Shown here one piece after another: positions 1 through 64,000 of a stretch of DNA of 64,000 nucleotides. The stretch comes from Patescibacteria group bacterium. GTDB taxonomy: Bacteria > Patescibacteriota > UBA1384 > XYA2-FULL-43-10 > 1-14-0-10-43-13. Every line of letters starts with the position of its first letter. The stretch's first letter is position 1. The DNA lies in contig JBAYHC010000001.1 of assembly GCA_041666325.1 (NCBI GenBank), positions 137,708-201,707 on the forward strand. The letters are read 5' to 3'. The translations under genes and the position numbers were made by a program. Under the pieces are notes generated by a model, which was not told where the DNA came from, ran no database searches, and was given only the letters and a program-made list of their open reading frames with translations.

Positions 1-514
1 TCTCCTGTTCGAATCCAAGAGGGATCTGAATCGGATAAGCGTTGCGTGACAATCTGGCGCGGACGGAATCAAGAGATCGATAAAAGTCACCACCAGTTTG
101 GTTGATTTTGTTGATAAAACAAATACGAGGAACGTGATAGTTGTCAGCTTGTCGCCAAACAGTTTCTGACTGTGGCTCTACCCCCATTTTGCCATCGAAA
201 ATTACAACGGCACCATCAAGAACACGAAGAGAACGCTCGACTTCTACAGTGAAGTCAACGTGGCCAGGAGTATCAATAATGTTGATACGATGTTCCTTCC
301 AAAAACATGTTGTGGCTGCTGAGGTAATTGTAATACCGCGCTCACGCTCTTGCTCCATCCAGTCCATGGTGGCTTGGCCTTCATGAACTTCACCAATCTT
401 ATGGACGCGTCCGGTGGTATACAAAATACCCTCTGTCACAGTAGTTTTTCCAGCATCGATATGAGCAATTGTTCCGATGTTGCGAATTTTCTCTAACGGG
501 TAATCTCGAGCCAT
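1..514 (-). CDS. fusA: Elongation factor G, N-terminal ~171 aa only; the gene continues past the window start
   Basis: Reverse-strand translation from ATG (complement of 512-514): [25 protein letters not shown]...[20 protein letters not shown]...[25 protein letters not shown]. The EF-G G-domain motifs are present. An RBS (AGGAG) lies upstream. Confidence 0.9.
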
Positions 515-535
515 AAGTCTCCTAATATCTTACGA

Positions 536-553
536 ATCCGCCAGCTGGCGGAA
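536..553. promoter_or_regulatory. Perfect 16-bp palindrome TCCGCCAGCTGGCGGA in the fusA 5' leader; possible operator or RNA stem
   Basis: Read directly from the sequence. It sits about 20 nt upstream of the fusA start on the minus strand. Confidence 0.3.
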
Positions 554-798
554 CGAATTTAACGAAATTACGAAATTACAAATGATTAAAACTTTAGTAT
601 AGTATTTGTTTGTAATTTTGTACTTTCGTGAGATTCGTATTTTGGTAGGGGTTTTTATGAAATAAAAACAAAAATTCCCTCTTTCTGCTTTCGTATTGTA
701 ACACAGAGACTCATTCTATGTCAACGAAGAAATTTCCAAATTTGGCAAACTTCTAAAGCATCGGTTAATATATATTAGTAATTAATCGAAGGGATTCT

Positions 799-1038
799 AT
801 GGCAAAAACAGAGGAATTTAAGGTCTCTGGCGAGGAAATTGTCAAAAAGGTTAAGGAGATCGTCAAAGAAGGTAATGTCCGCCGAATTATTATCAAGAAC
901 GAAAAGGGCGAGACTGTGATTGAGCTCCCTCTGACAATCGGTGCCATCGGAGCGCTCATTGCCCCAGCCCTCGCAGCGGTTGGCGCACTGGCTGCCCTGC
1001 TAACAAATTGCACGATAGTTGTTGAAAGAAAAGAATAG
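799..1038 (+). CDS. Small DUF4342-like protein (79 aa)
   Basis: MAKTEEFKVSGEEIVKKVKEIVKEGNVRRIIIKNEKGETVIELPLTIGAIGALIAPALAAVGALAALLTNCTIVVERKE. The pattern is recalled from DUF4342 family members. An AT-rich promoter-like region lies upstream (TTGGCA...TAATAT near 742-772). Confidence 0.55.
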   Translation: MAKTEEFKVSGEEIVKKVKEIVKEGNVRRIIIKNEKGETVIELPLTIGAIGALIAPALAAVGALAALLTNCTIVVERKE

Positions 1039-1045
1039 GGACTAA

Positions 1046-1225
1046 CTACTTCTTTGCGGATTGCAGGAGAGAGAAGAGCAGAAGCCCGAGACCAAAAAGT
1101 ACGAGCAACCCGCCCAAGGGAAAGATAATCAGAGCAAAGATGAATCCGAATATGACTGAAATTAATCCCACCGCAACCGATGGGCGGTTTTTGATTAGAT
1201 CTTCAATTATCTTCTGCAATCCCAT
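1046..1225 (-). CDS. Small hydrophobic membrane protein (59 aa)
   Basis: MGLQKIIEDLIKNRPSVAVGLISVIFGFIFALIIFPLGGLLVLFGLGLLLFSLLQSAKK. GGAGGA lies 4 nt upstream of this internal ATG. The ORF-track version starts at 1276. Confidence 0.5.
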   Translation of the reverse strand: MGLQKIIEDLIKNRPSVAVGLISVIFGFIFALIIFPLGGLLVLFGLGLLLFSLLQSAKK

Positions 1226-1280
1226 GATCCTCCATCCTTTATATAGATCAATTTCATAATAACGTACCCAGAGCAAAAAG

Positions 1281-1312
1281 AAAAACCGGCGGGCCGCGGG
1301 GCCCGCCGGCTG
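1281..1312 (-). terminator. Rho-independent terminator after the WD40 gene
   Basis: Perfect GC inverted repeat CCGGCGGGCC-GCGG-GGCCCGCCGG, followed on the minus strand by a T-run (GGTTTTTCTTTTT). Confidence 0.7.
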
Positions 1313-1317
1313 TATTG

Positions 1318-2295
1318 TTAGGGTGCAATCGCCTGTGGCGCAACTTCGTACCCGAGCCCACTGGCCCTGGTGACGATCAAACTTCCGTGCGTAGGCAGTG
1401 GCACGATCGATATCACCCTCGTACCGGCCTGTGGCACGATCGACGCCAACTTTCGACCAGAGGCATCAATCTGGATGATCTGGCCATCTTCCCCCCCAGA
1501 GAAGACAGACTGACCGTCGAGGGCGAACTCGAGCGAGGTGACCGGTCCATCGTGATGACATCTCTGCCACCGGATCCATGCCTGACCCGCGTGCGAGCTG
1601 GGATACGGCCGGCCCAGGTCGGCGAGGCCGACCCAGCCCTGATCTGTGCCTGCGACGACCAGTCCGCCATCAAGCGAAATCGCCAGCGATCTGATCGAAG
1701 CGGCGTTATCTACGTCAAATATCCGGTGTGTGCCACTCCGGATATCCCAGACCTTGACGGTACCACTCTCGCCCGCCTGGGCCAGATAGCATCCGTCTGG
1801 CGAGATAGCCATTAGTGGCGCCCAATAGTCAGGCACCATCACTCTCTTGATGGTCTCCCTCTGGACATCCCAGACTGTGACGACGCTGTTCCGGCCAGCG
1901 CAAGCACTGGCCAGGATCCTGCCGTCCGCCGCCAGAGCAATTGCGGCAACTTCCGCCGTGTGCTGCAAGGTAGTATGCGGCTGATCGATACGATTGTCGA
2001 TCAAACCCATCTTGACTTGGCAGCCTTCAGCGATAGTCGCAACAACACGGCTAACCGGCGCGAGCTGATACCCCCTACAGCCAGACAACAGTTTGTGACC
2101 GATCGAAGTGACGTAGGGGTGAACCATTCCGCACCAGCTCTGCGGCAACCAGGTATACACCTGGTTATGCGTACCGACTGCCAGTCTGTAACCACTCTGG
2201 CAGTAGCCGAGCAAGGTTGCTGGCCCCAACGGAGGACTCTGCTTCAGAATAAGCCGGTCCCCATCCAATACTGCATTACCACACGTCTCAGACAT
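1318..2295 (-). CDS. WD40-like beta-propeller protein (about 325 aa) on a GC-rich island (about 60% GC) inserted between rpsG and fusA
   Basis: WD repeats are clear, e.g. AISPDGCYLAQAGESGTVKVWDIRSG and VVTVWDVQRE. RBS GGAAGGAG lies 7 nt upstream of the ATG at 2293-2295. The ORF-track start at 2367 is probably read-through into the leader. Confidence 0.7.
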   Translation of the reverse strand: MSETCGNAVLDGDRLILKQSPPLGPATLLGYCQSGYRLAVGTHNQVYTWLPQSWCGMVHPYVTSIGHKLLSGCRGYQLAPVSRVVATIAEGCQVKMGLIDNRIDQPHTTLQHTAEVAAIALAADGRILASACAGRNSVVTVWDVQRETIKRVMVPDYWAPLMAISPDGCYLAQAGESGTVKVWDIRSGTHRIFDVDNAASIRSLAISLDGGLVVAGTDQGWVGLADLGRPYPSSHAGQAWIRWQRCHHDGPVTSLEFALDGQSVFSGGEDGQIIQIDASGRKLASIVPQAGTRVISIVPLPTHGSLIVTRASGLGYEVAPQAIAP

Positions 2296-2465
2296 TGTGT
2301 TTCTCCTTCCCGACTCTACTCCACCTACCACCTTAACTCGAGGCTGGGAAAGAGAGGCCCCGACCATTCGGGACGCTCTTAGACAGGCTTTGTCACGAGG
2401 ATACTACCGGTATTGCCTCAAACTATGCCTGAATTTCCAGGATTTGTAAAGATACACTAGAGACT

Positions 2466-2498
2466 AACAAAAAAGGAGACTCAACAATCTCCTCTTTT
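2466..2498. terminator. Hairpin terminator downstream of rpsG (GGAGAcTCAACAATCTCC flanked by A/T runs)
   Basis: Read directly from the sequence. It separates rpsG from the inserted WD40 gene. Confidence 0.5.
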
Positions 2499-2516
2499 GT
2501 AATTTTGATTGATTAT

Positions 2517-2993
2517 TTAGAACCGGGCGAAATGTGCGAAGGCCTTGTTGGCCTCGGCCATTCTATGTGTATCTTCCCGTTTCTTTATTGCGGAACCCTC
2601 GCCATGGAAGGCATCAATAAATTCCTTTGCAAGTTTGGTCGCCATTGGTTCGCCCTTCTTGGATCGAGCGGCCGCGATAATCCAACGAACGGCTAGGGTG
2701 TTGCGACGATCTCTGCCGACCTCGACTGGGACCTGGTAGTTCGCTCCGCCAATTCTCTTGCTTTTGATCTCAAGGATTGGACCGACATTTTTGAGAACCT
2801 GTTGATAGACATCCATCTGTGGGACGTTGAGCTCTTTGCTGGCCTGATCGAGAGCACCGTAAACAATTCTCTCGGCGACTGTCTTTTTGCCATTCTCCAT
2901 AATGTGATTCATCAACTTGGAAACAAGAGTGCTACCGTACTGAATGTCAGGTACGATCTCATGTCTTTTAATTTTTATGTGTCCTCGTGGCAT
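2517..2993 (-). CDS. rpsG: 30S ribosomal protein S7
   Basis: MPRGHIKIKRHEIVPDIQYGSTLVSKLMNHIMENGKKTVAERIVYGAL... Canonical S7, 158 aa. Confidence 0.95.
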   Translation of the reverse strand: MPRGHIKIKRHEIVPDIQYGSTLVSKLMNHIMENGKKTVAERIVYGALDQASKELNVPQMDVYQQVLKNVGPILEIKSKRIGGANYQVPVEVGRDRRNTLAVRWIIAAARSKKGEPMATKLAKEFIDAFHGEGSAIKKREDTHRMAEANKAFAHFARF

Positions 2994-3044
2994 GGTGTAG
3001 TTTCTTAATTAATAAAGTTTCTAAAGTTATTTGAGTTCTAACGA

Positions 3045-3464
3045 TTATTCGGTTGATCTCTTGGCGCCATATTTGCTTCTGGCTTTTTTGCGACCCTTTA
3101 CACCGCTAAGATCGAGTTTGCCTCGAACAATGTGGTATCGCATACCAGGAAGGTCTTTGACACGGCCGCCGCGGACAAGAACAACTGAGTGTTCTTGAAG
3201 TTGGTGACCTTCACCGCCGATATAGGCATTTACTTCCATACCGTTAGTCAGACGGACGCGAGCAAACTTTCGCAAAGCAGAGTTTGGCTTCTTTGGTGTC
3301 ATTGTGCCGACCTTGACACAAACGCCACGCTTAAAAGGAGACCCTTTATCAAGCTCAACCGGCTTATTTTTCAGATAGTTGAAAGTTGTCTTGATGGCAG
3401 TGGTCTTTGTCTTTTTCTGGACCTTAACTCTACCTTTTTTTACTAATTGACTAATTGTTGGCAT
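3045..3464 (-). CDS. rpsL: 30S ribosomal protein S12
   Basis: [21 protein letters not shown]...[59 protein letters not shown]. Canonical S12. Confidence 0.95.
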
Positions 3465-3608
3465 GGTTTTTCTTCTTAAGCTTAACTTAACAGATTAAAG
3501 TTTATCACAATTTTATGCGTATGTCAAAGGAAATACGATAGTGTGAGAGCTGAAGAGTAGAGAGTAATGCGTTAATTACTCTTTCCCTTCAAACTCTCAC
3601 ACATCCTT

Positions 3609-6600
3609 TTATCTATCTTTTAATCCTGTTCCAGCAGGTATCAAGCGTCCGATAATGACGTTCTCTTTGAGACCGAGCAGCGGATCAGATTTGCCAGCGA
3701 TGGCTGCATCAATCAAGACACTTGTAGTTTCCTGGAATGAAGCGGCAGAGAGCCAGCTCTCAGTCTTGATGGCGACGCGGGTAATACCCATGACAACATC
3801 TTCGATTTCGATCTGCTTCTTGCCAGCTTCCTTCAATGCCTTGTTCTTCTCCCTGAGTTGAATTCTATCGGTTACCTGCCCAGCAAGAAACTCGGAATCA
3901 CCTGGATCAGTAATGCGAACCTTCGAAAGCATCATTCGAACAATAACCTCTACGTGCTTGTCATTAATATCTTGTCCTTGTGATTCGTAAATCATTTGGA
4001 CCTGTTTAATAACATAGTTCTCAGTAGATTGTCGTCCGGCCAGTTTGAGGCTAGCCGCTAAATCATAGTGACCCTCTGTAATCGCATCGCCGCGCTTAAT
4101 CTCGTCACCTGTTTTAACCTTAAGCTGGATAATTCTAGGCGCTGCGTATTCCTTGACGATGTTGCCGAATCCGGCAACCTTCGCCTGGCCACCCTTAATC
4201 TTGATCTCACCTGCAAACTGGGTACGGATAGGTGCCTGATCTGCGGCTTCCGCCACGATCTGCTTAGCCTTGACTTGTTCGCCAGTCTTAACTGACCATT
4301 TGTATCCGTCTGGCAAAACGACATCGGTCGATCGTTCTCCGCGACCAGAGACAGTGATAATCGAAGTCCCGCTCTCCTCCCGCACGGAAACCTTGCCTTC
4401 AATCTCAGAGAGAATAGCTGGAGACTTTGGAATGCGAGCTTCGAACAGCTCCTCAACTCGAGGCAAACCTGATGTGATATCAAGACCAGCTGCGCCGCCA
4501 GTATGGAATGTGCGCATAGTAAGCTGTGTGCCTGGTTCACCGATTGCCTGAGCAGCAACGATACCAACCGTAGAACCAGCCTCAACCACATTACCTGTCG
4601 CAAGATCGAGTCCGTAACATTTTTTACACACACCTTTTTGGGATTCACAGGTAAGAAGGGAGAATATTTCAACTGATGAAATACCTGCCTCGTTGAACTT
4701 GGCAACTTCCGCGTCAGTAATAATGGTTCCAACTGCGACGCCAGCAACGCTCTTGCCAAGAATTCTTCCATGAATATATTTGTCCCAATCCTCGCCCAGG
4801 CTCTGATAGAAGGCCCTTGAAATTGTTCTCGTCTTGTCGGTACCGCAATCATCAGATGTAATAACAGTATCCTGAGAAACGTCAACGAGCCTTCGTGTCA
4901 AATACCCAGCCTCGGAGGTACGAAGAGCGGTATCAGCGCGACCCTTACGTGAACCGTGGGTCGATACGAAATATTCGAACACGGACAATCCTTCTTTGAA
5001 GTTGGATTTGATTGGAATTTCGATAATTTCACCGGTAGTATCCGCAACCAAACCCTTCATGCCGGAAACCTGAACAATCTGAGCGACATTACCACGAGCA
5101 CCAGAGCTCATGATGACGAAAAGATCGTTTTCCTTGGTGTAGCCCTTTAACATATCTCGCTCAACCTGAGCCTGAGCATTCATCCAGATCTCTACAGTCT
5201 TGGCATGGCGTTCCTCGTCACTGATCAAGCCTTGCTCATATTGTTTGTTGACAGTATCAACCATCTTCTCAGATTCGCCAATGACTGCATCCTTGGTGGG
5301 CGGAACATGAATGTCATTAACAGCGAAGGTCAGGCCTGAACGCTGCGAGTATGCAAAGCCTAGATCCTTTAGGTCGTCTACGAACTGAGCCGTGCGCTCC
5401 GTGCCATACATGCGATATATCTTATCAACGAAACGAGTAATACTCTTCTTATTCATGAGTTCGTTTAGGAAGCGAAGCTCTTCTGGGATAATTTCATTGA
5501 AGAGAACTCGTCCAACGGTAGTCTTGACAATCTCTCCTGATTTAACCTTTACGGTAATCTTGGCGACCAAAGCAATGATGCCCTGGTTGTAGGCCGAGAC
5601 TGCTTCATTCTCAGAAGCAAAGACCATGCCCTCGCCCTTCATGCCATCTTCAATCGAAGTGATGTAATAACTTCCAAGCACAATATCTTGGGACGGCGTA
5701 ACAACAGGGTCTCCGGATGCAGGCTTGAGCAGGTTATGGGCGGAAAGCATAATGGTTCTAGCTTCTTCCTGAGCCTTGTCCGAAAGAGGAAGGTGAACTG
5801 CCATTTGGTCTCCATCAAAGTCAGCATTGAAAGCAGCACAAACCAATGGGTGAATCTGAATAGCCTTGCCCTCGATCAAAACAGGCTGAAACGCCTGGAT
5901 ACCAAGTCGGTGCAGTGTTGGGGCACGGTTTAGAAGCACGTACTTGTTTTTAGTAATTTCTTCAAGAATGTCCCAAACGAAGGGCTCACCCTTTTCGATC
6001 AAACGTGTCGCATTTTTAACATTATGAACATAGCCGTCTGAGATAAGCCGACCGATAATAAACGGTTTGAATAACTCAAGGGCCATGATTTTTGGCAAAC
6101 CGCACTGATGGAGCTTTAGTCGTGGACCAACAACAATTACAGAACGGCCAGAGTAATCGACGCGCTTACCGAGAAGATTCTGACGGAAACGGCCTTGCTT
6201 GCCGCGCAGCATGTCTGAAAGTGATCGGAGTTTTCTCTTGCCGCCAGCCGATGAAGCAACTTTACCCTTGCGGGCAGAATTGTCAATCAACGCATCAACT
6301 GCCTCCTGAAGCATTCTTTTCTCATTTCGAGATATAACTTCAGGTGCACCTTGAGAAATTAAGCGCTTGAGACGGTTGTTCCTGTTAATAACACGGCGAT
6401 AAAGATCATTTAGGTCTGAAGCAGCAAAACGACCACCATCTAGCTGAACCATCGGACGCAAATCCGGCGGAATAACAGGCAGGCGGGTCATAACGAGCCA
6501 TGCTGGATCTATCTCTGCGCCCTTCATATTCTTTAGGGTACGCAAACGTTTTAGGACTCTTGCCCGGTTCAAACCGGTTTGTCGCTTGGTGCTCTCCTCA

Positions 6601-7343
6601 GAGTCAACGATCTCTTTATCAAGATCAACATGCTTGAGAAGCTCCAAAATGGCGTCTGCGCCAATTCCTACACGAATAATCTGACCATACTTCAGGTTTA
6701 GCTCATGGTATTCTAATTCAGAAATTATTCGTCCAACGTACAGACTCGAAAGCTCGGTCTTAGCTCGGCGGTATGCCTGCTCAACCTCAGCCTTGAGGTC
6801 TTCGGGATTTTCATCACCACCAGCGTTATTCTTGAGGTCCTCGAGATACTCTTTGTATTCCTTCTCCAGACTCTCCAGGCTGCTCTTCTGCAACTCTTCA
6901 TTAACACTCAGAATTACAAAGCTTGCAAAATAAACAATCTTTTCAACGTCAGTGAATGACATGTTTAAGACTGTTGAGATAATACTGGAAGCACCTCTGA
7001 TATACCAGATATGAGCAACAGGAACGGCTAGATCGATGTGACCCAAGCGGACGCGGCGAACCTGAGAACGGGTTACCTCAACGCCACACTTATCACAGAC
7101 AACGCCCTTATATCTGATTTTTCGGTACTTACCACAATAGCATTCCCAATCTTTTGTCGGTCCGAAAATCTTCTCATCAAACAAACCATCGCGCTCAGGT
7201 TTCTGCGTTCGATAGTTGATGGTCTCGGGTTTTTGAACCTCGCCATGGGACCAAGAAAGGATTTGTTCCGGTGAAGCGACCGAGAGTTTGATCGCCTCGA
7301 AGTCCGCAACATTGATCTGGTCTGCGACCTCAAAGTTTGCCAT
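3609..7343 (-). CDS. rpoC: DNA-directed RNA polymerase beta' subunit
   Basis: 1244 aa. Zinc-binding motif [23 protein letters not shown] and the [12 protein letters not shown] catalytic motif are present. Confidence 0.97.
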
Positions 7344-7453
7344 TTAAGACTCCTTTTATAAGTAGGAGAGTCGGAGAGAGTGAGGGCCGAGAACTGGTAA
7401 GGAGTTTGCCCTGCCAGCTCTCACATTTGACGTTCTCACATTCTCACACTCAT

Positions 7454-10400
7454 TTATTCTTCAATTATTTCATCTGACTGAACATCATCTTCGACCTTCG
7501 TCTGCTGGGCTGCCAACTCAGTCAGGATTGCGTCAACATCCTCTTCTCTGTCCTTTTGTGGCAGTTCTTCACCTAATGCCTCAACGTCCATCGCTTCTGG
7601 TATGGCAATTGGCTCAACTGCTTCAACGTCTTCATGAATAGGAGCAACAACTTTAGGTGCAACAAGCTCAACAGATAGACCCAAGCTTTGCAATTCTTTA
7701 ACCATAACATTGAAGGCTTCTGGAATAAGTGGTTTCTGAATTTCCTCGCCCTTGATGATTGCTTCGTATGTTTTGCTTCTACCGACAACATCATCAGATT
7801 TAATCGTCAGCATTTCTTGCAAAGTATGTGCGGCGCCATAAGCCTCAAGTGCCCACACTTCCATCTCACCGAAGCGCTGTCCACCGAATTGCGCTTTACC
7901 ACCGAGTGGCTGCTGCGTAATCATTGAATAAGGACCAACACTTCGAGTGTGCATTTTATCATCAACTAAGTGGTGCAGTTTTAAGACATACATGATACCA
8001 ACGGTTGATTTGCGATCAAACGATTCGCCGGTGCGGCCATCGAACAGCTGGATCTTGCCGTCTGCCGGCAGACCTTCTTTTTTAAGGCGCTCTACAATAT
8101 CCTCGAATGTAATTCCCTCAAATGCAGGCGTAGCAACCTTGTAGCCGCCAGCGGACGCAGCTAAACCGAGATGAACTTCCAGAATTTGACCGACATTCAT
8201 ACGAGAAATGACACCGAGCGGATTCAAAACAACATCAACCGGACGTCCATCTGGCAAGAAAGGCATATCCTCTTCGTTTAAGATTGTGGAGATAACACCC
8301 TTGTTACCGTGACGACCAGCAAGTTTGTCGCCGATGGAGATTTTTCTGAGCTGGGCAACTGAAACCTCAACCATCTGATAAACACCTGATGGCAGCTCGT
8401 CGCCACTCTCCTTGGAGAAGAATCGAACATCAACAACCTTGCCCTGTTCGCCGTGTGGCAATCGAAGAGACGAATCTCGAACATCCTTGGCCTTTTCGCC
8501 GAAGATAGCTCTTAGAAGTTTCTCCTCAGATGAAAGTTCAGTTTCACCCTTCGGTAAAATCTTTCCAACCAAAATGTCACCGGCTTTTACATCGGCACCG
8601 ATTCGAACGATACCGTTTTCGTCCAGATTAGCCAAAGCCTCCTCGGAAACATTTGGAATATCCCGAGTAAGTAGCTCTGGACCGAGTTTGGTATCGCGAA
8701 CTTCAATTGAATATTGTTCAATATGGATTGAGGACAGAGCATGGTCCTTAACGAGACGGCTGGAGATAATAATAGCGTCTTCATAGTTGGAACCACCCCA
8801 GGACATGAACGCAACCAGGAGGTTTTGGCCCAAGGCCAGCTCGCCATGATCGGTTGCAGAAGAGTCTGCTATAACCTGCCCACCCCTTACCTTGTCACCA
8901 ACCCTAACTGTTGGGCGCTGGTTGATCGAGGTACCCTGGTTCGAGCGAGCATATTTCTCAAGAAAATACTCTGTCTCTTCGCCCTTCTTGTTTTTGAATT
9001 TGATAACGTCTGATGCAACTTTGGTGATCTCACCATCGCTCTCGGCAATAATAATCTGACCCGAGTCACGAGCGGCTGCGCGTTCTACGCCAGTTCCAAC
9101 AATTGGGGATTGAGGTCGAATCAAAGGAACAGCCTGGCGTTGCATGTTGGAACCCATCATGGCACGGGCACCATCATCGTGCTCAACGAAGGGAATAAGG
9201 GAGGTAGCAATAGAAATAATCTGTCGAGGTGAAACATCCATATACTCAACACGAGATGCTTCTGTGATCTCTGGCTCGCCATAAAGTCGAACGACGACGC
9301 GCTTGTCCTTAATAATGCCATTTTCATCAATCTCGACGGAAGCGGGCGCGATAATTGCCTTTTCCTCAGTACCGGCATCGAGGTAGACGATCTCATCAGT
9401 TACGTGCATTTTGCCGTTTTCGGCTCTAACTCTTCGGTAGGGAGTCTCTAGAAAACCAAACTCATTAATTCTGGAATAGCTTGAAAGATAACTCACCAAC
9501 CCAATATTTGGACCTTCTGGAGATTCGATAGGACAAATTCGACCATAGTGACTCTTGTGAACGTCGCGCACTTCAAAGCCGGCGCGCTCACGCGAAAGAC
9601 CGCCAGGACCGGTTGCCGACAAGGTGCGCTTATGCTCAAGCTCAGCCAAAGGATTGGTCTGGTTCATGAACTGGGAAAGCTGCGAGCTGGCAAAGAACTC
9701 CTGGAGAGCCGCAACAATAGGACGTGAATTGACTAAAGACGATGGAGTAATATCTCTTGGATCCGTAATACTCATGCGATCCTTGACGATTCGCTCAACA
9801 CGAAGAAGTCCAACTCGAACACGCCCCTGAATTGATTCACCAACAGCACGAATACGGCGATTCTTCAAATGGTCGGTGTCATCTGGCTCGGCGCCGGGAG
9901 TATTGTTAAGTCGGATAATTTCTTTGATGATTGCGACAACGTCATCGAGTCGAAGGGTTCTATTCTCGACTGTATTTGGAACATCAACATCAAGCCTCTG
10001 ATTGATCTTGTATCGTCCAACGCGACCCAAGTCATAGCGCTTGTGATTGTAAAACATTGCCTCGATAAAAGACTTGGCCGACTCAGCTGTTGCCAGATCG
10101 CCAGGTCTGATTCTTTTGTATGTCTCAACAAGTCCCTCTTCGTAATTTTCAGCCGGATCCTTGGATAAGGTAATATCGATGTACTTAGTATCAGGATTAG
10201 TGTCAACGTCAGTAAAAAGTTTCTGAATCTCTTCATTTGAGCCAACGCCAAGAGAACGCAAAAATGTCGTAATCGGGATGCGACGCTTACGATCAACCTT
10301 AACGGAAATAATACCCTTTGAGTTCGTCTCTATTTCGAGCCATGCTCCGCGAGATGGGATAATTTTGGCACCAAAGAAATTTTTGCCATTGATTCGCTCT

Positions 10401-10834
10401 GCGGTAAATAGTACGCCGTAGGAGCGAACAATCTGAGATACAACAACACGTTCAACGCCATTAATAATGAATGTTCCACGAGATGTCATCAGCGGGAAGT
10501 CTCCAAGAAAGACTTCACCCTCTTTGATCTCACCGCTCTGCTTGAAATGAAGTGATGCCTTAACACGAAGCGGTGCCTTGAAGGTTAAGTTTTTGGCGCG
10601 AGCGGTCTTCTCGTCCATCTTCGGTGGCTCGAGATAATAGTCATCAAAAGTCAGGCTGTACAACTCACCGGCAAAATCATTGATCGGTGAGATCTCATCT
10701 AAAAGTTCGCGCAATCCCTCCTTAAAAAACCATTCGTAGGACTTGGTTTGAATTTCAACCAGGTTCGGAAGTTCCTCCCAATGCGCCTCTGTTCTTGGCA
10801 AGACGCGCTCGATAGCCTTACTCTGTGCTGACAT
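7454..10834 (-). CDS. rpoB: DNA-directed RNA polymerase beta subunit, with an acidic C-terminal tail
   Basis: 1126 aa. Conserved blocks (e.g. [28 protein letters not shown]) are present. The last ~60 aa are strongly acidic. Confidence 0.97.
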
Positions 10835-11107
10835 TGCTCTCCTTTGAAAATTACCAAATTTAAGTTATTGAATGCTCCAGGACTCATTAACAAACCAAGA
10901 GTCCAGAAAATTTTTTGTTTCTGCCACCTAAAAACGCAAAAATTCCCCGGTTTGCCTGGGTAGCCGTTACTTCTCTATGAGAGTTGAGATCGTTTTCTTA
11001 ATCAATTGGCCAATTTATTTTAGTTTTTGAAAACATACTCAATTTAGCACAAAAAAGAATGTGTGTCAACACTGCATGTAATCAAATAACCACTTGTCAT
11101 AGGTATT

Positions 11108-11135
11108 CTATATGGAGGGCTGAAAGGGTGTCAAG
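11108..11135 (-). promoter_or_regulatory. Sigma70-like promoter (TTGACA-16-TATAGA) about 270 nt upstream of rpoB
   Basis: Read on the minus strand. A second TTGACA-17-TAAATT lies just downstream. Confidence 0.4.
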
Positions 11136-11139
11136 TGGA

Positions 11140-11170
11140 TAAAAAAGAAGCTCTGGGCAACACGCCCAGA
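11140..11170 (-). terminator. Rho-independent terminator ending the three-gene GC-rich operon
   Basis: CTCTGGGC-gtgtt-GCCCAGAG hairpin followed by CTTCTTTTTTATCC on the minus strand. Confidence 0.7.
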
Positions 11171-11192
11171 GCAAGATATCAAACGACTCGGA

Positions 11193-11576
11193 TTATCCAA
11201 ACTTCGGGCCAATAGTGGCTACACTGAGAGCTCGATTGCTAATACCCATCGAACGAAGCAATGCAGCGATTGTTTGCGGCTCAACCCTCACCTTGAGTTT
11301 GCCGCAGCGTAGCGAAACGCCGCGACCTTGCTCCGCCTCAACAATGTCGACACTGTCCTCGTTCCATCGAGGGTGGCACAGAATCTCTCGTGCACGAACA
11401 AGGGCAGACTCACGGGTCGGCCTGATAGCCGCAATCCCTGATTCAATGTCGTCAACTCGGCTTTCGACTCTCACTTCCCATATCTCACCGTCCACACCTC
11501 GGTCAATGGCCCAGTCGAATGCAAGCTTGATCAGTGCGTTGAGAAGATCAAGATCCGGCAGCTTGTTGTCCATCAC
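11193..11576 (-). CDS. Hypothetical protein (127 aa) on a GC-rich island, translationally coupled to the upstream beta-propeller gene (ATGA overlap)
   Basis: MMDNKLPDLDLLNALIKLAFDWAIDRGVDGEIWEVRV... No domain recognised. Confidence 0.5.
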   Translation of the reverse strand: MMDNKLPDLDLLNALIKLAFDWAIDRGVDGEIWEVRVESRVDDIESGIAAIRPTRESALVRAREILCHPRWNEDSVDIVEAEQGRGVSLRCGKLKVRVEPQTIAALLRSMGISNRALSVATIGPKFG

Positions 11577-12613
11577 AGCCCCCGCATCGTAACATGCTGA
11601 AGGAGGTTGCGCACAGGATAGAGGAAAACCTCTTTGGTGCCAAGCGACGCCACCGCCACATATTCACCGTCCGGCGAGCAAGCCAAACAGTGGGGCGGTG
11701 CCCCGGGCAGTTCGAGATAATCGAGCTGCTTCCAGGTGGCAGCATCAATGAAGGCCATAATGCCAGCCTTGATCACGTTGCCTACATTACTGTCTTCGTC
11801 CCCATTCGGCTTATAGCCCAAGCCGGTAGCCAGAACAAGCTTGTGGTGCGGCAGGGAACCAATATCAATGATTGAAGTCATACAGAGCTTCGCGCCATCG
11901 ACTTTGCCATATTTTCCCGTCGCCAGATCAACCACGACAACCTTCGGCTTCCCCGCCGGATTGGTCCAGATGGTCGCCAACCAAACATCGTTAATAAAGC
12001 CGAAAATATCCAGACAGTATTCCACAGATCCAACAAGCGGGCCGAGACTAAATGACCCAATACTCGAGAGCGATGAAGGAAAACGATAGACACTGATATC
12101 TGACCTATGGATTGAAGCAAGCAAACCGCTACTGCCAGGAGAGAAATGAGCAGATGATCCGGACAAGCAACCAAAAGTCAATCTTTTGGGCTTTCTGTCT
12201 GATATATCCCAAACCCCAAAACCTGGCCCGTGCGTATTGCAGACAGATATCAGTTTCCCATCACTCGACAAAGATACAGAATTGCCATTGGCCGGTTCCC
12301 CCATCTCAACAGCAACCTCATATTTACCGTCCGTGTCCCAGATTGAAACATGTCTATGATCCGCGTACCCAAGCGCTATGCGCTGACAATTTCCCATCGC
12401 AGCAACAGCGATATTGTGTACATCGGATTGCAAGACCCAACCGGAAGGCAAGACACACTCGAGCGACACACCGTTGGCAAAGCTCCACCTCTCGACATAT
12501 CCGCTCAAGCCAGCCTTACCTACTACGTACAAATTCCGCCCAAACCAAGTCAGGTCGCGAATGTTGGCACACTCTCCGCGGAGTGTAATGTACGGCACAT
12601 GCGATTTGGGCAT
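11573..12613 (-). CDS. WD40-like beta-propeller protein (GC-rich island); the alternative upstream start at 12685 is less likely
   Basis: WD-like repeats: VWDISDRKPKRL, CSPDGEYVAVASLGTKEVFLYPV. RBS GAAGGGGGA lies before the ATG at 12611-12613. Confidence 0.6.
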   Translation of the reverse strand: MPKSHVPYITLRGECANIRDLTWFGRNLYVVGKAGLSGYVERWSFANGVSLECVLPSGWVLQSDVHNIAVAAMGNCQRIALGYADHRHVSIWDTDGKYEVAVEMGEPANGNSVSLSSDGKLISVCNTHGPGFGVWDISDRKPKRLTFGCLSGSSAHFSPGSSGLLASIHRSDISVYRFPSSLSSIGSFSLGPLVGSVEYCLDIFGFINDVWLATIWTNPAGKPKVVVVDLATGKYGKVDGAKLCMTSIIDIGSLPHHKLVLATGLGYKPNGDEDSNVGNVIKAGIMAFIDAATWKQLDYLELPGAPPHCLACSPDGEYVAVASLGTKEVFLYPVRNLLQHVTMRGL

Positions 12614-12709
12614 GTAGCGCGTTCCCCCTTCTTTGGACTCAAGCAAAGCGGTTCTCTGCTCGGGATGAGACGGGTGTGTCACCACACCCGAGGAGAGAAA
12701 AACGAAAGA

Positions 12710-13717
12710 TCAATTATTAATCGGCCGAAAAAGCTGGTCAATCCGACCAACGTGAAGCAAGTTGTCTCTAAGAAGGGCAATGTGGCAGCCATCAGGCGAT
12801 AGAGCGGCCTGTTCTGCCTGAAATGAACTAGCTCGGCCGATGATGGTAGCGCCATAGCAGAGCCTAAGATCATCGACACCGTCCCATTCATCCTTCCTTG
12901 TGCCCCAGACAACCCAATTATCTCCATCTCCCGCTGTCATGGCTCCGTAATTACGCTCAAAGCCAGTGCTAACTACTCCCACAACCTCAATCTTATTCGC
13001 ATCAATCAGGTAAATGGGCGGGGTTTCGTTCCACCCGGCCGTGACAATCAATTGGTCCTTGTGAAATACGAGGGAGTCGGGTGTTCCGCCCTCAATCGAC
13101 CAGGGCGTGAGTTGTCGCGAGATCTGCGTGCTCAAGCCAGTTTTCAGATCAAAAAGATCAATTGGGCAATCATCGAAAACATAGGCCAGCAAACCCGATG
13201 GCGAGACAGCGCTCGCTCGCAGTGAACCATCCCCTCTCGCAACCCGGTGAATGCATTGTCCACTAGCGACATGGTAAACCTCAAGACCTGTGCGACTGGT
13301 ATAAATAAGGTTACCATCATGATAATCAATGGTAACACTCAGCACGCTTCCGGCAACGAGATCACTGGAAGGACTCGGTAAATTGCACGACTCAACCGCA
13401 TCACCGTCATGATAAGCGCGCAGGACAACGCGACCATCAAGCTGATGGATGGCCAAAACGTGCTGGCCCTCATATTTGCCCAGATATGTCCACGAACTGA
13501 AATGCTCTCCGTGATCCACGAGCCAAATAAGACTAATCTCCGGCCAGTTGAAAAAGACGTTTGCAATGTAGCGCGGCTTATCACTATAGTCTTCGCTGCC
13601 AACAATCATAGTCTTTGGGGTCGTCCAGCCGAGCTGAGAAACCCGACCGCGCCCTGACGGACGTACACAAAGCGTTACAAACTTTGATCCCACAAAGGCT
13701 GTCGGATCATTCGGCAT
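12710..13717 (-). CDS. WD40-like beta-propeller protein (GC-rich island)
   Basis: Repeats such as ALSPDGCHIALLRDNLLHV and SAVSPSGLLAYVFDD. A strong RBS AGAGGAGGG lies before the ATG at 13715-13717. The ORF-track start at 13759 reads through the RBS. Confidence 0.6.
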   Translation of the reverse strand: MPNDPTAFVGSKFVTLCVRPSGRGRVSQLGWTTPKTMIVGSEDYSDKPRYIANVFFNWPEISLIWLVDHGEHFSSWTYLGKYEGQHVLAIHQLDGRVVLRAYHDGDAVESCNLPSPSSDLVAGSVLSVTIDYHDGNLIYTSRTGLEVYHVASGQCIHRVARGDGSLRASAVSPSGLLAYVFDDCPIDLFDLKTGLSTQISRQLTPWSIEGGTPDSLVFHKDQLIVTAGWNETPPIYLIDANKIEVVGVVSTGFERNYGAMTAGDGDNWVVWGTRKDEWDGVDDLRLCYGATIIGRASSFQAEQAALSPDGCHIALLRDNLLHVGRIDQLFRPINN

Positions 13718-13893
13718 GTCAATGCCCTCCTCTTTCCGTGCCAGCTTTTGCCAGCACACAAAACCAGCCCCCTCTTGAGCTGGTCGCTGATGAGAACTAT
13801 ATCACTTAATTAGAAAAACGCAAGAATAGCAGACAAAGGTTAATCTGACGTGAAGCGGGGTACATCGCGCACAAACCACTTACGCCTGACGCG

Positions 13894-14007
13894 CTATTTG
13901 GCGATTGATTCAACTATGTCTGCCAACGTCTTGGACTGCTGCATGGTATAGAACGAAACAACTGCAAGCAGTACAAAGGAAACAATAATGATAACCTTTC
14001 TCTTCAC
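13894..14007 (-). CDS. Possible small secreted or membrane peptide (37 aa, GTG start)
   Basis: AGGAGG-N5-GTG, then (M)KRKVIIIVSFVLLAVVSFYTMQQSKTLADIVESIAK. Not in the ORF track because it is under 60 aa. Confidence 0.3.
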   Translation of the reverse strand: MKRKVIIIVSFVLLAVVSFYTMQQSKTLADIVESIAK

Positions 14008-14040
14008 ACGGGCCTCCTGCAAAAACTAGTATATCGTATT

Positions 14041-14084
14041 TCGCCCACCTGCATCACCTGGAGCGAAGCGACTGCGGGCAGGTA
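14041..14084. repeat. Copy A of a dispersed intergenic repeat family (core ...CCTGCATCRCCTGGAGCGAAGCGACTGCGGGCAGG...)
   Basis: A 44-nt near-identical core is shared with 15186-15240 and 31636-31692. Confidence 0.8.
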
Positions 14085-14134
14085 GTTCGCGTACCACATT
14101 GCAACCGAGCACCGATTCCGGCCCACAGCAAGAA

Positions 14135-15124
<990 letters not shown>

Positions 15125-15185
15125 TTATCAGGCGAAATACTAAAGTTAAAATCTCACTCCCATGAGCTGTCTCTTGCAATTAGTC

Positions 15186-15240
15186 CTTACGCCCGCCTGC
15201 ATCGCCTGGAGCGAAGCGACTGCGGGCAGGCTTTAAGCCT
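15186..15240. repeat. Copy B of the dispersed repeat (CTTACGCCCGCCTGCATCGCCTGGAGCGAAGCGACTGCGGGCAGGCTTTAAGCCTTA)
   Basis: Identical to copy C over about 50 nt. It is flanked by short CCTTA(C/A)GCC direct repeats. Confidence 0.85.
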
Positions 15241-15258
15241 TACTACTGATGCCTACGC

Positions 15259-16425
15259 TTAGTAGATGTAGCCCATAACAACACGCTCGTTGGTAGATAT
15301 CGTCCTGCGGCTAGTCACGCCCCAACCCCTGGCATTCATTTCGCTAATTGTGACTGAGTCGCCATCAACTGCTTCCACATAAGCCACATGACCCCACCAT
15401 GATTCATTCGTCACGATTATCGCACCAGCGGCAGGAGCAGAGCCGGTTTTATAACCAGCCTTCTTGGCTGAATCCAGCCATCTTCGAGCATTGCCCCAGG
15501 ATCCGGGAACCTGGCGACGGGTTGCAACGTAATAGGTACAGTATCCATACGGATATGCATTATCCTTGCTACCAGCTTTGTGAGGCAAAATTTCGCCAGA
15601 GCTAGCAAAAGCACGATCAGCGGCTGATTTGTCACGAGTTACGGTATTGCGAGAAGACAACGCAAGTCGCGCCTTCTTCTCTTTTTCCTTTTTATCAATC
15701 AGAGCTTGTGATACCTCATATCCCCTAGCAGGAACGCTAATTTTGGTTCCGGGCTTGAGCTTATTGGCATCATCAATATTATTGGTATACTTCAAGGTAG
15801 CTATCTTGACACCGAATTTCCAGCCAATCTCGGTCAATGTATCACCATCTTTTACTAAATAAGCAACAGTCCCACTAGAATTATCTGGAAGTGGCTCCTC
15901 GCGACTCGTAATCTCAGTCGAAACTGAACCAGCTCCATCAACAAAACCATCCGTCGAAGCCAGGGAAAGTGAAGCTTTCTCTGCAGATGCGATACTCTTG
16001 TCATCTTTAATCAGTGGAGTATATTGGTCTATCTCAAATACGATCGACTCCTCAGTCGATGGTTCGACATAAACAAGTTCACCGTTGAACGCACGAACGG
16101 TGTATCTGTCAGCGATGTTAGAGAAGATAACTACCCCGGCCAAAAACCCCAAGGCAAGGTGAGGTAGATATTTGCTTGCAATTATAAAATTCCTGATGTT
16201 ATCTGCGCCGTCAGACAATTTGGCTTTGAAGTTATGCGTAGCTTCAGATACCGCCAAGAGCCTGCTCTTTGCTTGTTCAACAAATCTTCCAGCGCTAATC
16301 AGGAATATATTCTTCCCTTGATAAATTGTTTGCTTTGATCGTACAAGTAAGGGTAAACTACCCTCACCTTCTTCATTCTCACCTGTGCAAGACGAAGGAG
16401 GTTCTATTTCTGATAGCAAAGCCAT
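15259..16425 (-). CDS. Membrane-anchored LysM plus CHAP-domain peptidoglycan hydrolase
   Basis: A LysM block (YLVKDGDTLTEIGWKFGVKIATLKYTNNIDDANKLKPGTKISVP). The C-terminal CHAP-like block has catalytic Cys and His context (YPYGYCTYYVATRR...GHVAYVEAV). There is an N-terminal TM segment. Confidence 0.8.
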   Translation of the reverse strand: MALLSEIEPPSSCTGENEEGEGSLPLLVRSKQTIYQGKNIFLISAGRFVEQAKSRLLAVSEATHNFKAKLSDGADNIRNFIIASKYLPHLALGFLAGVVIFSNIADRYTVRAFNGELVYVEPSTEESIVFEIDQYTPLIKDDKSIASAEKASLSLASTDGFVDGAGSVSTEITSREEPLPDNSSGTVAYLVKDGDTLTEIGWKFGVKIATLKYTNNIDDANKLKPGTKISVPARGYEVSQALIDKKEKEKKARLALSSRNTVTRDKSAADRAFASSGEILPHKAGSKDNAYPYGYCTYYVATRRQVPGSWGNARRWLDSAKKAGYKTGSAPAAGAIIVTNESWWGHVAYVEAVDGDSVTISEMNARGWGVTSRRTISTNERVVMGYIY

Positions 16426-16680
16426 GTTTGATACGGTAACGCTTTAGGTCCGACTAGGCAGAAACTAAGAAAAATAGCCTTCGTCGGGTTTTAACATTAC
16501 CGAGAACAAGTTTACCAAGTTGCAGCTCAATGTCAAGGCCCAAGCGGATTTGAAACAAGGTTTTTCGTGACATTTACGGCTCCTAGACATAATAACAGTC
16601 ATACAGCCCCAAGGATACAGATTTTTACGATTTAGTCATATATTGCCAAAAATAGCCCGAATACAGAACGAACAGAATCG

Positions 16681-17892
16681 TTATTTGCGCTCGATTGTTG
16701 CCGTAAGCGATGACGGAAGAACAGACAAAACAGTAATACCAGCCGGCGCCTTAATCATGTTGGGATTAATATCATAGTTATATATCCCTGCCGTTCTACT
16801 GCGCAAGTCTAGAGCTAACGAGACATCTCCCGATTTCAAGGCGTTAACCAAATCAGCTTTCCCGCTAACGATTATTCTAAACTGACTTGGCTCAGATGCC
16901 GATATCATATAGGAAAAATCAAGACCTTCAAAATTCGGCGAAAGAAAAAGCTCTCTTGAGACCTCAGAGTCCGAGATTTTGACCGAAATTTTAATTAAGG
17001 GATCGCTTCCGGACTGGAGTGTAATTCCAGACGGCAAACTCAAGCCGATATCACGCTCGATATCACTATTAGCGTTGGTTAAGTCAATTTTCTCAGTCTC
17101 AACAAATGCTATTTCAGAAACAACCGACTGAGGGCCGGTAATATCCACAGTACTTGGAACAGCACTGACTTCAGAAACATACGAGCCTGATTTAGGAGAA
17201 CCAATGGTCTTAACTTTTATACCAACGGTTTTGTTGTTTGATGCTTTTACGATAGCAACTTTGGCTGTAACGCTACTCTCCGAAAACTCGATCTGTCGAT
17301 TGATTTCGCCCTGATCATCGTAAGCATAGACATCTTCTGTCTTTGTAAAATCTCTCGTTTCGCCACTCAGGTTGATCACTGCGATTGCTTCAGTTAAATT
17401 TTCTATCGCACTCTTGGGTCCCTGGGCAGTAACCATATCCGGGTCAAACTCGACTGAGCCAGCAACGAAACCAGATCCTGCGCTCCCCTCGATGCGCTTA
17501 GCAACGGGAACATCCTTGGTAATCAGGGGCTCCAGGGTAACTAGGACCTTCTTGGGACTTTTATCAACGACTTGAACGCCAGGAACAGCTGACACAACAT
17601 TAACCGGCAACTCTTGTGTCCCTGCCTGATAGGACGCCAGGTCCACATAGGCAGAAAATGATTCGGCTGACAATTGCTTCCAGACACCGGGCTCAGCCAT
17701 AATTTTGACCTCCACTGTCTTGGTGTCGTAGATAGCAACTAATCCAGCCGAAACATTTATAGCCTTAATCTTTAAACTACTCGGAAACTTACCGACAGTA
17801 TTTTGCCCAGCCGCAACGTAAAACCACAAAAACACCGTCGAGAATAGACAGAGTGTCTTGATGCCAAAATTATTTGTGAAAATTCTAAACAT
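16681..17892 (-). CDS. cdaR: YbbR-domain protein, CdaR-like regulator of diadenylate cyclase
   Basis: 403 aa with an N-terminal TM and repeated beta-rich YbbR-like modules. It sits immediately downstream of cdaA. Confidence 0.7.
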   Translation of the reverse strand: MFRIFTNNFGIKTLCLFSTVFLWFYVAAGQNTVGKFPSSLKIKAINVSAGLVAIYDTKTVEVKIMAEPGVWKQLSAESFSAYVDLASYQAGTQELPVNVVSAVPGVQVVDKSPKKVLVTLEPLITKDVPVAKRIEGSAGSGFVAGSVEFDPDMVTAQGPKSAIENLTEAIAVINLSGETRDFTKTEDVYAYDDQGEINRQIEFSESSVTAKVAIVKASNNKTVGIKVKTIGSPKSGSYVSEVSAVPSTVDITGPQSVVSEIAFVETEKIDLTNANSDIERDIGLSLPSGITLQSGSDPLIKISVKISDSEVSRELFLSPNFEGLDFSYMISASEPSQFRIIVSGKADLVNALKSGDVSLALDLRSRTAGIYNYDINPNMIKAPAGITVLSVLPSSLTATIERK

Positions 17893-17909
17893 ATCTACAA
17901 AGTGTGAAA

Positions 17910-17956
17910 GGCGAGGCGCTAAGCGTCCCTGAAAGCAACGCTTGGCGTGGCGTAAG
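17910..17956. repeat. Divergent, inverted copy D of the CTTACGCC repeat family in the cdaA-cdaR intergenic region
   Basis: Its reverse complement starts CTTACGCCaCGCC...GGACGCTTAGCGCC, the same skeleton as copies B and C. Confidence 0.4.
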
Positions 17957-18080
17957 TACTAAGTGTCCCACCAGAGGCCCCTTTGCGGGGTGAAGGCCAA
18001 TAAACAAAGTCTTCATCACCGTTCCGTCCTCGCTCTTACTAACTCTCCCATTATTCAATGTTCATGAATAGACATTGCGC

Positions 18081-18890
18081 CTATACTCTTCCCCTTAACA
18101 AGCTGATCAATCGATTGCGTAAACGTTCATCTGAAATTCTGCGCTCAAGCTTTCCTCCGACCGCCAACGATACTGTACCCGTCTCCTCAGAAACAACAAC
18201 AGCAATGGCATCGGAAATTTCGGTTATGCCAGCAGCGGATTTGTGGCGCATACCGAGGTCAGGATTTGTAAGCGACTCTGATACGGGCAGTGTGGATCGA
18301 GCCGATATAATCCGATCCCCGGAAACGATAACTGCGCCATCGTGAAGCGGCGATCTGGGAAAAAATATTGAAAGCAAAACAACTGACTTAACTTTTGCAT
18401 CGATCATAACTCCATTTTCGATATATTCACGCAATCCGGTCTGGCGCTGGAAGACAATGAGCGCCCCGATCCGCTGATCCGAAAACTTTCTTGCAGCTGT
18501 AACGATTTCATCAATCGCTTCGTTGGAACGAGAAAACACTTTTTCGGGCAAAAACCCAGAACGGCCGACCTTTTCCAGCACTGTTCGAAGTTCCGGCTGA
18601 AAAACAATTGGTATGGCGACAACCAACATCGTCATCAGGTTTTTCAAAATCCAGTTAAGAAGGACTAAATTCAGAAGACTACCAAGAGCGAGAAGACCAA
18701 CCAAAAAGAGAAATCCATAAAGAATTCTCATTGCTCTTGTCTCTTTTAGAAAAATGAAAATCCAATAAAAAAGAACCGCAACTATTGCAATATCCAGGAA
18801 AAAGAGAGGGCTGAGATTAACCCGCAATCCCTCCAAAAAATAGCTCGCTTTCTCGGAAACGCCTAGAATTTTCCCCGCCAATGGCTCCAA
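18081..18890 (-). CDS. cdaA: Diadenylate cyclase (c-di-AMP synthase), membrane-anchored
   Basis: Three N-terminal TM helices plus a DAC domain (PLHDGAVIVSGDRIISARSTL, RHKSAAGITE). Confidence 0.85.
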   Translation of the reverse strand: MEPLAGKILGVSEKASYFLEGLRVNLSPLFFLDIAIVAVLFYWIFIFLKETRAMRILYGFLFLVGLLALGSLLNLVLLNWILKNLMTMLVVAIPIVFQPELRTVLEKVGRSGFLPEKVFSRSNEAIDEIVTAARKFSDQRIGALIVFQRQTGLREYIENGVMIDAKVKSVVLLSIFFPRSPLHDGAVIVSGDRIISARSTLPVSESLTNPDLGMRHKSAAGITEISDAIAVVVSEETGTVSLAVGGKLERRISDERLRNRLISLLRGRV

Positions 18891-19045
18891 CGTTAATTAC
18901 TCCTCCATAATGCTTTGATTTCATTATATCAGTCCATTAAAATCTTTCAAAGTCATTCATCACTGGTGAGGACAAACAAGTATAGTGCAGCGAGCAATCA
19001 CGCAAAGGCATCGCAAAGACTGTCTCTACATGGCTACTCCCCAAG

Positions 19046-19657
19046 TTATTCGCCTGCCTGGGAAATATTGTTTTTCGGTATCTCTAACCGAAAGAGCTCT
19101 TGGTGAACCGTGGACCTAACTCCCGGCCCTATTCCATAAATGGAGATGTGGTCAATTGGAAAGTGCCATGAAATGTCTGACAGCTTGTGCTCTATTGATT
19201 TCAGACGCAGTTTCAAGGCTGATCTTGACCTGTAACGATAGGCGCGCGCAAGAGTGAGATGCGGTCGAAAATGCATTTGCTTTTTGACGCAAAATTTTCG
19301 AAGGGGCTGCTGAATACTATTGTAGAACTTCTCTATTTCAGGAGAATAAAAAACTTTGAAAAACAGTACTCTTGGATCGTGGCCACCGAACACCCCAACC
19401 TGATTCACCGTCATATGTGTGCCGACCATCAGGGGCAGAAATTGACTGATCTCGAGAACGACCTGCTCCAAAGCTGTGAGCGTTTGGTCGCCAAGGTAGT
19501 AGATAGTGATATGCGGTGTCTCTGGCTTTACCGTGACAAGACCAATGTTCTCAAGACCAATACGCGAAAGCACGTCTTCAAACTTTTGCTGATCGTGAAA
19601 AGGCAATGGAATACCAATAAAGCAAGAAAGAAACCTTTCGCTTCTATACGATGTCAT
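19046..19657 (-). CDS. thpR: 2H phosphoesterase, 2'-5' RNA ligase LigT/ThpR family
   Basis: Two H-x-T-x motifs (HITIYYLG and HLTLAR) at the expected spacing. Confidence 0.7.
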   Translation of the reverse strand: MTSYRSERFLSCFIGIPLPFHDQQKFEDVLSRIGLENIGLVTVKPETPHITIYYLGDQTLTALEQVVLEISQFLPLMVGTHMTVNQVGVFGGHDPRVLFFKVFYSPEIEKFYNSIQQPLRKFCVKKQMHFRPHLTLARAYRYRSRSALKLRLKSIEHKLSDISWHFPIDHISIYGIGPGVRSTVHQELFRLEIPKNNISQAGE

Positions 19658-20169
19658 TCAGCATTGACCTCGATTCCACCGAACGCAGTCGATATCCTGA
19701 GGAGAACATATGGTTCTCCCTCCTTGTATGCATTAGTTGTATAGATCCTCTCACCAAAAGCAGCTGTGCTACCATCCGGCAACCGAATTGCGCCAAAAGC
19801 CCCGCTGGCATTGATCCTGATTGGCACATCCTGCCTAATCCGAACCTCGGCACCCCCAAAAACAACGTCGACCTGTATCTCTCTTTTATCTCCCGACAGA
19901 TTAATTTTCCTGAGATCAACCACCCCCTTGCCAAAAACAATTTCATATTTATTTTGGCGATCATTAGCTCTGATCTCTCCTTCTCCGAAGGTTATCTCAC
20001 TACCTTTGTTTCTCGTTCCAATCAGAATACTGCTTCCCCAAATTATCAGAAACAACGAGATCAAGATTCCGGCAACCGGGACATCAAAACCGAATATGTT
20101 TCTCATAACGAGAAGGATTCCGACCAAAATGAGCAAAACTCCAACAAAATTTCCCTTAATTAATGCCAT
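19654..20169 (-). CDS. LiaF-like (toastrack/DUF2154-like) membrane protein
   Basis: N-terminal TM helices, then repetitive beta-strand modules (EITFGEGEIRAN..., VDVVFGGAEVRIRQD...). Family assignment is from memory. Confidence 0.45.
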   Translation of the reverse strand: MALIKGNFVGVLLILVGILLVMRNIFGFDVPVAGILISLFLIIWGSSILIGTRNKGSEITFGEGEIRANDRQNKYEIVFGKGVVDLRKINLSGDKREIQVDVVFGGAEVRIRQDVPIRINASGAFGAIRLPDGSTAAFGERIYTTNAYKEGEPYVLLRISTAFGGIEVNAE

Positions 20170-20331
20170 TGCTTGCTCCTATTTTTACTGACCCTAATTA
20201 AATTGTAACATAGCGCGTAAATACGTCATCTTGTATTGATACCAAAAGACCGCCTAGCCAAAGTGACTAGACGGTTCATGGGTGGTGAGGTAGCTTCCTC
20301 ATCTCGCCACTAACCCAGGTGACGGGCATGC

Positions 20332-20700
20332 TCATCGTCGGGACCAGAGCCTTTGATGAAGACCGACGAAGAGCGCTCCATAGACCGCCCAAACGAGCTT
20401 CAGGCGGATGACCGCAACAGTCTGTTCGGCATCCCAGTGGAAGCCAAGCCCGTGTTCGTAGATGGTGAGCCCGTAGGCGGCAGCTACTATCACGGCAAGT
20501 TCGACCGCTGTCTTCCAGAACCAGTGAAGCGCCACATCTCCTCCTATCAGTACGTGCCCGCTCATGATATTGGTGATTTTATCCACCAGACCAGAACAGC
20601 CAGGATCGCTTGCAGTCCTTCTATCAGAACAATTCCCTTTTCGATGTCTGATGCCCCTGAATCTCCAGTGCGACATAACATCATAACATAATATTGACAA
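20332..20700 (-). CDS. Small 2-TM membrane protein on a GC-rich island; the real start is probably the internal ATG near 20565 (about 77 aa)
   Basis: Hydrophobic helices AVELAVIVAAAYGLTIY and VWAVYGALFVGL. The first 45 codons are AT-rich and look like leader sequence. Confidence 0.4.
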   Translation of the reverse strand: MSILCYDVMSHWRFRGIRHRKGNCSDRRTASDPGCSGLVDKITNIMSGHVLIGGDVALHWFWKTAVELAVIVAAAYGLTIYEHGLGFHWDAEQTVAVIRLKLVWAVYGALFVGLHQRLWSRR

Positions 20701-20736
20701 AATGCAATGGTAGAAAGCTAAAATATGGCCTATAAA

Positions 20737-20771
20737 AGCAAAAGAGCAGGCGCTACACCTGCTCTTTTGCT
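20737..20771 (-). terminator. infB terminator (13-bp stem GCAAAAGAGCAGG/CCTGCTCTTTTGC plus T-run)
   Basis: Read directly from the sequence. Confidence 0.7.
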
Positions 20772-20787
20772 CTAGATCTTGACCGTT

Positions 20788-22707
20788 TTACTCGACGGTT
20801 CTTTCTTTCTCGATTGTTTTATAAGCAACCAAGGTATCGCCAACGGCAACATTCGCACCAGCTGGCAACCCAAAGCCGCACTCAGTACCGACAGAACAAT
20901 CCTTGACCTCATTCTTCTCTTGGCGAAGAGAGCTGAGCTTCGCTGAATACTTCATATTTCCATCCTGCAAAATCTTGACTGAGTCTCTGGAGGAAATTCT
21001 TCCATCTTCGATCCGACCACCAACAACTACGCCCTTTTTGTCATCACGGAAAATGGCAAGAACTTTAGCACGACCTAATTCTTCCTCAATAATCAGCGGT
21101 GGCAAAGCGGCAGAGAGAGTTGCTTTAATATCATCAACCAATTCATAAATAACATCAAAAGTTTTTAGAGAAATCTTGTCCTTATCTGCAATCTTCCTGG
21201 CTGCCATCAGCACCGGCACTCGAAAACCAATAACCTCAGCACCTGTTGCGATGGCGAGAGTTATATCCGACTCAGAAATCGGCCCAACGCCCTCGGAGAT
21301 AATCTGAACACTAACTTCTTTACTCTTGATTTCAGAAATAAGTTTTTTGATTGCTTCCAAAGAACCGACAACATCACTCTTTATAACTAGATTAAGTTGA
21401 ACCAGTTCAATTTTATCCTCATCGCCATTTTCTCCAGCAACTCGCTTGGCTGTGGCAACATGAAGAGTCGAGTGCAGTCTCTGATCCTTCATCGCAGCGT
21501 CCTTGGCTTCTTTCTCATTGTCGAAAGCAAGAAGTCTATCGCCAAAACCTGGCAGAGACTTCAACCCGGCGATGCGAACAGGAGAACTTGGGCCTGCTGA
21601 CACAATCTTCTTGCCGCTCTGGTTCTCTAGGATCCTGACTCGCCCATAGGATCGGCCAATTGCGACAGCCTCTCCCTGATGAATGGTACCATTTTCTACC
21701 AAAGCGAGAGCAACAGCACCTCTTCCAACCTCCATGTGGGATTCAATGATCACACCAACAGCCTTGTCTTTTGGATTTGCTTTAAATTCCAACAGATCGG
21801 CCTGGAGTAAAATCATTTCGAGCAGATCATCAACCCCCGCACCAGTCTTGGCGGAAATTTCTACTATGACTGTTTTTCCGCCCCATTCCTCTGGCACTAA
21901 TTCATATTCGGTCAATTGTTGCTTGACCTTCATCACATCCGCGTCAGGCAGGTCAACCTTGTTGATGGCAACAATAATGGGCACGTTGTTTGATTTCGCC
22001 TTCTCAATAACTTCGGCAGTTTGCGGCATGACACCGTCATCTGCAGCAACGATAAGAACAACAATATCGGTGATAGTTGTGCCATGTTCCCTCATTCGAG
22101 AGAAAGCAGCGTGACCAGGGGTGTCCAAAAAAGTAATGGTTCGACTTTTGATATCAGGATTTTTAGTACTGGCGAGATTAACCTGGTAAGCCGAGATATG
22201 CTGAGTAATACCGCCCGATTCCCCCTCTGCAACCTTAGCGGAGCGTATTTTGTCAAGCAGGGTAGTCTTGCCATGGTCTACGTGACCCATAACCGTAACA
22301 ACAGGAGGGCGAATCTCTAGGTCTGCCTCATTAGTGGTTGTATGAACTTCCTTCTGTTGCACAGGTCTATTTGCGCCCTCTTTCTCGTGCACGATCTCCA
22401 GATTAAGATCATCACCAACAATGGCAGCTGTTTCAAAATCAATTGTCTGGTTGATACTAGCGAGTACACCATTCTTGATAAGTGCACTGATCACTTGCGT
22501 TACAGCCAATCCAGCTCGGTCCGCAAGATCCTTGACAGAAACTATCTCTGGGATAGATACGATTTTCTTGGCCTTCTCAACAGGCTTAGCTCTCTCGCTC
22601 AAATTTAAGTTGTTCTCTCTCTCAATAGCAAAACCGTCAGCCTTGTGAGCCGCCTTTTCTTCTTTTTTGCTTAGTTTTCTCTTCTTAACCCGTGCCATCC
22701 TGTTCAC
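20788..22707 (-). CDS. infB: Translation initiation factor IF-2 (short 639-aa form)
   Basis: G-domain VVTVMGHVDHGKTTLLDKIR...DTPGHAAF...NKVD, plus the IF-2 C-terminal domains. Confidence 0.95.
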   Translation of the reverse strand: MNRMARVKKRKLSKKEEKAAHKADGFAIERENNLNLSERAKPVEKAKKIVSIPEIVSVKDLADRAGLAVTQVISALIKNGVLASINQTIDFETAAIVGDDLNLEIVHEKEGANRPVQQKEVHTTTNEADLEIRPPVVTVMGHVDHGKTTLLDKIRSAKVAEGESGGITQHISAYQVNLASTKNPDIKSRTITFLDTPGHAAFSRMREHGTTITDIVVLIVAADDGVMPQTAEVIEKAKSNNVPIIVAINKVDLPDADVMKVKQQLTEYELVPEEWGGKTVIVEISAKTGAGVDDLLEMILLQADLLEFKANPKDKAVGVIIESHMEVGRGAVALALVENGTIHQGEAVAIGRSYGRVRILENQSGKKIVSAGPSSPVRIAGLKSLPGFGDRLLAFDNEKEAKDAAMKDQRLHSTLHVATAKRVAGENGDEDKIELVQLNLVIKSDVVGSLEAIKKLISEIKSKEVSVQIISEGVGPISESDITLAIATGAEVIGFRVPVLMAARKIADKDKISLKTFDVIYELVDDIKATLSAALPPLIIEEELGRAKVLAIFRDDKKGVVVGGRIEDGRISSRDSVKILQDGNMKYSAKLSSLRQEKNEVKDCSVGTECGFGLPAGANVAVGDTLVAYKTIEKERTVE

Positions 22708-22899
22708 TCCAGTCTCAGCTTAACTATTACCAGACATGATTAGTCGGTTGCCGATGCTCAACAAAGAACTTAGCGCCAAGGTGGCGCCTCTATTGCAAAC
22801 ACTGAACCTCTCCAATATTTCGAGGCCAGATCCTTAACGATTAAACCACATTGTTGGGCACGTGCACGTGAGACAGATCAATAACGCATATCACAAGAA

Positions 22900-22945
22900 A
22901 CAAAATATGGTCATACATGTCTATTATACAAGATTTGCTTGTCTT
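22900..22945 (-). promoter_or_regulatory. Strong sigma70 promoter for infB (TTGCTA-17-TATAAT), embedded in the TTTGCTTG/CAAGCAAA inverted repeat
   Basis: Read on the minus strand. Confidence 0.5.
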
Positions 22946-22984
22946 TAGCAAGCAAATCAGGTTCAGTCCAAATAATGTGCTGAA

Positions 22985-25900
22985 CTACTTCCGACCCCAA
23001 TAATTAACCTCTTTTGATTCTGATGAATCAGCCCCAGAATCAGTTGTGTCACCGCCATTATCATCGACGATAACCTTGTCACTGTATGCTTTAACATGAA
23101 GATCTGACGGAGTTGGTTGTGAAATTTCCTCAGTCAAAGAACCCTCCTCAACTTTATTAGCAACCTCTTCACCAGTGGTTGCAATTTCATCGCGTTTTTT
23201 TATGCTCGGCTTGCCCTTGTGCTCTTTTTTGGTTTCTTCCGGCGATTCATAAACACCGTCTGCGTCACTACTTTTAAGGGGCTTATCAATCAATGCTTCA
23301 CTCCTAGCCTCGACCAAATCTCCTTGATCCAGGCCGACAATTTCATCGCTATTAGCCAGAAGAAGGGCAACTGACGCAACCTTATCACCGGGACGGAGTT
23401 TCATTAATGTCACACCTTGTGTGTCGCGCCCAAGTCGCTTAATGTTGACTAAGGCTAAACGGATGAACTGACCATTGCGCGAGGCCAAAACAACATCTCC
23501 CTCATTGCTGTATGTAATATTCATACCGATCAAGTTTCCGGTTCTTTCTGTACAGTTTGCTGCTCGCATGCCATAGCCGCCACGTTTTTGTAGGTGAAAA
23601 TGATTTAGACTTGTTCGCTTGCCAAAGCCATTTTCGAGAACGACCAACATGTCTGCACCGCTCTGACCGACAGAATTATCAGTTGAAAAGTATTTTTGAG
23701 GAACGATATCCATGGACATGATCTTGTCCCCATTCTTCAGTCTCATGCCAGTAACCCCAGAGGCACTCCTGCCCATCGGGCGAGCATCACTCTCAAGATA
23801 ACAAATTGCTTGACCCTTCTCTGTTACCTCTACAACTGCATCCTCCCCGGAGGTGGTCTTTACCCACTTGAGTTCGTCTTTGCCCTTCAATCCGATAGCA
23901 ATAATTCCCGTCTTTCTTATATTGTCATACTGAGAAATCTCCGTCTTTTTGATCTGACCGTCTTTAGTCCCCATGACAAAGAATTTATTGTTATTCTTGC
24001 CCTTTGGTATCGTCAGGACTGCTGTTACAGTTTCATTGGGAGAAAGCTGAATTATGTTCACAATCGGTGTGCCCTTAGCGAGTCTGGAAGTGGCCGGCAA
24101 TTCATAAACTTTGCTCTTGAAAACTCGGCCTTTGTCAGTAAAGAAAAAAACGTCGTCGTGGGTGTTGGCGCAAGCAAGATAGTCGACAATGTCTTCCTCT
24201 TTGGTTGTCATGCCAACAATACCAACGCCGCCACGAATTTGCTTTCGGTACGAATTTACATCCTGGCGCTTGACATAATTGCTTCTAGAAATAGAAACTA
24301 TGACTTGTTCGTCCGGTATAAGATCCTCAGCCCTAAACTCTCCCAGTGCGTGTGGAATAATCGTAGTTCGTCGCTCGTCGCCAAATCTCTTAATAACATC
24401 TTTCAGATCAGCCTTAATTAATCCAAGAATTTTTTCTGGATGGGCAAGAAGATCTTTGAGGTAATCGATAGTTCGTAATACTTCTTCATACTCTTCCTCA
24501 ATCCTCTTGCGCTCCAGTGCAGCTAATGATGATAACCTCATATCAAGAATCGCGTTTGACTGTATAGTAGAAAGACCAAATTTGGCCATTAAATTCTTGT
24601 GCGCTTCTTCACGATTGGCTGAAGATCTAATCGTACTGATGACCTCATCAATGTGATCAAGAGCAATCTTTAATCCCTCCAAGATGTGCGCTCTCTCCTC
24701 AGCCTTCTTGAGCTCGAACTTAGTGCGCCTCTCGATCACTTCCTGACGATGGGCAACGTAAAACTGGCAGATATCACGCAGTGTCATAACCCGCGGCTCT
24801 AAATCGGGTGTAAGTGCTAACATGTTGACATGGAAAGCAGTCTGCATCGGAGTCAGCTCAAAAAGCCTATTCAATACCTTCTTCGGATACGCGCTAGATT
24901 TAAGTTCAACAACGACGCGAACGGCCTGCGTACGGTCTGACTCATCACGAATATCAGATATCCCATCAACCCGCTTATTTTTTACTAGTTCAGCAATTTT
25001 CTCAATTAAAGAGGCCTTATTAACCTGATAAGGAATCTCGGAAATAATTATGCGGAAACCGCGCTTTGTCTCCTCAATCTCTGCCTTGGCTCGCATCATG
25101 ATACGGCCTTTGCCGGTCGCATACGCCATTTTGATATCTTCAGTGTTATAAATATTGGCCCCAGTAGGAAAATCAGGACCCTGAATAAACTGCATGAGGT
25201 CTTCTACTGTTGCCTCCGGATTATCGATTAGATGAATTATGCCGTTAGCAAGCTCAGTCAAATTGTGGGGTGGAATATTGGTTGCCATCCCAACAGCGAT
25301 GCCCATCGCACCATTAAGAAGCAATTGGGGTACGCGAGCCGGCATCACCTTTGGCTCTTTGGTTGACCCGTCATAGTTGTCTTGCCAATCGATTGTATCT
25401 TTGTCGATATCAGCCACCAGCTCTCCAGCCAAAGCAGTCATGCGACACTCTGTGTAACGCATGGCAGCAGCAGAGTCACCGTCCATTGACCCAAAGTTAC
25501 CCTGGCCATCAACCAAACGATAACGCATCGAAAAATCCTGTGCCAAACGAACAAGTGTGTCATATACAGCTACGTCACCGTGAGGGTGATAATTACCGAT
25601 TACCTCACCGACAACCTTAGCAGACTTGCGATATTTTGCAGCATGAGTGAGTCCTGTGTCGTGCATAGCATAAATAACGCGTCGATGCACCGGCTTCAAA
25701 CCATCACGAACATCCGGAAGAGCACGCGAAACAATAACGCTCATAGCATAATCAAGATAAGATGTCTCCATCTCATGATTAAGATCGCGAGGCTTCAAGT
25801 TTCCGACAGCTGGATCATAAACAGGCCCATCAATAGACTTGTCATCAAGCTTATCGCTCTTAGGAACAAGCTTTCCGACCTTTTCAAGATCCTTGCCTTC

Positions 25901-26014
25901 AGATTCGGATGGCACAGCAGGTGCTTCAGCCGCTATCTCATCGGCAACTTCTTCTTTGCCTTCGCTCTCTTCCGGCTCTTGTTCGATTATTGTCTCTTCT
26001 TTCTCGTCTTCCAT
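22985..26014 (-). CDS. gyrA: DNA gyrase subunit A with acidic N-terminal (~90 aa) and C-terminal extensions
   Basis: [52 protein letters not shown]... Active-site Tyr region (AAMRYTECR) and the CTD beta-pinwheel repeats are present. Confidence 0.95.
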
Positions 26015-26048
26015 AAATTCTCTTCTTTACGTTTAAATGATGGATTGA

Positions 26049-28151
<2,103 letters not shown>

Positions 28152-28490
28152 TTAGATTAAGCAAAAATGTATATGTGGTACGAATCGAAAACAACGCTAA
28201 TTGCAACTACCAGACAACACAAGTTCTTCTAACTTATCGTTCTGCCTCTACCCACCCAACGAGAACAATTCGCGCCTGTGGTTGTTATGTCTTGTGCATT
28301 GGTTTGTTTCTCGCAATAAAAAGAGAAAACGAATGTTTCTCGCAATAGCATTGTATCATGGCCAGATTGAAGCATCAAGTCTGAAAGTTGTGCGGCAGCC
28401 AAGAAACTAACGTAAATCCAACCATTGGACACGACAACGCGAGCGCTGGAAATACAAATCTCCGAAACATAATCTTAATGTCCAGCTCTC

Positions 28491-28518
28491 TTGACAACCG
28501 ACCAATCCAGCGTATAAT
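28491..28518 (+). promoter_or_regulatory. Consensus sigma70 promoter TTGACA-16-TATAAT
   Basis: Read directly: ttgacaaccgaccaatccagcgtataat. Confidence 0.65.
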
Positions 28519-28524
28519 TCAGTC

Positions 28525-28698
28525 AAACGATTAAGCGTATCGCCACTATCCGACTCGCGAACCCTACGGCACGACTATCGCGCCGCCTGTCCGCTAGTCA
28601 GCCAAGCTGCTCCGAAAGTTCGGGGCGCTGCCCTGCTCTTACCCAAGCAGGGTAAATGTCGTGCTGGCAGCGGAGTCCCAGAGGGAGGAAGTTTACAG
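28525..28698 (+). promoter_or_regulatory. GC-rich, highly structured ~175-nt 5' leader (nested stems CGCTGCC[CTGCT..AGCAG]..GGCAGCG and CCGAAagTTCGG); candidate cis-regulatory RNA
   Basis: The stems are read directly from the sequence. The class is unknown. Confidence 0.35.
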
Positions 28699-29280
28699 AT
28701 GTTCGATCACACGAGGTATGTGGAGTTTCACGGAGTGGGCGCCTCCGTGAGGTGCGATGGCAAGCCAGTAGGGCTACTATCCGACATTGCCCCCAACCTG
28801 CGCTGGTTTGAGGTAGGTGCAGGGGCAAAGCTGCTTGCCATCGGGCTGGACAATCTCCAACCGACAGTTCAGCCACTCGACAGACGGCTGAACATGCTGG
28901 CAGCCAAAGCGCAGCCGGGTGAGCTCTGCCCAGTGCCACGCTGGCGCCAGGTGGAAGTTTTCTCCAGCTCCCCGGTCCACGGGGCACGGGAGATCGAACC
29001 TGGCAAGTGGCTCATAGCCAAGCGGCGCCTGGCGCCGCAAAAACAGGATACTGTTACGATACCAGCCGACGGGGTCGGTCAGATTACGCTGGCGATCAGC
29101 AGCCTGCGCCCTGGAGGCGGCAACACCCTGCTCATGGGCGAGATTCGCTTCAACGTAGCCCGGGGAAAAGGACTGACACCTCTCCCGGACAATCAGGAGC
29201 TGCTTCTGTGCAATCCCAACTGGGCAGATTCACTGCCCGCCGACGCCGGCGTCTTCTTTGCCGGTGTACTCAAACGCTGA
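28699..29280 (+). CDS. Hypothetical protein (193 aa) on a GC-rich island (about 62% GC)
   Basis: Strong RBS GAGGGAGGAAG before the ATG. MFDHTRYVEFHGVGASVRCDGKPVGLLSDIAPNLRWFEV... No domain recognised. Confidence 0.55.
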   Translation: MFDHTRYVEFHGVGASVRCDGKPVGLLSDIAPNLRWFEVGAGAKLLAIGLDNLQPTVQPLDRRLNMLAAKAQPGELCPVPRWRQVEVFSSSPVHGAREIEPGKWLIAKRRLAPQKQDTVTIPADGVGQITLAISSLRPGGGNTLLMGEIRFNVARGKGLTPLPDNQELLLCNPNWADSLPADAGVFFAGVLKR

Positions 29281-29385
29281 CGCGGCACCACCGCTAAAGC
29301 ACCCCCGGCCAGGCGCATATCATCACGCCAACTTTGCCTGGCCCCGTTCCTAAAAGCACAAAAATTGCGCTCTTGGGTGACGGAT

Positions 29386-29433
29386 TAAAAAATAGACCAA
29401 AGGATACTAGCATGGTCCGGTGGTCTATTTTTT
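29386..29433. terminator. Bidirectional terminator (AAAAAATAGACCA...TGGTCTATTTTTT)
   Basis: A perfect 13-bp inverted repeat lies between the convergent genes 28699-29280 (+) and 29425-31608 (-). Confidence 0.7.
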
Positions 29434-31608
29434 AATCTTCTCGAACTCAACAGAGAACTCTTTGTCCTGAAGCAGGGTGTGCCGAATCAAAATCCTGTGA
29501 TTAATCGCATCATAGTTCTTCACATTTATCGGCTTGTAGTTCGCAGGATACTTTATTGCTATTTCATAATCATCACCAATGCTTCCCGGCTGTTTTTGTA
29601 AGTAGAGCTTATAGGTCATTGTTTGGGCGCTTGTCTCAACACGGTAATTCGGCGCGTACTCAAAGGATGACTTAGACGACTTTCCTGGTTCAGTGTTCTG
29701 CCAGAAGCTAATCTTTGTTTTGCCAGCCTCTTCGCCCGTTTCATACAGTCTGGATGATGAATACTTTTTGTCATTATGCGGCCAAAAACTGCCCGATATA
29801 TTGGAAAAAGAATCGATTGTTGAGTTTTGCGGCAACAAAACACGGATCAAATTTACATTTGCACCATCGGGCCAGTTGCCATCACCATTGTGCTTACGGT
29901 TTATCTCCACTCTCGATTTTATTTCTCCCGAACCCGCGATATCAACCTGATATTTGACCAGCTCTTTAACATTTAGACTGCTCTTAGCTCCACCGATATT
30001 TGTATTATGAACAAATAAGTAATCAGCTAGCATGTGCTCGACCTTTCCGGCATAATCTAACTTCTCTAACATTTCCTGAAGGCTGGAATTCTTGAAATTT
30101 AGCAACATGTGCTTTTCCTTCAATCCGCGTCCGAGCGCCTCCAGCATTAGGTTTGACTTCTCAGCGCTACCAAAGCCATCAAAAAGACGGTTAATAAATA
30201 TTGGCATCATAACTGCCAATATTTTCTTTGGCTCATTCTCAACATCACTACCGTCCCGCTCAAAGTAACCTCGCTCAACCTCATACTGCACATCTTTCAG
30301 AAAATTATCGTAACCGATGGTCTTGCCAAATTCAGGCATATCTATCGGCCCAACAATTCTCAGGAGGTCAATAAAAAGAGTCGTATCCAGGGCCATGACC
30401 CCATCGACTTTTTTACCCGATTCTAGTTCATAAAACTCCATGACCCTGGAGAAGCTTTCTGGACCATCGATCGCAAGATTGCTATCTCTCATGGCCCATG
30501 ACTCAGCCATTGTCTCGAGCTCATTGGGGATGGCAACCTTAGTGTGGGCAGAAAAAGCTTTGTCTAGCTTGTAAATATTTGTCTCGAATTCTATATCAGC
30601 GAGCTTGCCATCAGAAAAACTTGCAACCGCAAACGAACCGATAAAACCGCCGCTACCACGTATCTCAGTATTGTTTTGAAAGAGGATAAGGATTCTTCTC
30701 GTGCCGCCATCACCGGATAACCACGGCAAGCCATCTTTGACAAAAACCCCCGTCTGGTCGAGCGTTGAATCAAGCTTATCAATAATATCAATGGCCTTCT
30801 TGCTCTCTTGCGCCAGAGCATTAGGCATAGAACTAGAGGTCTTTTCTAATTCTTTCTTGCTACTCTCAAGTCGATCTTTTGCCCGGGCAAGCGCAATCTC
30901 CAGGTCAGTCTGAATTAGCACTAGGTCAGCTGTTGGAATTCCGCTATCAGAAGTAGAGGCAACCGAATTGGCAAATGATACCTTTAGAGAATGCTCAAAG
31001 TCAGATAGAGCGCTTAGGATGGCATAAATACTATTTAAAAAACGCTCATACGCGACCAGTCTGGAGCTATGGCCGGGAACAAGACTCAAGTACTTGATGT
31101 CCTGCCCCCACGACTGAACAAGCAATTTTAATTGACCGATATCATCTTTGGCTTGGTCTGCCTCTTCTAGTCCTCGTGAAACATCGCCGCTCTCGATTGA
31201 GTCAAAAGCCGATACCAGATGCTCTTGTGCGCTCGCAGTCAGTGTTTCGACCTGACTCTTTGCGCCGAATGCCTTATACGAAGTAAACAGGACAAGGCAA
31301 AGTATCAGAATCGAAGCAACTCCAGTTTGGTACTGTCGAACACTCGAAAGCTTTAAATTAATTTTGTGACGGGCAGACCTTGCCTTTAGGCCAATAAAGC
31401 CCTTCTGCTTGATTGTAAATACGGCTGCTTTGTTAGAAATAAAGTTTGGGTGTTCTTGCTTTGACAAGCTCTTGATTTCCTTATCAGAAGGGACAACAAA
31501 AAAATCCCTGTTCTCTGGTTCGAGCTCAGATTCATAGAAAACGCCAATTCGATCTATTCTTGTCGAGTCGTCGCTACTCTCTTCTTTTTTGAGATCGTCT
31601 TCCCCCAA
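29425..31608 (-). CDS. DUF4012-like large membrane-anchored protein (727 aa)
   Basis: N-terminal TM. The central block ILILFQNNTEIRGSGGFIGSFAV is typical of DUF4012 (from memory). Confidence 0.55.
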   Translation of the reverse strand: MGEDDLKKEESSDDSTRIDRIGVFYESELEPENRDFFVVPSDKEIKSLSKQEHPNFISNKAAVFTIKQKGFIGLKARSARHKINLKLSSVRQYQTGVASILILCLVLFTSYKAFGAKSQVETLTASAQEHLVSAFDSIESGDVSRGLEEADQAKDDIGQLKLLVQSWGQDIKYLSLVPGHSSRLVAYERFLNSIYAILSALSDFEHSLKVSFANSVASTSDSGIPTADLVLIQTDLEIALARAKDRLESSKKELEKTSSSMPNALAQESKKAIDIIDKLDSTLDQTGVFVKDGLPWLSGDGGTRRILILFQNNTEIRGSGGFIGSFAVASFSDGKLADIEFETNIYKLDKAFSAHTKVAIPNELETMAESWAMRDSNLAIDGPESFSRVMEFYELESGKKVDGVMALDTTLFIDLLRIVGPIDMPEFGKTIGYDNFLKDVQYEVERGYFERDGSDVENEPKKILAVMMPIFINRLFDGFGSAEKSNLMLEALGRGLKEKHMLLNFKNSSLQEMLEKLDYAGKVEHMLADYLFVHNTNIGGAKSSLNVKELVKYQVDIAGSGEIKSRVEINRKHNGDGNWPDGANVNLIRVLLPQNSTIDSFSNISGSFWPHNDKKYSSSRLYETGEEAGKTKISFWQNTEPGKSSKSSFEYAPNYRVETSAQTMTYKLYLQKQPGSIGDDYEIAIKYPANYKPINVKNYDAINHRILIRHTLLQDKEFSVEFEKIKK

Positions 31609-31635
31609 TCCACCTCCAGATACTAGAAATACCGC

Positions 31636-31692
31636 CTTACGCCCGCCTGCATCGCCTGGAGCGAAGCGACTGCGGGCAGGCCTTACGCCTTA
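31636..31692. repeat. Copy C of the dispersed repeat (CTTACGCCCGCCTGCATCGCCTGGAGCGAAGCGACTGCGGGCAGGCCTTACGCCTTA)
   Basis: Identical to copy B except for 2 nt. The core is flanked by CCTTACGCC direct repeats. Confidence 0.85.
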
Positions 31693-31721
31693 TAAAGATT
31701 TTACCATAAAACTGTCAGATA

Positions 31722-31760
31722 TAAAAAAGGGCCCCGACCGGAGGTCGAGGCGGGGATGAG
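31722..31760 (-). terminator. Terminator after the GC-rich ORF 31773-32138
   Basis: CGACC-TCCG-GGTCG stem, then GGGCCCTTTTTTATAT on the minus strand. Confidence 0.55.
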
Positions 31761-31772
31761 GAGTGCTGAGTC

Positions 31773-32138
31773 CTAGTCGTTGTCCCGATCCCGGGGAGGG
31801 ATGGGGAAGTACGCGAGATGATTACCGAGCTCCGTTCTGAGATATCTCCCGACAGCGTCACTATAGAGATCACTCAGGGCAAAATCGATCGGCCCGGTCG
31901 GTACGGCAGAGACTGGGTCTTCTCTGCCGGTTGCTGTGCGCCAGAAGTCGAGGATCTCGCCTGGCGCTGCGTCGACGGGAAGACCCCAGTCTTCAACGTC
32001 GAAGCCATATTCGCCGACTGACATGCCAGTCGGCGACCTTTGGGCGGCTTGCACAAGAGTAGCCCGGAGGCACTCAAGATCCACTTGGCCACCTCCTTTC
32101 ACTGGAGAAGTGGATGCACTGCCTATGTATGTAATCAC
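31773..32138 (-). CDS. Hypothetical protein on a GC-rich island (about 60% GC); start uncertain
   Basis: MITYIGSASTSPVKGGGQVDLECLRATLV...GEYGFDVEDWGLPVD... No domain recognised and no clear SD. Confidence 0.4.
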   Translation of the reverse strand: MITYIGSASTSPVKGGGQVDLECLRATLVQAAQRSPTGMSVGEYGFDVEDWGLPVDAAPGEILDFWRTATGREDPVSAVPTGPIDFALSDLYSDAVGRYLRTELGNHLAYFPIPPRDRDND

Positions 32139-32267
32139 AATGGCCTATTATTGTCAATGGTAAAAATATTGAGACATTGGATTATTGCAGACCAAAAACC
32201 GGCTTTGATATTATCTCCACCGGCTCATATCCATATCGTAGTAGACCATGTCGCAAAGTTAGTTTGC

Positions 32268-35200
32268 TTATTGCTTTGTGGCAGGAACCTCTATCTCGGG
32301 ACCGTCCTTGGCCTGACTAAATTGATGCCTCTGCTTAATATATTCATCTTCCGTTGATACTTCGACACGCTGACTTGACGAAGAAGCGCTCGGGACTATT
32401 TGGGACTGAGACTGATCTTGAGCACTCTCGGGATCATATGTTTCTACTCGGCCCGGAGTAGTCGGAGTGCTCTGACCGGAAGTCGCAGCACCAGTCGTCT
32501 CCTCCCATGTGCGCGAAGGGCGAACAAAAGATTCCGGCTGCTGATCAGCTATAGTCGGTGTTGGTATGGCGCCCGCCCCATCTTCACCCTCATCTGAAGT
32601 AGTCACCGTGACGTTGCCAGAACCACCCTCTGCCTCTAGTCCAGTCATCTCCTTCTCAAGCCGTTCTAGTCTCTCTGGACCGTTCGTTGCATAGTACAAC
32701 CTATCGTTTCTATCTCGCTGTGAGATTAGTTCTTCGTGCTCTTTTCTTAGATGTGTAAGCCGCTCTGCTCTTGACTCGGCATTTGTCTCGCCTTGCTGCT
32801 CAAAGCCAACTCTGTGTTTTTCCCTCTCGGTGTCCATCTCCTCTTGCACTCCAGGTTCTGGGTTAGACAACAAGTTAAGTCGTTTTTGTGCTGCTTCCAA
32901 TATCTGACCGCTCTTGGCAGCTTCCAATTCTGCTTGCAACACGCGCTGCCTTAGATTCTCAATGTAACCGGCACCACCTTCGTGCACCGCTGGCTCATCC
33001 GGGTGGCTGCTGGCCCAATCTAATTGCTCCCTGGCCCGAAGAAGTGACTCATCTGCTCTGTCCTTTAGTCCTTGTGCATCTGCAAGAGCGCTGGCAGCCT
33101 CAATTGCCTGCGGTGACTCTGGCGGTGTTATGAGATCATGTTCTTCGACTGCTGTCGCCGGTGTCTCAAGCCTTGACTTATCCAACTCTGACAAACGTTG
33201 ATCATACCAGCCAGCGTTGCTTCGACCAGTGATAAATTCCCAGGCCCGTCTCCAACTTGGCTGATTGTTCTCATGAATCAGCTTGTCAATTTCTATTGGT
33301 GACTGATGATTGATTTCTACGTTTACCCACCTCAAAACCGGATGACCAGGAGCTGTAGAGTGAACAGGAAACATGAGGTGTCTATTGTCGCCATCTGCAA
33401 CAACCCTAATCTCATTCACTCCTGTTCGATCAGCATTATCCATGCGAAGCAGCATATTGCCAACGATATCGCTCAGGTATTTGCTGTTTTGGCCAGCTTC
33501 TCCTCGCATGAGGGCGCCGAGGGCATCTTTACTGATAACAGTTCCACTACTGTAACTCTCGGGTACGGGAGCTGACCCTGAATGATTAGACTCAAGCCAC
33601 TTTAGATATTCGTCCAACTTCGTGGCAGGAAGGAATTCTAGTTTGGTTTTTTCGCTAAAACTTTCAACAGTAATACTTGGTTGCGCCTCTGTCGCTTCGT
33701 TGGCACCCAGTGCGTGGCCATCACCAACTTCTGGCGCCGAGGCCAATTTGACAGGATGCTCCTGTTCATCAACCTCAACTCGAGATCTGTGAGTGTGATG
33801 TGATTCTACCCCACCAGTCCTTGGCGCAAATGGTTTGTCGTCATCTGGCATATACTTAGGCAACTCGGCCATAACCTCTTTCATATCCTGGCCAGGAGTA
33901 ATGTTGCCCGGCATCTCCTTTGCGGTAGCTGCAATCAAAGACTCATCTCTGGAATCAAAATAGCCGCTTTCCATCAATTTTTCTTTTTCTGCTCGGATAG
34001 CAGCAAAATAGTGATTGGTGGTAGGATATGCTTCTGGATTGGCTTTTCTGTGAGTGTCTACGATCTCCTGAGCAAGTCGCCTGGCAGCGCCGGCCCCTGG
34101 TTCATGGAGCACTCCCTCAACCTTCTCCCTCAAATGCAGTACGTCTGTTTTATCTGTGTCACCTGGCACTCCAGATCCATGTGTATCAGGCGCTGAACCA
34201 TGAACAACATCTTTGTTTTCACCCGGATCAGACGGAACAACACCTGCAGGAGCCTCGCCATCAACGTCAACCTCGACCTTATTGCCCGGCTCGGCAATAT
34301 CCTGACTTGGTTGAGGAGAAACCTCTGTAACACGATGGGCAGCGCCTGCTGCTGCGGCTTTCTCCATGCCCAGAAGATCTCTGCCCATGTCAACGTCATA
34401 GCCCAAGAGCTTCTTTCCTAGCAGGAAGGCGATACGGAGGGCAACAACTGTTGCGACACCCTTGCCACCACCAACCAGCGCACTCTTCTTGCGCTCTGTT
34501 TTGAATTGTTCTTGAACCTCGGCCACCTTGCCGAAATCTGTCTCTACATTAAACCTTTTAGCAGGATCAGTGTCGGTGCTGCGCCTAACCATTTCACGCC
34601 TTGCAGCTTCAATAATAGCTGAATGATCAGATGCCAACTTAGAGGTCTCTCGTGTCGAGCGAAGCGCTCCGAGTCCGAGCTGAATAACACCATTGACTGC
34701 CAAGCCGGCAGCGCCAAGACCTGCAACCTTGAGACCAAGAACACCCAGCCCGACAGAGACACCAATTTTGCCCCACCAGGGCATCTTACTGAAGTTATCA
34801 CGTAATTTGTCGAATCCTCTGACGACACCTTTTCTCTTCCCCATGTACTTCTTGTAGTCTTCTTGCTCTTTCCGCAGAAGAGAGGAATCGATTTTCAAAC
34901 CTTTGGCAGTAGAGATGGCCTCGAGTCGTGCGTATACCTCAACAACCTTCTCCTTTGGCATCTCCTTCATTTTGGCCGAGACTTTTCTCGCATCCCAATT
35001 GCCATCCTTGTCCTTGCAATCACCAAAATCGACTGTTAGCGCTGCTTCTTGTCGCTTCATCCAGCCGGCATCAACCGCTGTAGCACCGCCCAGAAAGCTA
35101 GTCATAAGCCTGACACCATTTGCCAATAATCTGCCGCCGGGGATTGCGGCCATACCAACCGTCAGAACACCGGAGACCGTTCTTGCCATGTGATTTCTCT

Positions 35201-35792
35201 GGTAAAACTGCCAAAATCGGGCAAGAGGCCCTCTGTTTTCGATTTCTTTATTAATGACCTCTTGATGTTTCTTGAATTTATCATCGAGCGACCTCTCGAC
35301 GGCCTTGCGCTTCAACTCAAGCTCTTTCTGCTTACGATCCTCCTCTGCCTTGCGTCGCTCGACCTCTTCTCTCGTACGTTTTGCTTCCTCGCTCTCACCC
35401 TGTTGGTCATGTCTCTCACCGTCTGGCGTTCTATCCTGTGCAACATCAGGTGACACTGGCTGGCGCACAGGAGGTTCTACAGTGGCTTCAGGAGAAGCTT
35501 TGCCCGCCTCGTCGTTATTTAGGTCAGGGGCAGTAACACTTGCAGGCACCTCATCATCACCGGGACCTCCGATCACATCGTCTGGCATTCCGAGTGGCCC
35601 AACAGGAGGAATCTCCTCGTTGTTATCCGTAGTAGTATTTCTATCTTGGCCAGCATCAATGTTAGCGACTGCGCCAAACCTTCTATCGTCATCATTAGCA
35701 CCACCAGCAACACTCTCGGGCATACCCAACGGTCCACTCTGAAAAGCCCGCTTAATATCATCTGGCGTTAATCCGCCTTGATTTTCTGACAT
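32268..35792 (-). CDS. Very large (1174 aa) multi-TM glycine-zipper protein of unknown function
   Basis: Acidic disordered N-terminus with duplicated GPLGMP(E/D)xV(A/I)GG motif, then a coiled-coil region (EEAKRTREEVERRKAEEDRKQKELELKRK). Three Gly-zipper hydrophobic segments follow (e.g. WWGKIGVSVGLGVLGLKVAGLGAAGLAVNGVIQLGLGAL). The ~700-aa hydrophilic C-terminal region ends in Ser/Thr/Gln-rich sequence. Confidence 0.8.
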   Translation of the reverse strand: MSENQGGLTPDDIKRAFQSGPLGMPESVAGGANDDDRRFGAVANIDAGQDRNTTTDNNEEIPPVGPLGMPDDVIGGPGDDEVPASVTAPDLNNDEAGKASPEATVEPPVRQPVSPDVAQDRTPDGERHDQQGESEEAKRTREEVERRKAEEDRKQKELELKRKAVERSLDDKFKKHQEVINKEIENRGPLARFWQFYQRNHMARTVSGVLTVGMAAIPGGRLLANGVRLMTSFLGGATAVDAGWMKRQEAALTVDFGDCKDKDGNWDARKVSAKMKEMPKEKVVEVYARLEAISTAKGLKIDSSLLRKEQEDYKKYMGKRKGVVRGFDKLRDNFSKMPWWGKIGVSVGLGVLGLKVAGLGAAGLAVNGVIQLGLGALRSTRETSKLASDHSAIIEAARREMVRRSTDTDPAKRFNVETDFGKVAEVQEQFKTERKKSALVGGGKGVATVVALRIAFLLGKKLLGYDVDMGRDLLGMEKAAAAGAAHRVTEVSPQPSQDIAEPGNKVEVDVDGEAPAGVVPSDPGENKDVVHGSAPDTHGSGVPGDTDKTDVLHLREKVEGVLHEPGAGAARRLAQEIVDTHRKANPEAYPTTNHYFAAIRAEKEKLMESGYFDSRDESLIAATAKEMPGNITPGQDMKEVMAELPKYMPDDDKPFAPRTGGVESHHTHRSRVEVDEQEHPVKLASAPEVGDGHALGANEATEAQPSITVESFSEKTKLEFLPATKLDEYLKWLESNHSGSAPVPESYSSGTVISKDALGALMRGEAGQNSKYLSDIVGNMLLRMDNADRTGVNEIRVVADGDNRHLMFPVHSTAPGHPVLRWVNVEINHQSPIEIDKLIHENNQPSWRRAWEFITGRSNAGWYDQRLSELDKSRLETPATAVEEHDLITPPESPQAIEAASALADAQGLKDRADESLLRAREQLDWASSHPDEPAVHEGGAGYIENLRQRVLQAELEAAKSGQILEAAQKRLNLLSNPEPGVQEEMDTEREKHRVGFEQQGETNAESRAERLTHLRKEHEELISQRDRNDRLYYATNGPERLERLEKEMTGLEAEGGSGNVTVTTSDEGEDGAGAIPTPTIADQQPESFVRPSRTWEETTGAATSGQSTPTTPGRVETYDPESAQDQSQSQIVPSASSSSQRVEVSTEDEYIKQRHQFSQAKDGPEIEVPATKQ

Positions 35793-35800
35793 TTTCCCTC

Positions 35801-36130
35801 CTATTCGGCGAATTCTACTATGAGCTCATTACGCAGTTTCTCTGCTTCCTCTTCAAACATTCTTTCAAAACTTGGTACCTCCTCAAACAAAAACGACTCC
35901 ACTGCTTCAGTGTCGCCTGCTTCTGCCAGGTCAGAAAGTTTTTCCTTCTTGTCATCATCCAAACCCTCAGTTGCTCGCATAAGCGTACGTGTTTGAATGA
36001 GATCCATCATCTTTGCCAACAAAATACCCTTTTCCTCATCTGGCAGATCCGCTGCTCCAATAACAGAAAAAATATCATTTGAGATCTTCTCCTTGAAATC
36101 AACCTGCTGATCCGCATCATCTTGCGCCAT
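35801..36130 (-). CDS. Small highly acidic protein (109 aa), co-transcribed 8 nt upstream of the 1174-aa gene; candidate chaperone or partner
   Basis: MAQDDADQQVDFKEKISNDIFSVIGAADLPDEEKGILLAKMMDLIQ... It is rich in Asp and Glu. Confidence 0.65.
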   Translation of the reverse strand: MAQDDADQQVDFKEKISNDIFSVIGAADLPDEEKGILLAKMMDLIQTRTLMRATEGLDDDKKEKLSDLAEAGDTEAVESFLFEEVPSFERMFEEEAEKLRNELIVEFAE

Positions 36131-36180
36131 ACTCCTCCTTTTGAGTTCGCTGCAATTAAATATCTCTCAAATATTATACG

Positions 36181-37269
36181 TTATTTATCATTTTTTAGCA
36201 CTCTATCAACTGTTTCCTTAAACTCTTTTCTAAAGCGTTCATTGGAGAAGGTCTCCGCATGCTTACGTATTTTGCCGCTATCGAACTTGTCCGGCTTGAA
36301 ATTTCTCACAGTATCGATCAAACATTGGGGGGTCTGTTCCTCAAACAACACCCCGGTAACACCCGGAACAACGGTTTCAACTGTTCCACCCTTGCCATAG
36401 GCAATAACCGGCCGACCGGCGGCCATTGCCTCAACGGGAACGATGCCGAAGTCCTCCTCTGCAGCAAAAACAAAAGCCCGCGCCTCTGCATAGTATTTCT
36501 TGATTTCCTCATCACTCAAGAAACCGAGAAACTCAATATTTTTCTTCGCTCTTTGCTCCAAAGCGGCCTTGTCTGGCCCCTGGCCGATTATCTTCAGTGG
36601 CAAGCCGAGATCATTAAAGGCATCAATGACCAGATCGCACTTCTTGTAACCAATTAAACGACTGACGAAAAGATAATAATTGCCGACTTTGTCACTATCT
36701 ACCGGCTCAAATCGCTCGATACCAACAGGTGGATGAACAGTGATTGAGTCGCGGCCATAATACTTTTTAATCCGCTTGCCGACATAGTCGGAGTTAGCAA
36801 GAAAATGGTCAACGCGATCTGCGGCGACGCGATCCCACAATCTCATCTTGTGAGAGGTGATGTTTCTCAGCCAAGAGAACTTACCCTTAGATGCCCTAGG
36901 GTCAACACTGGCTTCCCACAAATATCTCGGTGGCGTATGGCAATACGAAACGTGTACCGTGTCTGGTCGAGTGATAACACCTTTCGCGGCCATATGGGTG
37001 CTTGAGATGACTAAGTCAAACTGAGAAAGATCAAATTGCTCAAAAGCAAATGGGGTAAATGGTATCAGCGCCTCTCGCCTGGTTTTCATGAGAGGAATTT
37101 TCTGCAAAAACGAAGTATGGATCTCAAAGTCAGCGAAGGGAGCAGCTTTGACTGGATCAAAAACGGAGGTGTAAATTGGAGCATCGGGATATATCTTCTT
37201 CAACTCAAGCAAGACTCGCTCAGAGCCAGCAACACTGGTTAACCATTCGTGTATTAGAGCAACTTTCAT
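36181..37269 (-). CDS. Glycosyltransferase family 1 (GT4-like)
   Basis: C-terminal GT1 signature FAAEEDFGIVPVEAMAAGRPVIAYGKGG. Confidence 0.85.
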   Translation of the reverse strand: MKVALIHEWLTSVAGSERVLLELKKIYPDAPIYTSVFDPVKAAPFADFEIHTSFLQKIPLMKTRREALIPFTPFAFEQFDLSQFDLVISSTHMAAKGVITRPDTVHVSYCHTPPRYLWEASVDPRASKGKFSWLRNITSHKMRLWDRVAADRVDHFLANSDYVGKRIKKYYGRDSITVHPPVGIERFEPVDSDKVGNYYLFVSRLIGYKKCDLVIDAFNDLGLPLKIIGQGPDKAALEQRAKKNIEFLGFLSDEEIKKYYAEARAFVFAAEEDFGIVPVEAMAAGRPVIAYGKGGTVETVVPGVTGVLFEEQTPQCLIDTVRNFKPDKFDSGKIRKHAETFSNERFRKEFKETVDRVLKNDK

Positions 37270-37353
37270 TTTGTAATCTTATTACGTGTCAGGTATTGCG
37301 TATCATAGCCCCGACAACACGATGCTTAATTCTTAATTCTTAATACTGAACAC

Positions 37354-38850
37354 CTACTTTGTCTCGACTGATTCTGTCACCGACTCCTTCACTTCCGTGC
37401 CACTTGGCTGAATTGTCTCCGGCGCCCTATACTCCGTCTTGCCGCCAAAGACCTCAGAAAACACCAATCCAACCGTTTTTAAAATGATCATAAGATCAAA
37501 GAGGACTGACCAATTCTCAATATAGTAAGTATCATATTTAACCCTCTCCTTGATTGATGTATCTCCCTTAAGACCGTTAACCTGGGCCCAACCAGTTATC
37601 CCTGACTTGACTCTGTGGCGGCGAAAATACTCTGGAATCTCTTTTTGAAATTGCTCAACAAATTTGGGCAACTCTGGCCTGGGACCAACAAAACTCATCG
37701 TGCCAAATAAAACGTTGAAGAATTGGGGCAACTCATCGATGTTGGTCTTGCGCAGCAAAAGCCCGAACGGAGTAATTCTGCTCTTCTCGTCAGCCTTTGT
37801 CGTCCATTTCTTACCCTTCTCACTATAATCACATTTGTCGTAGTACATCGAGCGGAATTTATAGAAATCAAAGGTCTGCCCATCACGACCAACACGCTTC
37901 TGCTTAAAGACGATCGGTCCAGAAGAGGTAAGTCTGGTGCCAACGGCGGCGAATATCAACAATGGTGACGAAAGGAGAAGCGCGACTAGCGAAAAGAGAA
38001 TGTCTAGAATTCGTTTTGTTACACGTCCCCAACCATCAAGTGGAATCGGCTGAAGAGCCATCACTGGAGTAGAGCCAACCAATCCAAGGGAAACATTCTT
38101 TGTGGCTAGTGCCAACAAATCCGGAACGTAACGAAATGAGGCATGGCGGTCAGCACATAGCTGCAAAATATCCAACCCATTAGACTTACGGATTGACCCG
38201 TCGGTGACTATAACGTCGTCAACTTGATATTTTGTCATCACATCACCCAGCTCATCCAGCGCCCCCAACACCTTGAGCCCATTCTTGCTTGGCCTACCAT
38301 CAATTGTCAAAATACCGCAAATATTATAACCACAATTCTTATCGCGGGAGATGAACTGAATTATCTTCTCGGCAGAGCCATTGTCGCCGATAACAAGAGT
38401 GTTGCTAACTCCGATTTTAAAACGGAAGAGATAACTTCTGATTGCTCTAATAAGCAACCGGCCGAAAGCAAGAGTGAAAACGCTTAAACCCCAGGTAAAG
38501 ATTAATATCAGACGAGAGAAAAAGAGAGAACGGGAAAGGAAGATGGCCACGATCAAGATTAACATAGCCGTTGATGACGCACTGAATATCCTGTACAACT
38601 CTTTCCAGAAACTCCTGGTATTACCGATGCCATAAAGATCATTTAGCCCCAACAAAATTATCCATGCAGGCATAAGATAGAGTGAGTACCGCAGATATTC
38701 TCGCAAACCGATATCAGAGAAGGCTGGCACCACCTCAAGATCAATTCTGATGTAATAAGCCAGAACAAAGGCGGTGATAATCATGACGATATCTACCGGA
38801 ATCTGAATTGAGGCAAAAAATAATTCTGAACGTTTCATGAATATAAACAA
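37354..38850 (-). CDS. Polyprenyl-phosphate sugar phosphotransferase (WbaP/EpsB-like bacterial sugar transferase)
   Basis: Multiple N-terminal TM helices. The C-terminal sugar-transferase domain carries DILFSLVALLLSSPLLIFAAVGTRLTSSGPIVFKQKRVGRDGQTFDFYKFRSM. Confidence 0.85.
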   Translation of the reverse strand: MFIFMKRSELFFASIQIPVDIVMIITAFVLAYYIRIDLEVVPAFSDIGLREYLRYSLYLMPAWIILLGLNDLYGIGNTRSFWKELYRIFSASSTAMLILIVAIFLSRSLFFSRLILIFTWGLSVFTLAFGRLLIRAIRSYLFRFKIGVSNTLVIGDNGSAEKIIQFISRDKNCGYNICGILTIDGRPSKNGLKVLGALDELGDVMTKYQVDDVIVTDGSIRKSNGLDILQLCADRHASFRYVPDLLALATKNVSLGLVGSTPVMALQPIPLDGWGRVTKRILDILFSLVALLLSSPLLIFAAVGTRLTSSGPIVFKQKRVGRDGQTFDFYKFRSMYYDKCDYSEKGKKWTTKADEKSRITPFGLLLRKTNIDELPQFFNVLFGTMSFVGPRPELPKFVEQFQKEIPEYFRRHRVKSGITGWAQVNGLKGDTSIKERVKYDTYYIENWSVLFDLMIILKTVGLVFSEVFGGKTEYRAPETIQPSGTEVKESVTESVETK

Positions 38851-39162
38851 ATAATTGATAGATGATTTGATCTGCCTGCCACGTACCGAACAGGCTCTGT
38901 CAGATGACCGGCCAGCAGAGATAACATGGGCCGACTATCGCATATCGACAATATAATCGAGACAGATGCAAAATTCAACACTCAAAGCAGAAAGAAAACG
39001 GTAGAGGGCAAAGAGAATAAGAGCAGGAACAAGCAGGTACAGCTAGGATACTTGTGCGTTCCTTGCCATCTCTTACTCTCTACATCCTGCATCCTAAAAT
39101 CTCCCCCCAATATGCAAAAATGCCCCGACAATTTTATTTGAGGGGACATCTTCGCAAAGAGC

Positions 39163-39257
39163 CTGTCTAACAGCTACCACCAATAGTCATAACCAACACC
39201 ATTTGACTAAAAGCTACTTACCTCCGCCATCAGCGGCAGTTTTCAGACAGGCTCTCA
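39163..39257. repeat. 11-bp perfect inverted repeat AGAGCCTGTCT / AGACAGGCTCT enclosing about 73 nt; a third related copy (ACAGGCTCTGT) lies at 38911-38925
   Basis: Read directly. It lies just downstream of the zinc-ribbon gene. Confidence 0.6.
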
Positions 39258-39284
39258 TAATCAAAAACAAAAACTTGGAAACTA

Positions 39285-39428
39285 CTACTTTGCTTTACCG
39301 ATACGGAATACCTTTGTGCCACAAGCTGGGCATGTGCCCTGGATGGCTGGCTTGCCGTTCTTCATTGTGATCTCTTGTGCGTTTGAGACGTCAACTTTCT
39401 TTCGGCACTTTACGCAATAAGCCTGCAT
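39285..39428 (-). CDS. Small zinc-ribbon protein (47 aa, two CxxC pairs)
   Basis: MQAYCVKCRKKVDVSNAQEITMKNGKPAIQGTCPACGTKVFRIGKAK. Not in the ORF track because it is under 60 aa. Confidence 0.5.
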   Translation of the reverse strand: MQAYCVKCRKKVDVSNAQEITMKNGKPAIQGTCPACGTKVFRIGKAK

Positions 39429-39816
39429 TTTATTTCACCTCCTTTCGCCTTTGATTATTGTTTAACTGCAACCCTCACTCTTGCGAGCTCACACATTGCG
39501 GTTACATTCACAATTTTATTTTCGAGCCTGCACTCCTGTCAAGCGAATTGCTGCTTTTGGCGAAGAAAAAACCAATTTCTGCTTTCACCTGAAAAGATTA
39601 TCTTTTGTAGGAAATATCTTTTTGTTATTTACTTTCACTCTTTTATCACTTGCTCTTTTGTTCTCACCCTGAGTTATCCCCAGGTAATCAAGACCAGCAG
39701 CGAAGTATTACCATGGGAATACAGCAAAACCCTAATATAGCCAGATACCGTATTTTTTGCCTTCAAGTGGTTTATTTCATCTGCTGCAATGATAATTTAG
39801 CAAAACTACTGATCTA

Positions 39817-40392
39817 TTATTCTGCAGTTTTACCGGTTGAGTCTCCCGCCTCATCATCCGATACAACAACATCATCTATTGATTCATCACTTTGTGACGT
39901 GCTGGACGAAAAATCAACCATCTGCGCCAGCTGCGACAAGCTCCTGAATCCGGAGTAAGACTTTCCCTGATAGATCCATGTCGGATAACCGGTAATACCC
40001 TTTGCGGCGCATTCGTCCGGATTCGCGTTCTCGCCGGATGCGTCGCATTCGACGTAATTGACATACTTAAACGCATCGCCAAAAGCCTTCTTCTGAGATT
40101 TGCAATGAGGGCACCAATACGCCCCATACATTACCGCTCCCCTCTGGGCCAAAAACTTGGCCAGCTTCTCCTTGTATTCAGCACTCTCTCCGCTTTCTCC
40201 ATCAGGAATATTGCTATTATCCATCCCTGAAGAATCCTGACTTACAGAATTGTTGGCAGATGCATCGCCAGAGCTGCTATCACTGCCTTTGCCCTTACCT
40301 GCACCAATTGCTATTCCGGCAACGACAATGACAACCAGAACGATTAGTCCAAACATTGCTCCCTTGTCTTTCACACCACTCCTTCCATTCAT
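39817..40392 (-). CDS. Membrane-anchored thioredoxin-fold protein (CPHC active site)
   Basis: An N-terminal TM. The Trx-like block carries AVMYGAYWCPHCKSQKKAF. Confidence 0.7.
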   Translation of the reverse strand: MNGRSGVKDKGAMFGLIVLVVIVVAGIAIGAGKGKGSDSSSGDASANNSVSQDSSGMDNSNIPDGESGESAEYKEKLAKFLAQRGAVMYGAYWCPHCKSQKKAFGDAFKYVNYVECDASGENANPDECAAKGITGYPTWIYQGKSYSGFRSLSQLAQMVDFSSSTSQSDESIDDVVVSDDEAGDSTGKTAE

Positions 40393-40492
40393 TTACTTAG
40401 ACCTCGCGCCCGACATATTTACGCCTCATCTTTGTCTTTGCCATATTAAATCATGCGTAGAAGCTTGTCAAAGTTACAAATTTGCACTTATC

Positions 40493-40523
40493 CACAAAAA
40501 GAGCCCCGGCAATGTGCCGAGGC
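40493..40523 (-). terminator. Terminator for the 40542-41261 gene (9-bp stem GCCTCGGCA/TGCCGGGGC plus TCTTTTTG)
   Basis: Read directly. The sequence TTATCCACA, which matches the DnaA-box consensus, overlaps at 40486-40494. Confidence 0.55.
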
Positions 40524-40541
40524 AAAGAATAATCAAGGCAA

Positions 40542-41261
40542 TCAAGCGATTGTCATGATCCAGATGTACCAAATGAGATATCCGTCCAAGAGAGCGTAAG
40601 TATGCACCAGTCTTCCTTTAATCATTGCCGTTACCGCCCCCATGATTGCAGACGCTGCCTGGTTGTCCCACGGTAGGACAACTCCGGATTGTTGCAACCG
40701 CCACTGCCGATCTTGGAGAGGTAATTCTTCTAACCGTTCTTTGATAGCATCTGGGTCAAATGTATCTACACAAACCCGAAAGACACGGCGATGCGACCCA
40801 CCGATAATAGTACTGGCATTCTCTTCTGCCTCCGGCGAAATACCGCTGAAGTCAAGAACGATTTCCGTCACCATGTCGTCAGCAGTAACGATCTGCGGAT
40901 GCTCAGCCGGGAAATAACCCAAAGTCGAGTTGCCAACTTCCATCCCCAGCTCCTGGCCATAAATCAGGTTCCCAATCACGGGAAAAGTCCGGATCCCCCG
41001 GCCAAGCCCAAACTTCCGTATTGCTTTAGCTAGCATCCCCTCCCAAGGGGCGCCCCAAGGCATCAGAATGTCCTTGCGCGACTTCTCCCACTCCGCCCGA
41101 TCAAATCCTAGCAAATCAAGGAAAGCATCAGGGCTATCGATTGTGTCGGGCACAACCCGATCAATGATCAGTGAGTTTGGCCCGCCCGAATAGCCGATGA
41201 ATCGCCTCACTGCCGCAACATTCACTCCGACCGAACCAGCAAGGTTCAAACACACATTCAT
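40542..41261 (-). CDS. Hypothetical protein (239 aa)
   Basis: No domain recognised. The hydrophobic C-terminus (YLIWYIWIMTIA) may be leader read-through; the start is uncertain. Confidence 0.45.
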   Translation of the reverse strand: MNVCLNLAGSVGVNVAAVRRFIGYSGGPNSLIIDRVVPDTIDSPDAFLDLLGFDRAEWEKSRKDILMPWGAPWEGMLAKAIRKFGLGRGIRTFPVIGNLIYGQELGMEVGNSTLGYFPAEHPQIVTADDMVTEIVLDFSGISPEAEENASTIIGGSHRRVFRVCVDTFDPDAIKERLEELPLQDRQWRLQQSGVVLPWDNQAASAIMGAVTAMIKGRLVHTYALLDGYLIWYIWIMTIA

Positions 41262-41444
41262 ACCACTTTCCCCCTCTCTGTGGTCGCGTGTCCTGATTCA
41301 CAATCATTATTTAATCACACTTTTCCCCACTTGTCCACTAGCAAGTCCACAACCGCTCGCATGGGTATTCTGTCACTTTTCTTCCTTGATCTCCCCAAAC
41401 AGAGTTCGGAAAGACACAGAGACTTAGACGTGCTCCTCCCTTCT

Positions 41445-41475
41445 ACTCTCTACTTTCTACTCTCTACTTTCTGGG
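41445..41475. repeat. Tandem heptamer repeat (TACT[C/T]TC) x4
   Basis: tactctc tactttc tactctc tactttc, read directly. Confidence 0.7.
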
Positions 41476-41477
41476 CA

Positions 41478-41506
41478 AAGAAAAAACGGGCTGGCTAGGC
41501 CCGTCT
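41478..41506 (-). terminator. Terminator for the 70%-GC gene (ACGGGC...GCCCGT plus T-run on the minus strand)
   Basis: Read directly. Confidence 0.6.
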
Positions 41507-41521
41507 CGGTATGTGCCGGTC

Positions 41522-41545
41522 TTCAACCGGTTTTTTGTTTGCCGT
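41522..41545 (+). terminator. Orphan plus-strand terminator-like hairpin (CCGGT-cttca-ACCGG-TTTTTTG) with no obvious upstream plus-strand gene
   Basis: Read directly. Confidence 0.35.
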
Positions 41546-41631
41546 AAATATGGCACCTTCCTCCTTGGAATGTCCCCCGAGGGGGAGCGGCCGCGTAGTT
41601 CGTGCGTCCGCTCCCCACTCAGGGCTGTGTG

Positions 41632-43188
41632 TCAGGCCGCGGCGCCGGCGGGCTCGCCGCGCTGCTTGCGATTGCGGCCGTTGGCGCTCGGCTTGGCGAT
41701 GCCCTCGAGGAGCTCCTTGTCCGCGGGGGACAGGATGTCCCCGATTGTGGCGAGCTTGTCGTCCCCGGCTACCAACCGCACCGTCGGGCCGTCGTCGCCC
41801 TGCTGCACCTCGTCGATGGGCTCGGTGTCGCTGGGCCCGGCCTCTTCGGTGAGGCGGGCTTCTTCGGCGACACGCCGCCTGGCGGCACCGCGGCCGCCGA
41901 TCGGCTTCTCGCGCTCGGCCTCGGTCTTGCGGTCCTTGCCTTTGCCGCTGCCCTTGTCAGGTGCGGACTGAGGCTCGGACGCTGGTGCCGTGGCCGGTGC
42001 TGCGGTCTTCTCTCCCCGGATCTGGGCCAGCAGGCGCTCGCGCCGGGCATCGGCCTCCTGCTTCTGGGCACGGAGGGCCTCGGCAGCAGCTTTGTCGGCC
42101 TCCTCTTTGGCCTGGAGACGCGCTCCGATGGTGCGGCCGGCGGCTTCGCCCTCGCGGTCGAGGGCAGCGAAGGTCTGCCAGGCCGGCTCAAGCGCCGGAA
42201 CGACCTCGGTGAAGGCGCCGTCACTGAAGGCGTCGCGCCCGTTGCGCAGAGCGCCGACGATCGCACCCCACTCGCTGGAGTGGCGGCCGTCGAACGCCCC
42301 GGTCTCCTTGCGGCTGTCCAGCTCCCACTGCGTCTCCCAGATAGCGAGCTGGGCCCGGGCGAAGCTGACGACGTCCTCTTCGGGCACGTCATGGCACATG
42401 GCCACAACGCTGAGGGCCATCATAGTCGCCTCGCGGAGCTTGTCGGGGTCTTCGGCCTTGCGCGCCTCATCGAACAGATCCTGGGTTGCCTGCACGAGAT
42501 CACCCAGATCCTCCTCGCGGCCAAGCTCACGGACAGCATGGCGCGCGATGCCGAGGGCCTTGCGCGGCGCCCTCTCGGCCGGCGGCGGCGGGGTGTTGTC
42601 CCGCTCCTGCCGCTGCTCGCGCACTGGCTGACGCTGCTCGGCCACGATCCGGCCAGTCGGCTCCTCCACCATAATGGTCGGAGCCGTAACGTCCCCCGCC
42701 TTGCGGTAGGGGACGACGCGCGCGGCCTTGCGGGCGCTGCGCACCTCGTCCAGAACCTCGCGAGCCTGGCGCAGAGCCTCGTATCCGGCCCTGTCGTCAC
42801 CATTGCGGTCTGCCCTGCGGGCGGCGCCGATGGCGCTGGCGATCAGGCCGAAATTCCGGTTCCGCTTCTCTTCCCAGCCGGGGAAGGCCCCGGCGGCCTT
42901 GCCCTCGTCGAAGTCTGCCTGGGTGGCCTCGATGGCCACGCCAAGCGCGGAGCGGCGGACGTCGGGTACGTCGGGGCCGCGATACGATCGCGGCTCGTAG
43001 TCCCGACCCTGCGGTTCCTCTTCGCCCTCGATGGCGACGAGGAACTGAGTCAGGGCCCCCATCACTTTCGATACGCGGCCGCTCCGCGTGCGGACCGGCT
43101 CAGCCGAACGATAGTCATCACGCCGGGGCTCCTGCCCCTGGCGTCCTCGCGGTGCAAACGGATCGAACCTGTTGTCGTTACCCATTGA
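41632..43188 (-). CDS. Hypothetical protein (about 518 aa) on a roughly 70% GC island; Glu/Asp/Arg/Ala-rich, no recognised domain
   Basis: Composition on the minus strand (E, D, K, R, A balanced) is protein-like. The fully overlapping plus-strand ORF is L/G/A/R-rich, as expected for an antisense artefact. GGAGG lies 9 nt upstream of the ATG at 43186-43188. The ORF-track start at 43521 extends into AT-rich leader. Confidence 0.55.
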   Translation of the reverse strand, partial: SMGNDNRFDPFAPRGRQGQEPRRDDYRSAEPVRTRSGRVSKVMGALTQFLVAIEGEEEPQGRDYEPRSYRGPDVPDVRRSALGVAIEATQADFDEGKAAGAFPGWEEKRNRNFGLIASAIGAARRADRNGDDRAGYEALRQAREVLDEVRSARKAARVVPYRKAGDVTAPTIMVEEPTGRIVAEQRQPVREQRQERDNTPPPPAERAPRKALGIARHAVRELGREEDLGDLVQATQDLFDEARKAEDPDKLREATMMALSVVAMCHDVPEEDVVSFARAQLAIWETQWELDSRKETGAFDGRHSSEWGAIVGALRNGRDAFSDGAFTEVVPALEPAWQTFAALDREGEAAGRTIGARLQAKEEADKAAAEALRAQKQEADARRERLLAQIRGEKTAAPATAPASEPQSAPDKGSGKGKDRKTEAEREKPIGGRGAARRRVAEEARLTEEAGPSDTEPIDEVQQGDDGPTVRLVAGDDKLATIGDILSPADKELLEGIAKPSANGRNRKQRGEPAGAAA

Positions 43189-43583
43189 ACACAAACCTCC
43201 ACTCCCCTGCCCGACCAAACGGGCATTGCCGGGGAGCTGACCGAAAGTGCCAGCCGTCACCATTGAAGCGGCTAGACTGGCGGGTGTAATGAAAACTTTG
43301 AAAGTGAACTCTTCGGCAAGCCGGCGAAAATCATGCCGGTCGCGAACAAAGTCACTCACTAAAGTTGCTGCTATATTAGCATATTTCCACGTCTCTGTCA
43401 AGACCCATGGCCGTGAATCGAGACGAATCCAGTTAATATCGCCTGTATCGCTAAATATTATGCTGGATATGCACGATCGACGATATCTAGCATAAGACCA
43501 ATTGATAGTACGCAAAAACATGCAAGCATTAAAATGCTTACCGCTGATCAGGTAGTATTATCGCAAAAAAAAGAAATGGGTTA

Positions 43584-45632
43584 TTAGATCAAGCCCTCGA
43601 GTGCGGCGATCTGATCCCTAATCTCGGCCGCACGCTCGAATTCCAGCCGTTCTGCTGCTTCGCGCATGAGTCCTTCGAGCTCGCGAACGACTTTCCTCTT
43701 CTCCTGTGCTGGCAACCCCTTAAAAGAGCGGTTTATTTCTAAGAGCTCTTTTTCTTCCTTCTCAATTTGAGGCTTAAGGGTTTTGGTAATGGTCTGGGGT
43801 GTAACTCCATGTTCCTTGTTGTATCTTTCCTGTAATTTGCGCCTCTCATTGGTCTCATTTATGGCCACCCTCATCGATTCAGTCATCAAATCAGCATACA
43901 TAATTACTTTACCTTCGGAGTGACGGGCCGCGCGACCGATCGTCTGGACGAGCGAGGTGCGGCTGCGCAAGAAACCCTCCTTGTCGGCATCCAGAATCGC
44001 CACAAGCGACACCTCCGGCAGATCGAGTCCCTCGCGCAGCAGATTGATGCCAACCAAAACATCATATTTACCCAAGCGGAGCGAATGCAAAATTTCACTT
44101 CGTTCCAGAGTATCAACGTCAGAGTGAATATAAGAAACCTTAATAAAATTTTCTGTTAGATATTCTGTCAGCTCCTCTGCCATCCTTTTGGTCAGGGTCG
44201 TCACGAGGACACGTTGGCTCCTCTCCACGCGCAACCTTATCTCGCTAATTAGGTCCTTGACCTGACCGGCCGTTTTCCTAACCTCTATCCCGGGATCAAG
44301 CAAGCCGGTTGGACGTATAAATTGACGCACGATACCCTCGCCGAGAACTGATAACGGATTTTCGATTGTGGTGCGACGAGCGTCGGCAACATCCTTCGTC
44401 TCTCGTTCGTCGCTAGGCTTGGTATCGCTCATGCGTAACTCATAGTTACCAGGAGTAGCGGAAACATATATCGTCTGACCTCTCTTCTTGTCAAACTCAT
44501 CAAAACGGAGTGGGCGATTATCAAAAGCAGAGGGCAGACGAAAACCAAAATCGATTAGTTTTTTCTTGCGAGAATAGTCACCAGCATGCATGCCGCCGAT
44601 CTGGGGAATAGTCATGTGTGACTCATCAACAACCAAGAGATAATCCTCGGGAAAGTAATCAAGCAGAGTTGTTGGCGGCTCGCCGGGATTTCTGCGGTCG
44701 AAGTATCGAGAGTAGTTTTCTATACCTGAGCATATTCCCGTCGTCTCGATCATCTCCAGATCATAATTAGTTCGTTGTTCCAACCTCTGCGCCTCTAGCA
44801 ATTTCCCCTCAGAGCGAAGCTCACTCAATCTATTCTCAAGATCGGCTCTTATCTCGCCAAGTGCCACCTTCACTACGCTCTCTGGAGTAATAAAGTGCTT
44901 GGCTGGAAAAACTTCAAACTCAGAAAGCCTACCGATAATCTCGCCGCTTGGCCAAGCAACTTCAGATATTTTCTCGACGACATCACCAAAGAACTCGACC
45001 CTGACCAGATTCTCCGAGTATGCAGGGAAAAGATCGAGAATATCCCCCTTAAGACGAAATGTACCTCGCTTCACCTCCAGGTCGTTGCGCTCGAACTGCT
45101 GTTTGACAAGGCTTGCCAACATATCATCCCGCGGAATAGCCTCCCCGACACGAAAAGTAAAATTAGCCGACTGATAAAACTCAGGTGAACCGATGCCGTA
45201 GATGCAAGAGACGGATGCGACAATAATTACATCGCGCCGAGTCAGAAGCGCGTGAGTCGCGGCGTGGCGCAATCGATCTATTTCATCATTAATAGAGGAA
45301 TCCTTCTCAATATAGGTGTCGGTCGATGGAACATACGCCTCCGGCTGGTAATAGTCATAGTACGAAACGAAATAATGAACTGCATTATCGGGAAATACTT
45401 CCCGAAACTCGTCCGCCAGCTGCGCCGCCAGAGTCTTGTTGTGTGCAATCACAAGGGTGGGTCTTTGCACATTGTTAACGACATTAGCAACCGTAAAAGT
45501 CTTGCCACTGCCGGTCACACCCCACAGGGTTTGATGTTTATTGCCATGAATAAGATTAGCCGTTAGCGCCCTAATCGCCTCCGGCTGATCACCCTTGGGA
45601 GTAAAGTTTGATTTTAATTGAAATTTAGTCAT
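43584..45632 (-). CDS. uvrB: Excinuclease ABC subunit B
   Basis: GVTGSGKTFTVANVV Walker A, helicase motifs and a C-terminal UVR domain. Confidence 0.95.
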   Translation of the reverse strand: MTKFQLKSNFTPKGDQPEAIRALTANLIHGNKHQTLWGVTGSGKTFTVANVVNNVQRPTLVIAHNKTLAAQLADEFREVFPDNAVHYFVSYYDYYQPEAYVPSTDTYIEKDSSINDEIDRLRHAATHALLTRRDVIIVASVSCIYGIGSPEFYQSANFTFRVGEAIPRDDMLASLVKQQFERNDLEVKRGTFRLKGDILDLFPAYSENLVRVEFFGDVVEKISEVAWPSGEIIGRLSEFEVFPAKHFITPESVVKVALGEIRADLENRLSELRSEGKLLEAQRLEQRTNYDLEMIETTGICSGIENYSRYFDRRNPGEPPTTLLDYFPEDYLLVVDESHMTIPQIGGMHAGDYSRKKKLIDFGFRLPSAFDNRPLRFDEFDKKRGQTIYVSATPGNYELRMSDTKPSDERETKDVADARRTTIENPLSVLGEGIVRQFIRPTGLLDPGIEVRKTAGQVKDLISEIRLRVERSQRVLVTTLTKRMAEELTEYLTENFIKVSYIHSDVDTLERSEILHSLRLGKYDVLVGINLLREGLDLPEVSLVAILDADKEGFLRSRTSLVQTIGRAARHSEGKVIMYADLMTESMRVAINETNERRKLQERYNKEHGVTPQTITKTLKPQIEKEEKELLEINRSFKGLPAQEKRKVVRELEGLMREAAERLEFERAAEIRDQIAALEGLI

Positions 45633-45877
45633 GGGCTGAAACTTTATTGGGAAAAGCAGTAATGAAGTGAGGCGATAATGCGGTAAGCTGCAAGGACGGT
45701 TACCATCCCCACGACATTACAGCCATACTGCCCTACTGCTTTATTGCCAAATTTTGCCTTTTCATTTTGAATATCTATTATATGTGGATAACTCCGTTGC
45801 GTCAACGGTTAGCGCCATGATATATCTTGACTAAGTCTGGTACCGACCTTGAATGCCTACGTGTACGAGCCCGCCCG

Positions 45878-45905
45878 GAGGAGGGGGCTCGTTTTTGTAC
45901 TTGAG
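45878..45905 (+). terminator. Hairpin GAGCCC-N11-GGGCTC plus GTTTTT; terminator or attenuator-like
   Basis: Read directly. Confidence 0.4.
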
Positions 45906-45947
45906 AACCTTGACGTGCATCTCGCCACTCATCCATTGACACATAAG

Positions 45948-45980
45948 CCACGGCCATGTTATAAAAGTAGTTATATCTCA
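45948..45980 (+). promoter_or_regulatory. Sigma70-like promoter TTGACA-18-TATAAA at the head of a GC-rich island
   Basis: Read directly. Confidence 0.45.
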
Positions 45981-46126
45981 CTACGCGGGGCCTGCCACAT
46001 GGCCCCCAAGGAGGACACAACCTTGCGGAAATTCGGACAGATCAAGCCGAGTTCGAACGCGGCGCAACGGTGCCACTGGGCCCGCCCCTACTTCAAGCCT
46101 CTACGTGAACATGTGGGGGCAACCCA

Positions 46127-46340
46127 CATGGAATGTGGTGTGATGAGCCACACCGAAGAGTCGGTCAAGACAGTCGCCGCCGAGCGCGGCAGCTTCCGGT
46201 TGAAGGAGAACACCTCCATCGACTGGGAGAGAGTCATGGCCCACGCAGCCGCCAGTCACGCAAGACACAGGGTGGCCAGTGTCCGTATCGCAGAAACACT
46301 GGAAGAGCCGCTCGCCCGAGTGGCATCCGCCGGCACATAG
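46127..46340 (+). CDS. Possible small protein (70 aa) on a GC-rich island, followed by a terminator at 46385-46412
   Basis: MECGVMSHTEESVKTVAAERGSFRLKENTSIDWERVMAHAAASHARHRVASVRIAETLEEPLARVASAGT. The overlapping opposite-strand ORF looks like an antisense artefact. Confidence 0.3.
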
Positions 46341-46384
46341 CCGGCACCGCAAGTTGCTGATTGCCACCTCCCCGGTGGCACCCA

Positions 46385-46412
46385 GAGCCGACGCCCGTCG
46401 GCTCGTTTTTAT
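46385..46412 (+). terminator. Rho-independent terminator GAGCCGACG-CC-CGTCGGCTC plus TTTTTATT
   Basis: Read directly. Confidence 0.6.
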
Positions 46413-46429
46413 TCTCCCCCTTCTACTTT

Positions 46430-47146
46430 CTACCTAAATAGATCTGGTCTTTTTTTCTTTGTCCTCTCTTTGGCTTGCTCAAGCCGCCACTTTGCAATCT
46501 CAGAATGATTGCCTGACTTTAGTACTTCTGGCACGAGTGATCCCTTGTATTCATCGGGGCGAGTATAAACCGGATACTCCAGAAGCAGGTGACCATCTTC
46601 ATCCCTCAAATTAAAACTCTCATCTGAAAATGATTCATCCTTACCCAAAACACCCGACACAAGACGCGATGTGGCATCAACAATCGCCATTGCCGCAATT
46701 TCTCCTCCCGTAAGAACGAAGTCGCCCAGCGAAATCTCCTCATCAACCAGGTTCTGTCTGATCCGTTCATCAAAACCCTCATAGTGTCCACAAACCAAGA
46801 TGATATCAGACATCTTTGATAACTCCTCTGCCTTTTTCTGATTGAACGGTTGCCCCTGTGGCGTCATCAAAACAGTTCTTCGCAGTTCGTAATCAGGAGT
46901 TCTCACATCACCTTTGATCGCGTTTAGAGCGCTATCCATGACGTCGACTTTTAGCACCATGCCTGGACCACCGCCATAAGGCGTATCATCAACAGTTTTA
47001 TGTTTATCAAGCGCAAAATCACGCAGATTGTAGAGTTTAATTGCGATTGAATCGTTTTGCTGCGCACGCTTCAAAATGCTCTCAGAGAAGGGACTCTGAA
47101 ACATTTCGGGAAAAAGCGTTAAGATGTGGAAAGTAATCTTTGCCAT
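46430..47146 (-). CDS. trmD: tRNA (guanine37-N1)-methyltransferase
   Basis: ITFHILTLFPEMF...DDTPYGGGPGMVLK (SPOUT knot). The ORF-track start at 47179 is probably 11 codons too long. Confidence 0.9.
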   Translation of the reverse strand: MAKITFHILTLFPEMFQSPFSESILKRAQQNDSIAIKLYNLRDFALDKHKTVDDTPYGGGPGMVLKVDVMDSALNAIKGDVRTPDYELRRTVLMTPQGQPFNQKKAEELSKMSDIILVCGHYEGFDERIRQNLVDEEISLGDFVLTGGEIAAMAIVDATSRLVSGVLGKDESFSDESFNLRDEDGHLLLEYPVYTRPDEYKGSLVPEVLKSGNHSEIAKWRLEQAKERTKKKRPDLFR

Positions 47147-47241
47147 ATATTTTGACCTCAGACACAAAGAAATCGCCATGCATCAATTCATTAGAATAGA
47201 GCTGTGGCGACTCCTTTACTTTTAGTTTGTTGTTTAGCGAA

Positions 47242-47583
47242 CTAGGCTAGAACATCTTCTGGGACGTCATCAAGAGCATCATCGGAAACCTGAGAGCTGC
47301 TTCTGGCGACATGTTCACTACCCTCTGGCTCGACGATCTTCAGGTTAACGCGAGCGTTGTTTTTTGCACCAAGGACTCGAAGAAGGGTTCTAATGGCCTT
47401 AGCAGTCTTGCCATCTTTGCCGATAATTTTCCCCATATCAGATGGATCTACAGTCAATTTAATCAGAACACCCATTTCATCAATCGTTCTTTCAGTCGAA
47501 ACCTTATCAGGATTATCAACGATTGCCCTAACAACATCCTCGACAAACTGTTGATCTTGTTCCATCTTCTCGTCTTTGTCCAT
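47242..47583 (-). CDS. KH-domain RNA-binding protein (YlqC/UPF0109-like)
   Basis: KH GXXG loop IGKDGKTAKAIRTLL. It sits between rpsP and trmD, as in the rpsP operon. Confidence 0.75.
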   Translation of the reverse strand: MDKDEKMEQDQQFVEDVVRAIVDNPDKVSTERTIDEMGVLIKLTVDPSDMGKIIGKDGKTAKAIRTLLRVLGAKNNARVNLKIVEPEGSEHVARSSSQVSDDALDDVPEDVLA

Positions 47584-47689
47584 AGCTTATCCTTTCTGTA
47601 ACACTGACAATGTAGATTTGCAGTGTACTTTACTTCTCTCTACCAATTCTAACGCCAACTCTTTCTTTTTTCAAGCAGATTACAAGTTC

Positions 47690-47998
47690 CTAAGCAGCTT
47701 CTTTTTGTGCTTTTTTGGATTGAGGTTTGCCGTAAACCTTCGCTACTTTCGCCTCTTTAGGAAAATAGCCTAGATCAACCATCAAGTTTTTGACAGTATC
47801 GGAAGGCTGAGCACCACGCCCCAACCAAAAAACAGCCCGTTCTTGATCGATTACAAGATCCTTGGGCTTTCTTGTTGGATTATAATGGCCTAAGATTTCG
47901 ATAAATTTACCCTTAACGGCCCTGGTTTTTTCCGCGACAACAACGCGATAAGCTGGACTGTTTTTCTTGCCAACTCTAGTGAGTCGAATTGCGAGCAT
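47690..47998 (-). CDS. rpsP: 30S ribosomal protein S16
   Basis: MLAIRLTRVGKKNSPAYRVVVAEKTRAVKGKFIEILGHYNP... Confidence 0.95.
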   Translation of the reverse strand: MLAIRLTRVGKKNSPAYRVVVAEKTRAVKGKFIEILGHYNPTRKPKDLVIDQERAVFWLGRGAQPSDTVKNLMVDLGYFPKEAKVAKVYGKPQSKKAQKEAA

Positions 47999-48057
47999 CT
48001 TTCTCCTTTGATTTTCAGCTGCACTGAATTACAAATTCTATACGTTAGTTTAGCAAT

Positions 48058-49383
48058 TTAATCTCTAAATGTCAACTCTGTACGATAGCCTCTTTTGAAA
48101 TCTTCATAGCTCATTTCTTTTTTGCCTTCGGGCTTGACTACATCAATGACCAGTCCAGCTGCTTCAGCCATGTGAGCAGACAGTATTTGCACTCTTTTGT
48201 CCTTAACTATGGTATAGACCTTGGGCCAATCATGGAACGCCCTGATCATCCTCTCAACATCTCGAGCCGAAGTATTGGCATTGACACAACCGTCATCCTT
48301 CTTGATCATCTTGGTATATGTAGCTTTCTTTTCGTTCTGCATGGTCGGCTTAAGCTCGCCGGCAATATAGTATGGCAACGAATCAAGGAGTAATGTCGCG
48401 CCTATATCGGAAAGATAGTCCTTAAGAATCGTTGACGTTTCACCACCCGATAGCTCGACTGCAACTTGGGAGATGATATCGCCCGCATCCAGTTCTTCGC
48501 TTGCCAGCATTAGTGATACCCCTGCCAATTTATCACCATTCAAAATTGTATACTGCACTGGGGCGGGCCCGCGATATCGGGGCAAAAGAGAGGGGTGAAT
48601 ATTAATAACTCCATATTTAGGCAAGCGCAGCAATTCAGGTGGAATTATCTGGCCAAAGTCAGCCATGATGATAATCTCCGGTTTCCATTTCCTGATTTCC
48701 TGGACAATGTTCCCTTCACGGATCTTCTCGGTGCGAATGATCGGCAAGTGTAAATTATGAGCAATCTCGAATATTGCGTTTGTTTCTCTTTCCTCGCCTC
48801 GAATATGAGCCTTGGCATCCCCGGTAACAACGCCGACAATATCGTATTGCTGATCAGTAATAAGCGACTGTAGGGCTGGGGCCCCAAGCGTTCCAGTGCC
48901 TATAAAAACAGTTCTAACTTCCTTAAGATGGTCAACGATCAATGTTGCGTTCAGGTGGTCTGTTTCGTGCTGTAGAACGCGAGCGTGAACACCTTCTACC
49001 TCAAGCGTGATATTCTTACCGTATCGATCCTGTCCTACAACTGTTGCTTTGTCAGGGCGTTTAACCAATATTTCCCTACCAGGAACAGACAGACACCCCT
49101 CAACCATCGCTCTCTGACGACTCGAGTTCTTAACAACTTTTGGATTGCAGACTACTGTGAGTGGAAAACCAGTCAATACAGAATCTTTCTCTGGGATAAA
49201 CTCGGCTACGAAAACGCTCTTCGAGACCCCGACTTGGGGTGCCGCCAAACCAACACCATCGTTGGCTCGCATAGTCTCAATCATATTGTCTATCAGCTGC
49301 TGAAGATCAAAATCAAAATCAGTCACAACCGCAGCTGGCTGGCGCAATATCGGATCGCCTTCTTTTTTGATCGGTAATATCAT
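48058..49383 (-). CDS. def-fmt: Fused peptide deformylase / methionyl-tRNA formyltransferase (def-fmt in a single 441-aa ORF)
   Basis: N-terminal Def motifs GVGLAAPQVG, EGCLSVPG and HETDHL. This is followed in frame by Fmt motifs VFIGTGTLGAPAL and HPSLLPRYRGPAPVQ. Confidence 0.85.
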   Translation of the reverse strand: MILPIKKEGDPILRQPAAVVTDFDFDLQQLIDNMIETMRANDGVGLAAPQVGVSKSVFVAEFIPEKDSVLTGFPLTVVCNPKVVKNSSRQRAMVEGCLSVPGREILVKRPDKATVVGQDRYGKNITLEVEGVHARVLQHETDHLNATLIVDHLKEVRTVFIGTGTLGAPALQSLITDQQYDIVGVVTGDAKAHIRGEERETNAIFEIAHNLHLPIIRTEKIREGNIVQEIRKWKPEIIIMADFGQIIPPELLRLPKYGVINIHPSLLPRYRGPAPVQYTILNGDKLAGVSLMLASEELDAGDIISQVAVELSGGETSTILKDYLSDIGATLLLDSLPYYIAGELKPTMQNEKKATYTKMIKKDDGCVNANTSARDVERMIRAFHDWPKVYTIVKDKRVQILSAHMAEAAGLVIDVVKPEGKKEMSYEDFKRGYRTELTFRD

Positions 49384-49444
49384 AAATTAGATTAATTGTA
49401 CTCGATTTTGCCTCAAAATTCAAAGGCCAATCAGAACAAAAAAA

Positions 49445-49485
49445 CACTACCCGCTGGCTCTCACAATATGGGTAGTGTTCGGACA
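49445..49485 (-). terminator. Rho-independent terminator overlapping the RT stop codon (CACTACCC...GGGTAGTG plus TTTTTTTG)
   Basis: Read on the minus strand. It isolates the RT from the downstream def-fmt gene. Confidence 0.7.
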
Positions 49486-50438
49486 TCTATCAAAACCGGA
49501 TGATCAACCGGATTTCGGGATAGCTTTCGCCCTGGTGATTCGGACTGAATCAGGAAGAAGCGCGCCCGGTACTGGTCGTAAAGGCTGATCAATTCTTTTT
49601 CGAGACGGCTTTGGGGTCTTCTTTTCCCCGTGAAGGCAAAGAAGGTACTCATTGAGCCGGAGATCACATTGTGTTTAGGGTGAGATTCCCCCAGCGCCTG
49701 CCGCAACATGCAACAGAGCTCTTTAACCTTCGAGCGCTTAAGAAAGGTCGTTCCATCAGGGTGAATACCAATACCATTAATGAATACGTCACCCTTCTTG
49801 AGATCTAACACCTGGCATTTGTGACAACTCAGTCGAAAACCCACTGAGCGAATGGCTGCTGCCAAAGTCGCTCTCTTTCTCCTACCAACAGGGAACCTGG
49901 AGGAGAAGAGCAAATCATCGGCGAATCGAGTGTAGTGAAGACGGTATTTCTGGCACAGCGTCCGGATAGCCGGGTCGAGATGAACCTTCAAATACAACTC
50001 AAACCAATAGTTTGAGGCAGGGGCCCCAACTACCAGTCCTCCATTTCTGTGCAGGCAATAACGCTGAAGAAAAGTCAAAACCTCTTCTTGCTTGCCCGTA
50101 TACTGCGGGTCAACATCACAAATAGTCTCTGCCAATTTTGTGCCGTCAATACTCTCAAAGGCGCTGGCGATGTCCATCGAGACATAGTAACGGTTCCCGA
50201 GACGAAGATGTGTTCGCAGCAGCGCTGGCGCCGATGACATCTTGACTGAACCGAAACGAACTGCCCAATACGGCCGCCGCCACAGTCTGCGAATGTACCT
50301 CTTGATCTCCGCATGAACTCGACGCATCGTATCATTCGGCTCACCGATCGTTCGCCATTTCTTTCGTCCACTGATCGGATTGACCGCCAGTTTACGAAAG
50401 AAGCGGAAGGTTGGTTCCTCCCGCTGTGTTTTCGGCAT
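49461..50438 (-). CDS. Stand-alone reverse transcriptase (325 aa; retron, DGR or DRT-like, with no maturase or other fused domain)
   Basis: RT motifs are present: KKWRTIGEPNDTMRRVHAEIKRYI (motif 1), YYVSMDIASAFESI (motif 2), GLVVGAPASNYWFELYL (motifs 3-4), RFADDLLF (the YxDD catalytic box) and VFINGIGI (motifs 6-7). Confidence 0.9.
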   Translation of the reverse strand: MPKTQREEPTFRFFRKLAVNPISGRKKWRTIGEPNDTMRRVHAEIKRYIRRLWRRPYWAVRFGSVKMSSAPALLRTHLRLGNRYYVSMDIASAFESIDGTKLAETICDVDPQYTGKQEEVLTFLQRYCLHRNGGLVVGAPASNYWFELYLKVHLDPAIRTLCQKYRLHYTRFADDLLFSSRFPVGRRKRATLAAAIRSVGFRLSCHKCQVLDLKKGDVFINGIGIHPDGTTFLKRSKVKELCCMLRQALGESHPKHNVISGSMSTFFAFTGKRRPQSRLEKELISLYDQYRARFFLIQSESPGRKLSRNPVDHPVLIDVRTLPIL

Positions 50439-50705
50439 CGTGCCGCCCCTTTCTTTCAGCGAACCCGGAGGGGTGGTTTTTTGGAGCCTCCATAGGCTAC
50501 CTCGAACTCTCTAGCTGAGTTTGCGCTTCTCTGAGAAAAAGCACACAGGAAAAAGATTCCTGCGTCTCGGTAAGCTCGTGTCCGAGCCTCCCTCCCTCTG
50601 CCTACGCAAAGGGTTGTGCTTTGGCGCTGTAAGGAACTCCAAAACCTTCCCCTCCAGGTTGCAGCCTGGCCCACACATGAACCAGGCGCCAAGCCCGCTT
50701 ACAGA
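50439..50705 (-). ncRNA. Candidate structured ncRNA of about 265 nt transcribed with the RT (retron msr-msd-like, DRT ncRNA-like, or DGR template region)
   Basis: A dedicated promoter lies just upstream. The region is GC-rich relative to the backbone and abuts the RT ATG. No credible protein is encoded, yet three overlapping 64-78-codon stop-free frames are present. Confidence 0.45.
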
Positions 50706-50708
50706 CGC

Positions 50709-50736
50709 ACTATAGCACATGATGACGACTATTCAA
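50709..50736 (-). promoter_or_regulatory. Sigma70-like promoter (TTGAAT-16-TATAGT) driving the ncRNA-RT unit
   Basis: Read on the minus strand, just after the galE stop. Confidence 0.5.
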
Positions 50737-50749
50737 GGGCAAAAATCTT

Positions 50750-51937
50750 TTAAGCAGAAGCAACTGCAGGATTTGGACCGGCCGCATATCCCTCAGGGTG
50801 TTTCGAGTGCCAATCCCAGGCCGTTTTGGCCATATTGCTGAGATCATGGCTGGCTTTCCAGCCCAGAACTGTTCCAGCCCGGGAGGGGTCACAATATGAG
50901 ACTGCGGGATCCCCTGAACGGCGAGAGACAACTTTGTAATTCACCTTTTTTCCACTCGCGCTCTCGGCTTCTCTAATAACGTCAAAAACAGAATAACCCT
51001 TCCCGTTCCCCAGATTGAAGACATTGCTTGCATTGTTTTGCGTTAAATACCTAAGAGCAGCGATGTGACCAGTAGCGAGATCAAGCGGATGAATATAATC
51101 ACGAATGCAAGTACCATCTTCAGTCGGGTAATCGTCACCGAAGACAGAGAGTTCCGCGGTTCTGCCAAGAATATTCCAAAAACACAAAGTCATCAGAGTC
51201 GTGGGCTTGGGTTTGTCTTCTCCTATCTCACCATTTTCGCCCGCACCGCAAACATTGAAATATCGCAGTGCGACAGATTTGACGCCATAGAGATTATCAT
51301 ACTTTTTCATCAATATTTCGTCCAAGAGCTTAGTCAAGCCATAGACAGATGCCGGAATACGAAGTTTTGTTATCTCTTCATCGGTCAGTGCCAGTTCTTC
51401 ACGGTCTATGACCAGTTCGCGATAATAATCAATAATTTTCTCAAAGAATCTCTCGCCTGACACATCTTTTCCATCCCACTTGCCGGGAAGAAGTGCTGAT
51501 TTTTCCGGCTTGAATGTGGCTTGATAATCCTCCCTAAGAGGAAAATCGCTCTCATGCAGCGGATCGCCATACGTAGAGGCAGTTGAAGACTTGATGACAT
51601 ATTTACAACCGTGCTTTACCATCACGTCAAGCAAACCAATGAAATTCTCTACATTGTTTTTCATGTAGCGAAGAGGATCCTCCATTGATTCGCCCACAGC
51701 CAGATAAGCAGCAAAATCAATAACAGCGACAGGCTTGTATTGCTGAAAAACTTTACTCACTCCGGAGGAGTCTGCAATATTAATGACTTCAAGAACTGCT
51801 CGCGTATCTATTGCTTCCCGGTGACCATTTTCAAGGCTATCGATAACGACAACCTTGTACCCCTCGTCCAATAATTGCCTTACAGTAAAGCCACCAATAT
51901 ATCCAGCACCACCAGTAACAAGAATTGTTTGAGACAT
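50750..51937 (-). CDS. galE: UDP-glucose 4-epimerase-like NAD-dependent epimerase with an insertion of about 50 aa
   Basis: TGGAGYIGGF Rossmann motif, a YGxxK catalytic region and the C-terminal YPTEDGTCIRDYIH block. An extra segment lies between the substrate-binding Ser and the Tyr motifs. Confidence 0.8.
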   Translation of the reverse strand: MSQTILVTGGAGYIGGFTVRQLLDEGYKVVVIDSLENGHREAIDTRAVLEVINIADSSGVSKVFQQYKPVAVIDFAAYLAVGESMEDPLRYMKNNVENFIGLLDVMVKHGCKYVIKSSTASTYGDPLHESDFPLREDYQATFKPEKSALLPGKWDGKDVSGERFFEKIIDYYRELVIDREELALTDEEITKLRIPASVYGLTKLLDEILMKKYDNLYGVKSVALRYFNVCGAGENGEIGEDKPKPTTLMTLCFWNILGRTAELSVFGDDYPTEDGTCIRDYIHPLDLATGHIAALRYLTQNNASNVFNLGNGKGYSVFDVIREAESASGKKVNYKVVSRRSGDPAVSYCDPSRAGTVLGWKASHDLSNMAKTAWDWHSKHPEGYAAGPNPAVASA

Positions 51938-52014
51938 AGTACTCCTTAAAGTATTACTTACTTCCTAGAATACAAAAAGGGCTGGCAAATTGCCAGCACC
52001 AACGAATCTATCAA

Positions 52015-52289
52015 TTAACACAGATAGGCACGGTCAGGGCCAACCGGCAGGAAAACCCTTTTTTGACGATGGGATTCGACAAAAACATGGGTATAACCAC
52101 ACCCAGGACAACATGCATCCCAACCAAAAACTATGTCTGGGGATGTGGTCGAAGGATCAACATTTTGTCTTGATGTTGGATCGTTCGGCTCAATTTCGAA
52201 CACCCTCCCACACCTCGGACAGCTAACATTTTCTCCCCCAGGAGGGAATCGATCATACCGAGGCGGCACTCTACTCTCCAGCCGACTCA
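52015..52289 (-). CDS. Hypothetical small Cys-rich (zinc-ribbon-like) protein of about 91 aa; its start overlaps the upstream gene stop (translational coupling)
   Basis: MSRLESRVPPRYDRFPPGGENVSCPRCGRVFEIEPND...WDACCPGCGYTHVF. Confidence 0.35.
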
Positions 52290-52610
52290 TATTTGTTGTA
52301 CCACTCGCCAGACAGGTACCGGACCAACCCATCTGGCTTCTCGGACTCTCTTCGAATCCAGTCCGCCAGCTCAATGTCTCCAGGCATGCTGCCAGCAGGA
52401 CAACCGCAGCTAGACGGGTTAAGAGCAGCCGAATGCGGGCCACCGCCACTAACGCTCATCATAGATGGCGCCACAACATTTGCCAGAAAAACAGTACCGC
52501 CAACATTTATCTCCCTCAGATACCTTTGTGCATAAACCTGAAAAGCAACGGGGGTCTGAGGAAGATCCTCTTTGGTAACAATGATCACGCTAGCACAACA
52601 TGACTTCATG
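52271..52610 (-). CDS. Hypothetical Cys-rich protein (about 112 aa) with a strong RBS (AGGGAG)
   Basis: MKSCCASVIIVTKEDLPQTPVAFQVYAQRYL...GGGPHSAALNPSSCGCPAGSMPGDIELADW. No confident family. Confidence 0.45.
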
Positions 52611-52700
52611 GTACATCTCCCTCTTGCCATGAATTGGCGCAATCAAGTTAACACAAAAAAACAAAATATACAATTTCCACAAACGTAAAATAGTACCAAA

Positions 52701-54668
52701 CTAAAGTAAATCTTCCGGATCCACATCCCAAAAAAGATAGGGATTGGACTGAAACACTTCCGTTAATAATTTGTTTGGTAACTCACTTACTTTGAATATA
52801 ATGTGATAGCGATGCTTGTTACGGATTCTGGACAAAAACGCCTTCGCCGGACCAATATACTTCAGCTTTCTCTTGTCGGCCTCATGGGCAACCGCTTCGA
52901 TTAAATTCTTTGCTCTCTCCAGGTTAGCGTCCTCTGCGACAACCCGAACTAGGTGGGAAAACGGCGGATCGCCGAATTCTCTCCTATTCTTGATCTCACT
53001 TTCATAAAAAATATGATAATCATGGTCCTTGGCTGCAAGAATTGACTTTGCCTCCGGCCAATATGTCTGAATAATTGTTTTTCCCTCGTTTTCACCCCGC
53101 CCGCTTCTGCCAGAAACCTGCGTTAAGATCTGAAATGTCTTCTCGTCCGCTTTGTAGTACGGCAGATGAAGCCCGACATCGGCCGAAACAATCCCGACAA
53201 GGTCAACCGACGGTATATCAAGACCCTTAGCAATGATTTGAGTTCCGATCAAAATATCGATTCTGCCGCACTTCAAGTCGGCATAGAAATCGTGATAAGC
53301 ACCCTTGGTCGAAAGACTCTGGGAATCAACCCTGCGTATTCTGGCACGTGGAAACAACTGGCGAATCTCGCTCTCAATCTTTTCAACTCCAGCGCCGAAG
53401 TATTTGATCTTATAGCCGAGGCAAACAGGACAATTTAGAGGGACCTTGCCCTCATAATCACAATGGTGACAACTAAGATAGTTTTTACTACCGCTAACAT
53501 GGTAAACAAGAGGAATCGCACAATTTGGACAAAGCAAGACCGTGCCGCACTCTCGGCACGAAACGAATGTAGCCATCCCCCGACGATTCAAGAAAAGAAA
53601 AACCTGTTTCTTTTTGGCAAGCGCATTGGAAACTTCTTCCTGAAGACGAAGAGAAATTGGTGAATAGTTTTGAGCTTTCATCTCCTGGCGCAGGTCAACA
53701 ATAGTCGCTGGTGGCAAAGTTGACCGTTGATAACGGTTCCTTAGTTCAAAAAGATCGAATTCACCCACTGTGGTCTTATAAAAAGACTCTATTGTTGGTG
53801 TCGCACTACCCATGACAAGTAGTGCATCAGAATATTTGGCAAGTTGCAGAGCCACTTTGACCGCATGGTATTTTGGATTCTTTTCCTGTTTGTATGCCCC
53901 CTCGCCCTCCTCATCCAAAATAATGAGACCGAGATTCTTGCTTGGCACGAATAAAGCCGAACGAGGACCAACAATAATCGGTTTTGCTCCCGAGTAGAAA
54001 TCAAAGTAGTTCTTGTAGCGCTCTGATTTTGACAGGCCGGAGTGGATAAGGGCAACATTATCGCCAAAGCACTCGCGAAAACGCTCCATGGTTTGGGGTG
54101 TTAGGACGATTTCAGGAACAAGGACTACGACCTGCTTGCCCATATTAATAACTTCTTTTGCTAATCGAAGATAAACCTCAGTCTTACCTGAAGAAGTTAC
54201 CCCCAAAATCAAGGCCGGCTTCTTGGGACCGCTATCAAGCTTTCTTTTTAGGTCAAGAAAAACTGATTCCTGCTCGAGAGATAGCTTCTTTGGTATCGAT
54301 ATCTCATGCTCATCTTCTCTGGCCACTCGACCCGGCCGCTTCATTTCAGTCGGCAGGAAAAGCGACAGCGCCTCGCCTTGCGAACAAAGATAATACTCTG
54401 ACATCCACTTAATCAACGGAATATAGTGCGCCGGCAAGTTGAATGATGGATCAATACCGGTAATTTCCCTTAATTCAAAGGCAGACGGTTGGCTTGTCTC
54501 ATCTGAAATCCCTATAACTGCTCCACGGATTTTGTTCTTGCCGAATGGCGCTGAAACTATCGAACCAATACTAATCTGATCTTCCATCTCTCCTGGAACG
54601 AGATACGAAAAAACTTCTTTTTCAACGTTTGTTTTTTTTTCGGGAATAATATCAATTTTCATTGCCAA
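52701..54668 (-). CDS. priA: Primosomal protein N' (PriA helicase)
   Basis: Walker A LILGVTSSGKTEVYL, DExH helicase motifs and the Cys-rich zinc-binding insert (CRECGTVLLCPNC...CHHCDYEG...CPVC). Confidence 0.9.
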   Translation of the reverse strand: MAMKIDIIPEKKTNVEKEVFSYLVPGEMEDQISIGSIVSAPFGKNKIRGAVIGISDETSQPSAFELREITGIDPSFNLPAHYIPLIKWMSEYYLCSQGEALSLFLPTEMKRPGRVAREDEHEISIPKKLSLEQESVFLDLKRKLDSGPKKPALILGVTSSGKTEVYLRLAKEVINMGKQVVVLVPEIVLTPQTMERFRECFGDNVALIHSGLSKSERYKNYFDFYSGAKPIIVGPRSALFVPSKNLGLIILDEEGEGAYKQEKNPKYHAVKVALQLAKYSDALLVMGSATPTIESFYKTTVGEFDLFELRNRYQRSTLPPATIVDLRQEMKAQNYSPISLRLQEEVSNALAKKKQVFLFLNRRGMATFVSCRECGTVLLCPNCAIPLVYHVSGSKNYLSCHHCDYEGKVPLNCPVCLGYKIKYFGAGVEKIESEIRQLFPRARIRRVDSQSLSTKGAYHDFYADLKCGRIDILIGTQIIAKGLDIPSVDLVGIVSADVGLHLPYYKADEKTFQILTQVSGRSGRGENEGKTIIQTYWPEAKSILAAKDHDYHIFYESEIKNRREFGDPPFSHLVRVVAEDANLERAKNLIEAVAHEADKRKLKYIGPAKAFLSRIRNKHRYHIIFKVSELPNKLLTEVFQSNPYLFWDVDPEDLL

Positions 54669-54797
54669 TCAATTCTATTACACACCTTGGATCAAAGCAA
54701 ATGCCAAAGACCCTTGATATTTGCTCCAGCCCTGATACACTTGCCGATGAGAAAACACCACGAAGTCTGTGGGTTAATCTCGGGCCGAATCCCAGAC

Positions 54798-54911
54798 CTG
54801 CTCTGTGCCCGAAGGAGGTGTTTGATGGCTGGAGTGAAAACGAAGAAAGTGGCAACGCCCGTGGTCGCCCCAACTACTTGACGCAATTCGTCGTTTTCAG
54901 CACAGAGCAGG
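54798..54911 (+). promoter_or_regulatory. 12-bp perfect inverted repeat (CCTGCTCTGTGC / GCACAGAGCAGG) enclosing a strong SD plus an 18-codon ORF
   Basis: Read directly. Confidence 0.5.
54825..54881 (+). CDS. 18-aa ORF MAGVKTKKVATPVVAPTT with a near-perfect SD (AAGGAGGTG-N5-ATG); possible leader peptide or small protein
   Basis: Read directly. It is followed by a terminator at 54921-54946. Confidence 0.3.
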   Translation: MAGVKTKKVATPVVAPTT

Positions 54912-54920
54912 TCACCCCGG

Positions 54921-54946
54921 CCCGATTCACTGAATCGGGCTTTTTC
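54921..54946 (+). terminator. Rho-independent terminator CCCGATTCA-c-TGAATCGGG plus CTTTTT
   Basis: Read directly. Confidence 0.65.
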
Positions 54947-54948
54947 GA

Positions 54949-54976
54949 TTGACATTTTTTATTCTTATGGTATACT
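54949..54976 (+). promoter_or_regulatory. Sigma70 promoter TTGACA-16-TATACT for der, with a 145-nt structured leader
   Basis: Read directly. The leader contains the stem GTCTGC..GCAGAC and a GCCAGTGGCC plus T-run element. Confidence 0.55.
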
Positions 54977-55128
54977 TAATATGATCAAACATGTCTGCGT
55001 CGCAGACACTGATCGAACTCGGCCCTGGCGTTGCTTTACGTCGTGCTTCATCATCTCTCGGCACGTCGTCGTTCCCAGAGTAGCGCCAGTGGCCTTTTTT
55101 ACTTGATTAAACATAAGACATATTCGAA

Positions 55129-56457
55129 GTGATGGAAAAAACATCAACAAAAACAGTTGCAGTAGTTGGCCGACCAAACGTTGGTAAGTCAACCCTCTTT
55201 AACCGCCTTATCGGGAGGCGCGAGGCCATCGAATCACCAGTCCCAGGAACTACCAGGGACCGTCTTTTTGGGCAGGTTTCATGGCGAAATGAAACATTTG
55301 AACTAATTGATGTTGCCGGGATCGAAACAGGCACCAAGGGAGAGATCGCAAAAAATGTTCAAGAGAGTATCGAGGTTGGCATTGAGGCAGCTGATTTGCT
55401 TCTTTTCATCGTTGACTGGTGCGATAAATCCAATGATATCGATCGCCTTATTGCCAGAAAACTTCGTCGCTACAAAAAAGAGATTATTCTGGTTATAAAC
55501 AAAGTCGACAACACTCTTAGGAATCAAGACGTAGAGGAGTTCAAACGCTTGGGTGATTTTCCGATGGCTACCATTTCTGCCATATCAGGCAGAGGCACGG
55601 GGGATCTCCTTGACCTGATTCATGAGAAGCTTAAAGCGGTACCATCTAGCCCGATTGAACCCGACCAAGAAGGTTCCATAAAATTGGTTATTCTTGGCCG
55701 GCCCAATGTTGGTAAGTCAACTCTGCTAAATACTCTGATTGGCCAAAAAAGAGCAATAACCTCCGCTGAGCCAGGAACAACCAGGGATGCCATCTATATA
55801 AGCTTTATGCACAAAAACAAAAAAATTGAGCTTTCCGATACCGCTGGCATCAGACGTTCCGGCAAAATCGTAAAAGACACAATAGAGAGCTTCAGTGTTA
55901 TACGCGCCTGGAAAGCTTTTGATCAGGCCGATATTGCGATCGTTGTCATAGATGGCAACGAAGGAATTACGGCTGGTGACATTAAATTAATCGGCGAAGC
56001 AAAAGAACGCGGCAAAGGCGTTATATTAGCTGTCAACAAAATTGACCTGTGGGGAGATGCTGCCGAAAACAAGATTTCAGAGCAATTAGTTCTACTTCAA
56101 CACAAGCTAAATTTTGCTCCCTGGCTACCAGTTGTTTTTATTTCAGCCAAAGAGCAGCTGAATACGAAACCGCTTTTGAATCAAGTGGTCAAGGTCGAGG
56201 AGAGCCGCCGATCCATTATCCCAGAAGAAGACCTAGACGCCATTCTCAATTTTGCCAAGGAATCGAACAATCAACTCCAAAACATTGTCAAGCTCAAACA
56301 AAAAAGAAGTGCTCCCCCTACGTTTGATCTAGTCTACCAAGGGAAAACACCTCCTCACTACACACAAATGCGCTATTTAGAAAATAAATTTCGCGACCTC
56401 CATCCCCTAAACGGTACACCAATATTTATTGATGTAGTTCATAAAAACAAGGCGTAA
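55129..56457 (+). CDS. der: GTPase Der (EngA), two tandem G-domains plus a KH-like C-terminal domain
   Basis: GRPNVGKSTLFN and GRPNVGKSTLLN P-loops, DTAG motifs and NKxD. Confidence 0.9.
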   Translation: MMEKTSTKTVAVVGRPNVGKSTLFNRLIGRREAIESPVPGTTRDRLFGQVSWRNETFELIDVAGIETGTKGEIAKNVQESIEVGIEAADLLLFIVDWCDKSNDIDRLIARKLRRYKKEIILVINKVDNTLRNQDVEEFKRLGDFPMATISAISGRGTGDLLDLIHEKLKAVPSSPIEPDQEGSIKLVILGRPNVGKSTLLNTLIGQKRAITSAEPGTTRDAIYISFMHKNKKIELSDTAGIRRSGKIVKDTIESFSVIRAWKAFDQADIAIVVIDGNEGITAGDIKLIGEAKERGKGVILAVNKIDLWGDAAENKISEQLVLLQHKLNFAPWLPVVFISAKEQLNTKPLLNQVVKVEESRRSIIPEEDLDAILNFAKESNNQLQNIVKLKQKRSAPPTFDLVYQGKTPPHYTQMRYLENKFRDLHPLNGTPIFIDVVHKNKA

Positions 56458-56511
56458 CAAGAAACTCATTGACGAGTTGGGATACCCCGCAAGTAAGAAT
56501 CCAAGAGACAA

Positions 56512-57237
56512 TTACTTTTCCTGAGCACTGGATCTCTCAAGTCGCAAAGAAATTACGCTTAAGCCAGGATACTGAACTCTGCCGTGAACTTGAAGTCGAT
56601 CGAGTGGCTTAATACTAAGCCATGTTCTCCCGACAATATTTGATTTAGGTAGAGCACCCCACTCTCTAGAGTCAGATGAGTGCTGGCGATTGTCACCCAT
56701 GACAAAATATTCATCACTTTGCAGGGTTTTTTCGAGTACGGCCCTATCGGAAACGTAGGTTTGAATACTACTAGGCAAGTACTCCTCACTCAGAGCAACA
56801 CCCTTAGGATTGGCTTGGTTATAGACAGTAATTTTGTTGTTTTCGATTTTAACAGTCTCATTCGGGAGTCCAATAATCCTCTTGATATAGTTCACATTCG
56901 GATTCCCTGGGTAACGAAAAACCACAACATCACCTCGCTTGGGCTGTCCGCTCAAGTAGCTGATCTTCTCAGCAAGAAGATACTCACCATTAACATAGTT
57001 TGGCATCATTGACTCACCGTCAACTATGAATGGCTGAACAGCAAAGTAGCGTAGCGAAAAAGCCAGAACAAATACAACCACTGCCGTTTTTAGTAAATCG
57101 AATACGAAATAGAGGAAATCTCTAGCTGGATCACTCGGAACATCTAAATTATTGAGTTCCTCGGAGTTTGTTTCTTTGTCAAATTCATTTGTCATGCGAT
57201 TATTTGTTTTAATAATTAAACCTCGGATACGGCACAT
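56512..57237 (-). CDS. lepB: Signal peptidase I
   Basis: GESMMP (catalytic Ser), RGDVVVF, IKRIIGLPNETV (Lys box) and VMGDNRQHSSDSR. Confidence 0.9.
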   Translation of the reverse strand: MCRIRGLIIKTNNRMTNEFDKETNSEELNNLDVPSDPARDFLYFVFDLLKTAVVVFVLAFSLRYFAVQPFIVDGESMMPNYVNGEYLLAEKISYLSGQPKRGDVVVFRYPGNPNVNYIKRIIGLPNETVKIENNKITVYNQANPKGVALSEEYLPSSIQTYVSDRAVLEKTLQSDEYFVMGDNRQHSSDSREWGALPKSNIVGRTWLSIKPLDRLQVHGRVQYPGLSVISLRLERSSAQEK

Positions 57238-57381
57238 AATCGTACCACCTGCACCATCATTTTACCAGGCCTTGACAACGCCAGTCAACCAAGGAGTATA
57301 ATAAAATGCGCAATTAAATGAGTTATTTTTTAAATATTTCTATTTATAATTGCGCGCTATTTAATTAAAAGCTAGCAATAA

Positions 57382-58161
57382 ATGCACCCAGTGTTGTTTA
57401 AAATTGGGGAATTCAGCATCTCCACTCACGGAGTTTTGGCAGTGGTGGGAATTGTGTGCACTTCGGCGATTACTTATTTACTGGCCCACCGTCGCCTCAA
57501 CTGCACCTATCTATTCGATAATATCGTCTATGCTGTGCTGGCTGGAATTATCGGCGCAAGGCTAACGTATATCCTCCTATACCCAGAACAATTTTCAAGC
57601 TTGAATGATATGCTATTCATTTGGGAGGGGGGTCTCGTTTCCTACGGAGGTTTTATTCTTGGAGGACTGGCTCTTGCAGTTATCCTTAAATATCAGAGAG
57701 AACCTGTCCTCGAGTGGCTCGATATTCTGGCGATTTCATTCCCGGTTGGCATCATGTTTGGTCGTATCGGAGATATTTTTGCGGGAGAGTATTTTGGGGT
57801 AGCAACTCAAAGCAAATTATCCCTTGGCGGAGTTGTCCCGGTCACACTATATGAAGCAATTTGGGATTTGATGATTTTTTGTGTCTTATTCTTCTGCTTC
57901 CGCTTCTCCACCAAAAATTATCCTCGGGGCACCATGCTAGCACTAACTTGTGGTCTTTATGGGGGCGGAAGGTTTGTTATCGATTTTTGGCGAGACGAAA
58001 GTGACTTTTTTCTTCGTCTATCTCCCGGACAGGTAACAAGCCTAATGATCGCGGTTATTTCAACCGTTTATCTTGCGACGCTGATCGCCCCAATTATGAA
58101 AGGAAAAAATAATGCCAATAACAAAGACATTTTTAGAAAAGCAACGAAGAACATTACTTGA
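57382..58161 (+). CDS. lgt: Prolipoprotein diacylglyceryl transferase
   Basis: Multi-TM protein. The N-terminal PVLFKIGEFSISTHGVLAVVG resembles the Lgt signature, and FGRIGDIF is the Lgt signature region. Confidence 0.85.
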   Translation: MHPVLFKIGEFSISTHGVLAVVGIVCTSAITYLLAHRRLNCTYLFDNIVYAVLAGIIGARLTYILLYPEQFSSLNDMLFIWEGGLVSYGGFILGGLALAVILKYQREPVLEWLDILAISFPVGIMFGRIGDIFAGEYFGVATQSKLSLGGVVPVTLYEAIWDLMIFCVLFFCFRFSTKNYPRGTMLALTCGLYGGGRFVIDFWRDESDFFLRLSPGQVTSLMIAVISTVYLATLIAPIMKGKNNANNKDIFRKATKNIT

Positions 58162-58453
58162 GGAAAAGGGCCGCCTCGAAGAGCGAATTGCCCGTCTTCG
58201 CGAATACCCAGATTACGGCTTCGACGAGGAAGATAACGTTCGTGAGATTAGTGAATTCGAGAGCAATAGATCTTTTGAAACACAAATGCAGTATTTGCTT
58301 AACAAGGTAAACAGGGCGCTTGAAGCAATTAGTGATGGCACATATGGACAGTGCACAAAATGTAGCAGTGCCATCGAAGAGGGCCGGCTGGCTATCATGC
58401 CATACGCCGAGTTATGCGTTTCATGCAATATTGAAAACGAAATAATCAGATAA
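58112..58453 (+). CDS. DksA/TraR-family C4 zinc-finger protein
   Basis: C-terminal CTKCSSAIEEGRLAIMPYAELCVSCN (CxxC-N17-CxxC). Overlaps the lgt 3' end; the real start may be internal. Confidence 0.65.
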   Translation: MPITKTFLEKQRRTLLEEKGRLEERIARLREYPDYGFDEEDNVREISEFESNRSFETQMQYLLNKVNRALEAISDGTYGQCTKCSSAIEEGRLAIMPYAELCVSCNIENEIIR

Positions 58454-58485
58454 GCCAACAATAATACCAGACGAATTGAAGAGAA

Positions 58486-58902
58486 ATGGAAGACGGGTCT
58501 TCCATTTCTCGTATTTTAAGCAAATCGGCAATGAAAAAAACATCAATAATACTTATCCTGTGCCAAATCATTGATTTTGCCGCTTACCACCTTGAGGCGG
58601 GTGAGGTCAATAATCGATTTATATTCGGCTTTTACGGCAACAACTGGATTGCAATCCTCACTTCAATGATACTGCTAGCCGCAATTGTCCTTTGGCCGAC
58701 CACAAGACACATGGGCACACCCGTGACTCTGATTTTCGCCGGATCCCTCTCAAACGTTCTAGATCGAGTTATCTACGGCGGGGTAGTTGATTATATGGCG
58801 CTATGGCAGGTTACCCATTTCAACATCGCTGACACGCTAATCATTGCTGGCCTATTTGTTCTGCTCACAAGGATTGCTGAAAACAAAAAACTTCCTGTTT
58901 AG
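58486..58902 (+). CDS. lspA: Lipoprotein signal peptidase (SPase II)
   Basis: NRFIFGFYGNNW, FAGSLSNVLDRVIYGGVVDYM and FNIADTLI (catalytic Asp regions). The start is possibly at the internal MKKTS (58531). Confidence 0.8.
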   Translation: MEDGSSISRILSKSAMKKTSIILILCQIIDFAAYHLEAGEVNNRFIFGFYGNNWIAILTSMILLAAIVLWPTTRHMGTPVTLIFAGSLSNVLDRVIYGGVVDYMALWQVTHFNIADTLIIAGLFVLLTRIAENKKLPV

Positions 58903-58925
58903 GGAAGTTTTTTGTTAGTAGTAAT
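58895..58925. terminator. Bidirectional terminator AACTTCC-tgtttag-GGAAGTT between lspA and rplT
   Basis: Read directly; the hairpin is flanked by A and T runs. Confidence 0.65.
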
Positions 58926-58931
58926 CTATTC

Positions 58932-59276
58932 CTATTTTGTTGCTTTTTCAACAAGCTCTTTGAATACTGCTGGCTGATTTTCAGCGATATCGGCTAGCAT
59001 TTTTCGATCTAGGGTTATGTTTGCGTCAGCAAACTTTTTCATCAATGTTGAGTAGTTTAATCCCATTGCTCGAGCTGCAGAGTTGATTTGCTGAATCCAC
59101 AGAGCCCTGAATACTCTTTTTTTGACACGTCGATCTCTATAAGCGTGCTGACCAGCCTTATAAACAGCCTGTTTTGCTAACTTAAAAACAGACTTGCGAC
59201 GGCCCTGATAGCCCTTGGCAAGCTTGATTATCTTTTTGTGTTTAGCGTGCCTGGTTGTTCCTCGCTTAACTCGCAT
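58932..59276 (-). CDS. rplT: 50S ribosomal protein L20
   Basis: [50 protein letters not shown]... Confidence 0.95.
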
Positions 59277-59459
59277 GCATTCTCCTTCGGGAACTAAAGC
59301 GTCAGTTTGGTTACTGCTCTTGGTTGCTCGCTCCCAGATTATTTTGAGTAAATCTAAATATAATACTCGCCCACTATCGTGATCTTGATAAAAAACCTAA
59401 CACAGAGACCACTCAACCAATCTCGTTCAAGGGGACGACTTCGTTACTTAAAAACAAAG

Positions 59460-59651
59460 CTATAGATACGGGGCCAGCCTATTAACCTTCGCCTTGTCAA
59501 CGGTCTTAATCTCGATAAGAGTTCTGGTTCGATCAGTCTTGTGAGACAGAAGGTGGCTCTTGGCAGCCTTAACTCGAACAAGTTTACCTGACCCGGTTTG
59601 TTTAACTCGCTTGACTGTTGCTTTGTGAGTTTTTAGTTTCATGTTTGCCAC
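59460..59651 (-). CDS. rpmI: 50S ribosomal protein L35
   Basis: MANMKLKTHKATVKRVKQTGSGKLVRVKAAKSHLL... Confidence 0.9.
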   Translation of the reverse strand: MANMKLKTHKATVKRVKQTGSGKLVRVKAAKSHLLSHKTDRTRTLIEIKTVDKAKVNRLAPYL

Positions 59652-59659
59652 CCAGTAAA

Positions 59660-60163
59660 TTAATTAACACTAGACTGATTTTTACGCTTGGTTAGAATTC
59701 CGGAAATAAGATTTCCAGCCCTCGACGGCGAACTTTCGTATTCTAATCCAGACTGTTCGCTAAATTTTTTGAAAACCTCGAACGCCTGATCAGCAAAGAC
59801 ATTTTCCCGACCGCGTAATCGCATCGAAACCTTAACCTTGTTGCCACGATCAAAAAATTCCTTTGCCTGCTTAGCCTTATATTCAATGTCGTGATCGCCA
59901 ATTTTAGCTGTTAAGCGGATCTCTTTCAATCCACTTTCTTTTTGCTTGGCTCGGCTCTCTTTCTCTTTTTTGGATTGATCGTATTTGAATCTACCGTAGT
60001 CCATGATTCTGCACACTGGGGGGCGTGAGGTAGAGTTTATCTCCACCAAATCAAGTCCCTGCTCTCGCGCCAAAGCCAAAGCGTCACGGGTGATCATCTC
60101 GCCCAGTATTTGGCCCTCACTGCCAACAACCATTACGGGCGAAAACCGAATTCGCTCGTTCAC
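59660..60163 (-). CDS. infC: Translation initiation factor IF-3
   Basis: MNERIRFSPVMVVGSEGQILGEMITRDALALAREQGLDLVEIN... It heads the infC-rpmI-rplT operon. Confidence 0.9.
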   Translation of the reverse strand: MNERIRFSPVMVVGSEGQILGEMITRDALALAREQGLDLVEINSTSRPPVCRIMDYGRFKYDQSKKEKESRAKQKESGLKEIRLTAKIGDHDIEYKAKQAKEFFDRGNKVKVSMRLRGRENVFADQAFEVFKKFSEQSGLEYESSPSRAGNLISGILTKRKNQSSVN

Positions 60164-60302
60164 TCGATAAAACTTTTCCTTAATAATGGAAGCTCCTTTT
60201 AATCATTCTCGGTTACTACTTAGTAAAATAACATAAAGATCGTTTTTGGTCAACAGTAAAAAATGTCTATTGAGCTTGCAATAATCACCATTTAATCGAA
60301 AA

Positions 60303-60791
60303 CCCCCAAAGCAGACAATAAGCCGAGTTCTGTACCCGCCGCGAAGCGGCGGGACAAAAAAACTTTATGAACTAAAGAACGAAAGAACAGGTGGGAAATC
60401 AACTTTTTAACTATTAACGCCCTGGTTGTTCTTTGGTTTTTTAGTTTTTCGGTTCTTCGGTCCCGATGCTTCGCATCGGGGGATGGCAATCTATCTACGC
60501 GTGAAGACCTCGCATATCTTCCGAGCAGGAATAATGATATGTTCGGCCCACTTCACTTTCACCTAACGAGGCTTGCCACAGACGTACATCGCTGCACGAA
60601 CGCGTGTGCTCTTACCACACGATTTCACCCTTACCGGTCGTGCATAGCACGACTTAGGCGGTTTTTTTTCTGTTGCGCTTTTCTTAAACTTCACAGCCTA
60701 CTTACTCTCGTAAGCGTTATTGCTCTATGGTGCCCGGACTTTCCTCCATCCCGATAACTCGGGACAGTAGCCATCTAATCTACTTCGGGGG
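60303..60791 (-). ncRNA. rnpB: RNase P RNA (bacterial type; about 490 nt with an expanded central/3' region)
   Basis: The minus strand carries GGAGGAAAGTCCGGGCACCATAGAGCA (P4 5' strand), GCAACAGAAAAAAAACCGCC, GGTAAGGGTGAAA...GTGGTAAGAGCACAC and ACAGAACTCGGCTTAT (P4 3' strand). The P1 helix pairs CCCCCGAAGUAG at the 5' end with CUGCUUUGGGGG at the 3' end. The UUCG-capped stem CCCGCCGC-UUCG-GCGGCGGG sits just before the P4 3' strand. Confidence 0.85.
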
Positions 60792-60838
60792 CCAGGTTAT
60801 TATAACTCAAGATCATAAAACCGTCAAGATCGCTGTAA

Positions 60839-63700
60839 TTACTTCTGGGCCGCCAAAACCACTTCCTTGCTATTCAATTTTAACTCCTCACGTAAATACT
60901 TGCCTGTGTATGAAACAGGATGAGCTGCAATTTCTTCTGGAGTTCCGACAGCAACAATCTCGCCGCCTTTGTCTCCGCCCTCGGGCCCCAAATCGACAAT
61001 ATAATCAGAAGATTTGATAACATCCAGATTGTGTTCGATAACGATAACCGTGTTTCCCTTCTCAACAAGCGCACTAAGCACAATCAGCAAACGCCTAATA
61101 TCCTCAAAGTGGAGACCGGTTGTTGGTTCATCAAGTATATACAACGTCTTACCGGTGCTCCTGTGAGATAGTTCTGTCGCCAACTTGATTCGCTGGGCTT
61201 CACCGCCAGAAAGTGTTGTCGCTGGCTGCCCAAGCTTGACATAGCCAAGCCCAACATCAACCAAGACTTGTAGTTTCTGTTGAATGGTCGGGATATTTGA
61301 GAAAAATGTGAGTGCCTCCTCAACGGTCATACCCAGAACGTCAGCAATACTCTTGCCTTTGTAGTGAACATCAAGCGCCTCTTTATTATATCGTTTCCCC
61401 TTGCACTCCTCGCATGTCACATAAACATCGGGCAAAAAATGCATCTCAATCTTTAGCACCCCCTCACCCCGGCACTTCTCACATCGCCCACCTTTGACAT
61501 TGAATGAAAACCGACCAGCACGATATCCTCTCATTTTTGCCTCTGGCGTTACTGCAAACAGCTCCCGAATTGTTGTGAATACTCCAGTATAGGTTGCTGG
61601 ATTTGATCTAGGTGACTTACCGATAGGAGATTGATCGATGTCAATTATCTTGTCGAGTTCTTTCGTGCCTCTAATCTCTTTGTGCTTGCCAGGAGTCGAT
61701 CTAGCATGATGAAACTGCTGAGATAAGGCCTTAGCCAAAATATCGTTAACTAATGTTGATTTACCAGAGCCAGAAACCCCTGTTACACACGTAAGCGTAT
61801 TTAAAGGAATTCTTGCAGAAACGTTTTTTAGGTTATTCTCCTCCGCGCCAATAATCTCCAAGTAATTTCCCGACCCAGGCCTCCTGATGGCCGGCAGCTC
61901 GATCTGACGCTTTCCGGATAAGTATTGGCCAGTCAGAGACTCCTTCGACTTCAAAATTTGGTCTGGCGTTCCGTCAAAGACAATTTCGCCACCATGCTCA
62001 CCAGCACCCGGCCCGATATCGATGATCCAATCCGCGTTCATCATCATCTCTTTATCGTGTTCAACAATAATAATCGAATTACCAAGCTCTTTCAGGTTCT
62101 TTATCGTTTTGATCAATCTATCATTATCCCTTTGATGCAGGCCAATTGATGGCTCATCGAGAATATATAAAACGCCCATCAAACCAGATCCAATCTGAGT
62201 TGCAAGCCTAATTCTCTGCGCCTCGCCTCCGGCCAATGTTGCAGCGTTCCTGTTCAGAGAAAGATAAGACAACCCAACATCCATCAAAAATTTGAGTCTT
62301 TCTCTTATCTCCTTAATCAGCCTTTCTCCAATAATGCGTTGCTCTGGCGTGAGAGAGTCCGGCAATTTATCAAAAAACTCAGTACTTTTCTCAACCGTAA
62401 GCTCGGAAACGTCATATATGTTCTTGCCGGCGACCAAAACACCCAGCACTTCCTTCTTAAGTCTTTTGCCCTTGCAAGAAGGACATTGCTGTACAACCAT
62501 ATACTTGTCAATTTCTTTCTTGACATAGTCCGACTGGGTCTCCTTGTACCGACGCTGGAGATTTGGTATGACACCTTCATACTTTGTTTCATAACCGAAC
62601 ACATTATATGTCTCTTCACCTGTACCATAAAGAATGGTCTTGAGGTCATCCTTGGAAAGTTGCGACACGGATTTGTCCATGTCAATTTTGTGCTTCTTGG
62701 CTACCGCCTTAAGAATATTCAAATACCAGCTGAGATTAGCCGAACTTCTGGACCAAGGCCTAATAGCGCCTTCGTTTATTGTTAGACGAGGATTAGGCAG
62801 AACCAAGTGGGGATCAATTTCCTGACGAACGCCAAGACCCTGGCAAACTGGGCACGCACCATGAGGCGAATTAAACGAAAATGATCTCGGCGTAATTTCA
62901 GTGAGAGAAAAACCACACTTGGGACAGGCAAACAACTCCGAGTAAGCAGTCTCTTTTTCTGTTTCGTAGTTATAGACAATGACCTTGCCCTGAGAAGCGG
63001 CCAGAGATTTTTCTACCGAATCGTATAATCGTTTGCGCGCAGATTCGTCCATCTCGTCCGGCTCCAGGATAAGGCGGTCTACCACCACTTCTATGGTATG
63101 TTTTGTCTGCTTATCAATCTCTTTACTCTCAGCTTCATCCAGATCCATGATTATTCCATCCAGACGAACTCTGGCATACCCAAGCTTCAAGATCTTGTTA
63201 AATACATCCTTGTGCTCACCTTTCTTATCCGCTACCAACGGAGCAATGAGCGCCACTCGACGAGTTTTCTTGCTTTCGGCCAAGATGTATTCAACGATCT
63301 GCCCAACTGTCTGCCTGGTAACAGGTACACCACAATCCGGACAGTGAATTATTCCGGCCCGAGCAAAGAGAACCCTTAGATAGTCATAAATCTCGGTAAC
63401 TGTGCCAACAGTGGAACGAGGATTCCTCGAAGCAGACTTCTGATCGATCGATATAGCCGGAGACAGACCCTCGATGTAATCGACATCTGGCTTTTCCATG
63501 AGACCCAGAAATTGCCTAGCATAAGAGGACAGGGACTCAACATACCTTCTTTGCCCTTCGGCATAGAGTGTATCAAAAGCAAGGGACGACTTGCCGGAGC
63601 CCGAGAGACCAGTGATGACGACAAGCTTATCGCGAGGAATTTCAAGAGAAACATTTTTAAGATTATGCTCTCTTGCACCTCTTATTTTAATTGATTCCAT
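60839..63700 (-). CDS. uvrA: Excinuclease ABC subunit A
   Basis: Two ABC ATPase modules ([14 protein letters not shown] and [14 protein letters not shown]) and zinc-finger Cys clusters. The probable start is [16 protein letters not shown]; the ORF-track start at 63775 extends into the leader. Confidence 0.93.
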
Positions 63701-63738
63701 ACAATCTTTCCCTTTATATAGCAAGATAAAAAGTAATG

Positions 63739-63839
63739 TGCTGCGATACAAGGCGCAACAAGAAGCGAAGCGCACTTATTGCAAGATATAAACGATGTGC
63801 TAAATACAAGGCGCAACAAGAAGCGAAGCGCACTTATTT
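63739..63839. repeat. Two direct copies of a ~42-nt element (GTGCTnnnATACAAGGCGCAACAAGAAGCGAAGCGCACTTAT), 59 nt apart, upstream of uvrA; candidate operator or iteron sites
   Basis: Copies at 63739-63780 and 63798-63839 are identical over 34 nt. A TATAAT lies at 63856-63861 on the plus strand. Confidence 0.75.
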
Positions 63840-64000
63840 TAGCTGTATAATTTTACCACCTTTGTCAATCCTAAACAAGACCAAAAATCAGCCCGAACAA
63901 ACAAAAGAACAAGAGTCTGCAATCGCGGTGATAATTTGAAGCTAATCATGAAAGCGGGCAAGGCATGCTTGATGCCTTGTGGTTCCGGCCTTCAAACCAA

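Follow-up and report, generated by a model that had tools for sequence, protein, structure and literature searches.

A GC-rich gene for a predicted WD40 propeller in the variable spacer between rpsG and fusA of a Patescibacteria bacterium

In E. coli and Salmonella, the genes rpsL, rpsG, fusA and tufA form the classical str operon (PMC6735719). The DNA analyzed here, a stretch of 64,000 nucleotides from a Patescibacteria group bacterium that we call the window, keeps the gene order rpoB-rpoC-rpsL-rpsG...fusA-tuf-rpsJ-rplC, but rpsG and fusA are not adjacent with a short spacer; a gap of 2,002 nt separates them, and within that gap lies a GC-rich gene encoding a WD40 repeat protein. The locus thereby raises the question of whether a conserved operon was disrupted by the recent import of a foreign gene, as held by the original prediction made for this DNA, or whether the gene came to lie where there was no operon left to disrupt. 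The window belongs to a contig of 120,483 bp (JGI metagenome 3300037810), in which fusA is followed by tuf, rpsJ, rplC and the remaining S10 cluster genes. The cluster genes rpoB, rpoC, rpsL, rpsG, the WD40 gene and fusA are all found on the minus strand, and the features of the locus are given in Table 1.

Table 1. Features of the rpoC to fusA region, with positions counted from the first nucleotide of the window.
Feature	Position	Strand	Basis or remark
rpoC	3609-7343	-	
rpsL, ribosomal protein S12, 139 aa	3045..3464	-	Pfam Ribosom_S12_S23, E 6.3e-36
rpsG, ribosomal protein S7, 158 aa	2517..2993	-	Pfam Ribosomal_S7, E 3.9e-56
Predicted intrinsic terminator 3' of rpsG (A-tract, hairpin, U-tract)	about 2462..2500	-	Folding
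Weak promoter-like site 5' of the WD40 gene, TTTACA-17-CATAGT, 9/12 positions	2422..2450	-	Consensus scan only; putative function
Shine-Dalgarno sequence GGAAGGAG, 7 nt before ATG 2295	2303..2310	-	Read from sequence
WD40 repeat gene, 325 aa, GC 0.59	1318..2295	-	Pfam WD40; AF2; Foldseek; identical to NCBI MFA5926855.1
Predicted GC-rich intrinsic terminator 3' of the WD40 gene (stem of 12 bp, 10 of them G-C; followed by a U-tract)	1275..1311	-	Folding
59-aa hydrophobic (membrane) ORF, RBS GGAGG, GC 0.45	1046..1225	-	
DUF4342 gene, 79 aa, GC 0.48	799..1038	+ (opposite strand)	Pfam DUF4342, E 2.9e-28
Predicted fusA promoter, TTGACA-18-TACAAT, 11/12 consensus positions	695..724	-	Part of the clade-conserved CGTTGACA-N15-TGTTAnnAT
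Conserved leader motif AGAGGGAATTTTTGTTTTT, immediately downstream of the -10 hexamer	664..682	-	Conservation among relatives
Rest of the fusA 5' leader, structured, with a long AT-rich hairpin and a CCGCCAGCTGGCGG hairpin	515..663	-	
fusA (EF-G), 5' part, running off the window	1..514	-	Full 693-aa gene in L081 with EF-G Pfam domains

The anatomy of the gap agreed well with what had been predicted, i.e. a terminator after rpsG, then a WD40 gene of approximately 60% GC having its own ribosome binding site and a strong GC-rich terminator, and fusA beginning about 2 kb further on, at position 514, behind a leader of its own. The hairpin following rpsG folded at -19.1 kcal/mol (z -4.7), with none of 200 shuffled sequences folding equally well, and the terminator of the WD40 gene folded at -26.8 kcal/mol (z -5.2). 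The fusA leader of about 180 nt was structured (z -4.06 for the fold of 505-690) and matched no Rfam family, with an Rfam search over 400-2600 giving nothing above chance. The gap had been described as holding a single gene; the WD40 gene was indeed there, but two others had been missed, namely the DUF4342 gene on the opposite strand and the small membrane ORF, for which no match was found in Pfam or NCBIfam. The promoters and terminators of the locus are predictions from sequence, and the transcription boundaries that they would define are to be read as probable ones.

The reading frame of the WD40 gene is open over 1318-2367 (349 aa), includes the peptide AISPDGCYLAQAGESGTVKVWDIRSG, and matches Pfam WD40 (PF00400) in three stretches, at 60.5 bits as compared to a gathering cutoff of 27 (E 1.5e-16). 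Its start is most likely the ATG at 2295, giving a protein of 325 aa, because a Shine-Dalgarno sequence is positioned 7 nt upstream of it, the third-position GC rises at this place (from approximately 0.56 to 0.70 just downstream of the ATG, with a GC3 periodicity beginning near 2290) and NCBI has made the same call. The resulting protein is identical to MFA5926855.1 and MFA6531385.1, two NCBI entries from 'Patescibacteria group bacterium'. A shorter call of 230 aa made by JGI (P0001, start 2010) was rejected, as it would delete about two of the predicted blades. On reading the N-terminal sequence by eye, we saw no signal peptide or membrane segment.

An AF2 model of the 349-aa ORF (30 distant homologues) reached a pLDDT of 74.5 and a pTM of 0.75, with 27 beta-strands over residues 32-334 arranged in approximately seven four-stranded blades. 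Residues 1-35 were disordered in the model, which fits with translation starting at M25 of the ORF, corresponding to ATG 2295. The two N-terminal blades were degenerate, having no Pfam match and pLDDT values of 47-79, and are thus predicted with moderate confidence only. The best PDB matches found by Foldseek were the seven-bladed WD40 domains of 5yzv, Groucho/TLE and WDR5, with probability 1.0 and a target-normalised TM-score (TMt) of up to 0.75. The product is accordingly modelled as a stand-alone, roughly seven-bladed propeller, carrying no attached catalytic or sensor domain, and would probably act as a cytoplasmic scaffold for protein-protein interaction. With bacterial stand-alone WD40 propellers, such as that of Thermomonospora curvata (5yzv), it shares the WD40 repeat signatures, a predicted closed fold of approximately seven blades and a size of about 300 aa. 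Most prokaryotic WD40 arrays instead form the C-terminal part of large proteins of the STAND NTPase, kinase or HTH type, in contrast to the lone propeller seen here; the best sequence matches of the protein were indeed 1,000-3,600 aa in length, and its matches on plasmids were located in NB-ARC, kinase and HTH genes.

A function in defence was considered and rejected, with the sole PADLOC match being at the level of the WD repeats and covering 73 positions of the 1,972-position HEAT-ARM_XIII profile, and with no partner genes being present. A weak propeller-like ORF at 11573-12685 was likewise not accepted as a paralog (E 0.004 over 77 aa).

In composition the gene was clearly atypical for the window, as had been suspected, and its codon usage deviated as well. 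The GC of 1318-2295 was 0.590; the window averaged 0.472 and the median over its genes was 0.458, giving the gene a robust z of 4.8 and the third rank among 47 ORFs. Its GC3 was 0.66, with 0.42-0.53 (about 0.47) found in rpoC, rpsL and rpsG, the log-likelihood of its synonymous codons was -1.229 as compared to a mean of -1.138 (sd 0.06), and its dinucleotide delta* was 140 as compared to 69 +/- 23, with 0.6% of equal-sized window segments being as extreme. The foreign-looking part of the gap is confined to about 1284-2400, because the other two genes of the gap have a GC like that of the backbone (0.45 and 0.48).

Such an abrupt change of composition inside a metagenome-assembled contig, in a window having several other GC-rich patches, might also be the signature of a chimeric join or a contaminating segment. 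We find this explanation scarcely credible. The segment has backbone sequence on both sides within the 120-kb contig, and an independently produced Logan contig (L101, SRR6484324) was 100% identical to positions 330-3467 of the window (3,138 bp), thereby spanning both junctions. The same 325-aa protein is furthermore encoded beside S7 on contigs that are 460 and 687 kb long, and it recurs in two NCBI MAG records whose accession numbers are consecutive; the expression signals of the gene are intact. As judged from these sequences, a misassembly of the GC-rich segment is thus unlikely.

The claim that a working operon had been disrupted could be addressed using related loci, which were collected by two routes. 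By the first, the nearest S7 proteins in an index of 5.8 billion proteins (63-76% identity) led to their contigs, and by the second, metagenome contigs were scanned with a pattern for the promoter and leader of fusA that had been built from the relatives of the first route. That scan gave 10 matches, of which nine were located directly upstream of a fusA 78-95% identical to that of the window. A hairpin and a T-run came after rpsG in the window as well as in L082-L088. The promoter pattern CGTTGACA-N15-TGTTAnnAT together with a GGGnWnTTTT leader preceded fusA in the window and in L082, L083, L084 and L087; both this promoter pattern and the leader motif (A)GAGGGGATATTTTTGTTTT were present before every fusA examined, and AGAGGGAATTTTTGTTTTT was kept in the window, L082-L084, L087 and L090-L099. 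Two related loci, L082 (gap of 307 nt) and L092 (gap of 255 nt), had the terminator and the promoter and leader signals of fusA with no cargo at all between them.

Taken as evidence of transcription units, these conserved signals indicate that the str operon is ancestrally split in this clade of Patescibacteria, into one unit of rpsL-rpsG and another of fusA(-tuf). Unlike in the classical str operon, rpsG of this clade is closed by a predicted intrinsic terminator and fusA is preceded by a conserved promoter and leader of its own, an arrangement that argues against fusA being co-transcribed with rpsL from the promoter of the latter. The split predates the WD40 gene, because the terminator as well as the fusA promoter and leader are present even where the gap is empty. 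Hence the disruption that had been proposed found no support, with the terminator being kept by nearly every relative and the promoter and leader by every fusA seen. As a cross-bacterial baseline we scanned genome contigs for S7, with the matches listed all having at most 59% S7 identity; among these, the gap was at most 120 nt in 61 of the 72 loci in which fusA was located, and gene-sized in five, three of them Patescibacteria (two Saccharibacteria and one Taylorbacteria).

Between the two signals, the clade showed a highly variable content, with gaps ranging over 0.25-2.5 kb and with cargo in 10 of 12 distinct loci, the window counted. Among the relatives, that cargo consisted of a 225-aa lipoprotein-like ORF on the opposite strand (L083/L093), a 284-aa weak WD40-like ORF (L084), PBP, M50 and U32 genes (L085), two paralogous secreted proteins (L087), a 151-aa ORF (L088), an NMO-like ORF of 484 aa together with a giant ORF (L089), an IS30 transposase (L090; NCBIfam E 1.5e-58), a GC-rich 177-aa lipoprotein-like ORF (L091/L094) and three ORFs (L095). 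None of the 11 related loci, which are distant from the window (S7 identity 63-76%), had the WD40 gene, and it was not found elsewhere in any sampled relative either. Looking at synteny in related genomes, as had been suggested for this locus, thus gave an answer in two parts: the gene was absent from the relatives, but their rpsG and fusA were already separated, in most of them by other cargo. Since the spacer lies between a terminator and a promoter, DNA inserted into it would interrupt neither of the two units, and such a slot should tolerate both gain and turnover of genes.

The cargo of L084, whose fusA is 84.5% identical to that of the window, deserves separate consideration, with its ORF having the same slot and orientation as the WD40 gene of the window, a GC of 0.557 in a locus of 0.488, and a GC-rich hairpin terminator after it. 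The two proteins could be aligned with 26% identity over 175 aa (E 0.002). It could therefore be proposed that the WD40 gene has long resided in the slot, being passed on vertically while evolving rapidly, and that its high GC is typical of such accessory genes rather than indicating a recent import; the cargo of L083, L088 and L091 was also 6-17 points above the GC of their loci. However, the protein of the window resembles generic WD40 proteins of unrelated phyla far more than it does the ORF of L084, which at 17.4 bits stays below the Pfam WD40 cutoff of 27, and two relatives have empty slots while others carry unrelated cargo. With the pair resembling each other no more than WD40 proteins do in general, we did not accept them as orthologs, and consider vertical descent of the gene within the slot to be improbable.

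We consider it probable that the WD40 gene is an accessory cassette in a lineage-specific cargo slot, having been gained horizontally without any operon being broken. The gene most probably came from a donor of higher GC, horizontal acquisition being the best reading because of the foreign composition combined with the absence from all sampled relatives; these are the two observations from which transfer is deduced, and the relatives are distant ones. The transfer that had been predicted is in that respect in line with the data, although the word 'recent' is not, because with the nearest other genomes being only 72-76% identical in S7, presence or absence of the gene does not fix the date of its gain.

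Regarding the donor, homologues were searched using a word-indexed search as well as exhaustive HMMER over 1.84 billion representative proteins, and apart from the gene itself no close homologue or donor was found in about 15 billion proteins. The other HMMER matches were generic multi-WD40 proteins at 26-44% identity, covering only query residues 96-300, approximately; within single stretches the identities to such proteins were 30-44%, with full-length E values down to 1e-80. The named ones were from Poribacteria, Pirellulales, Anaerolineales and fungi. Phage genomes gave no match to the WD40 gene and the matches on plasmids, found in Streptomyces and Nostoc at 28-33% identity, were generic, so that a phage or plasmid origin was rejected.

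The original prediction had suggested an actinobacterial donor, in agreement with a life as an epibiont of Actinobacteria, and in its full form this would mean that a working rpsL-rpsG-fusA operon was broken when an epibiotic, Saccharibacteria-like cell recently received the gene from its actinobacterial host of high GC. The high GC of the gene would be compatible with such an event, as would the best structural match being the WD40 domain of Thermomonospora curvata (TMt 0.75, 23% identity) and the dominance of Streptomyces among the weak plasmid matches. Nevertheless, we judge it to be very improbable. Except for the gene itself no match exceeded 44% identity, with Poribacteria, Pirellulales and Anaerolineales being the named top matches in sequence, and the plasmid result mirrors for which of the WD40-rich taxa plasmids have been sequenced. 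At 59%, the GC of the gene is also below typical actinobacterial values. The S7 protein of the bacterium, moreover, grouped with sequences of 'Patescibacteria group' and Berkelbacteria (63-76% identity), with Saccharibacteria S7 loci at 48-53% identity among the matches listed, and as judged by this marker the bacterium is not one of the Saccharibacteria, leaving the proposed lifestyle without its basis. The operon split is, finally, ancestral.

The proposed accessory cassette would be self-contained and comprise approximately 1284-2400 (1.1 kb), with a weak promoter-like site, a ribosome binding site, the 325-aa ORF and a GC-rich terminator. It may be transcribed on its own from the weak promoter at 2422-2450, giving a cytoplasmic propeller that could serve as a docking platform for protein-protein contacts. 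Two small genes with a composition like that of the backbone would accompany the cassette in the gap, a cargo slot bounded by the rpsG terminator and the fusA promoter that appears to hold different genes in almost every relative. The place of the cassette among translation genes would thus probably be incidental, reflecting that the slot is permissive.

This arrangement is reminiscent of genomic islets and hotspots between core genes, with variable and often atypical cargo at a fixed position and with the IS30 transposase of L090 as a further likeness. Unlike those, the gap of the window has no integrase, tRNA gene, attachment-site repeat or other hallmark of a mobile element, and the slot is bounded by a terminator and a promoter rather than by a tRNA or tmRNA gene. 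No integrase or transposase gene was found in 500-3100 and no tRNA was detected, with RNase P being the one Rfam family to exceed its threshold in the window. Two candidate flanking repeats were noted, one of 12 nt being exact (609-620 and 2496-2507) and one of 19 nt at 74% (731-749 and 2432-2450). They were rejected as scars of insertion, being at chance level by a rough seed-frequency estimate, according to which several would be expected in 2.7 kb, and the empty site of L082 had no counterpart of them.

By itself the WD40 gene is ordinary, being an accessory scaffold that was probably acquired horizontally. Its context is the more useful result, with a textbook str operon that appears stably split into two units in one clade of Patescibacteria, and with a spacer between the conserved terminator and the fusA promoter and leader that behaves as a tolerated slot for gain and loss of genes. 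The rpsG-fusA slot could thus serve as a simple marker locus for the flux of accessory genes in ultra-small, uncultured bacteria. It also calls for caution, in that interruption of a 'universal' operon is not always a recent and disruptive event.

Apart from the WD40 gene, the window has at least four further GC-rich patches, at 28.5-29.4, 31.6-32.2, 41.4-43.3 and 45.9-46.5 kb. On a more far-reaching reading, the spacer would be a lineage-wide preferred landing pad that repeatedly captures single, often GC-rich orphan genes, with the WD40 cassette belonging to a set of at least five single-gene islets of high GC in the 64-kb window and with an unsampled source of high GC, be it a host, a virus or a mobile element, feeding reduced genomes. 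We hold this extension to be doubtful, and put it forward tentatively. A common origin of the patches was rejected, with zero DNA similarity between them; at the protein level, a single weak tblastx match of 34 residues was found between two of them (E 5e-5). One of the other islets is a gene of 68% GC without detectable homologue anywhere. Several such GC-rich orphan islets in a reduced genome of 47% GC constitute a small puzzle, which may be worthier of attention than the WD40 gene.

Directly preceding fusA in the window we found a conserved element, composed of a promoter (CGTTGACA-N15-TGTTAnnAT) and a leader motif ((A)GAGGGGATATTTTTGTTTT), that was common to the window and the contigs L082-L084, L087, L090-L096, L098 and L099 of its relatives, all of one Patescibacteria clade. 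When the exact pattern was sought in a metagenome collection, 9 of the 10 matches were located directly 5' of fusA, and the element is thus specific; its leader motif matched no Rfam family. The spacer between the rpsG terminator and this promoter, here called the slot, carries variable cargo among the relatives, and the presence in one of them (L090) of an IS30-family transposase showed that the slot does receive mobile elements. The fusA leader of the window furthermore exceeded its counterpart in L082, a relative with an empty slot, by about 70 nt, owing to a hairpin with AT-rich arms and an adjoining palindrome (CCGCCAGCTGGCGG), which together could have arisen by insertion of a small element or could serve in regulation as a folded structure.

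Features identified in the window and, for the transposase, in contig L090
Feature	Position	Strand	Remarks
Pre-fusA element	664-724	minus	Promoter and leader motif
fusA leader hairpin	553-638	minus	Arms of 30 nt, 87% complementary
IS30-family transposase	L090 396-1418		Immediately 5' of the conserved fusA promoter
GC-rich islet	41425-43348		Directly 3' of uvrB
Islet ORF	41632-43521	minus	629 aa
GC-rich patches	28473-29426, 31595-32155, 45866-46507		GC 0.56-0.59; flanked by backbone genes
Three ORFs	11193-13759	minus	127, 370 and 349 aa; directly 5' of rpoB
Palindromic repeat, three copies	14013-14082, 15185-15242, 31635-31692		About 45-60 nt; intergenic
RNase P class A RNA	60304-60786	minus	Bacterial; Rfam, 145 bits

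A second GC-rich islet, far stronger than that holding the WD40 gene in the slot, had an overall GC content of 0.68, with a peak of 0.74 in 300-nt windows. Its ORF displayed clear coding periodicity (GC1/GC2/GC3 about 0.77/0.50/0.84), had no Pfam match and gave solely a self-match against 5.8 billion protein clusters. Three further patches, with longest ORFs of 193, 121 and 163 aa, respectively, none having a Pfam match, showed no sequence similarity to each other or to the WD40 islet. Three ORFs of slightly elevated GC content (0.51-0.54) were found at the position usually occupied by rplJ-rplL, with obg lying further 5', beyond them. None gave a Pfam match above the family cutoff; the 370-aa ORF had weak beta-propeller matches (THOC3 beta-propeller, E 2.5e-6).

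The window also contained a GC-rich palindromic repeat (CGCCCGCCTGCATCGCCTGGAGCGAAGCGACTGCGGGCAGGC), with three exact 26-mers found versus none expected by chance, that resembles REP or MITE elements, and in L082 a similar hairpin (GAGCGAAGCGAAG) was seen directly 3' of the rpsG stop codon. Throughout the window, RNase P class A RNA was the sole Rfam family scoring above its gathering threshold.

Follow-up and report, generated by a model that had tools for sequence, protein, structure and literature searches.

Bacterial proteins of the STAND/TIR/kinase-WD40 type, e.g. those combining nSTAND1 (PF20703) with WD40 repeats, are found in cyanobacteria, Desulfobacteraceae and actinobacteria, and are reportedly treated as 'conflict system' proteins in an eLife paper from 2020. 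Solved structures of bacterial WD40 proteins include the WD40 domain of PkwA from Thermomonospora curvata (PDB 5yzv) and a Nostoc punctiforme protein (PDB 2ymu). Within the CPR, our literature search for WD40 domains retrieved only the giant surface proteins of the predator Vampirococcus (PMC8080830).

Here we analyzed a window of 64,000 nucleotides from a Patescibacteria group bacterium, in which the interval between obg and rpoB contains three co-directional minus-strand ORFs (genes A, B and C) directly upstream of rpoB. We lean towards the view that these genes constitute a lineage-specific accessory operon in a variable obg/rpoB slot, encoding two diverged cytoplasmic WD40-type proteins and an orphan protein C, with a scaffold as the presumed role of the products.

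Organization of the obg-rpoB interval

The following features, numbered from the first letter of the window, were assigned to the interval and its borders:

10834-7454, minus strand: rpoB, the neighbor downstream of the block
11105..11134, minus strand: promoter-like site TTGACA-18-TAGAAT matching 11/12 positions, directly after the terminator (promoter scan)
11141..11172, minus strand: intrinsic terminator of the operon, GCTCTGGGC-GTG-TTGCCCAGAGC followed by TTCTTTTTT (terminator scan and sequence)
11193..11573, minus strand: gene C, 126 aa, or 127 aa from the GTG at 11576
11573..12613, minus strand: gene B, 346 aa from the ATG at 12613 (ORF list and sequence)
12710..13717, minus strand: gene A, 335 aa from the ATG at 13717 (ORF list and sequence)
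13796..13804, minus strand: candidate extended -10 element TGATATAGT (read by eye; consensus match only)
13894..14007, minus strand: possible 37-aa small membrane peptide VKRKVIIIVSFVLLAVVSFYTMQQSKTLADIVESIAK with the Shine-Dalgarno sequence GCAGGAGG (read and translated from the sequence)

The ORFs and the terminator scan agree with a previous sequence-only reading of this DNA, which had proposed a three-gene minus-strand unit with a coupled small ORF and its own terminator. The Shine-Dalgarno sequence of gene A, GAGGAGG, is found 7 nt ahead of the ATG, while the ribosome-binding site of gene B, located 9 nt upstream, reads GAAGGGGGA; strong AGGAGG sites had been claimed for both genes, which is correct for A but not for B. 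Alternative starts are the GTG at 13759 for A (349 aa) and, for B, GTG codons reaching 12685 (370 aa). Both genes end with TGA and share one reading frame, with a single TGA and 32 codons between them. The stop of B and the start of C overlap in GTGATG, and on the basis of this overlap gene C is predicted to be translationally coupled to B. An overlap with the small ORF had been anticipated as ATGA, but its sequence is GTGA or TGATG. The predicted sizes are ~37 kDa each for A and B and 14 kDa for C, which is acidic and soluble. The ORF for the putative 37-aa peptide lies in the additional DNA that separates obg from gene A. It was called by the gene callers in none of the three available assemblies, and a real small membrane peptide gene at this position is possible but uncertain.

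The terminator comprises a stem of 10 pairs (7 G-C; 11172-11150) with a loop of 3 nt, and together with the subsequent TTCTTTTTT it confirms the clean terminator that had been located at 11140-11170. The candidate extended -10 element lies ~80 nt upstream of the ATG of A and is absent from the promoter-scan list because its -35 is poor. The promoter-like site at 11105..11134 is probably rpoB's own promoter, marking the downstream edge of the insertion; in the nearest relative, L082, the obg-rpoB spacer has a TTGACA at the aligned position. With its own Shine-Dalgarno sequences and the candidate extended -10 promoter, the operon may be transcribed independently, while the strong terminator would insulate rpoB, which would keep its own promoter and remain undisturbed in its expression.

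The block occupies a variable slot in a conserved core-gene string

The clade comparison comprised three genomes, i.e. the window genome, L082 (rpoB 75.5% and obg 62% identical) and L002 (rpoB 62% identical). L082 shares the order gyrA-infB-cdaA-ybbR-LysM/CHAP-obg-rpoB-rpoC-rpsL-rpsG-...-fusA-tuf with the window, but its obg-rpoB gap measures 291 bp vs 3.3 kb in the window, which supports the presence of extra DNA in the core-gene string. Between the genes, L082 has diverged too far from the window for an alignment that would place the exact edges of the insertion. In L002, cdaA-ybbR-CHAP-...-obg-rpoB is kept, and the 3.3 kb between the last two genes hold an orphan, a methyltransferase fragment, a PaaX-like regulator and another orphan. 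This cargo has no relation to A, B or C, as tblastn returned no match. Since the gap in L082 is short and the slot in L002 is filled by unrelated genes, the block appears as lineage-specific cargo in a variable slot. Three assemblies obtained with different pipelines, one of them a 7.4-kb Logan contig spanning obg-A-B-C-rpoB, contain 100% identical DNA running contiguously from obg through the block into rpoB. Judged from these comparisons, the block is a real accessory insertion, species-specific and placed in an otherwise conserved core-gene string. Gain in the window genome is plausible, albeit with three clade genomes not strictly separable from loss in L082.

The block had been thought to take the place of rplJ-rplL. 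However, obg precedes rpoB in all three clade genomes, and because this includes the two nearest relatives, the expectation of rplJ-rplL at this position does not apply to the clade. In none of the Patescibacteria-labelled loci examined did the 10 kb upstream of rpoB contain an RplJ or RplL match, and tblastn with the E. coli proteins (E < 1) gave no match in the window or in Patescibacteria-labelled relatives. By gene order, the block is not a replacement of ribosomal protein genes.

Marks of a mobile element were looked for as well. The window contains no tRNA, and Pfam and gene annotation revealed no integrase, transposase or recombinase domain. Flanking repeats of the block are restricted to short ones at chance level, including a 13/14 direct repeat (10930-10943 and 13814-13827). 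A template/variable repeat pair of a DGR linking the reverse transcriptase of the window to the propellers was not found. This reverse transcriptase is of the retron type, and RNase P RNA is the only Rfam match in the window.

Genes A and B are predicted to encode highly diverged WD40-type proteins

Gene A has no PF00400 match and no Pfam family above threshold. However, phmmer detected similarity to the WD40 domain of PkwA (PDB 5yzv; E = 1.3e-6, residues 124-198), and weak matches to multi-WD40 proteins span residues of about 80-250. Gene B, which carries the NCBI name 'WD40 repeat domain-containing protein', matches PF00400 with 11.6 bits (E = 0.46; cut-off 27) and further Pfam beta-propeller families below their cut-offs (THOC3, 2e-6; EML, 5e-5). 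The Pfam check suggested earlier therefore yielded propeller families for B, but none reaching cut-offs; NCBIfam contained nothing significant for A and B. In an exhaustive phmmer search of 1.84 billion representatives, for which A, B and C were concatenated to one query, B obtained its best multi-WD40 match at E = 1.4e-13, and 209 WD40-array proteins matched at E <= 1e-3, mostly on B residues 65-175. An HMM of the WD40 unit scored the whole proteins at E = 1.3e-8 (B) and 0.0065 (A) and recognized four weak repeats in B. Thus, the WD40-like nature that had been read from the sequences of A and B is borne out, with 1.3e-6 for A vs PkwA and values down to 1.4e-13 for B.

The signature dipeptides of the GH...WD pattern are absent from most repeats: A has a single WD (position 278) and B has two (92 and 135), and the aligned repeats of A have YH or FD at the WD position. 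AF2, run on single sequences without alignment depth, gave an A+B model with a mean pLDDT of 38.5, in which residues 125-250 of A form three four-stranded blades (pLDDT 58-73). Foldseek with this low-confidence model retrieved nothing but propellers, as local matches with TM-scores of 0.13-0.40. The data suggest that A and B are highly diverged, soluble proteins of the WD40-type beta-propeller class, strongly degenerate and having lost most GH/WD residues. Their lengths of 335 and 346 aa fit seven blades, but as the repeats are degenerate to the point that every Pfam family stays below its cut-off, closure into seven blades is only assumed, from length and local similarity. The two genes show the extent of WD40 repeat erosion that is compatible with long intact ORFs.

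A further WD40 gene resides at 1318-2367 in the rpsG/fusA slot, whose content differs in L082. It encodes a canonical WD40 protein (PF00400, 1.5e-16; PDB 2ymu, 5e-35) and has an atypical GC content of 58.8%. The claim of three foreign propeller genes within 14 kb is right insofar as three WD40-like genes are present, but the composition of A and B is only mildly atypical. Because the composition of the 1318-2367 gene differs, it probably represents an event separate from the A/B block. A and B had also been described as paralogous-looking, but the best BLASTP E-value between them is 0.09 and the hhalign probability 0.5%. The three-way alignment that had been advised for A, B and the 1318-2367 protein likewise gave no paralogy, which was rejected for all pairs by BLASTP and hhalign.

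Homologues of the block are confined to generic WD40 arrays

No orthologues of A, B and C were found among about 15 billion proteins, word-indexed searches returning their own clusters only. The propellers could have been common core genes of this lineage; instead they are absent from the relatives and from these ~15 billion proteins. Gene C matched only itself in 5.8 billion clusters and 1.84 billion representatives and had no match in Pfam, NCBIfam, PADLOC, PHROGs and PDB. Its AF2 single-sequence model has a pLDDT of 48, and Foldseek found no significant match for it. By the outcome of these searches, gene C is a complete ORFan. Searches of A, B and C against NCBIfam, PADLOC and PHROGs yielded no meaningful result, and no match to the block was found in viral contigs (three scans) or by blastn against phages and plasmids.

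A and B find their best matches in generic bacterial STAND/TIR/kinase-WD40 arrays, with identities of 25-36% in stretches of about 100 residues and thus a similarity at repeat level only. These detectable relatives comprise 700-1900 aa and carry an N-terminal nSTAND1, TIR, kinase or AAA_35 domain followed by WD40 arrays, in which PF00400 matches about 9-10 repeat stretches. As such generic bacterial arrays are the best matches, the eukaryotic or actinobacterial donor that had been envisaged cannot be named. An NTPase (nSTAND/NACHT/AAA), effector or adaptor domain was found neither in A, B and C (Pfam, PADLOC) nor in their neighbors, and PADLOC and Pfam detected no hallmark of a defence system in the block. 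By domain content, A-B-C does not qualify as a STAND NTPase-WD40 conflict/defence system.

The composition of the block is only mildly atypical

A GC content of 58-62% had been ascribed to the block. The measured value is 51.9% over 11140-13800, with 51-54% for the single genes and no 300-nt window above 56%. Against a window median of 46.5%, the block ranks at the 95th percentile among windows of its size, and by dinucleotide signature at the 87th. The recommended comparison of GC3 with backbone genes gave 0.51-0.56 for A, B and C vs about 0.42-0.49, i.e. values that are raised, but only mildly atypical. The codon-usage fit of the three genes ranges from -1.14 to -1.19 and that of the backbone from -1.07 to -1.21, A being inside this range and B and C at its edge. 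The foreign composition of the block had been overstated. A and B both stop at TGA, a codon that is overrepresented as stop in the atypical, GC3-rich genes of the window (Fisher p = 0.004). With A inside the backbone range of codon usage and B and C no further out than its edge, a horizontal origin of the block is plausible but unproven.

Origin and role of the block

In the reading that we favor, A and B would be cytoplasmic, highly diverged WD40-type beta-propellers, and C would be produced in step with B. The WD40 part may have come by horizontal transfer from a multi-WD40 protein of bacteria, of the STAND/kinase-WD40 type, and then diverged fast; alternatively, it may have diverged beyond recognition in situ. 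The products would most likely act as a soluble, cytoplasmic scaffold for protein-protein interactions, with C as a putative bound partner of B. A species-specific accessory operon of this kind is ordinary for CPR genomes, which are rich in hypothetical proteins. The block would also provide a well-bounded example of gene gain in a reduced Patescibacteria genome, with cargo between the essential genes obg and rpoB.

We consider it unlikely that A and B are instead decaying halves of the tandem double-propeller region of a larger STAND/TIR/kinase-WD40 conflict-system gene, which lost its N-terminal NTPase/effector and was split by a nonsense TGA, leaving ORFs that are functionless or in the process of being lost. 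Such a relic would fit the heavily eroded WD40 signatures, the common frame of A and B with one TGA and 32 sense codons in between, and the fact that every detectable relative is a protein of 700-1900 aa with an N-terminal domain and a WD40 array. However, a shared frame with an open 32-codon spacer is expected by accident in roughly 1 of 10 cases, and the several alignments crossing the A/B junction of the concatenated query are expected anyway for repeat arrays. Moreover, both ORFs are intact for at least 335 codons and have their own Shine-Dalgarno sequences, a third gene is coupled to B, and a clean terminator closes the unit. Dead DNA is expected to disappear quickly from streamlined CPR genomes, which also argues against decay. 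An operon dating back to the last ancestor shared by the window genome and L082, evolving very fast and deleted in L082, is likewise improbable in our view: the close-to-native codon usage and the slot that is filled in L002 as well would suit it in a clade of three genomes, but tblastn found nothing of A, B and C in the L002 cargo, GC, GC3 and TGA stop usage depart from core genes, and no homologue exists elsewhere despite many Patescibacteria in the databases. The idea that the ORFs arose by chance, or that the block stems from a chimera made during assembly or from contaminant DNA in the MAG bin, deserves hardly any credence. Although the block is compositionally distinct and its proteins lack homologues, the same DNA is contiguous as obg-block-rpoB in each of the three assemblies, ORFs of 335-346 codons are not a chance product at 52% GC, and A and B exhibit significant WD40 similarity in the called frames.

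A relation to host interaction had been considered, implying that the propellers are exported or surface-exposed and bind host-cell molecules in episymbiosis. The WD40 domains in the giant surface proteins of Vampirococcus (PMC8080830) and the three WD40-like genes within 14 kb would be in line with this idea. However, A, B and C are small and have a single domain each, in contrast to the giant membrane proteins of Vampirococcus, and no secretion genes are nearby. The signal-peptide and secretion prediction that had been proposed was negative for all three proteins, which have no signal peptide, lipobox or transmembrane segment, and their highest 19-residue hydropathy is at most 1.27. Nothing thus points to host interaction, which we regard as very unlikely, and the block is not demonstrably host-directed. 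Little probability is also assigned to a broader scenario in which the fixed slots infB/cdaA, obg/rpoB and rpsG/fusA are repeatedly loaded with unrelated orphan cargo, two of them having independently taken up WD40-type propellers, and in which A-TGA-B might be produced as one double propeller of 713 aa by TGA read-through. The core genes of the window genome almost never use TGA as stop, which could hint at weakened TGA termination. If this scenario is true, CPR symbionts would repeatedly draw on WD40 scaffolds for lineage-specific innovation. Should the products prove to form a complex with a defined cellular target, they would be a further example of prokaryotic WD40 scaffolds that stand alone and work with a small partner of their own.

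Comparison with known systems

The locus shares the usual downstream order rpoB-rpoC-rpsL-rpsG-fusA-tuf with the classical rplKAJL-rpoBC arrangement of model bacteria, but differs in having obg rather than rplL before rpoB, a feature of the window clade. The 1318-2367 protein and its Nostoc punctiforme match 2ymu belong to the same fold class as A and B, and the 1318-2367 gene also occupies a variable slot. This protein, however, is well preserved, and its similarity to A and B is limited to one SPDG motif. Among solved structures, the PkwA WD40 domain of T. curvata is the best match of A and is matched by B at E = 0.0086. The likeness concerns the period of ~42 aa, the '...SPDG-llasgs-D-tvrlWD' pattern and a size suiting a seven-bladed propeller, whereas A and B keep only 1.5 to 4 recognizable repeats and have no attached kinase or other domain. 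The STAND/TIR/kinase-WD40 proteins are the sole relatives of A and B detectable among 1.84 billion representatives. The succession of A and B in a common frame is reminiscent of the tandem double propeller in these proteins, but in the obg-rpoB interval the two propellers are separate proteins of ~340 aa, accompanied by an extra coupled orphan gene.

A three-gene operon between obg and rpoB

Between obg (15115-14135) and rpoB (10834-7454) lie three minus-strand ORFs, subsequently designated A, B and C. The source is a CPR metagenome-assembled genome (687 kb contig), and NCBI lists the window proteins under MFA5926859-63 ('Patescibacteria group bacterium').

Features of the obg-rpoB region
14007-13894, minus: putative 37-aa membrane peptide between obg and A, possible, read by eye
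13804-13796, minus: candidate extended -10 element TGATATAGT 5' of A, read by eye
13717-12710, minus: gene A, ATG start, 335 aa
13759, minus: alternative GTG start of A, 349 aa
7 nt 5' of the ATG of A, minus: Shine-Dalgarno sequence GAGGAGG
12613-11573, minus: gene B, ATG start, 346 aa
9 nt 5' of the ATG of B, minus: upstream sequence GAAGGGGGA
out to 12685, minus: alternative GTG starts of B
11573-11193, minus: gene C, 126 aa
11172-11141, minus: clean intrinsic terminator, 10-pair stem (7 G-C), then TTCTTTTTT
11134-11105, minus: sigma-70-like promoter (11/12), immediately 3' of the terminator

The ATG start of C and the TGA stop of B have one A in common (GTGATG). The ORFs, this overlap and the 11172-11141 terminator bear out the sequence-only reading of the block (11140-13800) as a three-gene minus-strand operon with B/C coupling and its own terminator. 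The promoter at 11134-11105 can be used by rpoB.

The same reading had put the GC content of the block at 58-62%, but the measured value is 51.9% (single genes 51-54%, highest 300-nt window 56%). The median of 2.6-kb stretches in the window is 46.5%, and the block ranks at the 95th percentile of these for GC and at the 87th for dinucleotide signature. GC3 is raised as well, reaching 0.51 in A, 0.56 in B and 0.54 in C versus ~0.42-0.49 in backbone genes. The fit of synonymous codon usage to the backbone is -1.14 to -1.19 for the block genes and -1.07 to -1.21 for core genes. The block is thus mildly atypical in composition, not striking.

TGA stops are rare in the window (7 of 38 genes checked) and fall mainly on genes that are atypical, rich in GC3 or accessory; conserved core genes end almost exclusively with TAA or TAG. 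The genes concerned include A, B, a LiaF-like gene, ORFs 40542-41261 and 41632-43521 and a reverse transcriptase gene. TGA terminates five of nine genes with GC3 >0.5 versus two of the 29 others (Fisher p = 0.004).

The obg-rpoB spacer is a variable slot

Among GTDB species representatives no rpoB exceeded 62% identity, and a metagenome scan yielded the closest relative found, L082 (Ga0172380_10000187; rpoB 75.5% and obg 62% identical to the window). Its gene order, gyrA-infB-cdaA-ybbR-LysM/CHAP-obg-rpoB-rpoC-rpsL-rpsG-(one ORF)-fusA-tuf, is exactly that of the window, but the obg-rpoB gap measures 291 bp versus 3.3 kb. In L002, a more distant relative (rpoB 62% identical), cdaA-ybbR-CHAP-...-obg likewise lies 5' of rpoB, and the 3.3-kb slot holds genes unrelated to those of the window. 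Therefore, the gene ancestrally preceding rpoB in this clade is obg and not rplL, and the spacer is a variable slot. RplJ/RplL matches were absent within 10 kb upstream of rpoB in the Patescibacteria-labelled loci examined; the expectation of rplJ-rplL at this site, drawn from model bacteria, is thus inapplicable. Two further slots, infB/cdaA and rpsG/fusA, differ in content between the window and L082.

Contents of the variable slots
obg/rpoB, L002: orphan, methyltransferase fragment, PaaX-like regulator, opposite-strand orphan
infB/cdaA, window, 19046-20169, minus: LiaF-like and LigT/2'-5' RNA ligase-like genes, ATGA overlap
rpsG/fusA, window, 1318-2367, minus: canonical WD40 gene
rpsG/fusA, window, 1046-1276, minus: small membrane ORF
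rpsG/fusA, window, 799-1038, plus: DUF4342 protein

The LiaF-like and LigT-like genes are absent at the infB/cdaA position of L082, and the rpsG/fusA slot of L082 is filled by an opposite-strand ORF of 225 aa that is unrelated. The WD40 gene 1318-2367 has a GC content of 58.8%, and Nostoc 2ymu and PkwA are the solved structures closest to its product.

Similarity of A and B to WD40 propellers

Among 5.8 billion clusters, A, B and C each matched their own cluster only. An exhaustive phmmer search with concatenated A+B+C against 1.84 billion representatives returned strong E-values for the three self-matches only, and 209 weak matches (best 1.4e-13; identity 25-36%), which fall mainly on B 65-175, B 270-335 and A 80-250; none of the 209 touches C. 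Six of the weak matches were scanned with Pfam, and every one is a long WD40-array protein, three with an N-terminal nSTAND1 domain; TIR, protein kinase, AAA_35 or sigma-70 domains occur in individual matches according to source names or Pfam. The origins given for them comprise a Scytonema cyanobacterium, Desulfobacteraceae and metagenomes.

When compared with solved structures, A matched the WD40 domain of PkwA (5yzv, E = 1.3e-6), its repeats carrying YH or FD at the expected WD position, and B matched the same domain at E = 0.0086. In Pfam, B gave only sub-threshold beta-propeller matches (THOC3 2e-6, EML 5e-5, PF00400 0.46) and A none. An HMM of the WD40 unit built from the matches detected four weak repeats in B, two marginal ones in A and four clear ones in ORF 1318-2367. 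Both A and B end, as read from sequence, in a blade consisting of SPDG plus three strands, which may represent the usual last blade of a velcro-closed propeller.

AF2 was run on single sequences because no alignment was obtainable, and confidence was low (mean pLDDT 38.5 for A+B, 48 for C); three four-stranded blades appeared only in A 125-250 (pLDDT 58-73). Foldseek with this low-confidence A+B model gave 633 matches at E <= 1e-3 with low TM-scores, the best 50 of which are all beta-propellers, mostly WD40 proteins, while the C model gave nothing significant. C is an ORFan. Paralogy of A and B, suggested by the sequence-only reading, was not detectable (best BLASTP E = 0.09, hhalign probability 0.5%). 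Nor does either show likeness to the 1318-2367 propeller apart from one SPDG motif.

Other features of the window

A ~58-nt GC-rich imperfect palindrome occurs in three copies (14037-14094, 15185-15242, 31635-31692; 78-100% identity), each just 3' of a gene on the minus strand, namely obg, the LysM/CHAP gene and ORF 31773-32138, respectively. One of the copies marks the edge of the inserted block on its upstream side. Its 28-nt core, expected by chance 0 times, reads GCCTGCCCGCAGTCGCTTCGCTCCAGGCGATGCAGGCGGGC on the minus strand. The element has the look of a REP-like hairpin between genes; the loci of the relatives gave no copy.

The TGA-terminated ORF 41632-43521 (minus, 629 aa) beside uvrB deviates far more in composition than anything else in the window, with 66.6% GC and GC3 0.77 versus a genome of ~46% GC. 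Its Arg-, Ala-, Glu- and Asp-rich product has no Pfam or PADLOC match, and the adjoining ORF 40542-41261 (minus, 239 aa) is GC-rich and unassigned too. The reverse transcriptase (49461-50438, minus, 325 aa; PF00078, 1.6e-13) is flanked by a def-fmt fusion gene and an epimerase gene; its best PADLOC matches are retron-type enzymes of types I-B, III-A, VI and II-A (~1e-18), and the window yielded no template/variable repeat pair of DGR type. The fusion is a single 441-aa ORF (48058-49383, minus) joining peptide deformylase (residues 3-156) to methionyl-tRNA formyltransferase (157-408). ORF 32268-35792 (minus, 1174 aa), located amid annotated cell-envelope and glycosyltransferase genes, lacks Pfam and PADLOC matches. 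A class A RNase P RNA (60304-60786, minus; RF00010, 145 bits) is the sole Rfam family detected, and no tRNA genes occur across the 64 kb.

Origin and possible role of the block

The block is most likely a lineage-specific accessory operon in the obg-rpoB slot, independently transcribed and terminated. Its products would be two cytoplasmic propellers of WD40 type, both strongly diverged, and an orphan partner made by coupled translation. An artefact is excluded by significant WD40 similarity in the called frames and by three assemblies (JGI 3300037810, ENA ERZ27249449 and a 7.4-kb Logan contig from SRR6484324) whose DNA is 100% identical and continuous across obg, the three genes and into rpoB. 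Horizontal gain of a WD40 array of bacterial origin, which then diverged rapidly, would be the most economical explanation of where the block came from, because the block is absent from L082, its GC and GC3 are raised, A and B end in TGA as do other GC3-rich atypical genes, and the only relatives are large WD40 proteins from other phyla. Searches of the block against NCBIfam, PADLOC, PHROGs, viral contigs, phage records and plasmid records gave no matches, and mobile-element marks (tRNA, recombinase, convincing flanking repeat) were absent. The genes might instead be ancestral and deleted in L082, given that three genomes were compared, but the cargo of L002 is unrelated and the composition departs from that of core genes.

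Alternatively, the block might be the decaying relic of a double-propeller STAND-WD40 gene, since A and B share one frame, parted by a single TGA and 32 sense codons, and every relative carries a long WD40 array of many repeats, preceded by other domains at the N-terminus. However, neither ORF is broken, A and B each possess a Shine-Dalgarno sequence, the operon is neatly organised, and a shared frame with an open spacer would arise by accident with a chance of roughly 1 in 10. A role as exported factors in host interaction, the latter suggested by the sequence-only reading, is opposed by the lack of an N-terminal signal or hydrophobic segment in A, B and C (top 19-residue hydropathy <=1.27); the WD40 proteins reported from the surface of a CPR cell are membrane proteins of giant size (PMC8080830). 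The accessory operon may rather provide a soluble scaffold for protein-protein interactions in which C binds B, a role proposed from the general roles of WD40 propellers and the B/C coupling.

Taken together, the useful outcome is corrective: the ribosomal-operon premise is inapplicable, the GC anomaly is smaller than first stated, A and B are not paralogues, and the insertion is real and bounded. Two stand-alone degenerate propellers with a coupled small gene between obg and rpoB have no described counterpart; the arrangement carries no feature indicating a new mechanism, and A and B add two highly divergent proteins to a fold class that is already known.

Follow-up and report, generated by a model that had tools for sequence, protein, structure and literature searches.

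Two genes lie next to each other on the minus strand of the 64-kb window, the whole stretch of DNA that was analysed. The large gene (32268..35792) is a 1174-aa ORF encoding a modular protein that is probably anchored in a membrane and belongs to an undescribed family. The gene of its small partner (35801..36130), located 8 nt upstream on the same strand, is a 109-aa ORF encoding an acidic five-helix protein of the Pfam family DUF5663. These ORF coordinates bear out the arrangement given in a preliminary description of this DNA, and strong SD sites, read directly from the sequence, precede both genes.

At the junction (35796..35803, minus strand), the TAG stop codon of the small gene (35803-35801) was embedded in the SD sequence of the large gene (AGGAGGG, 35802-35796), with the ATG of the latter at 35792. 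The same TA(G/A)+GAGG junction, with a gap of 7-9 nt, was found in 9/9 loci, though the two proteins are only ~45% and ~25% identical. A stop codon located inside the SD sequence of the following gene in all nine loci implies translational coupling, and the two genes are probably coupled in this way.

The signals upstream of the small gene (36134..36178, minus strand) include an SD sequence, AAGGAGG (36140-36134), and a perfect TATAAT (36178-36173). The latter is a putative promoter element, which the promoter scan did not call because its -35 box is weak. The first terminator-like hairpin downstream of the pair (31731..31751, minus strand) is strong and intrinsic, with a 9-bp stem containing 7 GC pairs and a T-run, and the two genes are presumably co-transcribed. 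A 121-aa ORF of doubtful reality (31773-32138) is located between the pair and this hairpin.

The small DUF5663 protein

The small protein was very acidic, as previously described, with 31 D/E versus 12 K/R residues and a pI of 4.1; net charge ranged from -8 to -19 across all ten small partners. Neither a signal peptide nor a hydrophobic segment was present. The protein matched PF18908 (DUF5663) with 24.4 bits and an E-value of 4.5e-5 over model positions 6-83 of 84, its whole-protein score exceeding the gathering threshold of 23.7 bits. This model was matched by 10/10 of the orthologous small partners (best E 1.7e-9), and the small protein was 38-77% identical to its nine orthologues. The small proteins cover 78/84 model positions, with modest scores that place them on a divergent branch of the family. 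These scores also suggest that DUF5663 is a wider family, other members of which may have other partners; at locus L011, a distant DUF5663 gene was found after, not before, the gene of a different Gly-rich membrane protein. Full-text literature searches for DUF5663 and PF18908 returned no papers, and the family carries no assigned function or partner.

The AF2 model of the small protein was a confident five-helix fold (pLDDT 86.5, pTM 0.71), with helices at positions 2-25, 31-55, 59-70, 74-84, and 88-108 (the models, as well as alignments A2 and A5, are without the initial Met, so that residue numbers there equal the protein number minus 1). This model had no match among solved folds (best PDB fold match, E 0.52) or among the viral folds of BFVD. 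No TPR or other chaperone family was identified in Pfam for the small protein and its orthologues, nor any known chaperone fold.

Modules and hydrophobic segments of the large protein

The large protein had no match in Pfam, NCBIfam, PHROGs, PADLOC or PDB. An exhaustive search of 1.84 billion (1.84e9) representative proteins identified seven relatives, and one further relative, at locus L001, was found next to a DUF5663 homologue. The family considered here consists of nine members: the window protein, the seven relatives from the representative proteins, and the one from L001. Homology to a housekeeping membrane protein, which the preliminary description had raised as the contrary case, was searched for and was not found; on these sequence comparisons, the large protein belongs to an undescribed family. 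Three modules, A, B, and C, were common to its members, with variable N-terminal regions and C-terminal tails.

Residues 1-130 of the window protein were acidic and Pro/Gly-rich (21% D/E and 12% P) and contained two copies of a motif, GPLGMP(E/D)xV(A/I)GG (35562..35735, minus strand; residues 20-32 and 65-77), around which pLDDT was below 40, in agreement with the acidic, disordered N-terminus with a duplicated motif noted earlier. A six-residue exact repeat of this kind was reached in only 4/2000 shuffles. The DNA of the two copies was only 34/60 identical, with codons differing at synonymous sites, which indicates that the motif is maintained at the protein level. It was not shared with the relatives of the large protein. 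The N-terminus is followed by a charged, long helix resembling a coiled coil (35205..35390, minus strand; residues ~135-196) and then by a conserved basic motif, RFWxxYxRNxxAR. The AF2 helix spanned 134-184 (pLDDT ~70) and a heptad-like score was obtained at 141-178, so that the coiled coil previously placed after the N-terminus corresponds to a charged helix at ~134-190.

Module A (34380..35297, minus strand; residues ~166-471) is the conserved core common to all members and combines a coiled coil with a pair of helical hairpins, both rich in Gly and Ala, and with a third hydrophobic helix. All matches from the exhaustive search aligned in this module (alignments A3 and A4), and a module-A HMM detected exactly one copy per locus. 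Module B (33855..34145, minus strand; residues ~550-646) is a conserved helical block with the signature (T)LHL(K/R)...LA...AAR...G.F..DGSL, 37% identical to the L001 protein (E 9e-14) and modelled with a pLDDT of ~70-75. Module C (33195..33587, minus strand; residues ~736-866) is a conserved alpha/beta block, FD...QL..IL...GR...D.R...DG, with AF2 strands at 795-823 (pLDDT ~60-67). Modules B and C had no PDB profile match.

The C-terminal part of the protein, 700 aa long, was hydrophilic and ended in a tail with 25% S+T and 10% Q (residues 1051-1174), as expected from the Ser/Thr/Gln-rich tail already reported. Its lineage-specific portion (32271..33113, minus strand), which could not be aligned across the family, consists of a helical hairpin or coiled coil (~894-1050; pLDDT 83-90 for residues 893-975), followed by the disordered S/T/Q-rich tail. 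The coiled coil was E/R/K-rich, a composition that is also typical of cytoplasmic proteins.

Three hydrophobic regions were identified (residues 204-246, 341-378, and 438-464) and were kept in position in all family members. Two of them span ~40 aa, are broken near the centre, and thus resemble helical hairpins rather than single spans. Hairpin 1 (35055..35183, minus strand; residues 204-246) is Gly/Ala-rich with a central PGG break (AF2 helices 200-214 and 220-258); hairpin 2 (34659..34772, minus strand; residues 341-378) is the most hydrophobic and most Gly-rich region (AF2 helices 338-355 and 361-377). AF2 predicted a helix-break-helix at both hairpins, but with a confidence below 50. The third hydrophobic helix (34401..34481, minus strand; residues 438-464), covered by a long AF2 helix at 415-462, is a candidate membrane span, after which comes an acidic, Pro-rich linker.

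The charge distribution around these regions fits an N-in/C-out orientation. In all members, the 25 residues ahead of hairpin 1 carried a net positive charge; the loops contained 18-20% K/R, and the stretch past the third segment was acidic and K/R-poor; this change from K/R-rich before the third helix to K/R-poor after it was observed in all members. Net loop charges were not consistently positive across the family, and charged residues were present inside the hydrophobic segments. Crude Hessa sums for the window protein ranged from +3.9 to +7.7 overall (+5.8 to +7.7 for hairpin 1 and +3.9 for hairpin 2). True transmembrane controls gave -0.9 to +4.4, whereas the best-scoring segments of soluble proteins gave +6 to +8. 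Across the family, sums were +3.8 to +9 for hairpin 1, +1.9 to +4.4 for hairpin 2, and +1 to +4 for the third segment in most members. In most cases, the arms of hairpin 1 did not exceed the best segments of the soluble proteins GyrA, GyrB, and IF-2 in hydrophobicity. By sequence, the hydrophobic segments thus appear only marginally membrane-like.

The preliminary description had presented the large protein as a glycine-zipper multi-TM protein. Its three hydrophobic, Gly/Ala-rich regions were recovered, and the helices of the family, like those of glycine-zipper membrane proteins, are Gly/Ala-rich with small-xxx-small spacing. The label was nevertheless overstated, given the marginal hydrophobicity and since, unlike in such proteins, no strict GxxxGxxxG was present in the hydrophobic segments of the window protein and no Pfam Gly-zipper family matched any of the 8 family members searched. 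The only strict zipper motif in the window protein, GKRKGVVRG, lies in a charged loop; strict GxxxGxxxG motifs occur within hairpin 1 or hairpin 2 of relatives.

Conservation and genomic setting of the pair

A DUF5663 gene was located directly upstream of the large gene in 9/9 family members. The pairing, previously regarded as a superficial resemblance to known arrangements, is therefore a conserved one, found when homologous pairs were sought in related genomes. Each of the two genes was single-copy per locus. Flanking genes differed among the 10 loci, and among the genes of the other loci, only the small and the large gene had counterparts in the window. On sequence grounds, the pair seems to form a self-contained module of a few Patescibacteria (CPR) lineages, in a handful of genomes. 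A mirror-tree test of the small versus the large protein gave a weak signal (r 0.35, Mantel p 0.07).

The surrounding genes of the window were housekeeping and envelope-glycan genes (DUF4012, a GT4 glycosyltransferase, and a Bac_transf sugar transferase), and the GC content of the pair (0.50) was close to that of its neighbours. PspC and LiaI/LiaF-like genes were located directly upstream of the pair at loci L003 and L010, and 2.5 kb upstream at L004. This linkage was limited to the three members with a long N-terminal extension, which form one subclade, and may be inherited synteny. It was seen neither beside the window pair nor in 6/9 members, and the LiaF-like_C gene closest to the window pair was ~12 kb away. 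Genes for type IV pili or secretion systems, including a type III secretion apparatus, were found neither in the 64-kb window of the 687-kb contig nor in the related loci examined. The PADLOC anti-phage defence models gave 0 families for both window proteins and two relatives.

Possible roles of the pair

Conservation of the acidic ORF with the large gene in 9/9 members, together with the conserved junction, makes a dedicated-partner or chaperone-client arrangement the best reading. Most probably, the small protein serves a membrane-anchored protein as its dedicated partner in the cytoplasm, either as a chaperone or as a subunit. The specific explanation that we favour, and to which we give an even chance of being correct, is a translationally coupled module of a membrane-anchored large protein and its dedicated cytoplasmic DUF5663 partner. 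Both proteins would be translated from one mRNA, the DUF5663 protein immediately ahead of the large one, which it would bind in the cytoplasm. It would serve there either as a stoichiometric subunit or as a chaperone that assists the assembly of the weakly hydrophobic module A or holds it. Through the two Gly/Ala-rich hairpins and the further hydrophobic helix of module A, the large protein would be anchored in the cytoplasmic membrane, with its variable acidic N-terminus and K/R-rich loops facing the cytoplasm; past the acidic Pro-rich linker, modules B and C and the lineage-specific tail would most likely lie outside the membrane. Physical binding, membrane insertion, the N-in/C-out topology, and any cellular role are elements that we infer. 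The envelope-glycan genes nearby accord with this explanation; the weak mirror-tree signal, the marginal hydrophobicity, the low AF2 confidence in both hairpins, the uneven net loop charges, and the failure of DUF5663 to match a known chaperone fold tell against it.

The result is a well-delimited hypothesis on two proteins rather than a demonstrated new mechanism. It gives DUF5663 a first concrete context, that of an obligate partner to a single family of large modular proteins associated with the membrane, and modules A, B, and C define an undescribed family that can be converted into profile models. Patescibacteria genomes are tiny, and the fact that a 3.9-kb module has been kept intact in them makes it unlikely to be dispensable. 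If surface-exposed or exported, the large protein would be a candidate factor in host contact or in the organisation of the cell envelope of Patescibacteria, in which such factors are largely undescribed.

The conserved pairing supports the chaperone-and-large-substrate arrangement suggested in the preliminary description, but not its phage tape-measure version; its secretion-chaperone version and the proposed host-interaction or surface role gained no direct support. Like a tape-measure gene with its gpG/gpGT-type chaperone, the large gene encodes a long product with Gly-rich hydrophobic segments and is preceded by a small gene with an acidic product, but the resemblance is superficial, and a degraded prophage remnant encoding these two proteins is effectively refuted. 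Housekeeping genes of the chromosome, with a similar GC content, surround the pair; no PHROGs family was found for either protein or for a relative (0 families), no match by tblastn against 50,697 phage records, no relatives in IMG/VR, and, as described above, no fold match in BFVD. No phage structural genes were detected in the 64-kb window or the 10 related loci, which extends the earlier remark that none are adjacent. In all loci, the small ORF stops inside the SD sequence preceding the large gene, so that an extension ORF of the GT type, made in G/GT-type chaperones by a programmed -1 frameshift, would have no room. As neither sequence, structure nor context links the two genes to phages, the tape-measure reading is rejected.

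Other readings concern the location of the large protein and the tie between the two products. The marginal insertion propensity, the charged residues within the hydrophobic segments, and the E/K/R-rich C-terminal coiled coil would also suit a peripheral or cytoplasmic coiled-coil scaffold, with all 1174 aa on the cytoplasmic side, its Gly/Ala segments buried or in-plane, and DUF5663 as a regulator or co-subunit. Envelope-stress response and membrane remodelling are example roles for such a scaffold, and the recurrent PspC/LiaF neighbourhood would then point to envelope-stress handling. The PspC and LiaI/LiaF-like genes upstream of the pair in 3/9 members recall Psp/Lia modules (PspC, LiaF, LiaI, LiaH/PspA); unlike these, the pair has no homology to PspA/IM30 (LiaH) or another scaffold family, and the linkage is confined to one subclade and is absent beside the window pair. 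The stretch leaving the third hydrophobic helix, an acidic linker that is rich in Pro and poor in K/R, is typical of a membrane exit. We regard a scaffold as rather unlikely. It is more doubtful still that the genes are merely co-expressed operon neighbours whose products do not interact, DUF5663 having an independent, e.g. regulatory, role. The hints of a broader DUF5663 family in the modest Pfam scores, the different gene order at L011, and the weak mirror-tree signal would fit this; co-occurrence in 9/9 members with a junction conserved in its nucleotide pattern, while all other neighbours change, would be difficult to account for unless the two genes had a functional link of a stoichiometric kind.

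Finally, the DUF5663 protein might be a secretion chaperone that maintains the weakly hydrophobic hairpins in solution up to the export of the large protein, an effector that would insert into a host-cell membrane; we consider this improbable. Such an effector would work in the manner of type III translocators or Inc-type hairpin proteins. Many Patescibacteria are episymbionts, and the highly variable N- and C-terminal regions would suit a host-directed protein. The architecture, although nothing beyond it, also recalls type III operons of a class II chaperone and a translocator (SicA-SipB, IpgC-IpaB, and LcrH-YopB): a small acidic helical protein lies just upstream of a client with a coiled coil (helix 134-184) and then bilobed, weakly hydrophobic hairpins of ~40 aa (helix-break-helix at 200-258 and 338-377). 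Class II chaperones are TPR proteins of about 150-170 aa; DUF5663, by contrast, has 109 aa and five helices, and is neither a TPR protein nor similar to a known chaperone family or fold. Its putative client is two to three times larger than type III translocators, with the additional conserved modules B and C. The absence of secretion-system and pilus genes from the window and related loci also argues against this reading, and structural matches of the large protein to the translocator SipB (E 0.68) and to colicins were not significant (E at least 0.14). More improbable again is a reading in which the large protein represents a new class of weakly hydrophobic hairpin proteins that are exported with the help of a chaperone: an episymbiont would insert the client into the host membrane as a translocon, pore or anchor, and DUF5663 would be an unrecognised family of dedicated holding chaperones. 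The arrangement at L011 hints that DUF5663 chaperones could serve other Gly-rich hairpin clients.

Organization and conservation of the gene pair

The two genes lie on the reverse strand, where a 109-aa ORF (35801-36130) is followed, after a gap of 8 nt, by a 1174-aa ORF (32268-35792); the protein lengths and the gap are those of the preliminary description. Both ORFs are preceded by a strong Shine-Dalgarno sequence, AAGGAGG (36140-36134) for the small gene and AGGAGGG (35802-35796), which contains the TAG stop of the small gene, for the large one. A perfect TATAAT sits right behind the stop codon of the glycosyltransferase gene that precedes the pair, while past the pair a strong terminator-like hairpin is first met at 31751-31731 on the same strand. 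With a GC content of 0.50, the pair is close to its surroundings. Between the large gene and the terminator, we also observed a 121-aa ORF with a GTG start (31773-32138, reverse strand), with no Pfam match and no counterpart in the related loci, which may be a candidate third gene of the unit.

The large protein, which NCBI annotates as hypothetical, is encoded on a 687-kb contig of a Patescibacteria-group MAG; NCBI proteins MFA5926876.1 / MFA6531406.1 and locus tags WCT32_00845 and WCT32_00850 belong to this contig. It had no match in Pfam, NCBIfam, PHROGs, PADLOC, or PDB sequences, and a word-indexed homologue search recovered only the protein itself. When 1.84 billion representative proteins were searched exhaustively with phmmer, only seven relatives came up (E 6e-35 to 4e-15), and an eighth (1433 aa) was recovered as the neighbour of a DUF5663 homologue. 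A Pfam scan of eight family members detected no domain in any of them. No relatives were found with the alignment of the conserved core (module A, described below) in the GTDB species-representative genomes (source genome not included) or in JGI metagenome contigs, nor were any found in IMG/VR. Searching the PDB by sequence and by profile, whether with the full protein, module A, or modules B-C, gave nothing under E 0.1. Overall, the large protein falls in no described family, and the family is very rare in current data: its nine members all come from metagenome assemblies, with a source-given taxon (Patescibacteria) for one member only.

Each of the nine family members, at all ten loci, has directly upstream of its large gene, and on the same strand, a DUF5663 gene coding for 105-113 aa, the opposite of the loss of the acidic ORF that the preliminary description had named as grounds for refutation. 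HMM searches found one copy of each gene per locus and, when all neighbour genes of the related loci were compared with the window by tblastn, only the two pair genes matched. The junction TA(G/A)-GAGG..., with a stop-to-start distance of 7-9 nt, was observed in 9/9 loci and thus places the stop of the small gene inside the Shine-Dalgarno sequence of the large one. It is kept even though mean identity is only 45% for the small proteins and 25% for module A. Strict co-occurrence, together with this junction, is a hallmark of genes that are translationally coupled and whose products have a stoichiometric functional link, from which we infer a physical interaction between the two proteins. The co-variation of the two proteins in a mirror-tree analysis was weak (r 0.35, Mantel p 0.07).

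Modular architecture and probable membrane association of the large protein

The features previously listed for the large protein were all recovered: an acidic, Pro/Gly-rich N-terminus with a duplicated GPLGMP(E/D)xV(A/I)GG motif (residues 20-32 and 65-77), a long charged helix, three hydrophobic regions (204-246, 341-378, and 438-464), and a hydrophilic remainder of 700 aa ending in an S/T/Q-rich tail. The exact repeat was matched in only 4 of 2000 shuffles and the two copies differ at synonymous sites, which indicates selection on the peptide.

Alignments revealed three conserved modules in the family. Module A (residues ~166-471), the conserved core, is characterized, from its N-terminal to its C-terminal end, by a charged helix leading into a conserved basic motif, (R/K)FWxxY(K/Q)RN(S/H)xAR; a first Gly/Ala-rich hairpin of 40 aa with PG(G) at its centre; a K/R-rich helical domain of ~95 aa (pLDDT 73-83); a second, Gly-rich hairpin of 38 aa ending in G(A)IRSxRE...AYEYSD; and a charged helix of ~60 aa, followed by the third hydrophobic helix. 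Module B (residues ~550-646), preceded by a Pro-rich acidic linker, is helical (pLDDT ~70-75), and module C (residues ~736-866) combines alpha and beta elements. These two modules are joined by a variable linker that is His-rich in some members, with a His share of 0-19% (19% in the protein of locus L001 and 14% in the relative P0010). C-terminal tails could not be aligned across the family; that of the window copy forms a helical hairpin or coiled coil (residues 893-975), modelled with confidence (pLDDT 83-90), before a disordered S/T/Q-rich end.

N-terminal regions vary from ~80 to 550 aa. In three relatives the long extension contains a motif that recurs, approximately L(N/H/R)LP(x)(D/N)(F/Y)xxE(Q)L(D/N)(D)xxK, at residues ~45-470 of P0005, ~60-430 of P0006, and ~225-260 of P0011. 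This motif is, by eye, reminiscent of how a J-domain begins; Pfam detects neither DnaJ nor any other domain in these extensions.

The full-length AF2 model of the large protein was poor (mean pLDDT 47), and its Foldseek matches in the PDB (VanR, SH3BP5, colicin R-domains, SipB, and ESCRT-III) were rejected as non-significant coiled-coil or helical-hairpin matches. The coiled coil of the L001 relative gave sub-threshold matches to Surf_Exclu_PgrA (29.9 bits versus a cut-off of 70) and to SMC, both rejected as compositional.

The three hydrophobic regions keep their position across the family, and AlphaFold models the first two as helix-break-helix hairpins with low confidence. Every member carries a net positive charge over the 25 residues ahead of hairpin 1, K/R make up 18-20% of both loops, and the third segment is followed by an acidic, Pro-rich stretch poor in K/R. 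This charge distribution is compatible with an N-in/C-out topology comprising two hairpins and a final span. On a crude Hessa-scale sum, hairpin 2 scored +1 to +4, as did the third segment in most members, and the arms of hairpin 1 scored +3.8 to +9, compared with -0.9 to +4.4 for a polytopic sugar transferase of the window and +6 to +8 for the best segments of the soluble proteins GyrA, GyrB, and IF-2. The segments are thus of marginal hydrophobicity. Moreover, strict GxxxGxxxG is present in relatives but in none of the hydrophobic segments of the window protein. The earlier label of "glycine-zipper multi-TM" protein is therefore reasonable but unproven, and a peripheral, non-spanning membrane association is possible.

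The DUF5663 protein and possible roles of the pair

The small protein is very acidic, as first noticed, with 31 D/E versus 12 K/R and a pI of 4.1. It belongs to Pfam DUF5663 (PF18908), scoring 24.4 bits against a threshold of 23.7; no mention of this family was found in a literature search. Its AlphaFold model, a confident one, comprises five helices (pLDDT 86.5, pTM 0.71) and matched neither solved folds (best E 0.52) nor viral predicted folds (best E 0.87). PDB sequence and profile searches with DUF5663 returned nothing under E 0.1, and the DUF5663 alignment found no relatives in the GTDB species-representative genomes (source genome not included).

JGI metagenome contigs contained one distant DUF5663 locus (L011, 123-2027), whose 102-aa DUF5663 protein shows 35% identity and is without the acidic N-terminal extension. 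The gene is placed 45 nt downstream of one for a 516-aa protein, whose hydrophobic segments are Gly-rich and which by eye resembled a short family member. Homology to the family was not accepted, since hhalign gave a probability of 3.8% and only the Gly/Ala hairpin HMM matched. The arrangement may represent an analogous pairing with the gene order reversed.

The pair, in which an uncharacterised Pfam family is combined with an undescribed one, behaves like known operons of a small partner and a large hydrophobic client. We give roughly an even chance to the large protein being a membrane-anchored modular protein whose dedicated cytoplasmic partner is DUF5663, which would act as a stoichiometric subunit or as a chaperone that holds or assembles the weakly hydrophobic module A; modules B and C, with the tail, would then probably lie outside the membrane. 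That the large protein is instead a wholly cytoplasmic or peripheral scaffold, possibly tied to envelope stress, appears unlikely to us, and co-expression of the two proteins without interaction distinctly more so.

The interpretation in the preliminary description thus finds partial support: the partnership itself holds and is conserved, a surface or host-interaction role is a candidate function, and the two analogies fare less well. The architecture makes a secretion chaperone with an exported client inserting into the host membrane an attractive idea, but no export machinery is within view and the small protein matches no chaperone family, so that we regard it as improbable. In particular, the pair does not belong with type III chaperone/translocator pairs, having no TPR chaperone and no apparatus genes in view. 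The 64-kb window is devoid of phage, type IV pilus, and secretion genes. A phage tape-measure remnant is scarcely credible, being ruled out by sequence, structure, and context. By membership tests, the pair also falls outside tape-measure modules, Gly-zipper families, and Psp/Lia systems.

Genomic neighbourhood of the pair and other features of the window

The 64-kb window is ordinary chromosome. It includes genes for S7, RpoC, RpoB, Obg, a CHAP/LysM hydrolase, YbbR, and CdaA, as well as IF-2, GyrA, and GyrB; the pair has DUF4012 on one side and, on the other, genes for a glycosyltransferase (GT4) and a sugar transferase (Bac_transf); and further genes encode UvrB, TrmD, a Def-Fmt fusion, PriA, Der, signal peptidase, Lgt, IF-3, RNase P RNA, and UvrA.

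In three members sharing the long N-terminal extension, PspC and LiaI/LiaF-like membrane genes lie upstream of the pair (L003 4052-5430, L004 658-2011, and L010 1934-3237), whereas the window contains only a LiaF-like_C gene (19654-20169), ~12 kb from the pair. A rubrerythrin/ferritin-like gene is found downstream of the large gene in four members, directly in L005 (3504-4061), L007 (4565-5131), and L008 (8861-9430; identical in L009, 4212-4781) and ~1.4 kb away in L004 (10106-10663). Together with the His-rich linkers, the rubrerythrin genes raised the idea of a metal link, which was set aside because His enrichment is strong in some members only. Both kinds of neighbour track subclades and are absent beside the window pair, and we interpret them as inherited synteny; a Psp/Lia link of the pair is kept as a lead.

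Three copies of a palindromic, GC-rich element of 58 nt (…GCCCGCCTGCATCGCCTGGAGCGAAGCGACTGCGGGCAGGC…) were found in intergenic DNA (14037-14094, 15185-15242, and 31635-31692), with 78-100% identity; one of them separates the terminator that follows the pair from the DUF4012 gene. The element could be REP-like or represent a candidate small RNA. Elsewhere, a 629-aa ORF (41632-43521, reverse strand) encodes an Arg/Ala/Glu-rich product with no Pfam match, in a stretch of 55-61% GC (versus ~46% elsewhere) with long overlapping ORFs on both strands, so that this DNA may be foreign or unusual in some other way. Between the Def-Fmt fusion and an epimerase gene lies a gene for a reverse transcriptase of 325 aa (RVT_1, E 1.6e-13; 49461-50438, reverse strand). 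Template/variable repeat pairs of at least 35 nt were absent from the whole window, which therefore holds no evidence for a diversity-generating retroelement, and targeting by this reverse transcriptase was rejected.

The Def-Fmt fusion is a single 441-aa ORF (48058-49383, reverse strand), in which peptide deformylase (residues 3-156) is fused to methionyl-tRNA formyltransferase (157-408). WD40 or beta-propeller-like proteins flank the rpoBC region (1318-2367 and 11573-12685, both on the reverse strand), with clear WD40 repeats in the former (E 1.5e-16). Finally, the start of the uvrA gene contains a perfect 35-nt direct repeat (63746-63780 and 63804-63838), the copies of which begin 58 nt apart.

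Follow-up and report, generated by a model that had tools for sequence, protein, structure and literature searches.

A GC-rich orphan gene, probably acquired by horizontal transfer, next to uvrB in a Patescibacteria genome

Background

Genes that have entered a genome recently reportedly stand out by an atypical GC content at third codon positions, which in the "alien gene" and amelioration model of Lawrence and Ochman is said to mark arrivals that have not yet reached the composition of the recipient. In high-GC bacteria such as Actinomycetota, the taxonomically restricted ORFans of phages, plasmids and ICEs are long, acidic, helix-rich and disordered, lack a family assignment, and have a GGAGG ribosome-binding site and a GC-rich terminator hairpin that has no U tract. 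Antisense shadow ORFs of high-GC genes are a textbook artefact. The CPR bacteria are thought to be attached to other cells. Genomic islands and single-gene transfers are common in Patescibacteria (Gios et al. 2025, PMC12455944).

In this paper we analyse a GC-rich island in the genome (about 47% GC) of an ultra-small Patescibacteria (CPR) bacterium, a relative of Berkelbacteria found in landfill-impacted groundwater. The island is located between uvrB and a thioredoxin-like gene, within a stretch of 64 kb that was analysed as a whole and is called the window here. We set out its composition, gene, flanking signals and relatives, following up a preliminary description that had been made from the sequence alone, and weigh how the island may have arisen.

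Results

Composition and limits of the island

A maximum-likelihood fit with two change-points, which has a resolution of about +/-20-30 nt, separated a core of 0.712 GC from DNA of 0.475 GC outside it (Table 1), in agreement with the island of roughly 70% GC described earlier. Between about 41550 and 43150 the GC content of all 100-nt windows is 0.70-0.78, and the segment 41555-43290 reaches 0.698, compared with 0.466 elsewhere in the window. The island stands about 5 sd above local variation (sd of 300-nt windows 0.047) and no 300-nt window outside it exceeds 0.643, so that it is indeed, as had been claimed, the most extreme compositional outlier in the window. Milder patches of 0.60-0.64 GC occur elsewhere in the window, and no similarity was found between the island and the remainder.

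The edge on the 3' side of the gene is sharp, the change-point at 41574 falling on the base of a GC-rich stem-loop. On the 5' side the core starts about 30 nt inside the coding sequence and is followed by a shoulder of 58-60% GC that extends to about 43330; the 5' end of the gene may therefore have been rebuilt.

Table 1. Features of the island and its surroundings, in positions of the 64-kb window.
Feature	Position	Strand	Basis
Lineage-specific gene, 239 aa, 52% GC	40542..41261	-	Homology and synteny
Tandem repeat, 14-nt unit (TTCTACTCTCTACT), 2.3 copies, 100% identity	41441..41472	none	Tandem Repeats Finder
Canonical hairpin and T-tract terminator (stem 41507-41483) in host-like DNA, predicted	41473..41507	-	Terminator scan, also in fold
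Terminator-like hairpin, 6-bp stem	41515..41541	+	Terminator scan
71%-GC core	41574..43155	none	Maximum-likelihood change-points and GC profiles at 100 nt and 300 nt
Long GC-rich stem-loop right after the stop codon, no U tract	41575..41624	-	RNA fold, inverted repeat I7, change-point
Antisense shadow ORF, 528 aa, not a gene	41602..43188	+	Mirror frame, no Pfam family
ORFan gene, 517 aa, 56.3 kDa, pI 5.3	41632..43185	-	Translation, codon-position GC, homology searches
In-frame stop-free upstream extension, 112 codons	43186..43521	-	Gives alternative 589-aa and 629-aa calls
Putative 5' leader, about 180 nt, moderately structured	43186..43366	-	RNA fold, dG -73 kcal/mol, z -2.9
Shine-Dalgarno GGAGG, 10 nt between motif and ATG 43185	43196..43200	-	Read from sequence
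Candidate sigma70-like promoter TTGACA-17-TAATAT with TG extension	43373..43401	-	Consensus scan, 10/12 matches
Terminator-like hairpin of uvrB	43512..43541	-	Terminator scan

The gene, its coding strand and its start

Long ORFs cover the island on both strands, 528 aa on the plus strand and 629 aa from the first ATG on the minus strand (41632-43521), and the statement that both exceed 500 codons is correct. The minus strand had been taken as the coding one, and several observations agree with this: GC1, GC2 and GC3 of its ORF are 0.76, 0.52 and 0.83, the order GC3 > GC1 > GC2 is kept along the full length, codon-position periodicity runs from about 43130 to the stop, the predicted promoter, Shine-Dalgarno motif, GC-rich stem-loop and terminator all lie on this strand, and the product is modelled with a helical core. 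Such codon-position values point to a gene with an evolutionary past in a high-GC genome, GC3 in the resident genes being 0.42-0.55. C-ending codons are strongly preferred (GCC 50 against GCG 14, CGC 35 against CGG 13). A CAI-like index against the resident genes barely discriminates (0.75 for the island, 0.78-0.80 for resident genes) because the codon bias of the host is weak. On the plus strand the ORF lies in the mirror frame, GC1 (0.83) exceeding GC3 (0.76), and its L/G/A/R-rich product, which matches no family, had rightly been called an artefact.

Gene callers differ on the start and give 517, 589 or 629 aa. The GGAGG ahead of the ATG is present as described; the A of this ATG is at 43185 rather than 43186, and the product from there to the stop at 41632 has 517 residues. 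The 112 codons upstream would be free of stops by chance with a probability of about 0.004. This extension has no codon-position GC pattern, no homologue of it was found, and the ATG at 43521 from which the 629-aa call starts falls in the T tract of the terminator-like hairpin of uvrB. The NCBI annotation of the MAG lists the protein as a "hypothetical protein" (MFA5926883.1 / MFA6531413.1).

Signals flanking the gene

The candidate promoter sits in DNA of 44-47% GC, and the scan that located it returned 6 sites against 0.9 expected in shuffles; transcription would start near 43366. In the fold of the resulting leader, GGGGAG of the Shine-Dalgarno region is paired with an upstream CUCCCC, and a search of Rfam with 41200-43650, leader included, gave no match at E<=1. 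The stem-loop after the stop codon, which has no U tract, may be a donor-type 3' end, and the canonical terminator that follows it would end the island transcript; the fold of 41475-41640 has a dG of -71.6 kcal/mol and a z of -4.6. The terminator scan gave 9 sites, where 3.6 +/- 2.0 are expected.

Both terminators of the preliminary description, one on each strand, were recovered. The plus-strand hairpin has no plus-strand gene upstream to feed it and may be a chance match. The repeat described as four copies of the heptamer TACTYTC is real, with a unit of 14 nt in place of 7 and 2.3 copies in place of four; the island terminator is on one side of it and the 239-aa gene on the other, and its unit has 5 matches at <=2 mismatches in the window compared with 0.31 expected. 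These three elements do not bracket the island as had been thought, since all of them are on the 3' side of the gene, and its 5' side has the uvrB terminator and the sigma70-like promoter.

Homology searches and predicted structure

No relative of the island protein could be detected among some 15 billion catalogued proteins. The protein itself was the sole match both when 5.8 billion clusters were searched by a word index and when 1.84 billion representatives were searched exhaustively with phmmer, which upholds its description as an orphan. There was no match above threshold in Pfam, which was also run on three sub-segments at E<=10, nor in PHROGs, PADLOC or NCBIfam. PADLOC at E<=0.1 gave no defence family for this protein or its 239-aa neighbour. 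By tblastn nothing was found in 50,697 phage records (also at E<=10), 72,556 plasmid records, the GTDB species representatives or IMG/VR, and a sequence search of the PDB gave only noise at E>=0.02 (beta-lactamase, ACP, cytochrome c). Two sub-threshold Pfam matches from the sub-segments, MEKHLA (0.053) and XVIPCD, were treated as chance. An X-Tfe type IV secretion effector (XVIPCD, PF20410) was considered and rejected, the match reaching 13.8 bits against a cut-off of 24.9 bits (E 0.092) over 41 of 101 profile positions; the solved XVIPCD entries in the PDB have no sequence match to the island protein.

A, R, E, G and D are abundant in the protein and no internal repeats were found. It has no hydrophobic segment (highest 19-residue Kyte-Doolittle mean 0.89) and is predicted to be soluble and cytoplasmic, with no signal peptide or transmembrane segment. 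In the single-sequence AlphaFold2 model, residues about 200-393 form a confident all-helical bundle (pLDDT 80-94) that ends in a helix of 69 residues. Residues about 100-156 are helical at lower confidence, and the core is flanked by a disordered N-terminal arm (1-85) and a disordered, charged C-terminal arm (394-517). Foldseek of the model against the PDB and BFVD gave no match at E<0.001; the generic four-helix bundles that it returned (FAT domain, cytochrome b562, talin) were rejected as fold relatives. With low confidence, the protein may be of a non-enzymatic, scaffold or adaptor type and of mobile-element origin.

The locus in relatives

In the three nearest relatives (L086, L087 and L088; UvrB 71-75% identical) the order trmD-uvrB-thioredoxin-like-DUF5679-sugar transferase-GT4-DUF4012 is kept, and only 63-102 nt separate uvrB from the thioredoxin-like gene. 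Neither the island gene nor the 239-aa gene was found at this site, and with a spacer so short both genes must be insertions. The island protein gave no tblastn match in any of the relatives' loci that were fetched, and these loci never rise above 0.60 GC in 500-nt windows. Scans of GTDB genomes with uvrB returned only relatives from other phyla at <=61% identity, of no use for an empty-site comparison, a scan with the thioredoxin-like protein returned only relatives at <=63% identity, and a 24-mer of the uvrB 3' end had no match among metagenome contigs.

The 239-aa protein has a single homologue, 57% identical, in L005 (SRR22387874), where the homologue is followed by a terminator and then by the thioredoxin-like gene. 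The 239-aa gene is the result of an older insertion that L005, a closer lineage, has in common with this genome. It has its own conserved upstream region, no family assignment in Pfam, PHROGs, PADLOC or NCBIfam, and an AlphaFold2 model of pLDDT 36 from a 2-sequence alignment.

The genes around the island are housekeeping genes and not a defence island. At a distance of 6 kb is an orphan retron-like reverse transcriptase (RT), whose leader is strongly structured; a DGR was rejected for it, as the window has no TR/VR-like repeat of >=40 nt. Several family-less, GC-elevated insertions are present within 25 kb of conserved housekeeping synteny.

No tRNA is present in the window, and no mobility family of Pfam (integrase, transposase) was found within +/-10 kb. 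Where the preliminary description had suggested looking for direct repeats or att-like sites at the flanks, only 8-mers are shared, direct or inverted, in the number expected by chance. With an integron gene cassette in mind, the 3' hairpin was inspected by eye for attC cores (GTTRRRY/RYYYAAC), and none were seen. A prophage or ICE remnant was rejected, there being no PHROGs, phage, plasmid or IMG/VR match and the neighbours being housekeeping genes. The RSCU distance to 12 high-GC loci assigned no donor.

Discussion

We consider it probable (about 0.72) that a single foreign gene entered this Patescibacteria genome of about 47% GC by horizontal transfer, its donor being unsampled and of about 70% GC. 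The donor would be a bacterium or one of its mobile elements, and the DNA transferred would correspond to about one transcription unit, with a leader of 58-60% GC carrying GGAGG, the 517-codon coding sequence and the GC-rich stem-loop. The spacer of the recipient would already have held the 239-aa gene when the island arrived. Judging from consensus signals, the gene would now be wired as a monocistronic unit between a near-consensus sigma70-type promoter and a U-tract terminator. Base composition and codon-position GC are deviant and the gene is missing from the syntenic site of the closest relatives, as is usual for islands. Measured against the pace of amelioration, the gap in GC3 makes the transfer a recent one. 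No donor lineage with homologues and an incongruent phylogeny was found, the only match being the protein itself, so that the usual phylogenetic proof of transfer is missing and no donor can be named; an origin in the Actinomycetota would be guesswork based on composition. Events of this type are already known, and such horizontal transfers are ordinary.

An extreme jump in composition and the lack of homologues in relatives would be expected if high-GC reads of another organism had been joined into a Patescibacteria contig, the outcome that the preliminary description had named as its refutation. Four other assemblies, however, contain the locus with both junctions, at 99.97-99.995% identity. 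The five come from different pipelines: two are JGI assemblies, two are per-run Logan contigs, each of its own SRA run, and one is a MEGAHIT-style contig from ENA that is 687 kb long. The contigs measure 120-687 kb and have the island in their interior, and a host-type promoter and terminator, both predicted, abut it. A chimera is thus largely refuted, and we regard it as the least probable of the explanations. It is scarcely more probable that the gene is native and owes its GC to amino-acid content, or to biased gene conversion or another mutational process acting locally. The abundance of A, R, E, G and D does lift GC1, and the milder patches elsewhere in the window are in line with such a process, but amino-acid content cannot account for a GC3 of 0.83, the gene is missing at this site in the relatives, whose loci stay within 0.60 GC in 500-nt windows, the boundary at 41574 is sharp, and the non-coding 3' stem-loop is as GC-rich as the gene.

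That the island is foreign and real but a neutral passenger, too recent to be degraded, unexpressed or useless and due to be removed by deletion bias, is unlikely, though less so than any other alternative. Its GC3 is unameliorated and it has no homologues, hence no sign of conservation. The five assemblies probably represent one clonal population from one site, one sample being a leachate-impacted groundwater well, and their single difference is a synonymous ACC/ACA, so that purifying selection is not measurable; they vouch for the junction but not for the age of the gene or for selection on it. High GC also keeps long ORFs open easily, the longest run in 2000 shuffles averaging 234 codons. 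Against this, the 552-codon open run of the island exceeds every shuffle (maximum 550), a strong Shine-Dalgarno motif and a predicted near-consensus promoter and proper terminator flank the gene, and streamlined CPR genomes as small as this seldom retain some 1.7 kb of junk. We find it improbable that the island gene and the 239-aa gene form one cassette at a hotspot, for instance a novel defence, toxin-immunity or host-interaction module. They lie side by side on the same strand, both are missing from the three nearest relatives, neither has a family, and a retron-like RT is 6 kb away. Yet they differ in composition (52% and 71% GC), a terminator and 370 nt lie between them, and the 239-aa gene keeps its own upstream region and occurs in L005 ahead of the thioredoxin-like gene, whereas no public data hold a homologue of the island. 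PADLOC has no match to either, and the surroundings are not those of a defence island.

There is also a very slight chance that the segment is a processed copy of a foreign transcript, made by reverse transcription, rather than a DNA fragment. The 3' edge of the core (41574/41575) falls exactly on the foot of the terminator stem, as the end of an mRNA would, its 5' edge lies about 30 nt inside the coding sequence as in a 5'-truncated cDNA, and the local DNA fused to it in frame has 112 codons without a stop; the retron-like RT with its structured leader is 6 kb away. This support is coincidental, and the same boundaries would also be expected if selection or deletion had trimmed a DNA fragment. 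If true, a bacterium would have gained a new gene by capturing, through an RT, the mRNA of another species.

If transfer from a high-GC donor is right, the locus is a clean, assembly-independent case of a streamlined CPR genome wiring in one compositionally very distant gene. The donor signature of about 70% GC could hint at a partner or at the mobilome of a neighbour; the donor sequence is absent from public data, and therefore the island cannot yet be used as a host link. The protein, which is 56 kDa in size and alone in its family, has a helical core that is predicted with confidence, and this makes it a candidate for structural genomics; no new mechanism is indicated. The GC-elevated, family-less insertions over 25 kb suggest that this lineage often captures foreign DNA between its genes, a pattern that may be more informative than the island alone.

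Among known systems, the plus-strand 528-aa ORF is a typical shadow ORF, a mirror frame with an L/G/A/R-rich product, and does not differ from others of its kind. The island protein resembles the ORFans of high-GC mobile elements in being long, acidic, helix-rich and partly disordered, with GGAGG, a hairpin lacking a U tract and no family; unlike them it has no tblastn match in the phage, plasmid or IMG/VR records searched. The third-position GC bias is that of the Lawrence and Ochman model, although there are no diverged copies or rate calibration from which to derive an age. Like the islets of Patescibacteria (PMC12455944), the island is of foreign composition in a streamlined groundwater CPR genome, carries cargo of unknown function and interrupts an otherwise conserved gene order; compared with them, it has no identifiable donor or homologue and no mobility gene, and for one gene an offset of some 24 GC points is unusually large.

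Composition and coding strand of the island

The window averages 47% GC, and between about 41550 and 43150 the GC content of every 100-nt interval is 64-78%. With two change-points fitted by maximum likelihood, the core of the island spans 41574-43155, at 71.2% GC compared to 47.5% outside, and a shoulder of 58-60% GC extends beyond it up to about 43330. Windows of 300 nt outside the island have a mean GC of 0.466 (sd 0.047) and none exceeds 0.643; the island is thus the strong outlier that the preliminary description reported.

An ORF scan found frames of more than 500 codons on both strands, as previously noted, and the 552-codon stop-free run is longer than in any of 2000 mononucleotide shuffles (mean 234, maximum 550). 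On the minus strand, GC at the three codon positions (GC1/GC2/GC3) is 0.76/0.52/0.83, and between about 43130 and the stop codon (41632) every block of 30 codons shows GC3 > GC1 > GC2. The ORF on the plus strand reads the mirror frame (0.83/0.52/0.76), and no protein family matched it, which bears out the earlier view that the minus strand codes and the plus-strand ORF is an artefact. The coordinates given earlier were correct within one base; the start codon (ATG) is at 43185-43183 and the GGAGG ahead of it at 43200-43196.

All predicted expression signals of the island lie on the minus strand (see table). The terminators and repeat that had been described as bracketing the island all sit 3' of the gene. 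The pyrimidine motif of the 14-nt tandem repeat reappears near trmD, and its 14-mer, allowing up to two mismatches, has five matches in the window where 0.31 are expected.

Ahead of the SD-linked ATG lie a further 112 in-frame codons without a stop, in 47%-GC DNA (probability about 0.004). This stretch, into which the predicted promoter falls, has neither host-type nor donor-type codon structure, and a search for a homologue of it found none. Gene callers differ on length (517, 589 or 629 aa), and we prefer 517 aa. The 71%-GC core leaves out roughly the first 30 nt of the CDS and stops exactly where the terminator stem has its base, so the 5' end of the island may be a rebuilt one or may consist of intergenic DNA from the donor.

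Positions of the island signals and other features in the window
Feature	Position	Strand	Remarks
uvrB terminator-like hairpin	43541-43522	minus	
Predicted near-consensus promoter	43401-43373	minus	TTGACA-17-TAATAT with TG extension
GGAGG (SD)	43200-43196	minus	
GC-rich stem-loop, 20-bp class	41624-41575	minus	directly 3' of stop; no U tract
Hairpin and T-tract terminator	41507-41483	minus	canonical
14-nt tandem repeat	41436-41472		motif CCCTTCTACT(C/T)TC
Same motif	46415-46429		directly after trmD stop
trmD-uvrB spacer	45633-46429		797 nt
ORF in this spacer	46014-46340	plus	about 108 aa
Predicted terminator of this ORF	near 46385-46412		
Peptide deformylase/methionyl-tRNA formyltransferase fusion (def-fmt)	48058-49383	minus	441 aa
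RVT_1 reverse transcriptase	49461-50749	minus	325 aa
1174-aa and DUF5663 proteins	32268-36130	minus	between GT4 and DUF4012
WD40 beta-propeller protein	1318-2367	minus	349 aa; 59% GC
Family-less ORF	28699-29280	plus	193 aa; 61% GC; downstream of DUF4012
58-nt repeat, three copies	14037-14094, 15185-15242, 31635-31692		78-100% identity
RNase P RNA, bacterial class A	60304-60786	minus	full length; 145 bits

The predicted protein

The product (517 aa, 56.3 kDa, pI 5.3) is rich in A (16%), R (12%), E (11%), G (9%) and D (8%), and its gene strongly prefers C-ending codons. It has no hydrophobic segment or internal repeat. No match was found in Pfam, PHROGs, PADLOC or NCBIfam, no meaningful match among PDB sequences, and none by tblastn against phage, plasmid, GTDB and IMG/VR DNA. 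Both a word-indexed search of 5.8 billion clusters and an exhaustive phmmer search of 1.84 billion representatives returned only the protein itself, and its description as an orphan stands.

A single-sequence AlphaFold2 model (mean pLDDT 58) predicts a helix bundle at residues about 200-393, which score 80-94, with a 69-residue helix at its end; residues 1-85 and 394-517 are modelled as disordered. Foldseek against PDB and BFVD gave nothing below E = 0.02, the matches being generic four-helix bundles. Judging from architecture, our best guess is that the protein would be a non-enzymatic scaffold or adaptor type of mobile-element origin.

Insertion beside uvrB

The nearest relatives of UvrB are Patescibacteria proteins (71-75% identity), with some further matches labelled Berkelbacteria. 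Three relatives' contigs share the gene order def-fmt, S16, KH, trmD, uvrB, thioredoxin-like, DUF5679, sugar transferase, GT4, DUF4012, in which uvrB and the thioredoxin-like gene lie only 63-102 nt apart. The window keeps this order, but the gap is approximately 3.1 kb and holds the island gene and a gene for a 239-aa protein. None of the relatives' loci has a 500-nt window above 60% GC or encodes anything resembling the island protein. The island is an insertion, absent from relatives at a conserved site.

The 239-aa protein has a single homologue (57% identity), on a 1.4-kb contig of another lineage, where it is followed, as in the window, by the conserved terminator, promoter and thioredoxin-like gene. 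Hence the 239-aa gene predates the island, and their arrivals were probably separate. No tRNA, integrase or transposase lies near the island, and the att-like sites or direct repeats suggested for its flanks were not found; the longest words common to both flanks are 8-mers, no more numerous than chance predicts.

Recurrence in other assemblies

Two NCBI MAG records hold the exact protein, as a hypothetical protein of 'Patescibacteria group bacterium'. The gene, flanked by uvrB and the 239-aa gene, occurs in four further records: an ENA assembly (687-kb contig), a JGI assembly (120-kb contig) and two per-run Logan assemblies. Aligned to the window over stretches of up to 21.9 kb, these show 99.97-99.995% identity. 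A chimeric contig, which the preliminary description had raised against its own reading, is contradicted by the recurrence of both junctions in all four, two being from different SRA runs. The JGI sample (3300037810) is from a leachate-impacted groundwater well at a landfill in Southern Ontario, and all these samples probably represent one site and one clonal population. Recurrence thus proves that the junctions are real and does not demonstrate evolutionary conservation. The sole nucleotide difference, at 41746 inside the island, is a synonymous third-position change (Thr; ACA in the window, ACC elsewhere); GC to AT is the direction predicted by amelioration, in one observation.

Other features of the region

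The reverse transcriptase best matches retron-type models (PADLOC, E about 1e-18). Its gene follows a 325-nt leader with a very strong predicted fold (dG -141 kcal/mol, z -5.05) and no Rfam match, and no effector gene adjoins it. The whole unit is an insertion between the epimerase gene and def-fmt, which are 80 nt apart in one relative (L088), and it is possibly a retron-like element carrying an undescribed ncRNA; the def-fmt fusion itself is kept in relatives. The trmD-uvrB spacer (18-184 nt in relatives) holds a 60-64% GC patch and an ORF with AAGGAGG and a predicted promoter (TTGACA-17-TTATAA). This ORF has no Pfam family and no homologue in the relatives' loci, and it appears to be a second insertion with raised GC, on the opposite side of uvrB from the island. 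The family-less 1174-aa protein and its DUF5663 neighbour are another lineage-specific insertion in the conserved block, GT4 and DUF4012 being adjacent in all three relatives (L086-L088). The WD40 gene and the 193-aa ORF were both probably acquired. The 58-nt repeat carries a GC-rich palindrome (GCCCGCCTGC...GCGGGCAGGC) and could be a terminator or a REP/MITE-like element. RNase P RNA is the only Rfam match at gathering level in the window, which has no tRNA gene.

Origin of the island

Foreign composition, real junctions, absence in relatives and a long, uninterrupted ORF with the periodicity of coding sequence are directly observed. We infer that approximately one transcription unit was acquired from a donor with a GC content near 70% that uses SD sequences, entering an intergenic spacer by illegitimate recombination. 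Transcription would start from the predicted promoter and end at the tandem terminators, donor-type then host-type. The unameliorated GC3 suggests that acquisition was recent. The GC-rich hairpin lacking a U tract and the preference for CTC, GCC and CGC are compatible with an Actinomycetota donor, without being diagnostic.

The coincidence at the 3' boundary, the in-frame junction and the retron-like RT 6 kb away would also allow a foreign transcript captured by reverse transcription, a source that we regard as very improbable.

In Patescibacteria of groundwater, frequent genomic islands and single transferred genes have already been documented (PMC12455944). The island is an event of this kind; it is no artefact, and no new mechanism either. 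It stands out by the size of its GC offset, its clean single-gene structure and the lack of any homologue for a protein of 517 residues whose core is predicted with confidence.
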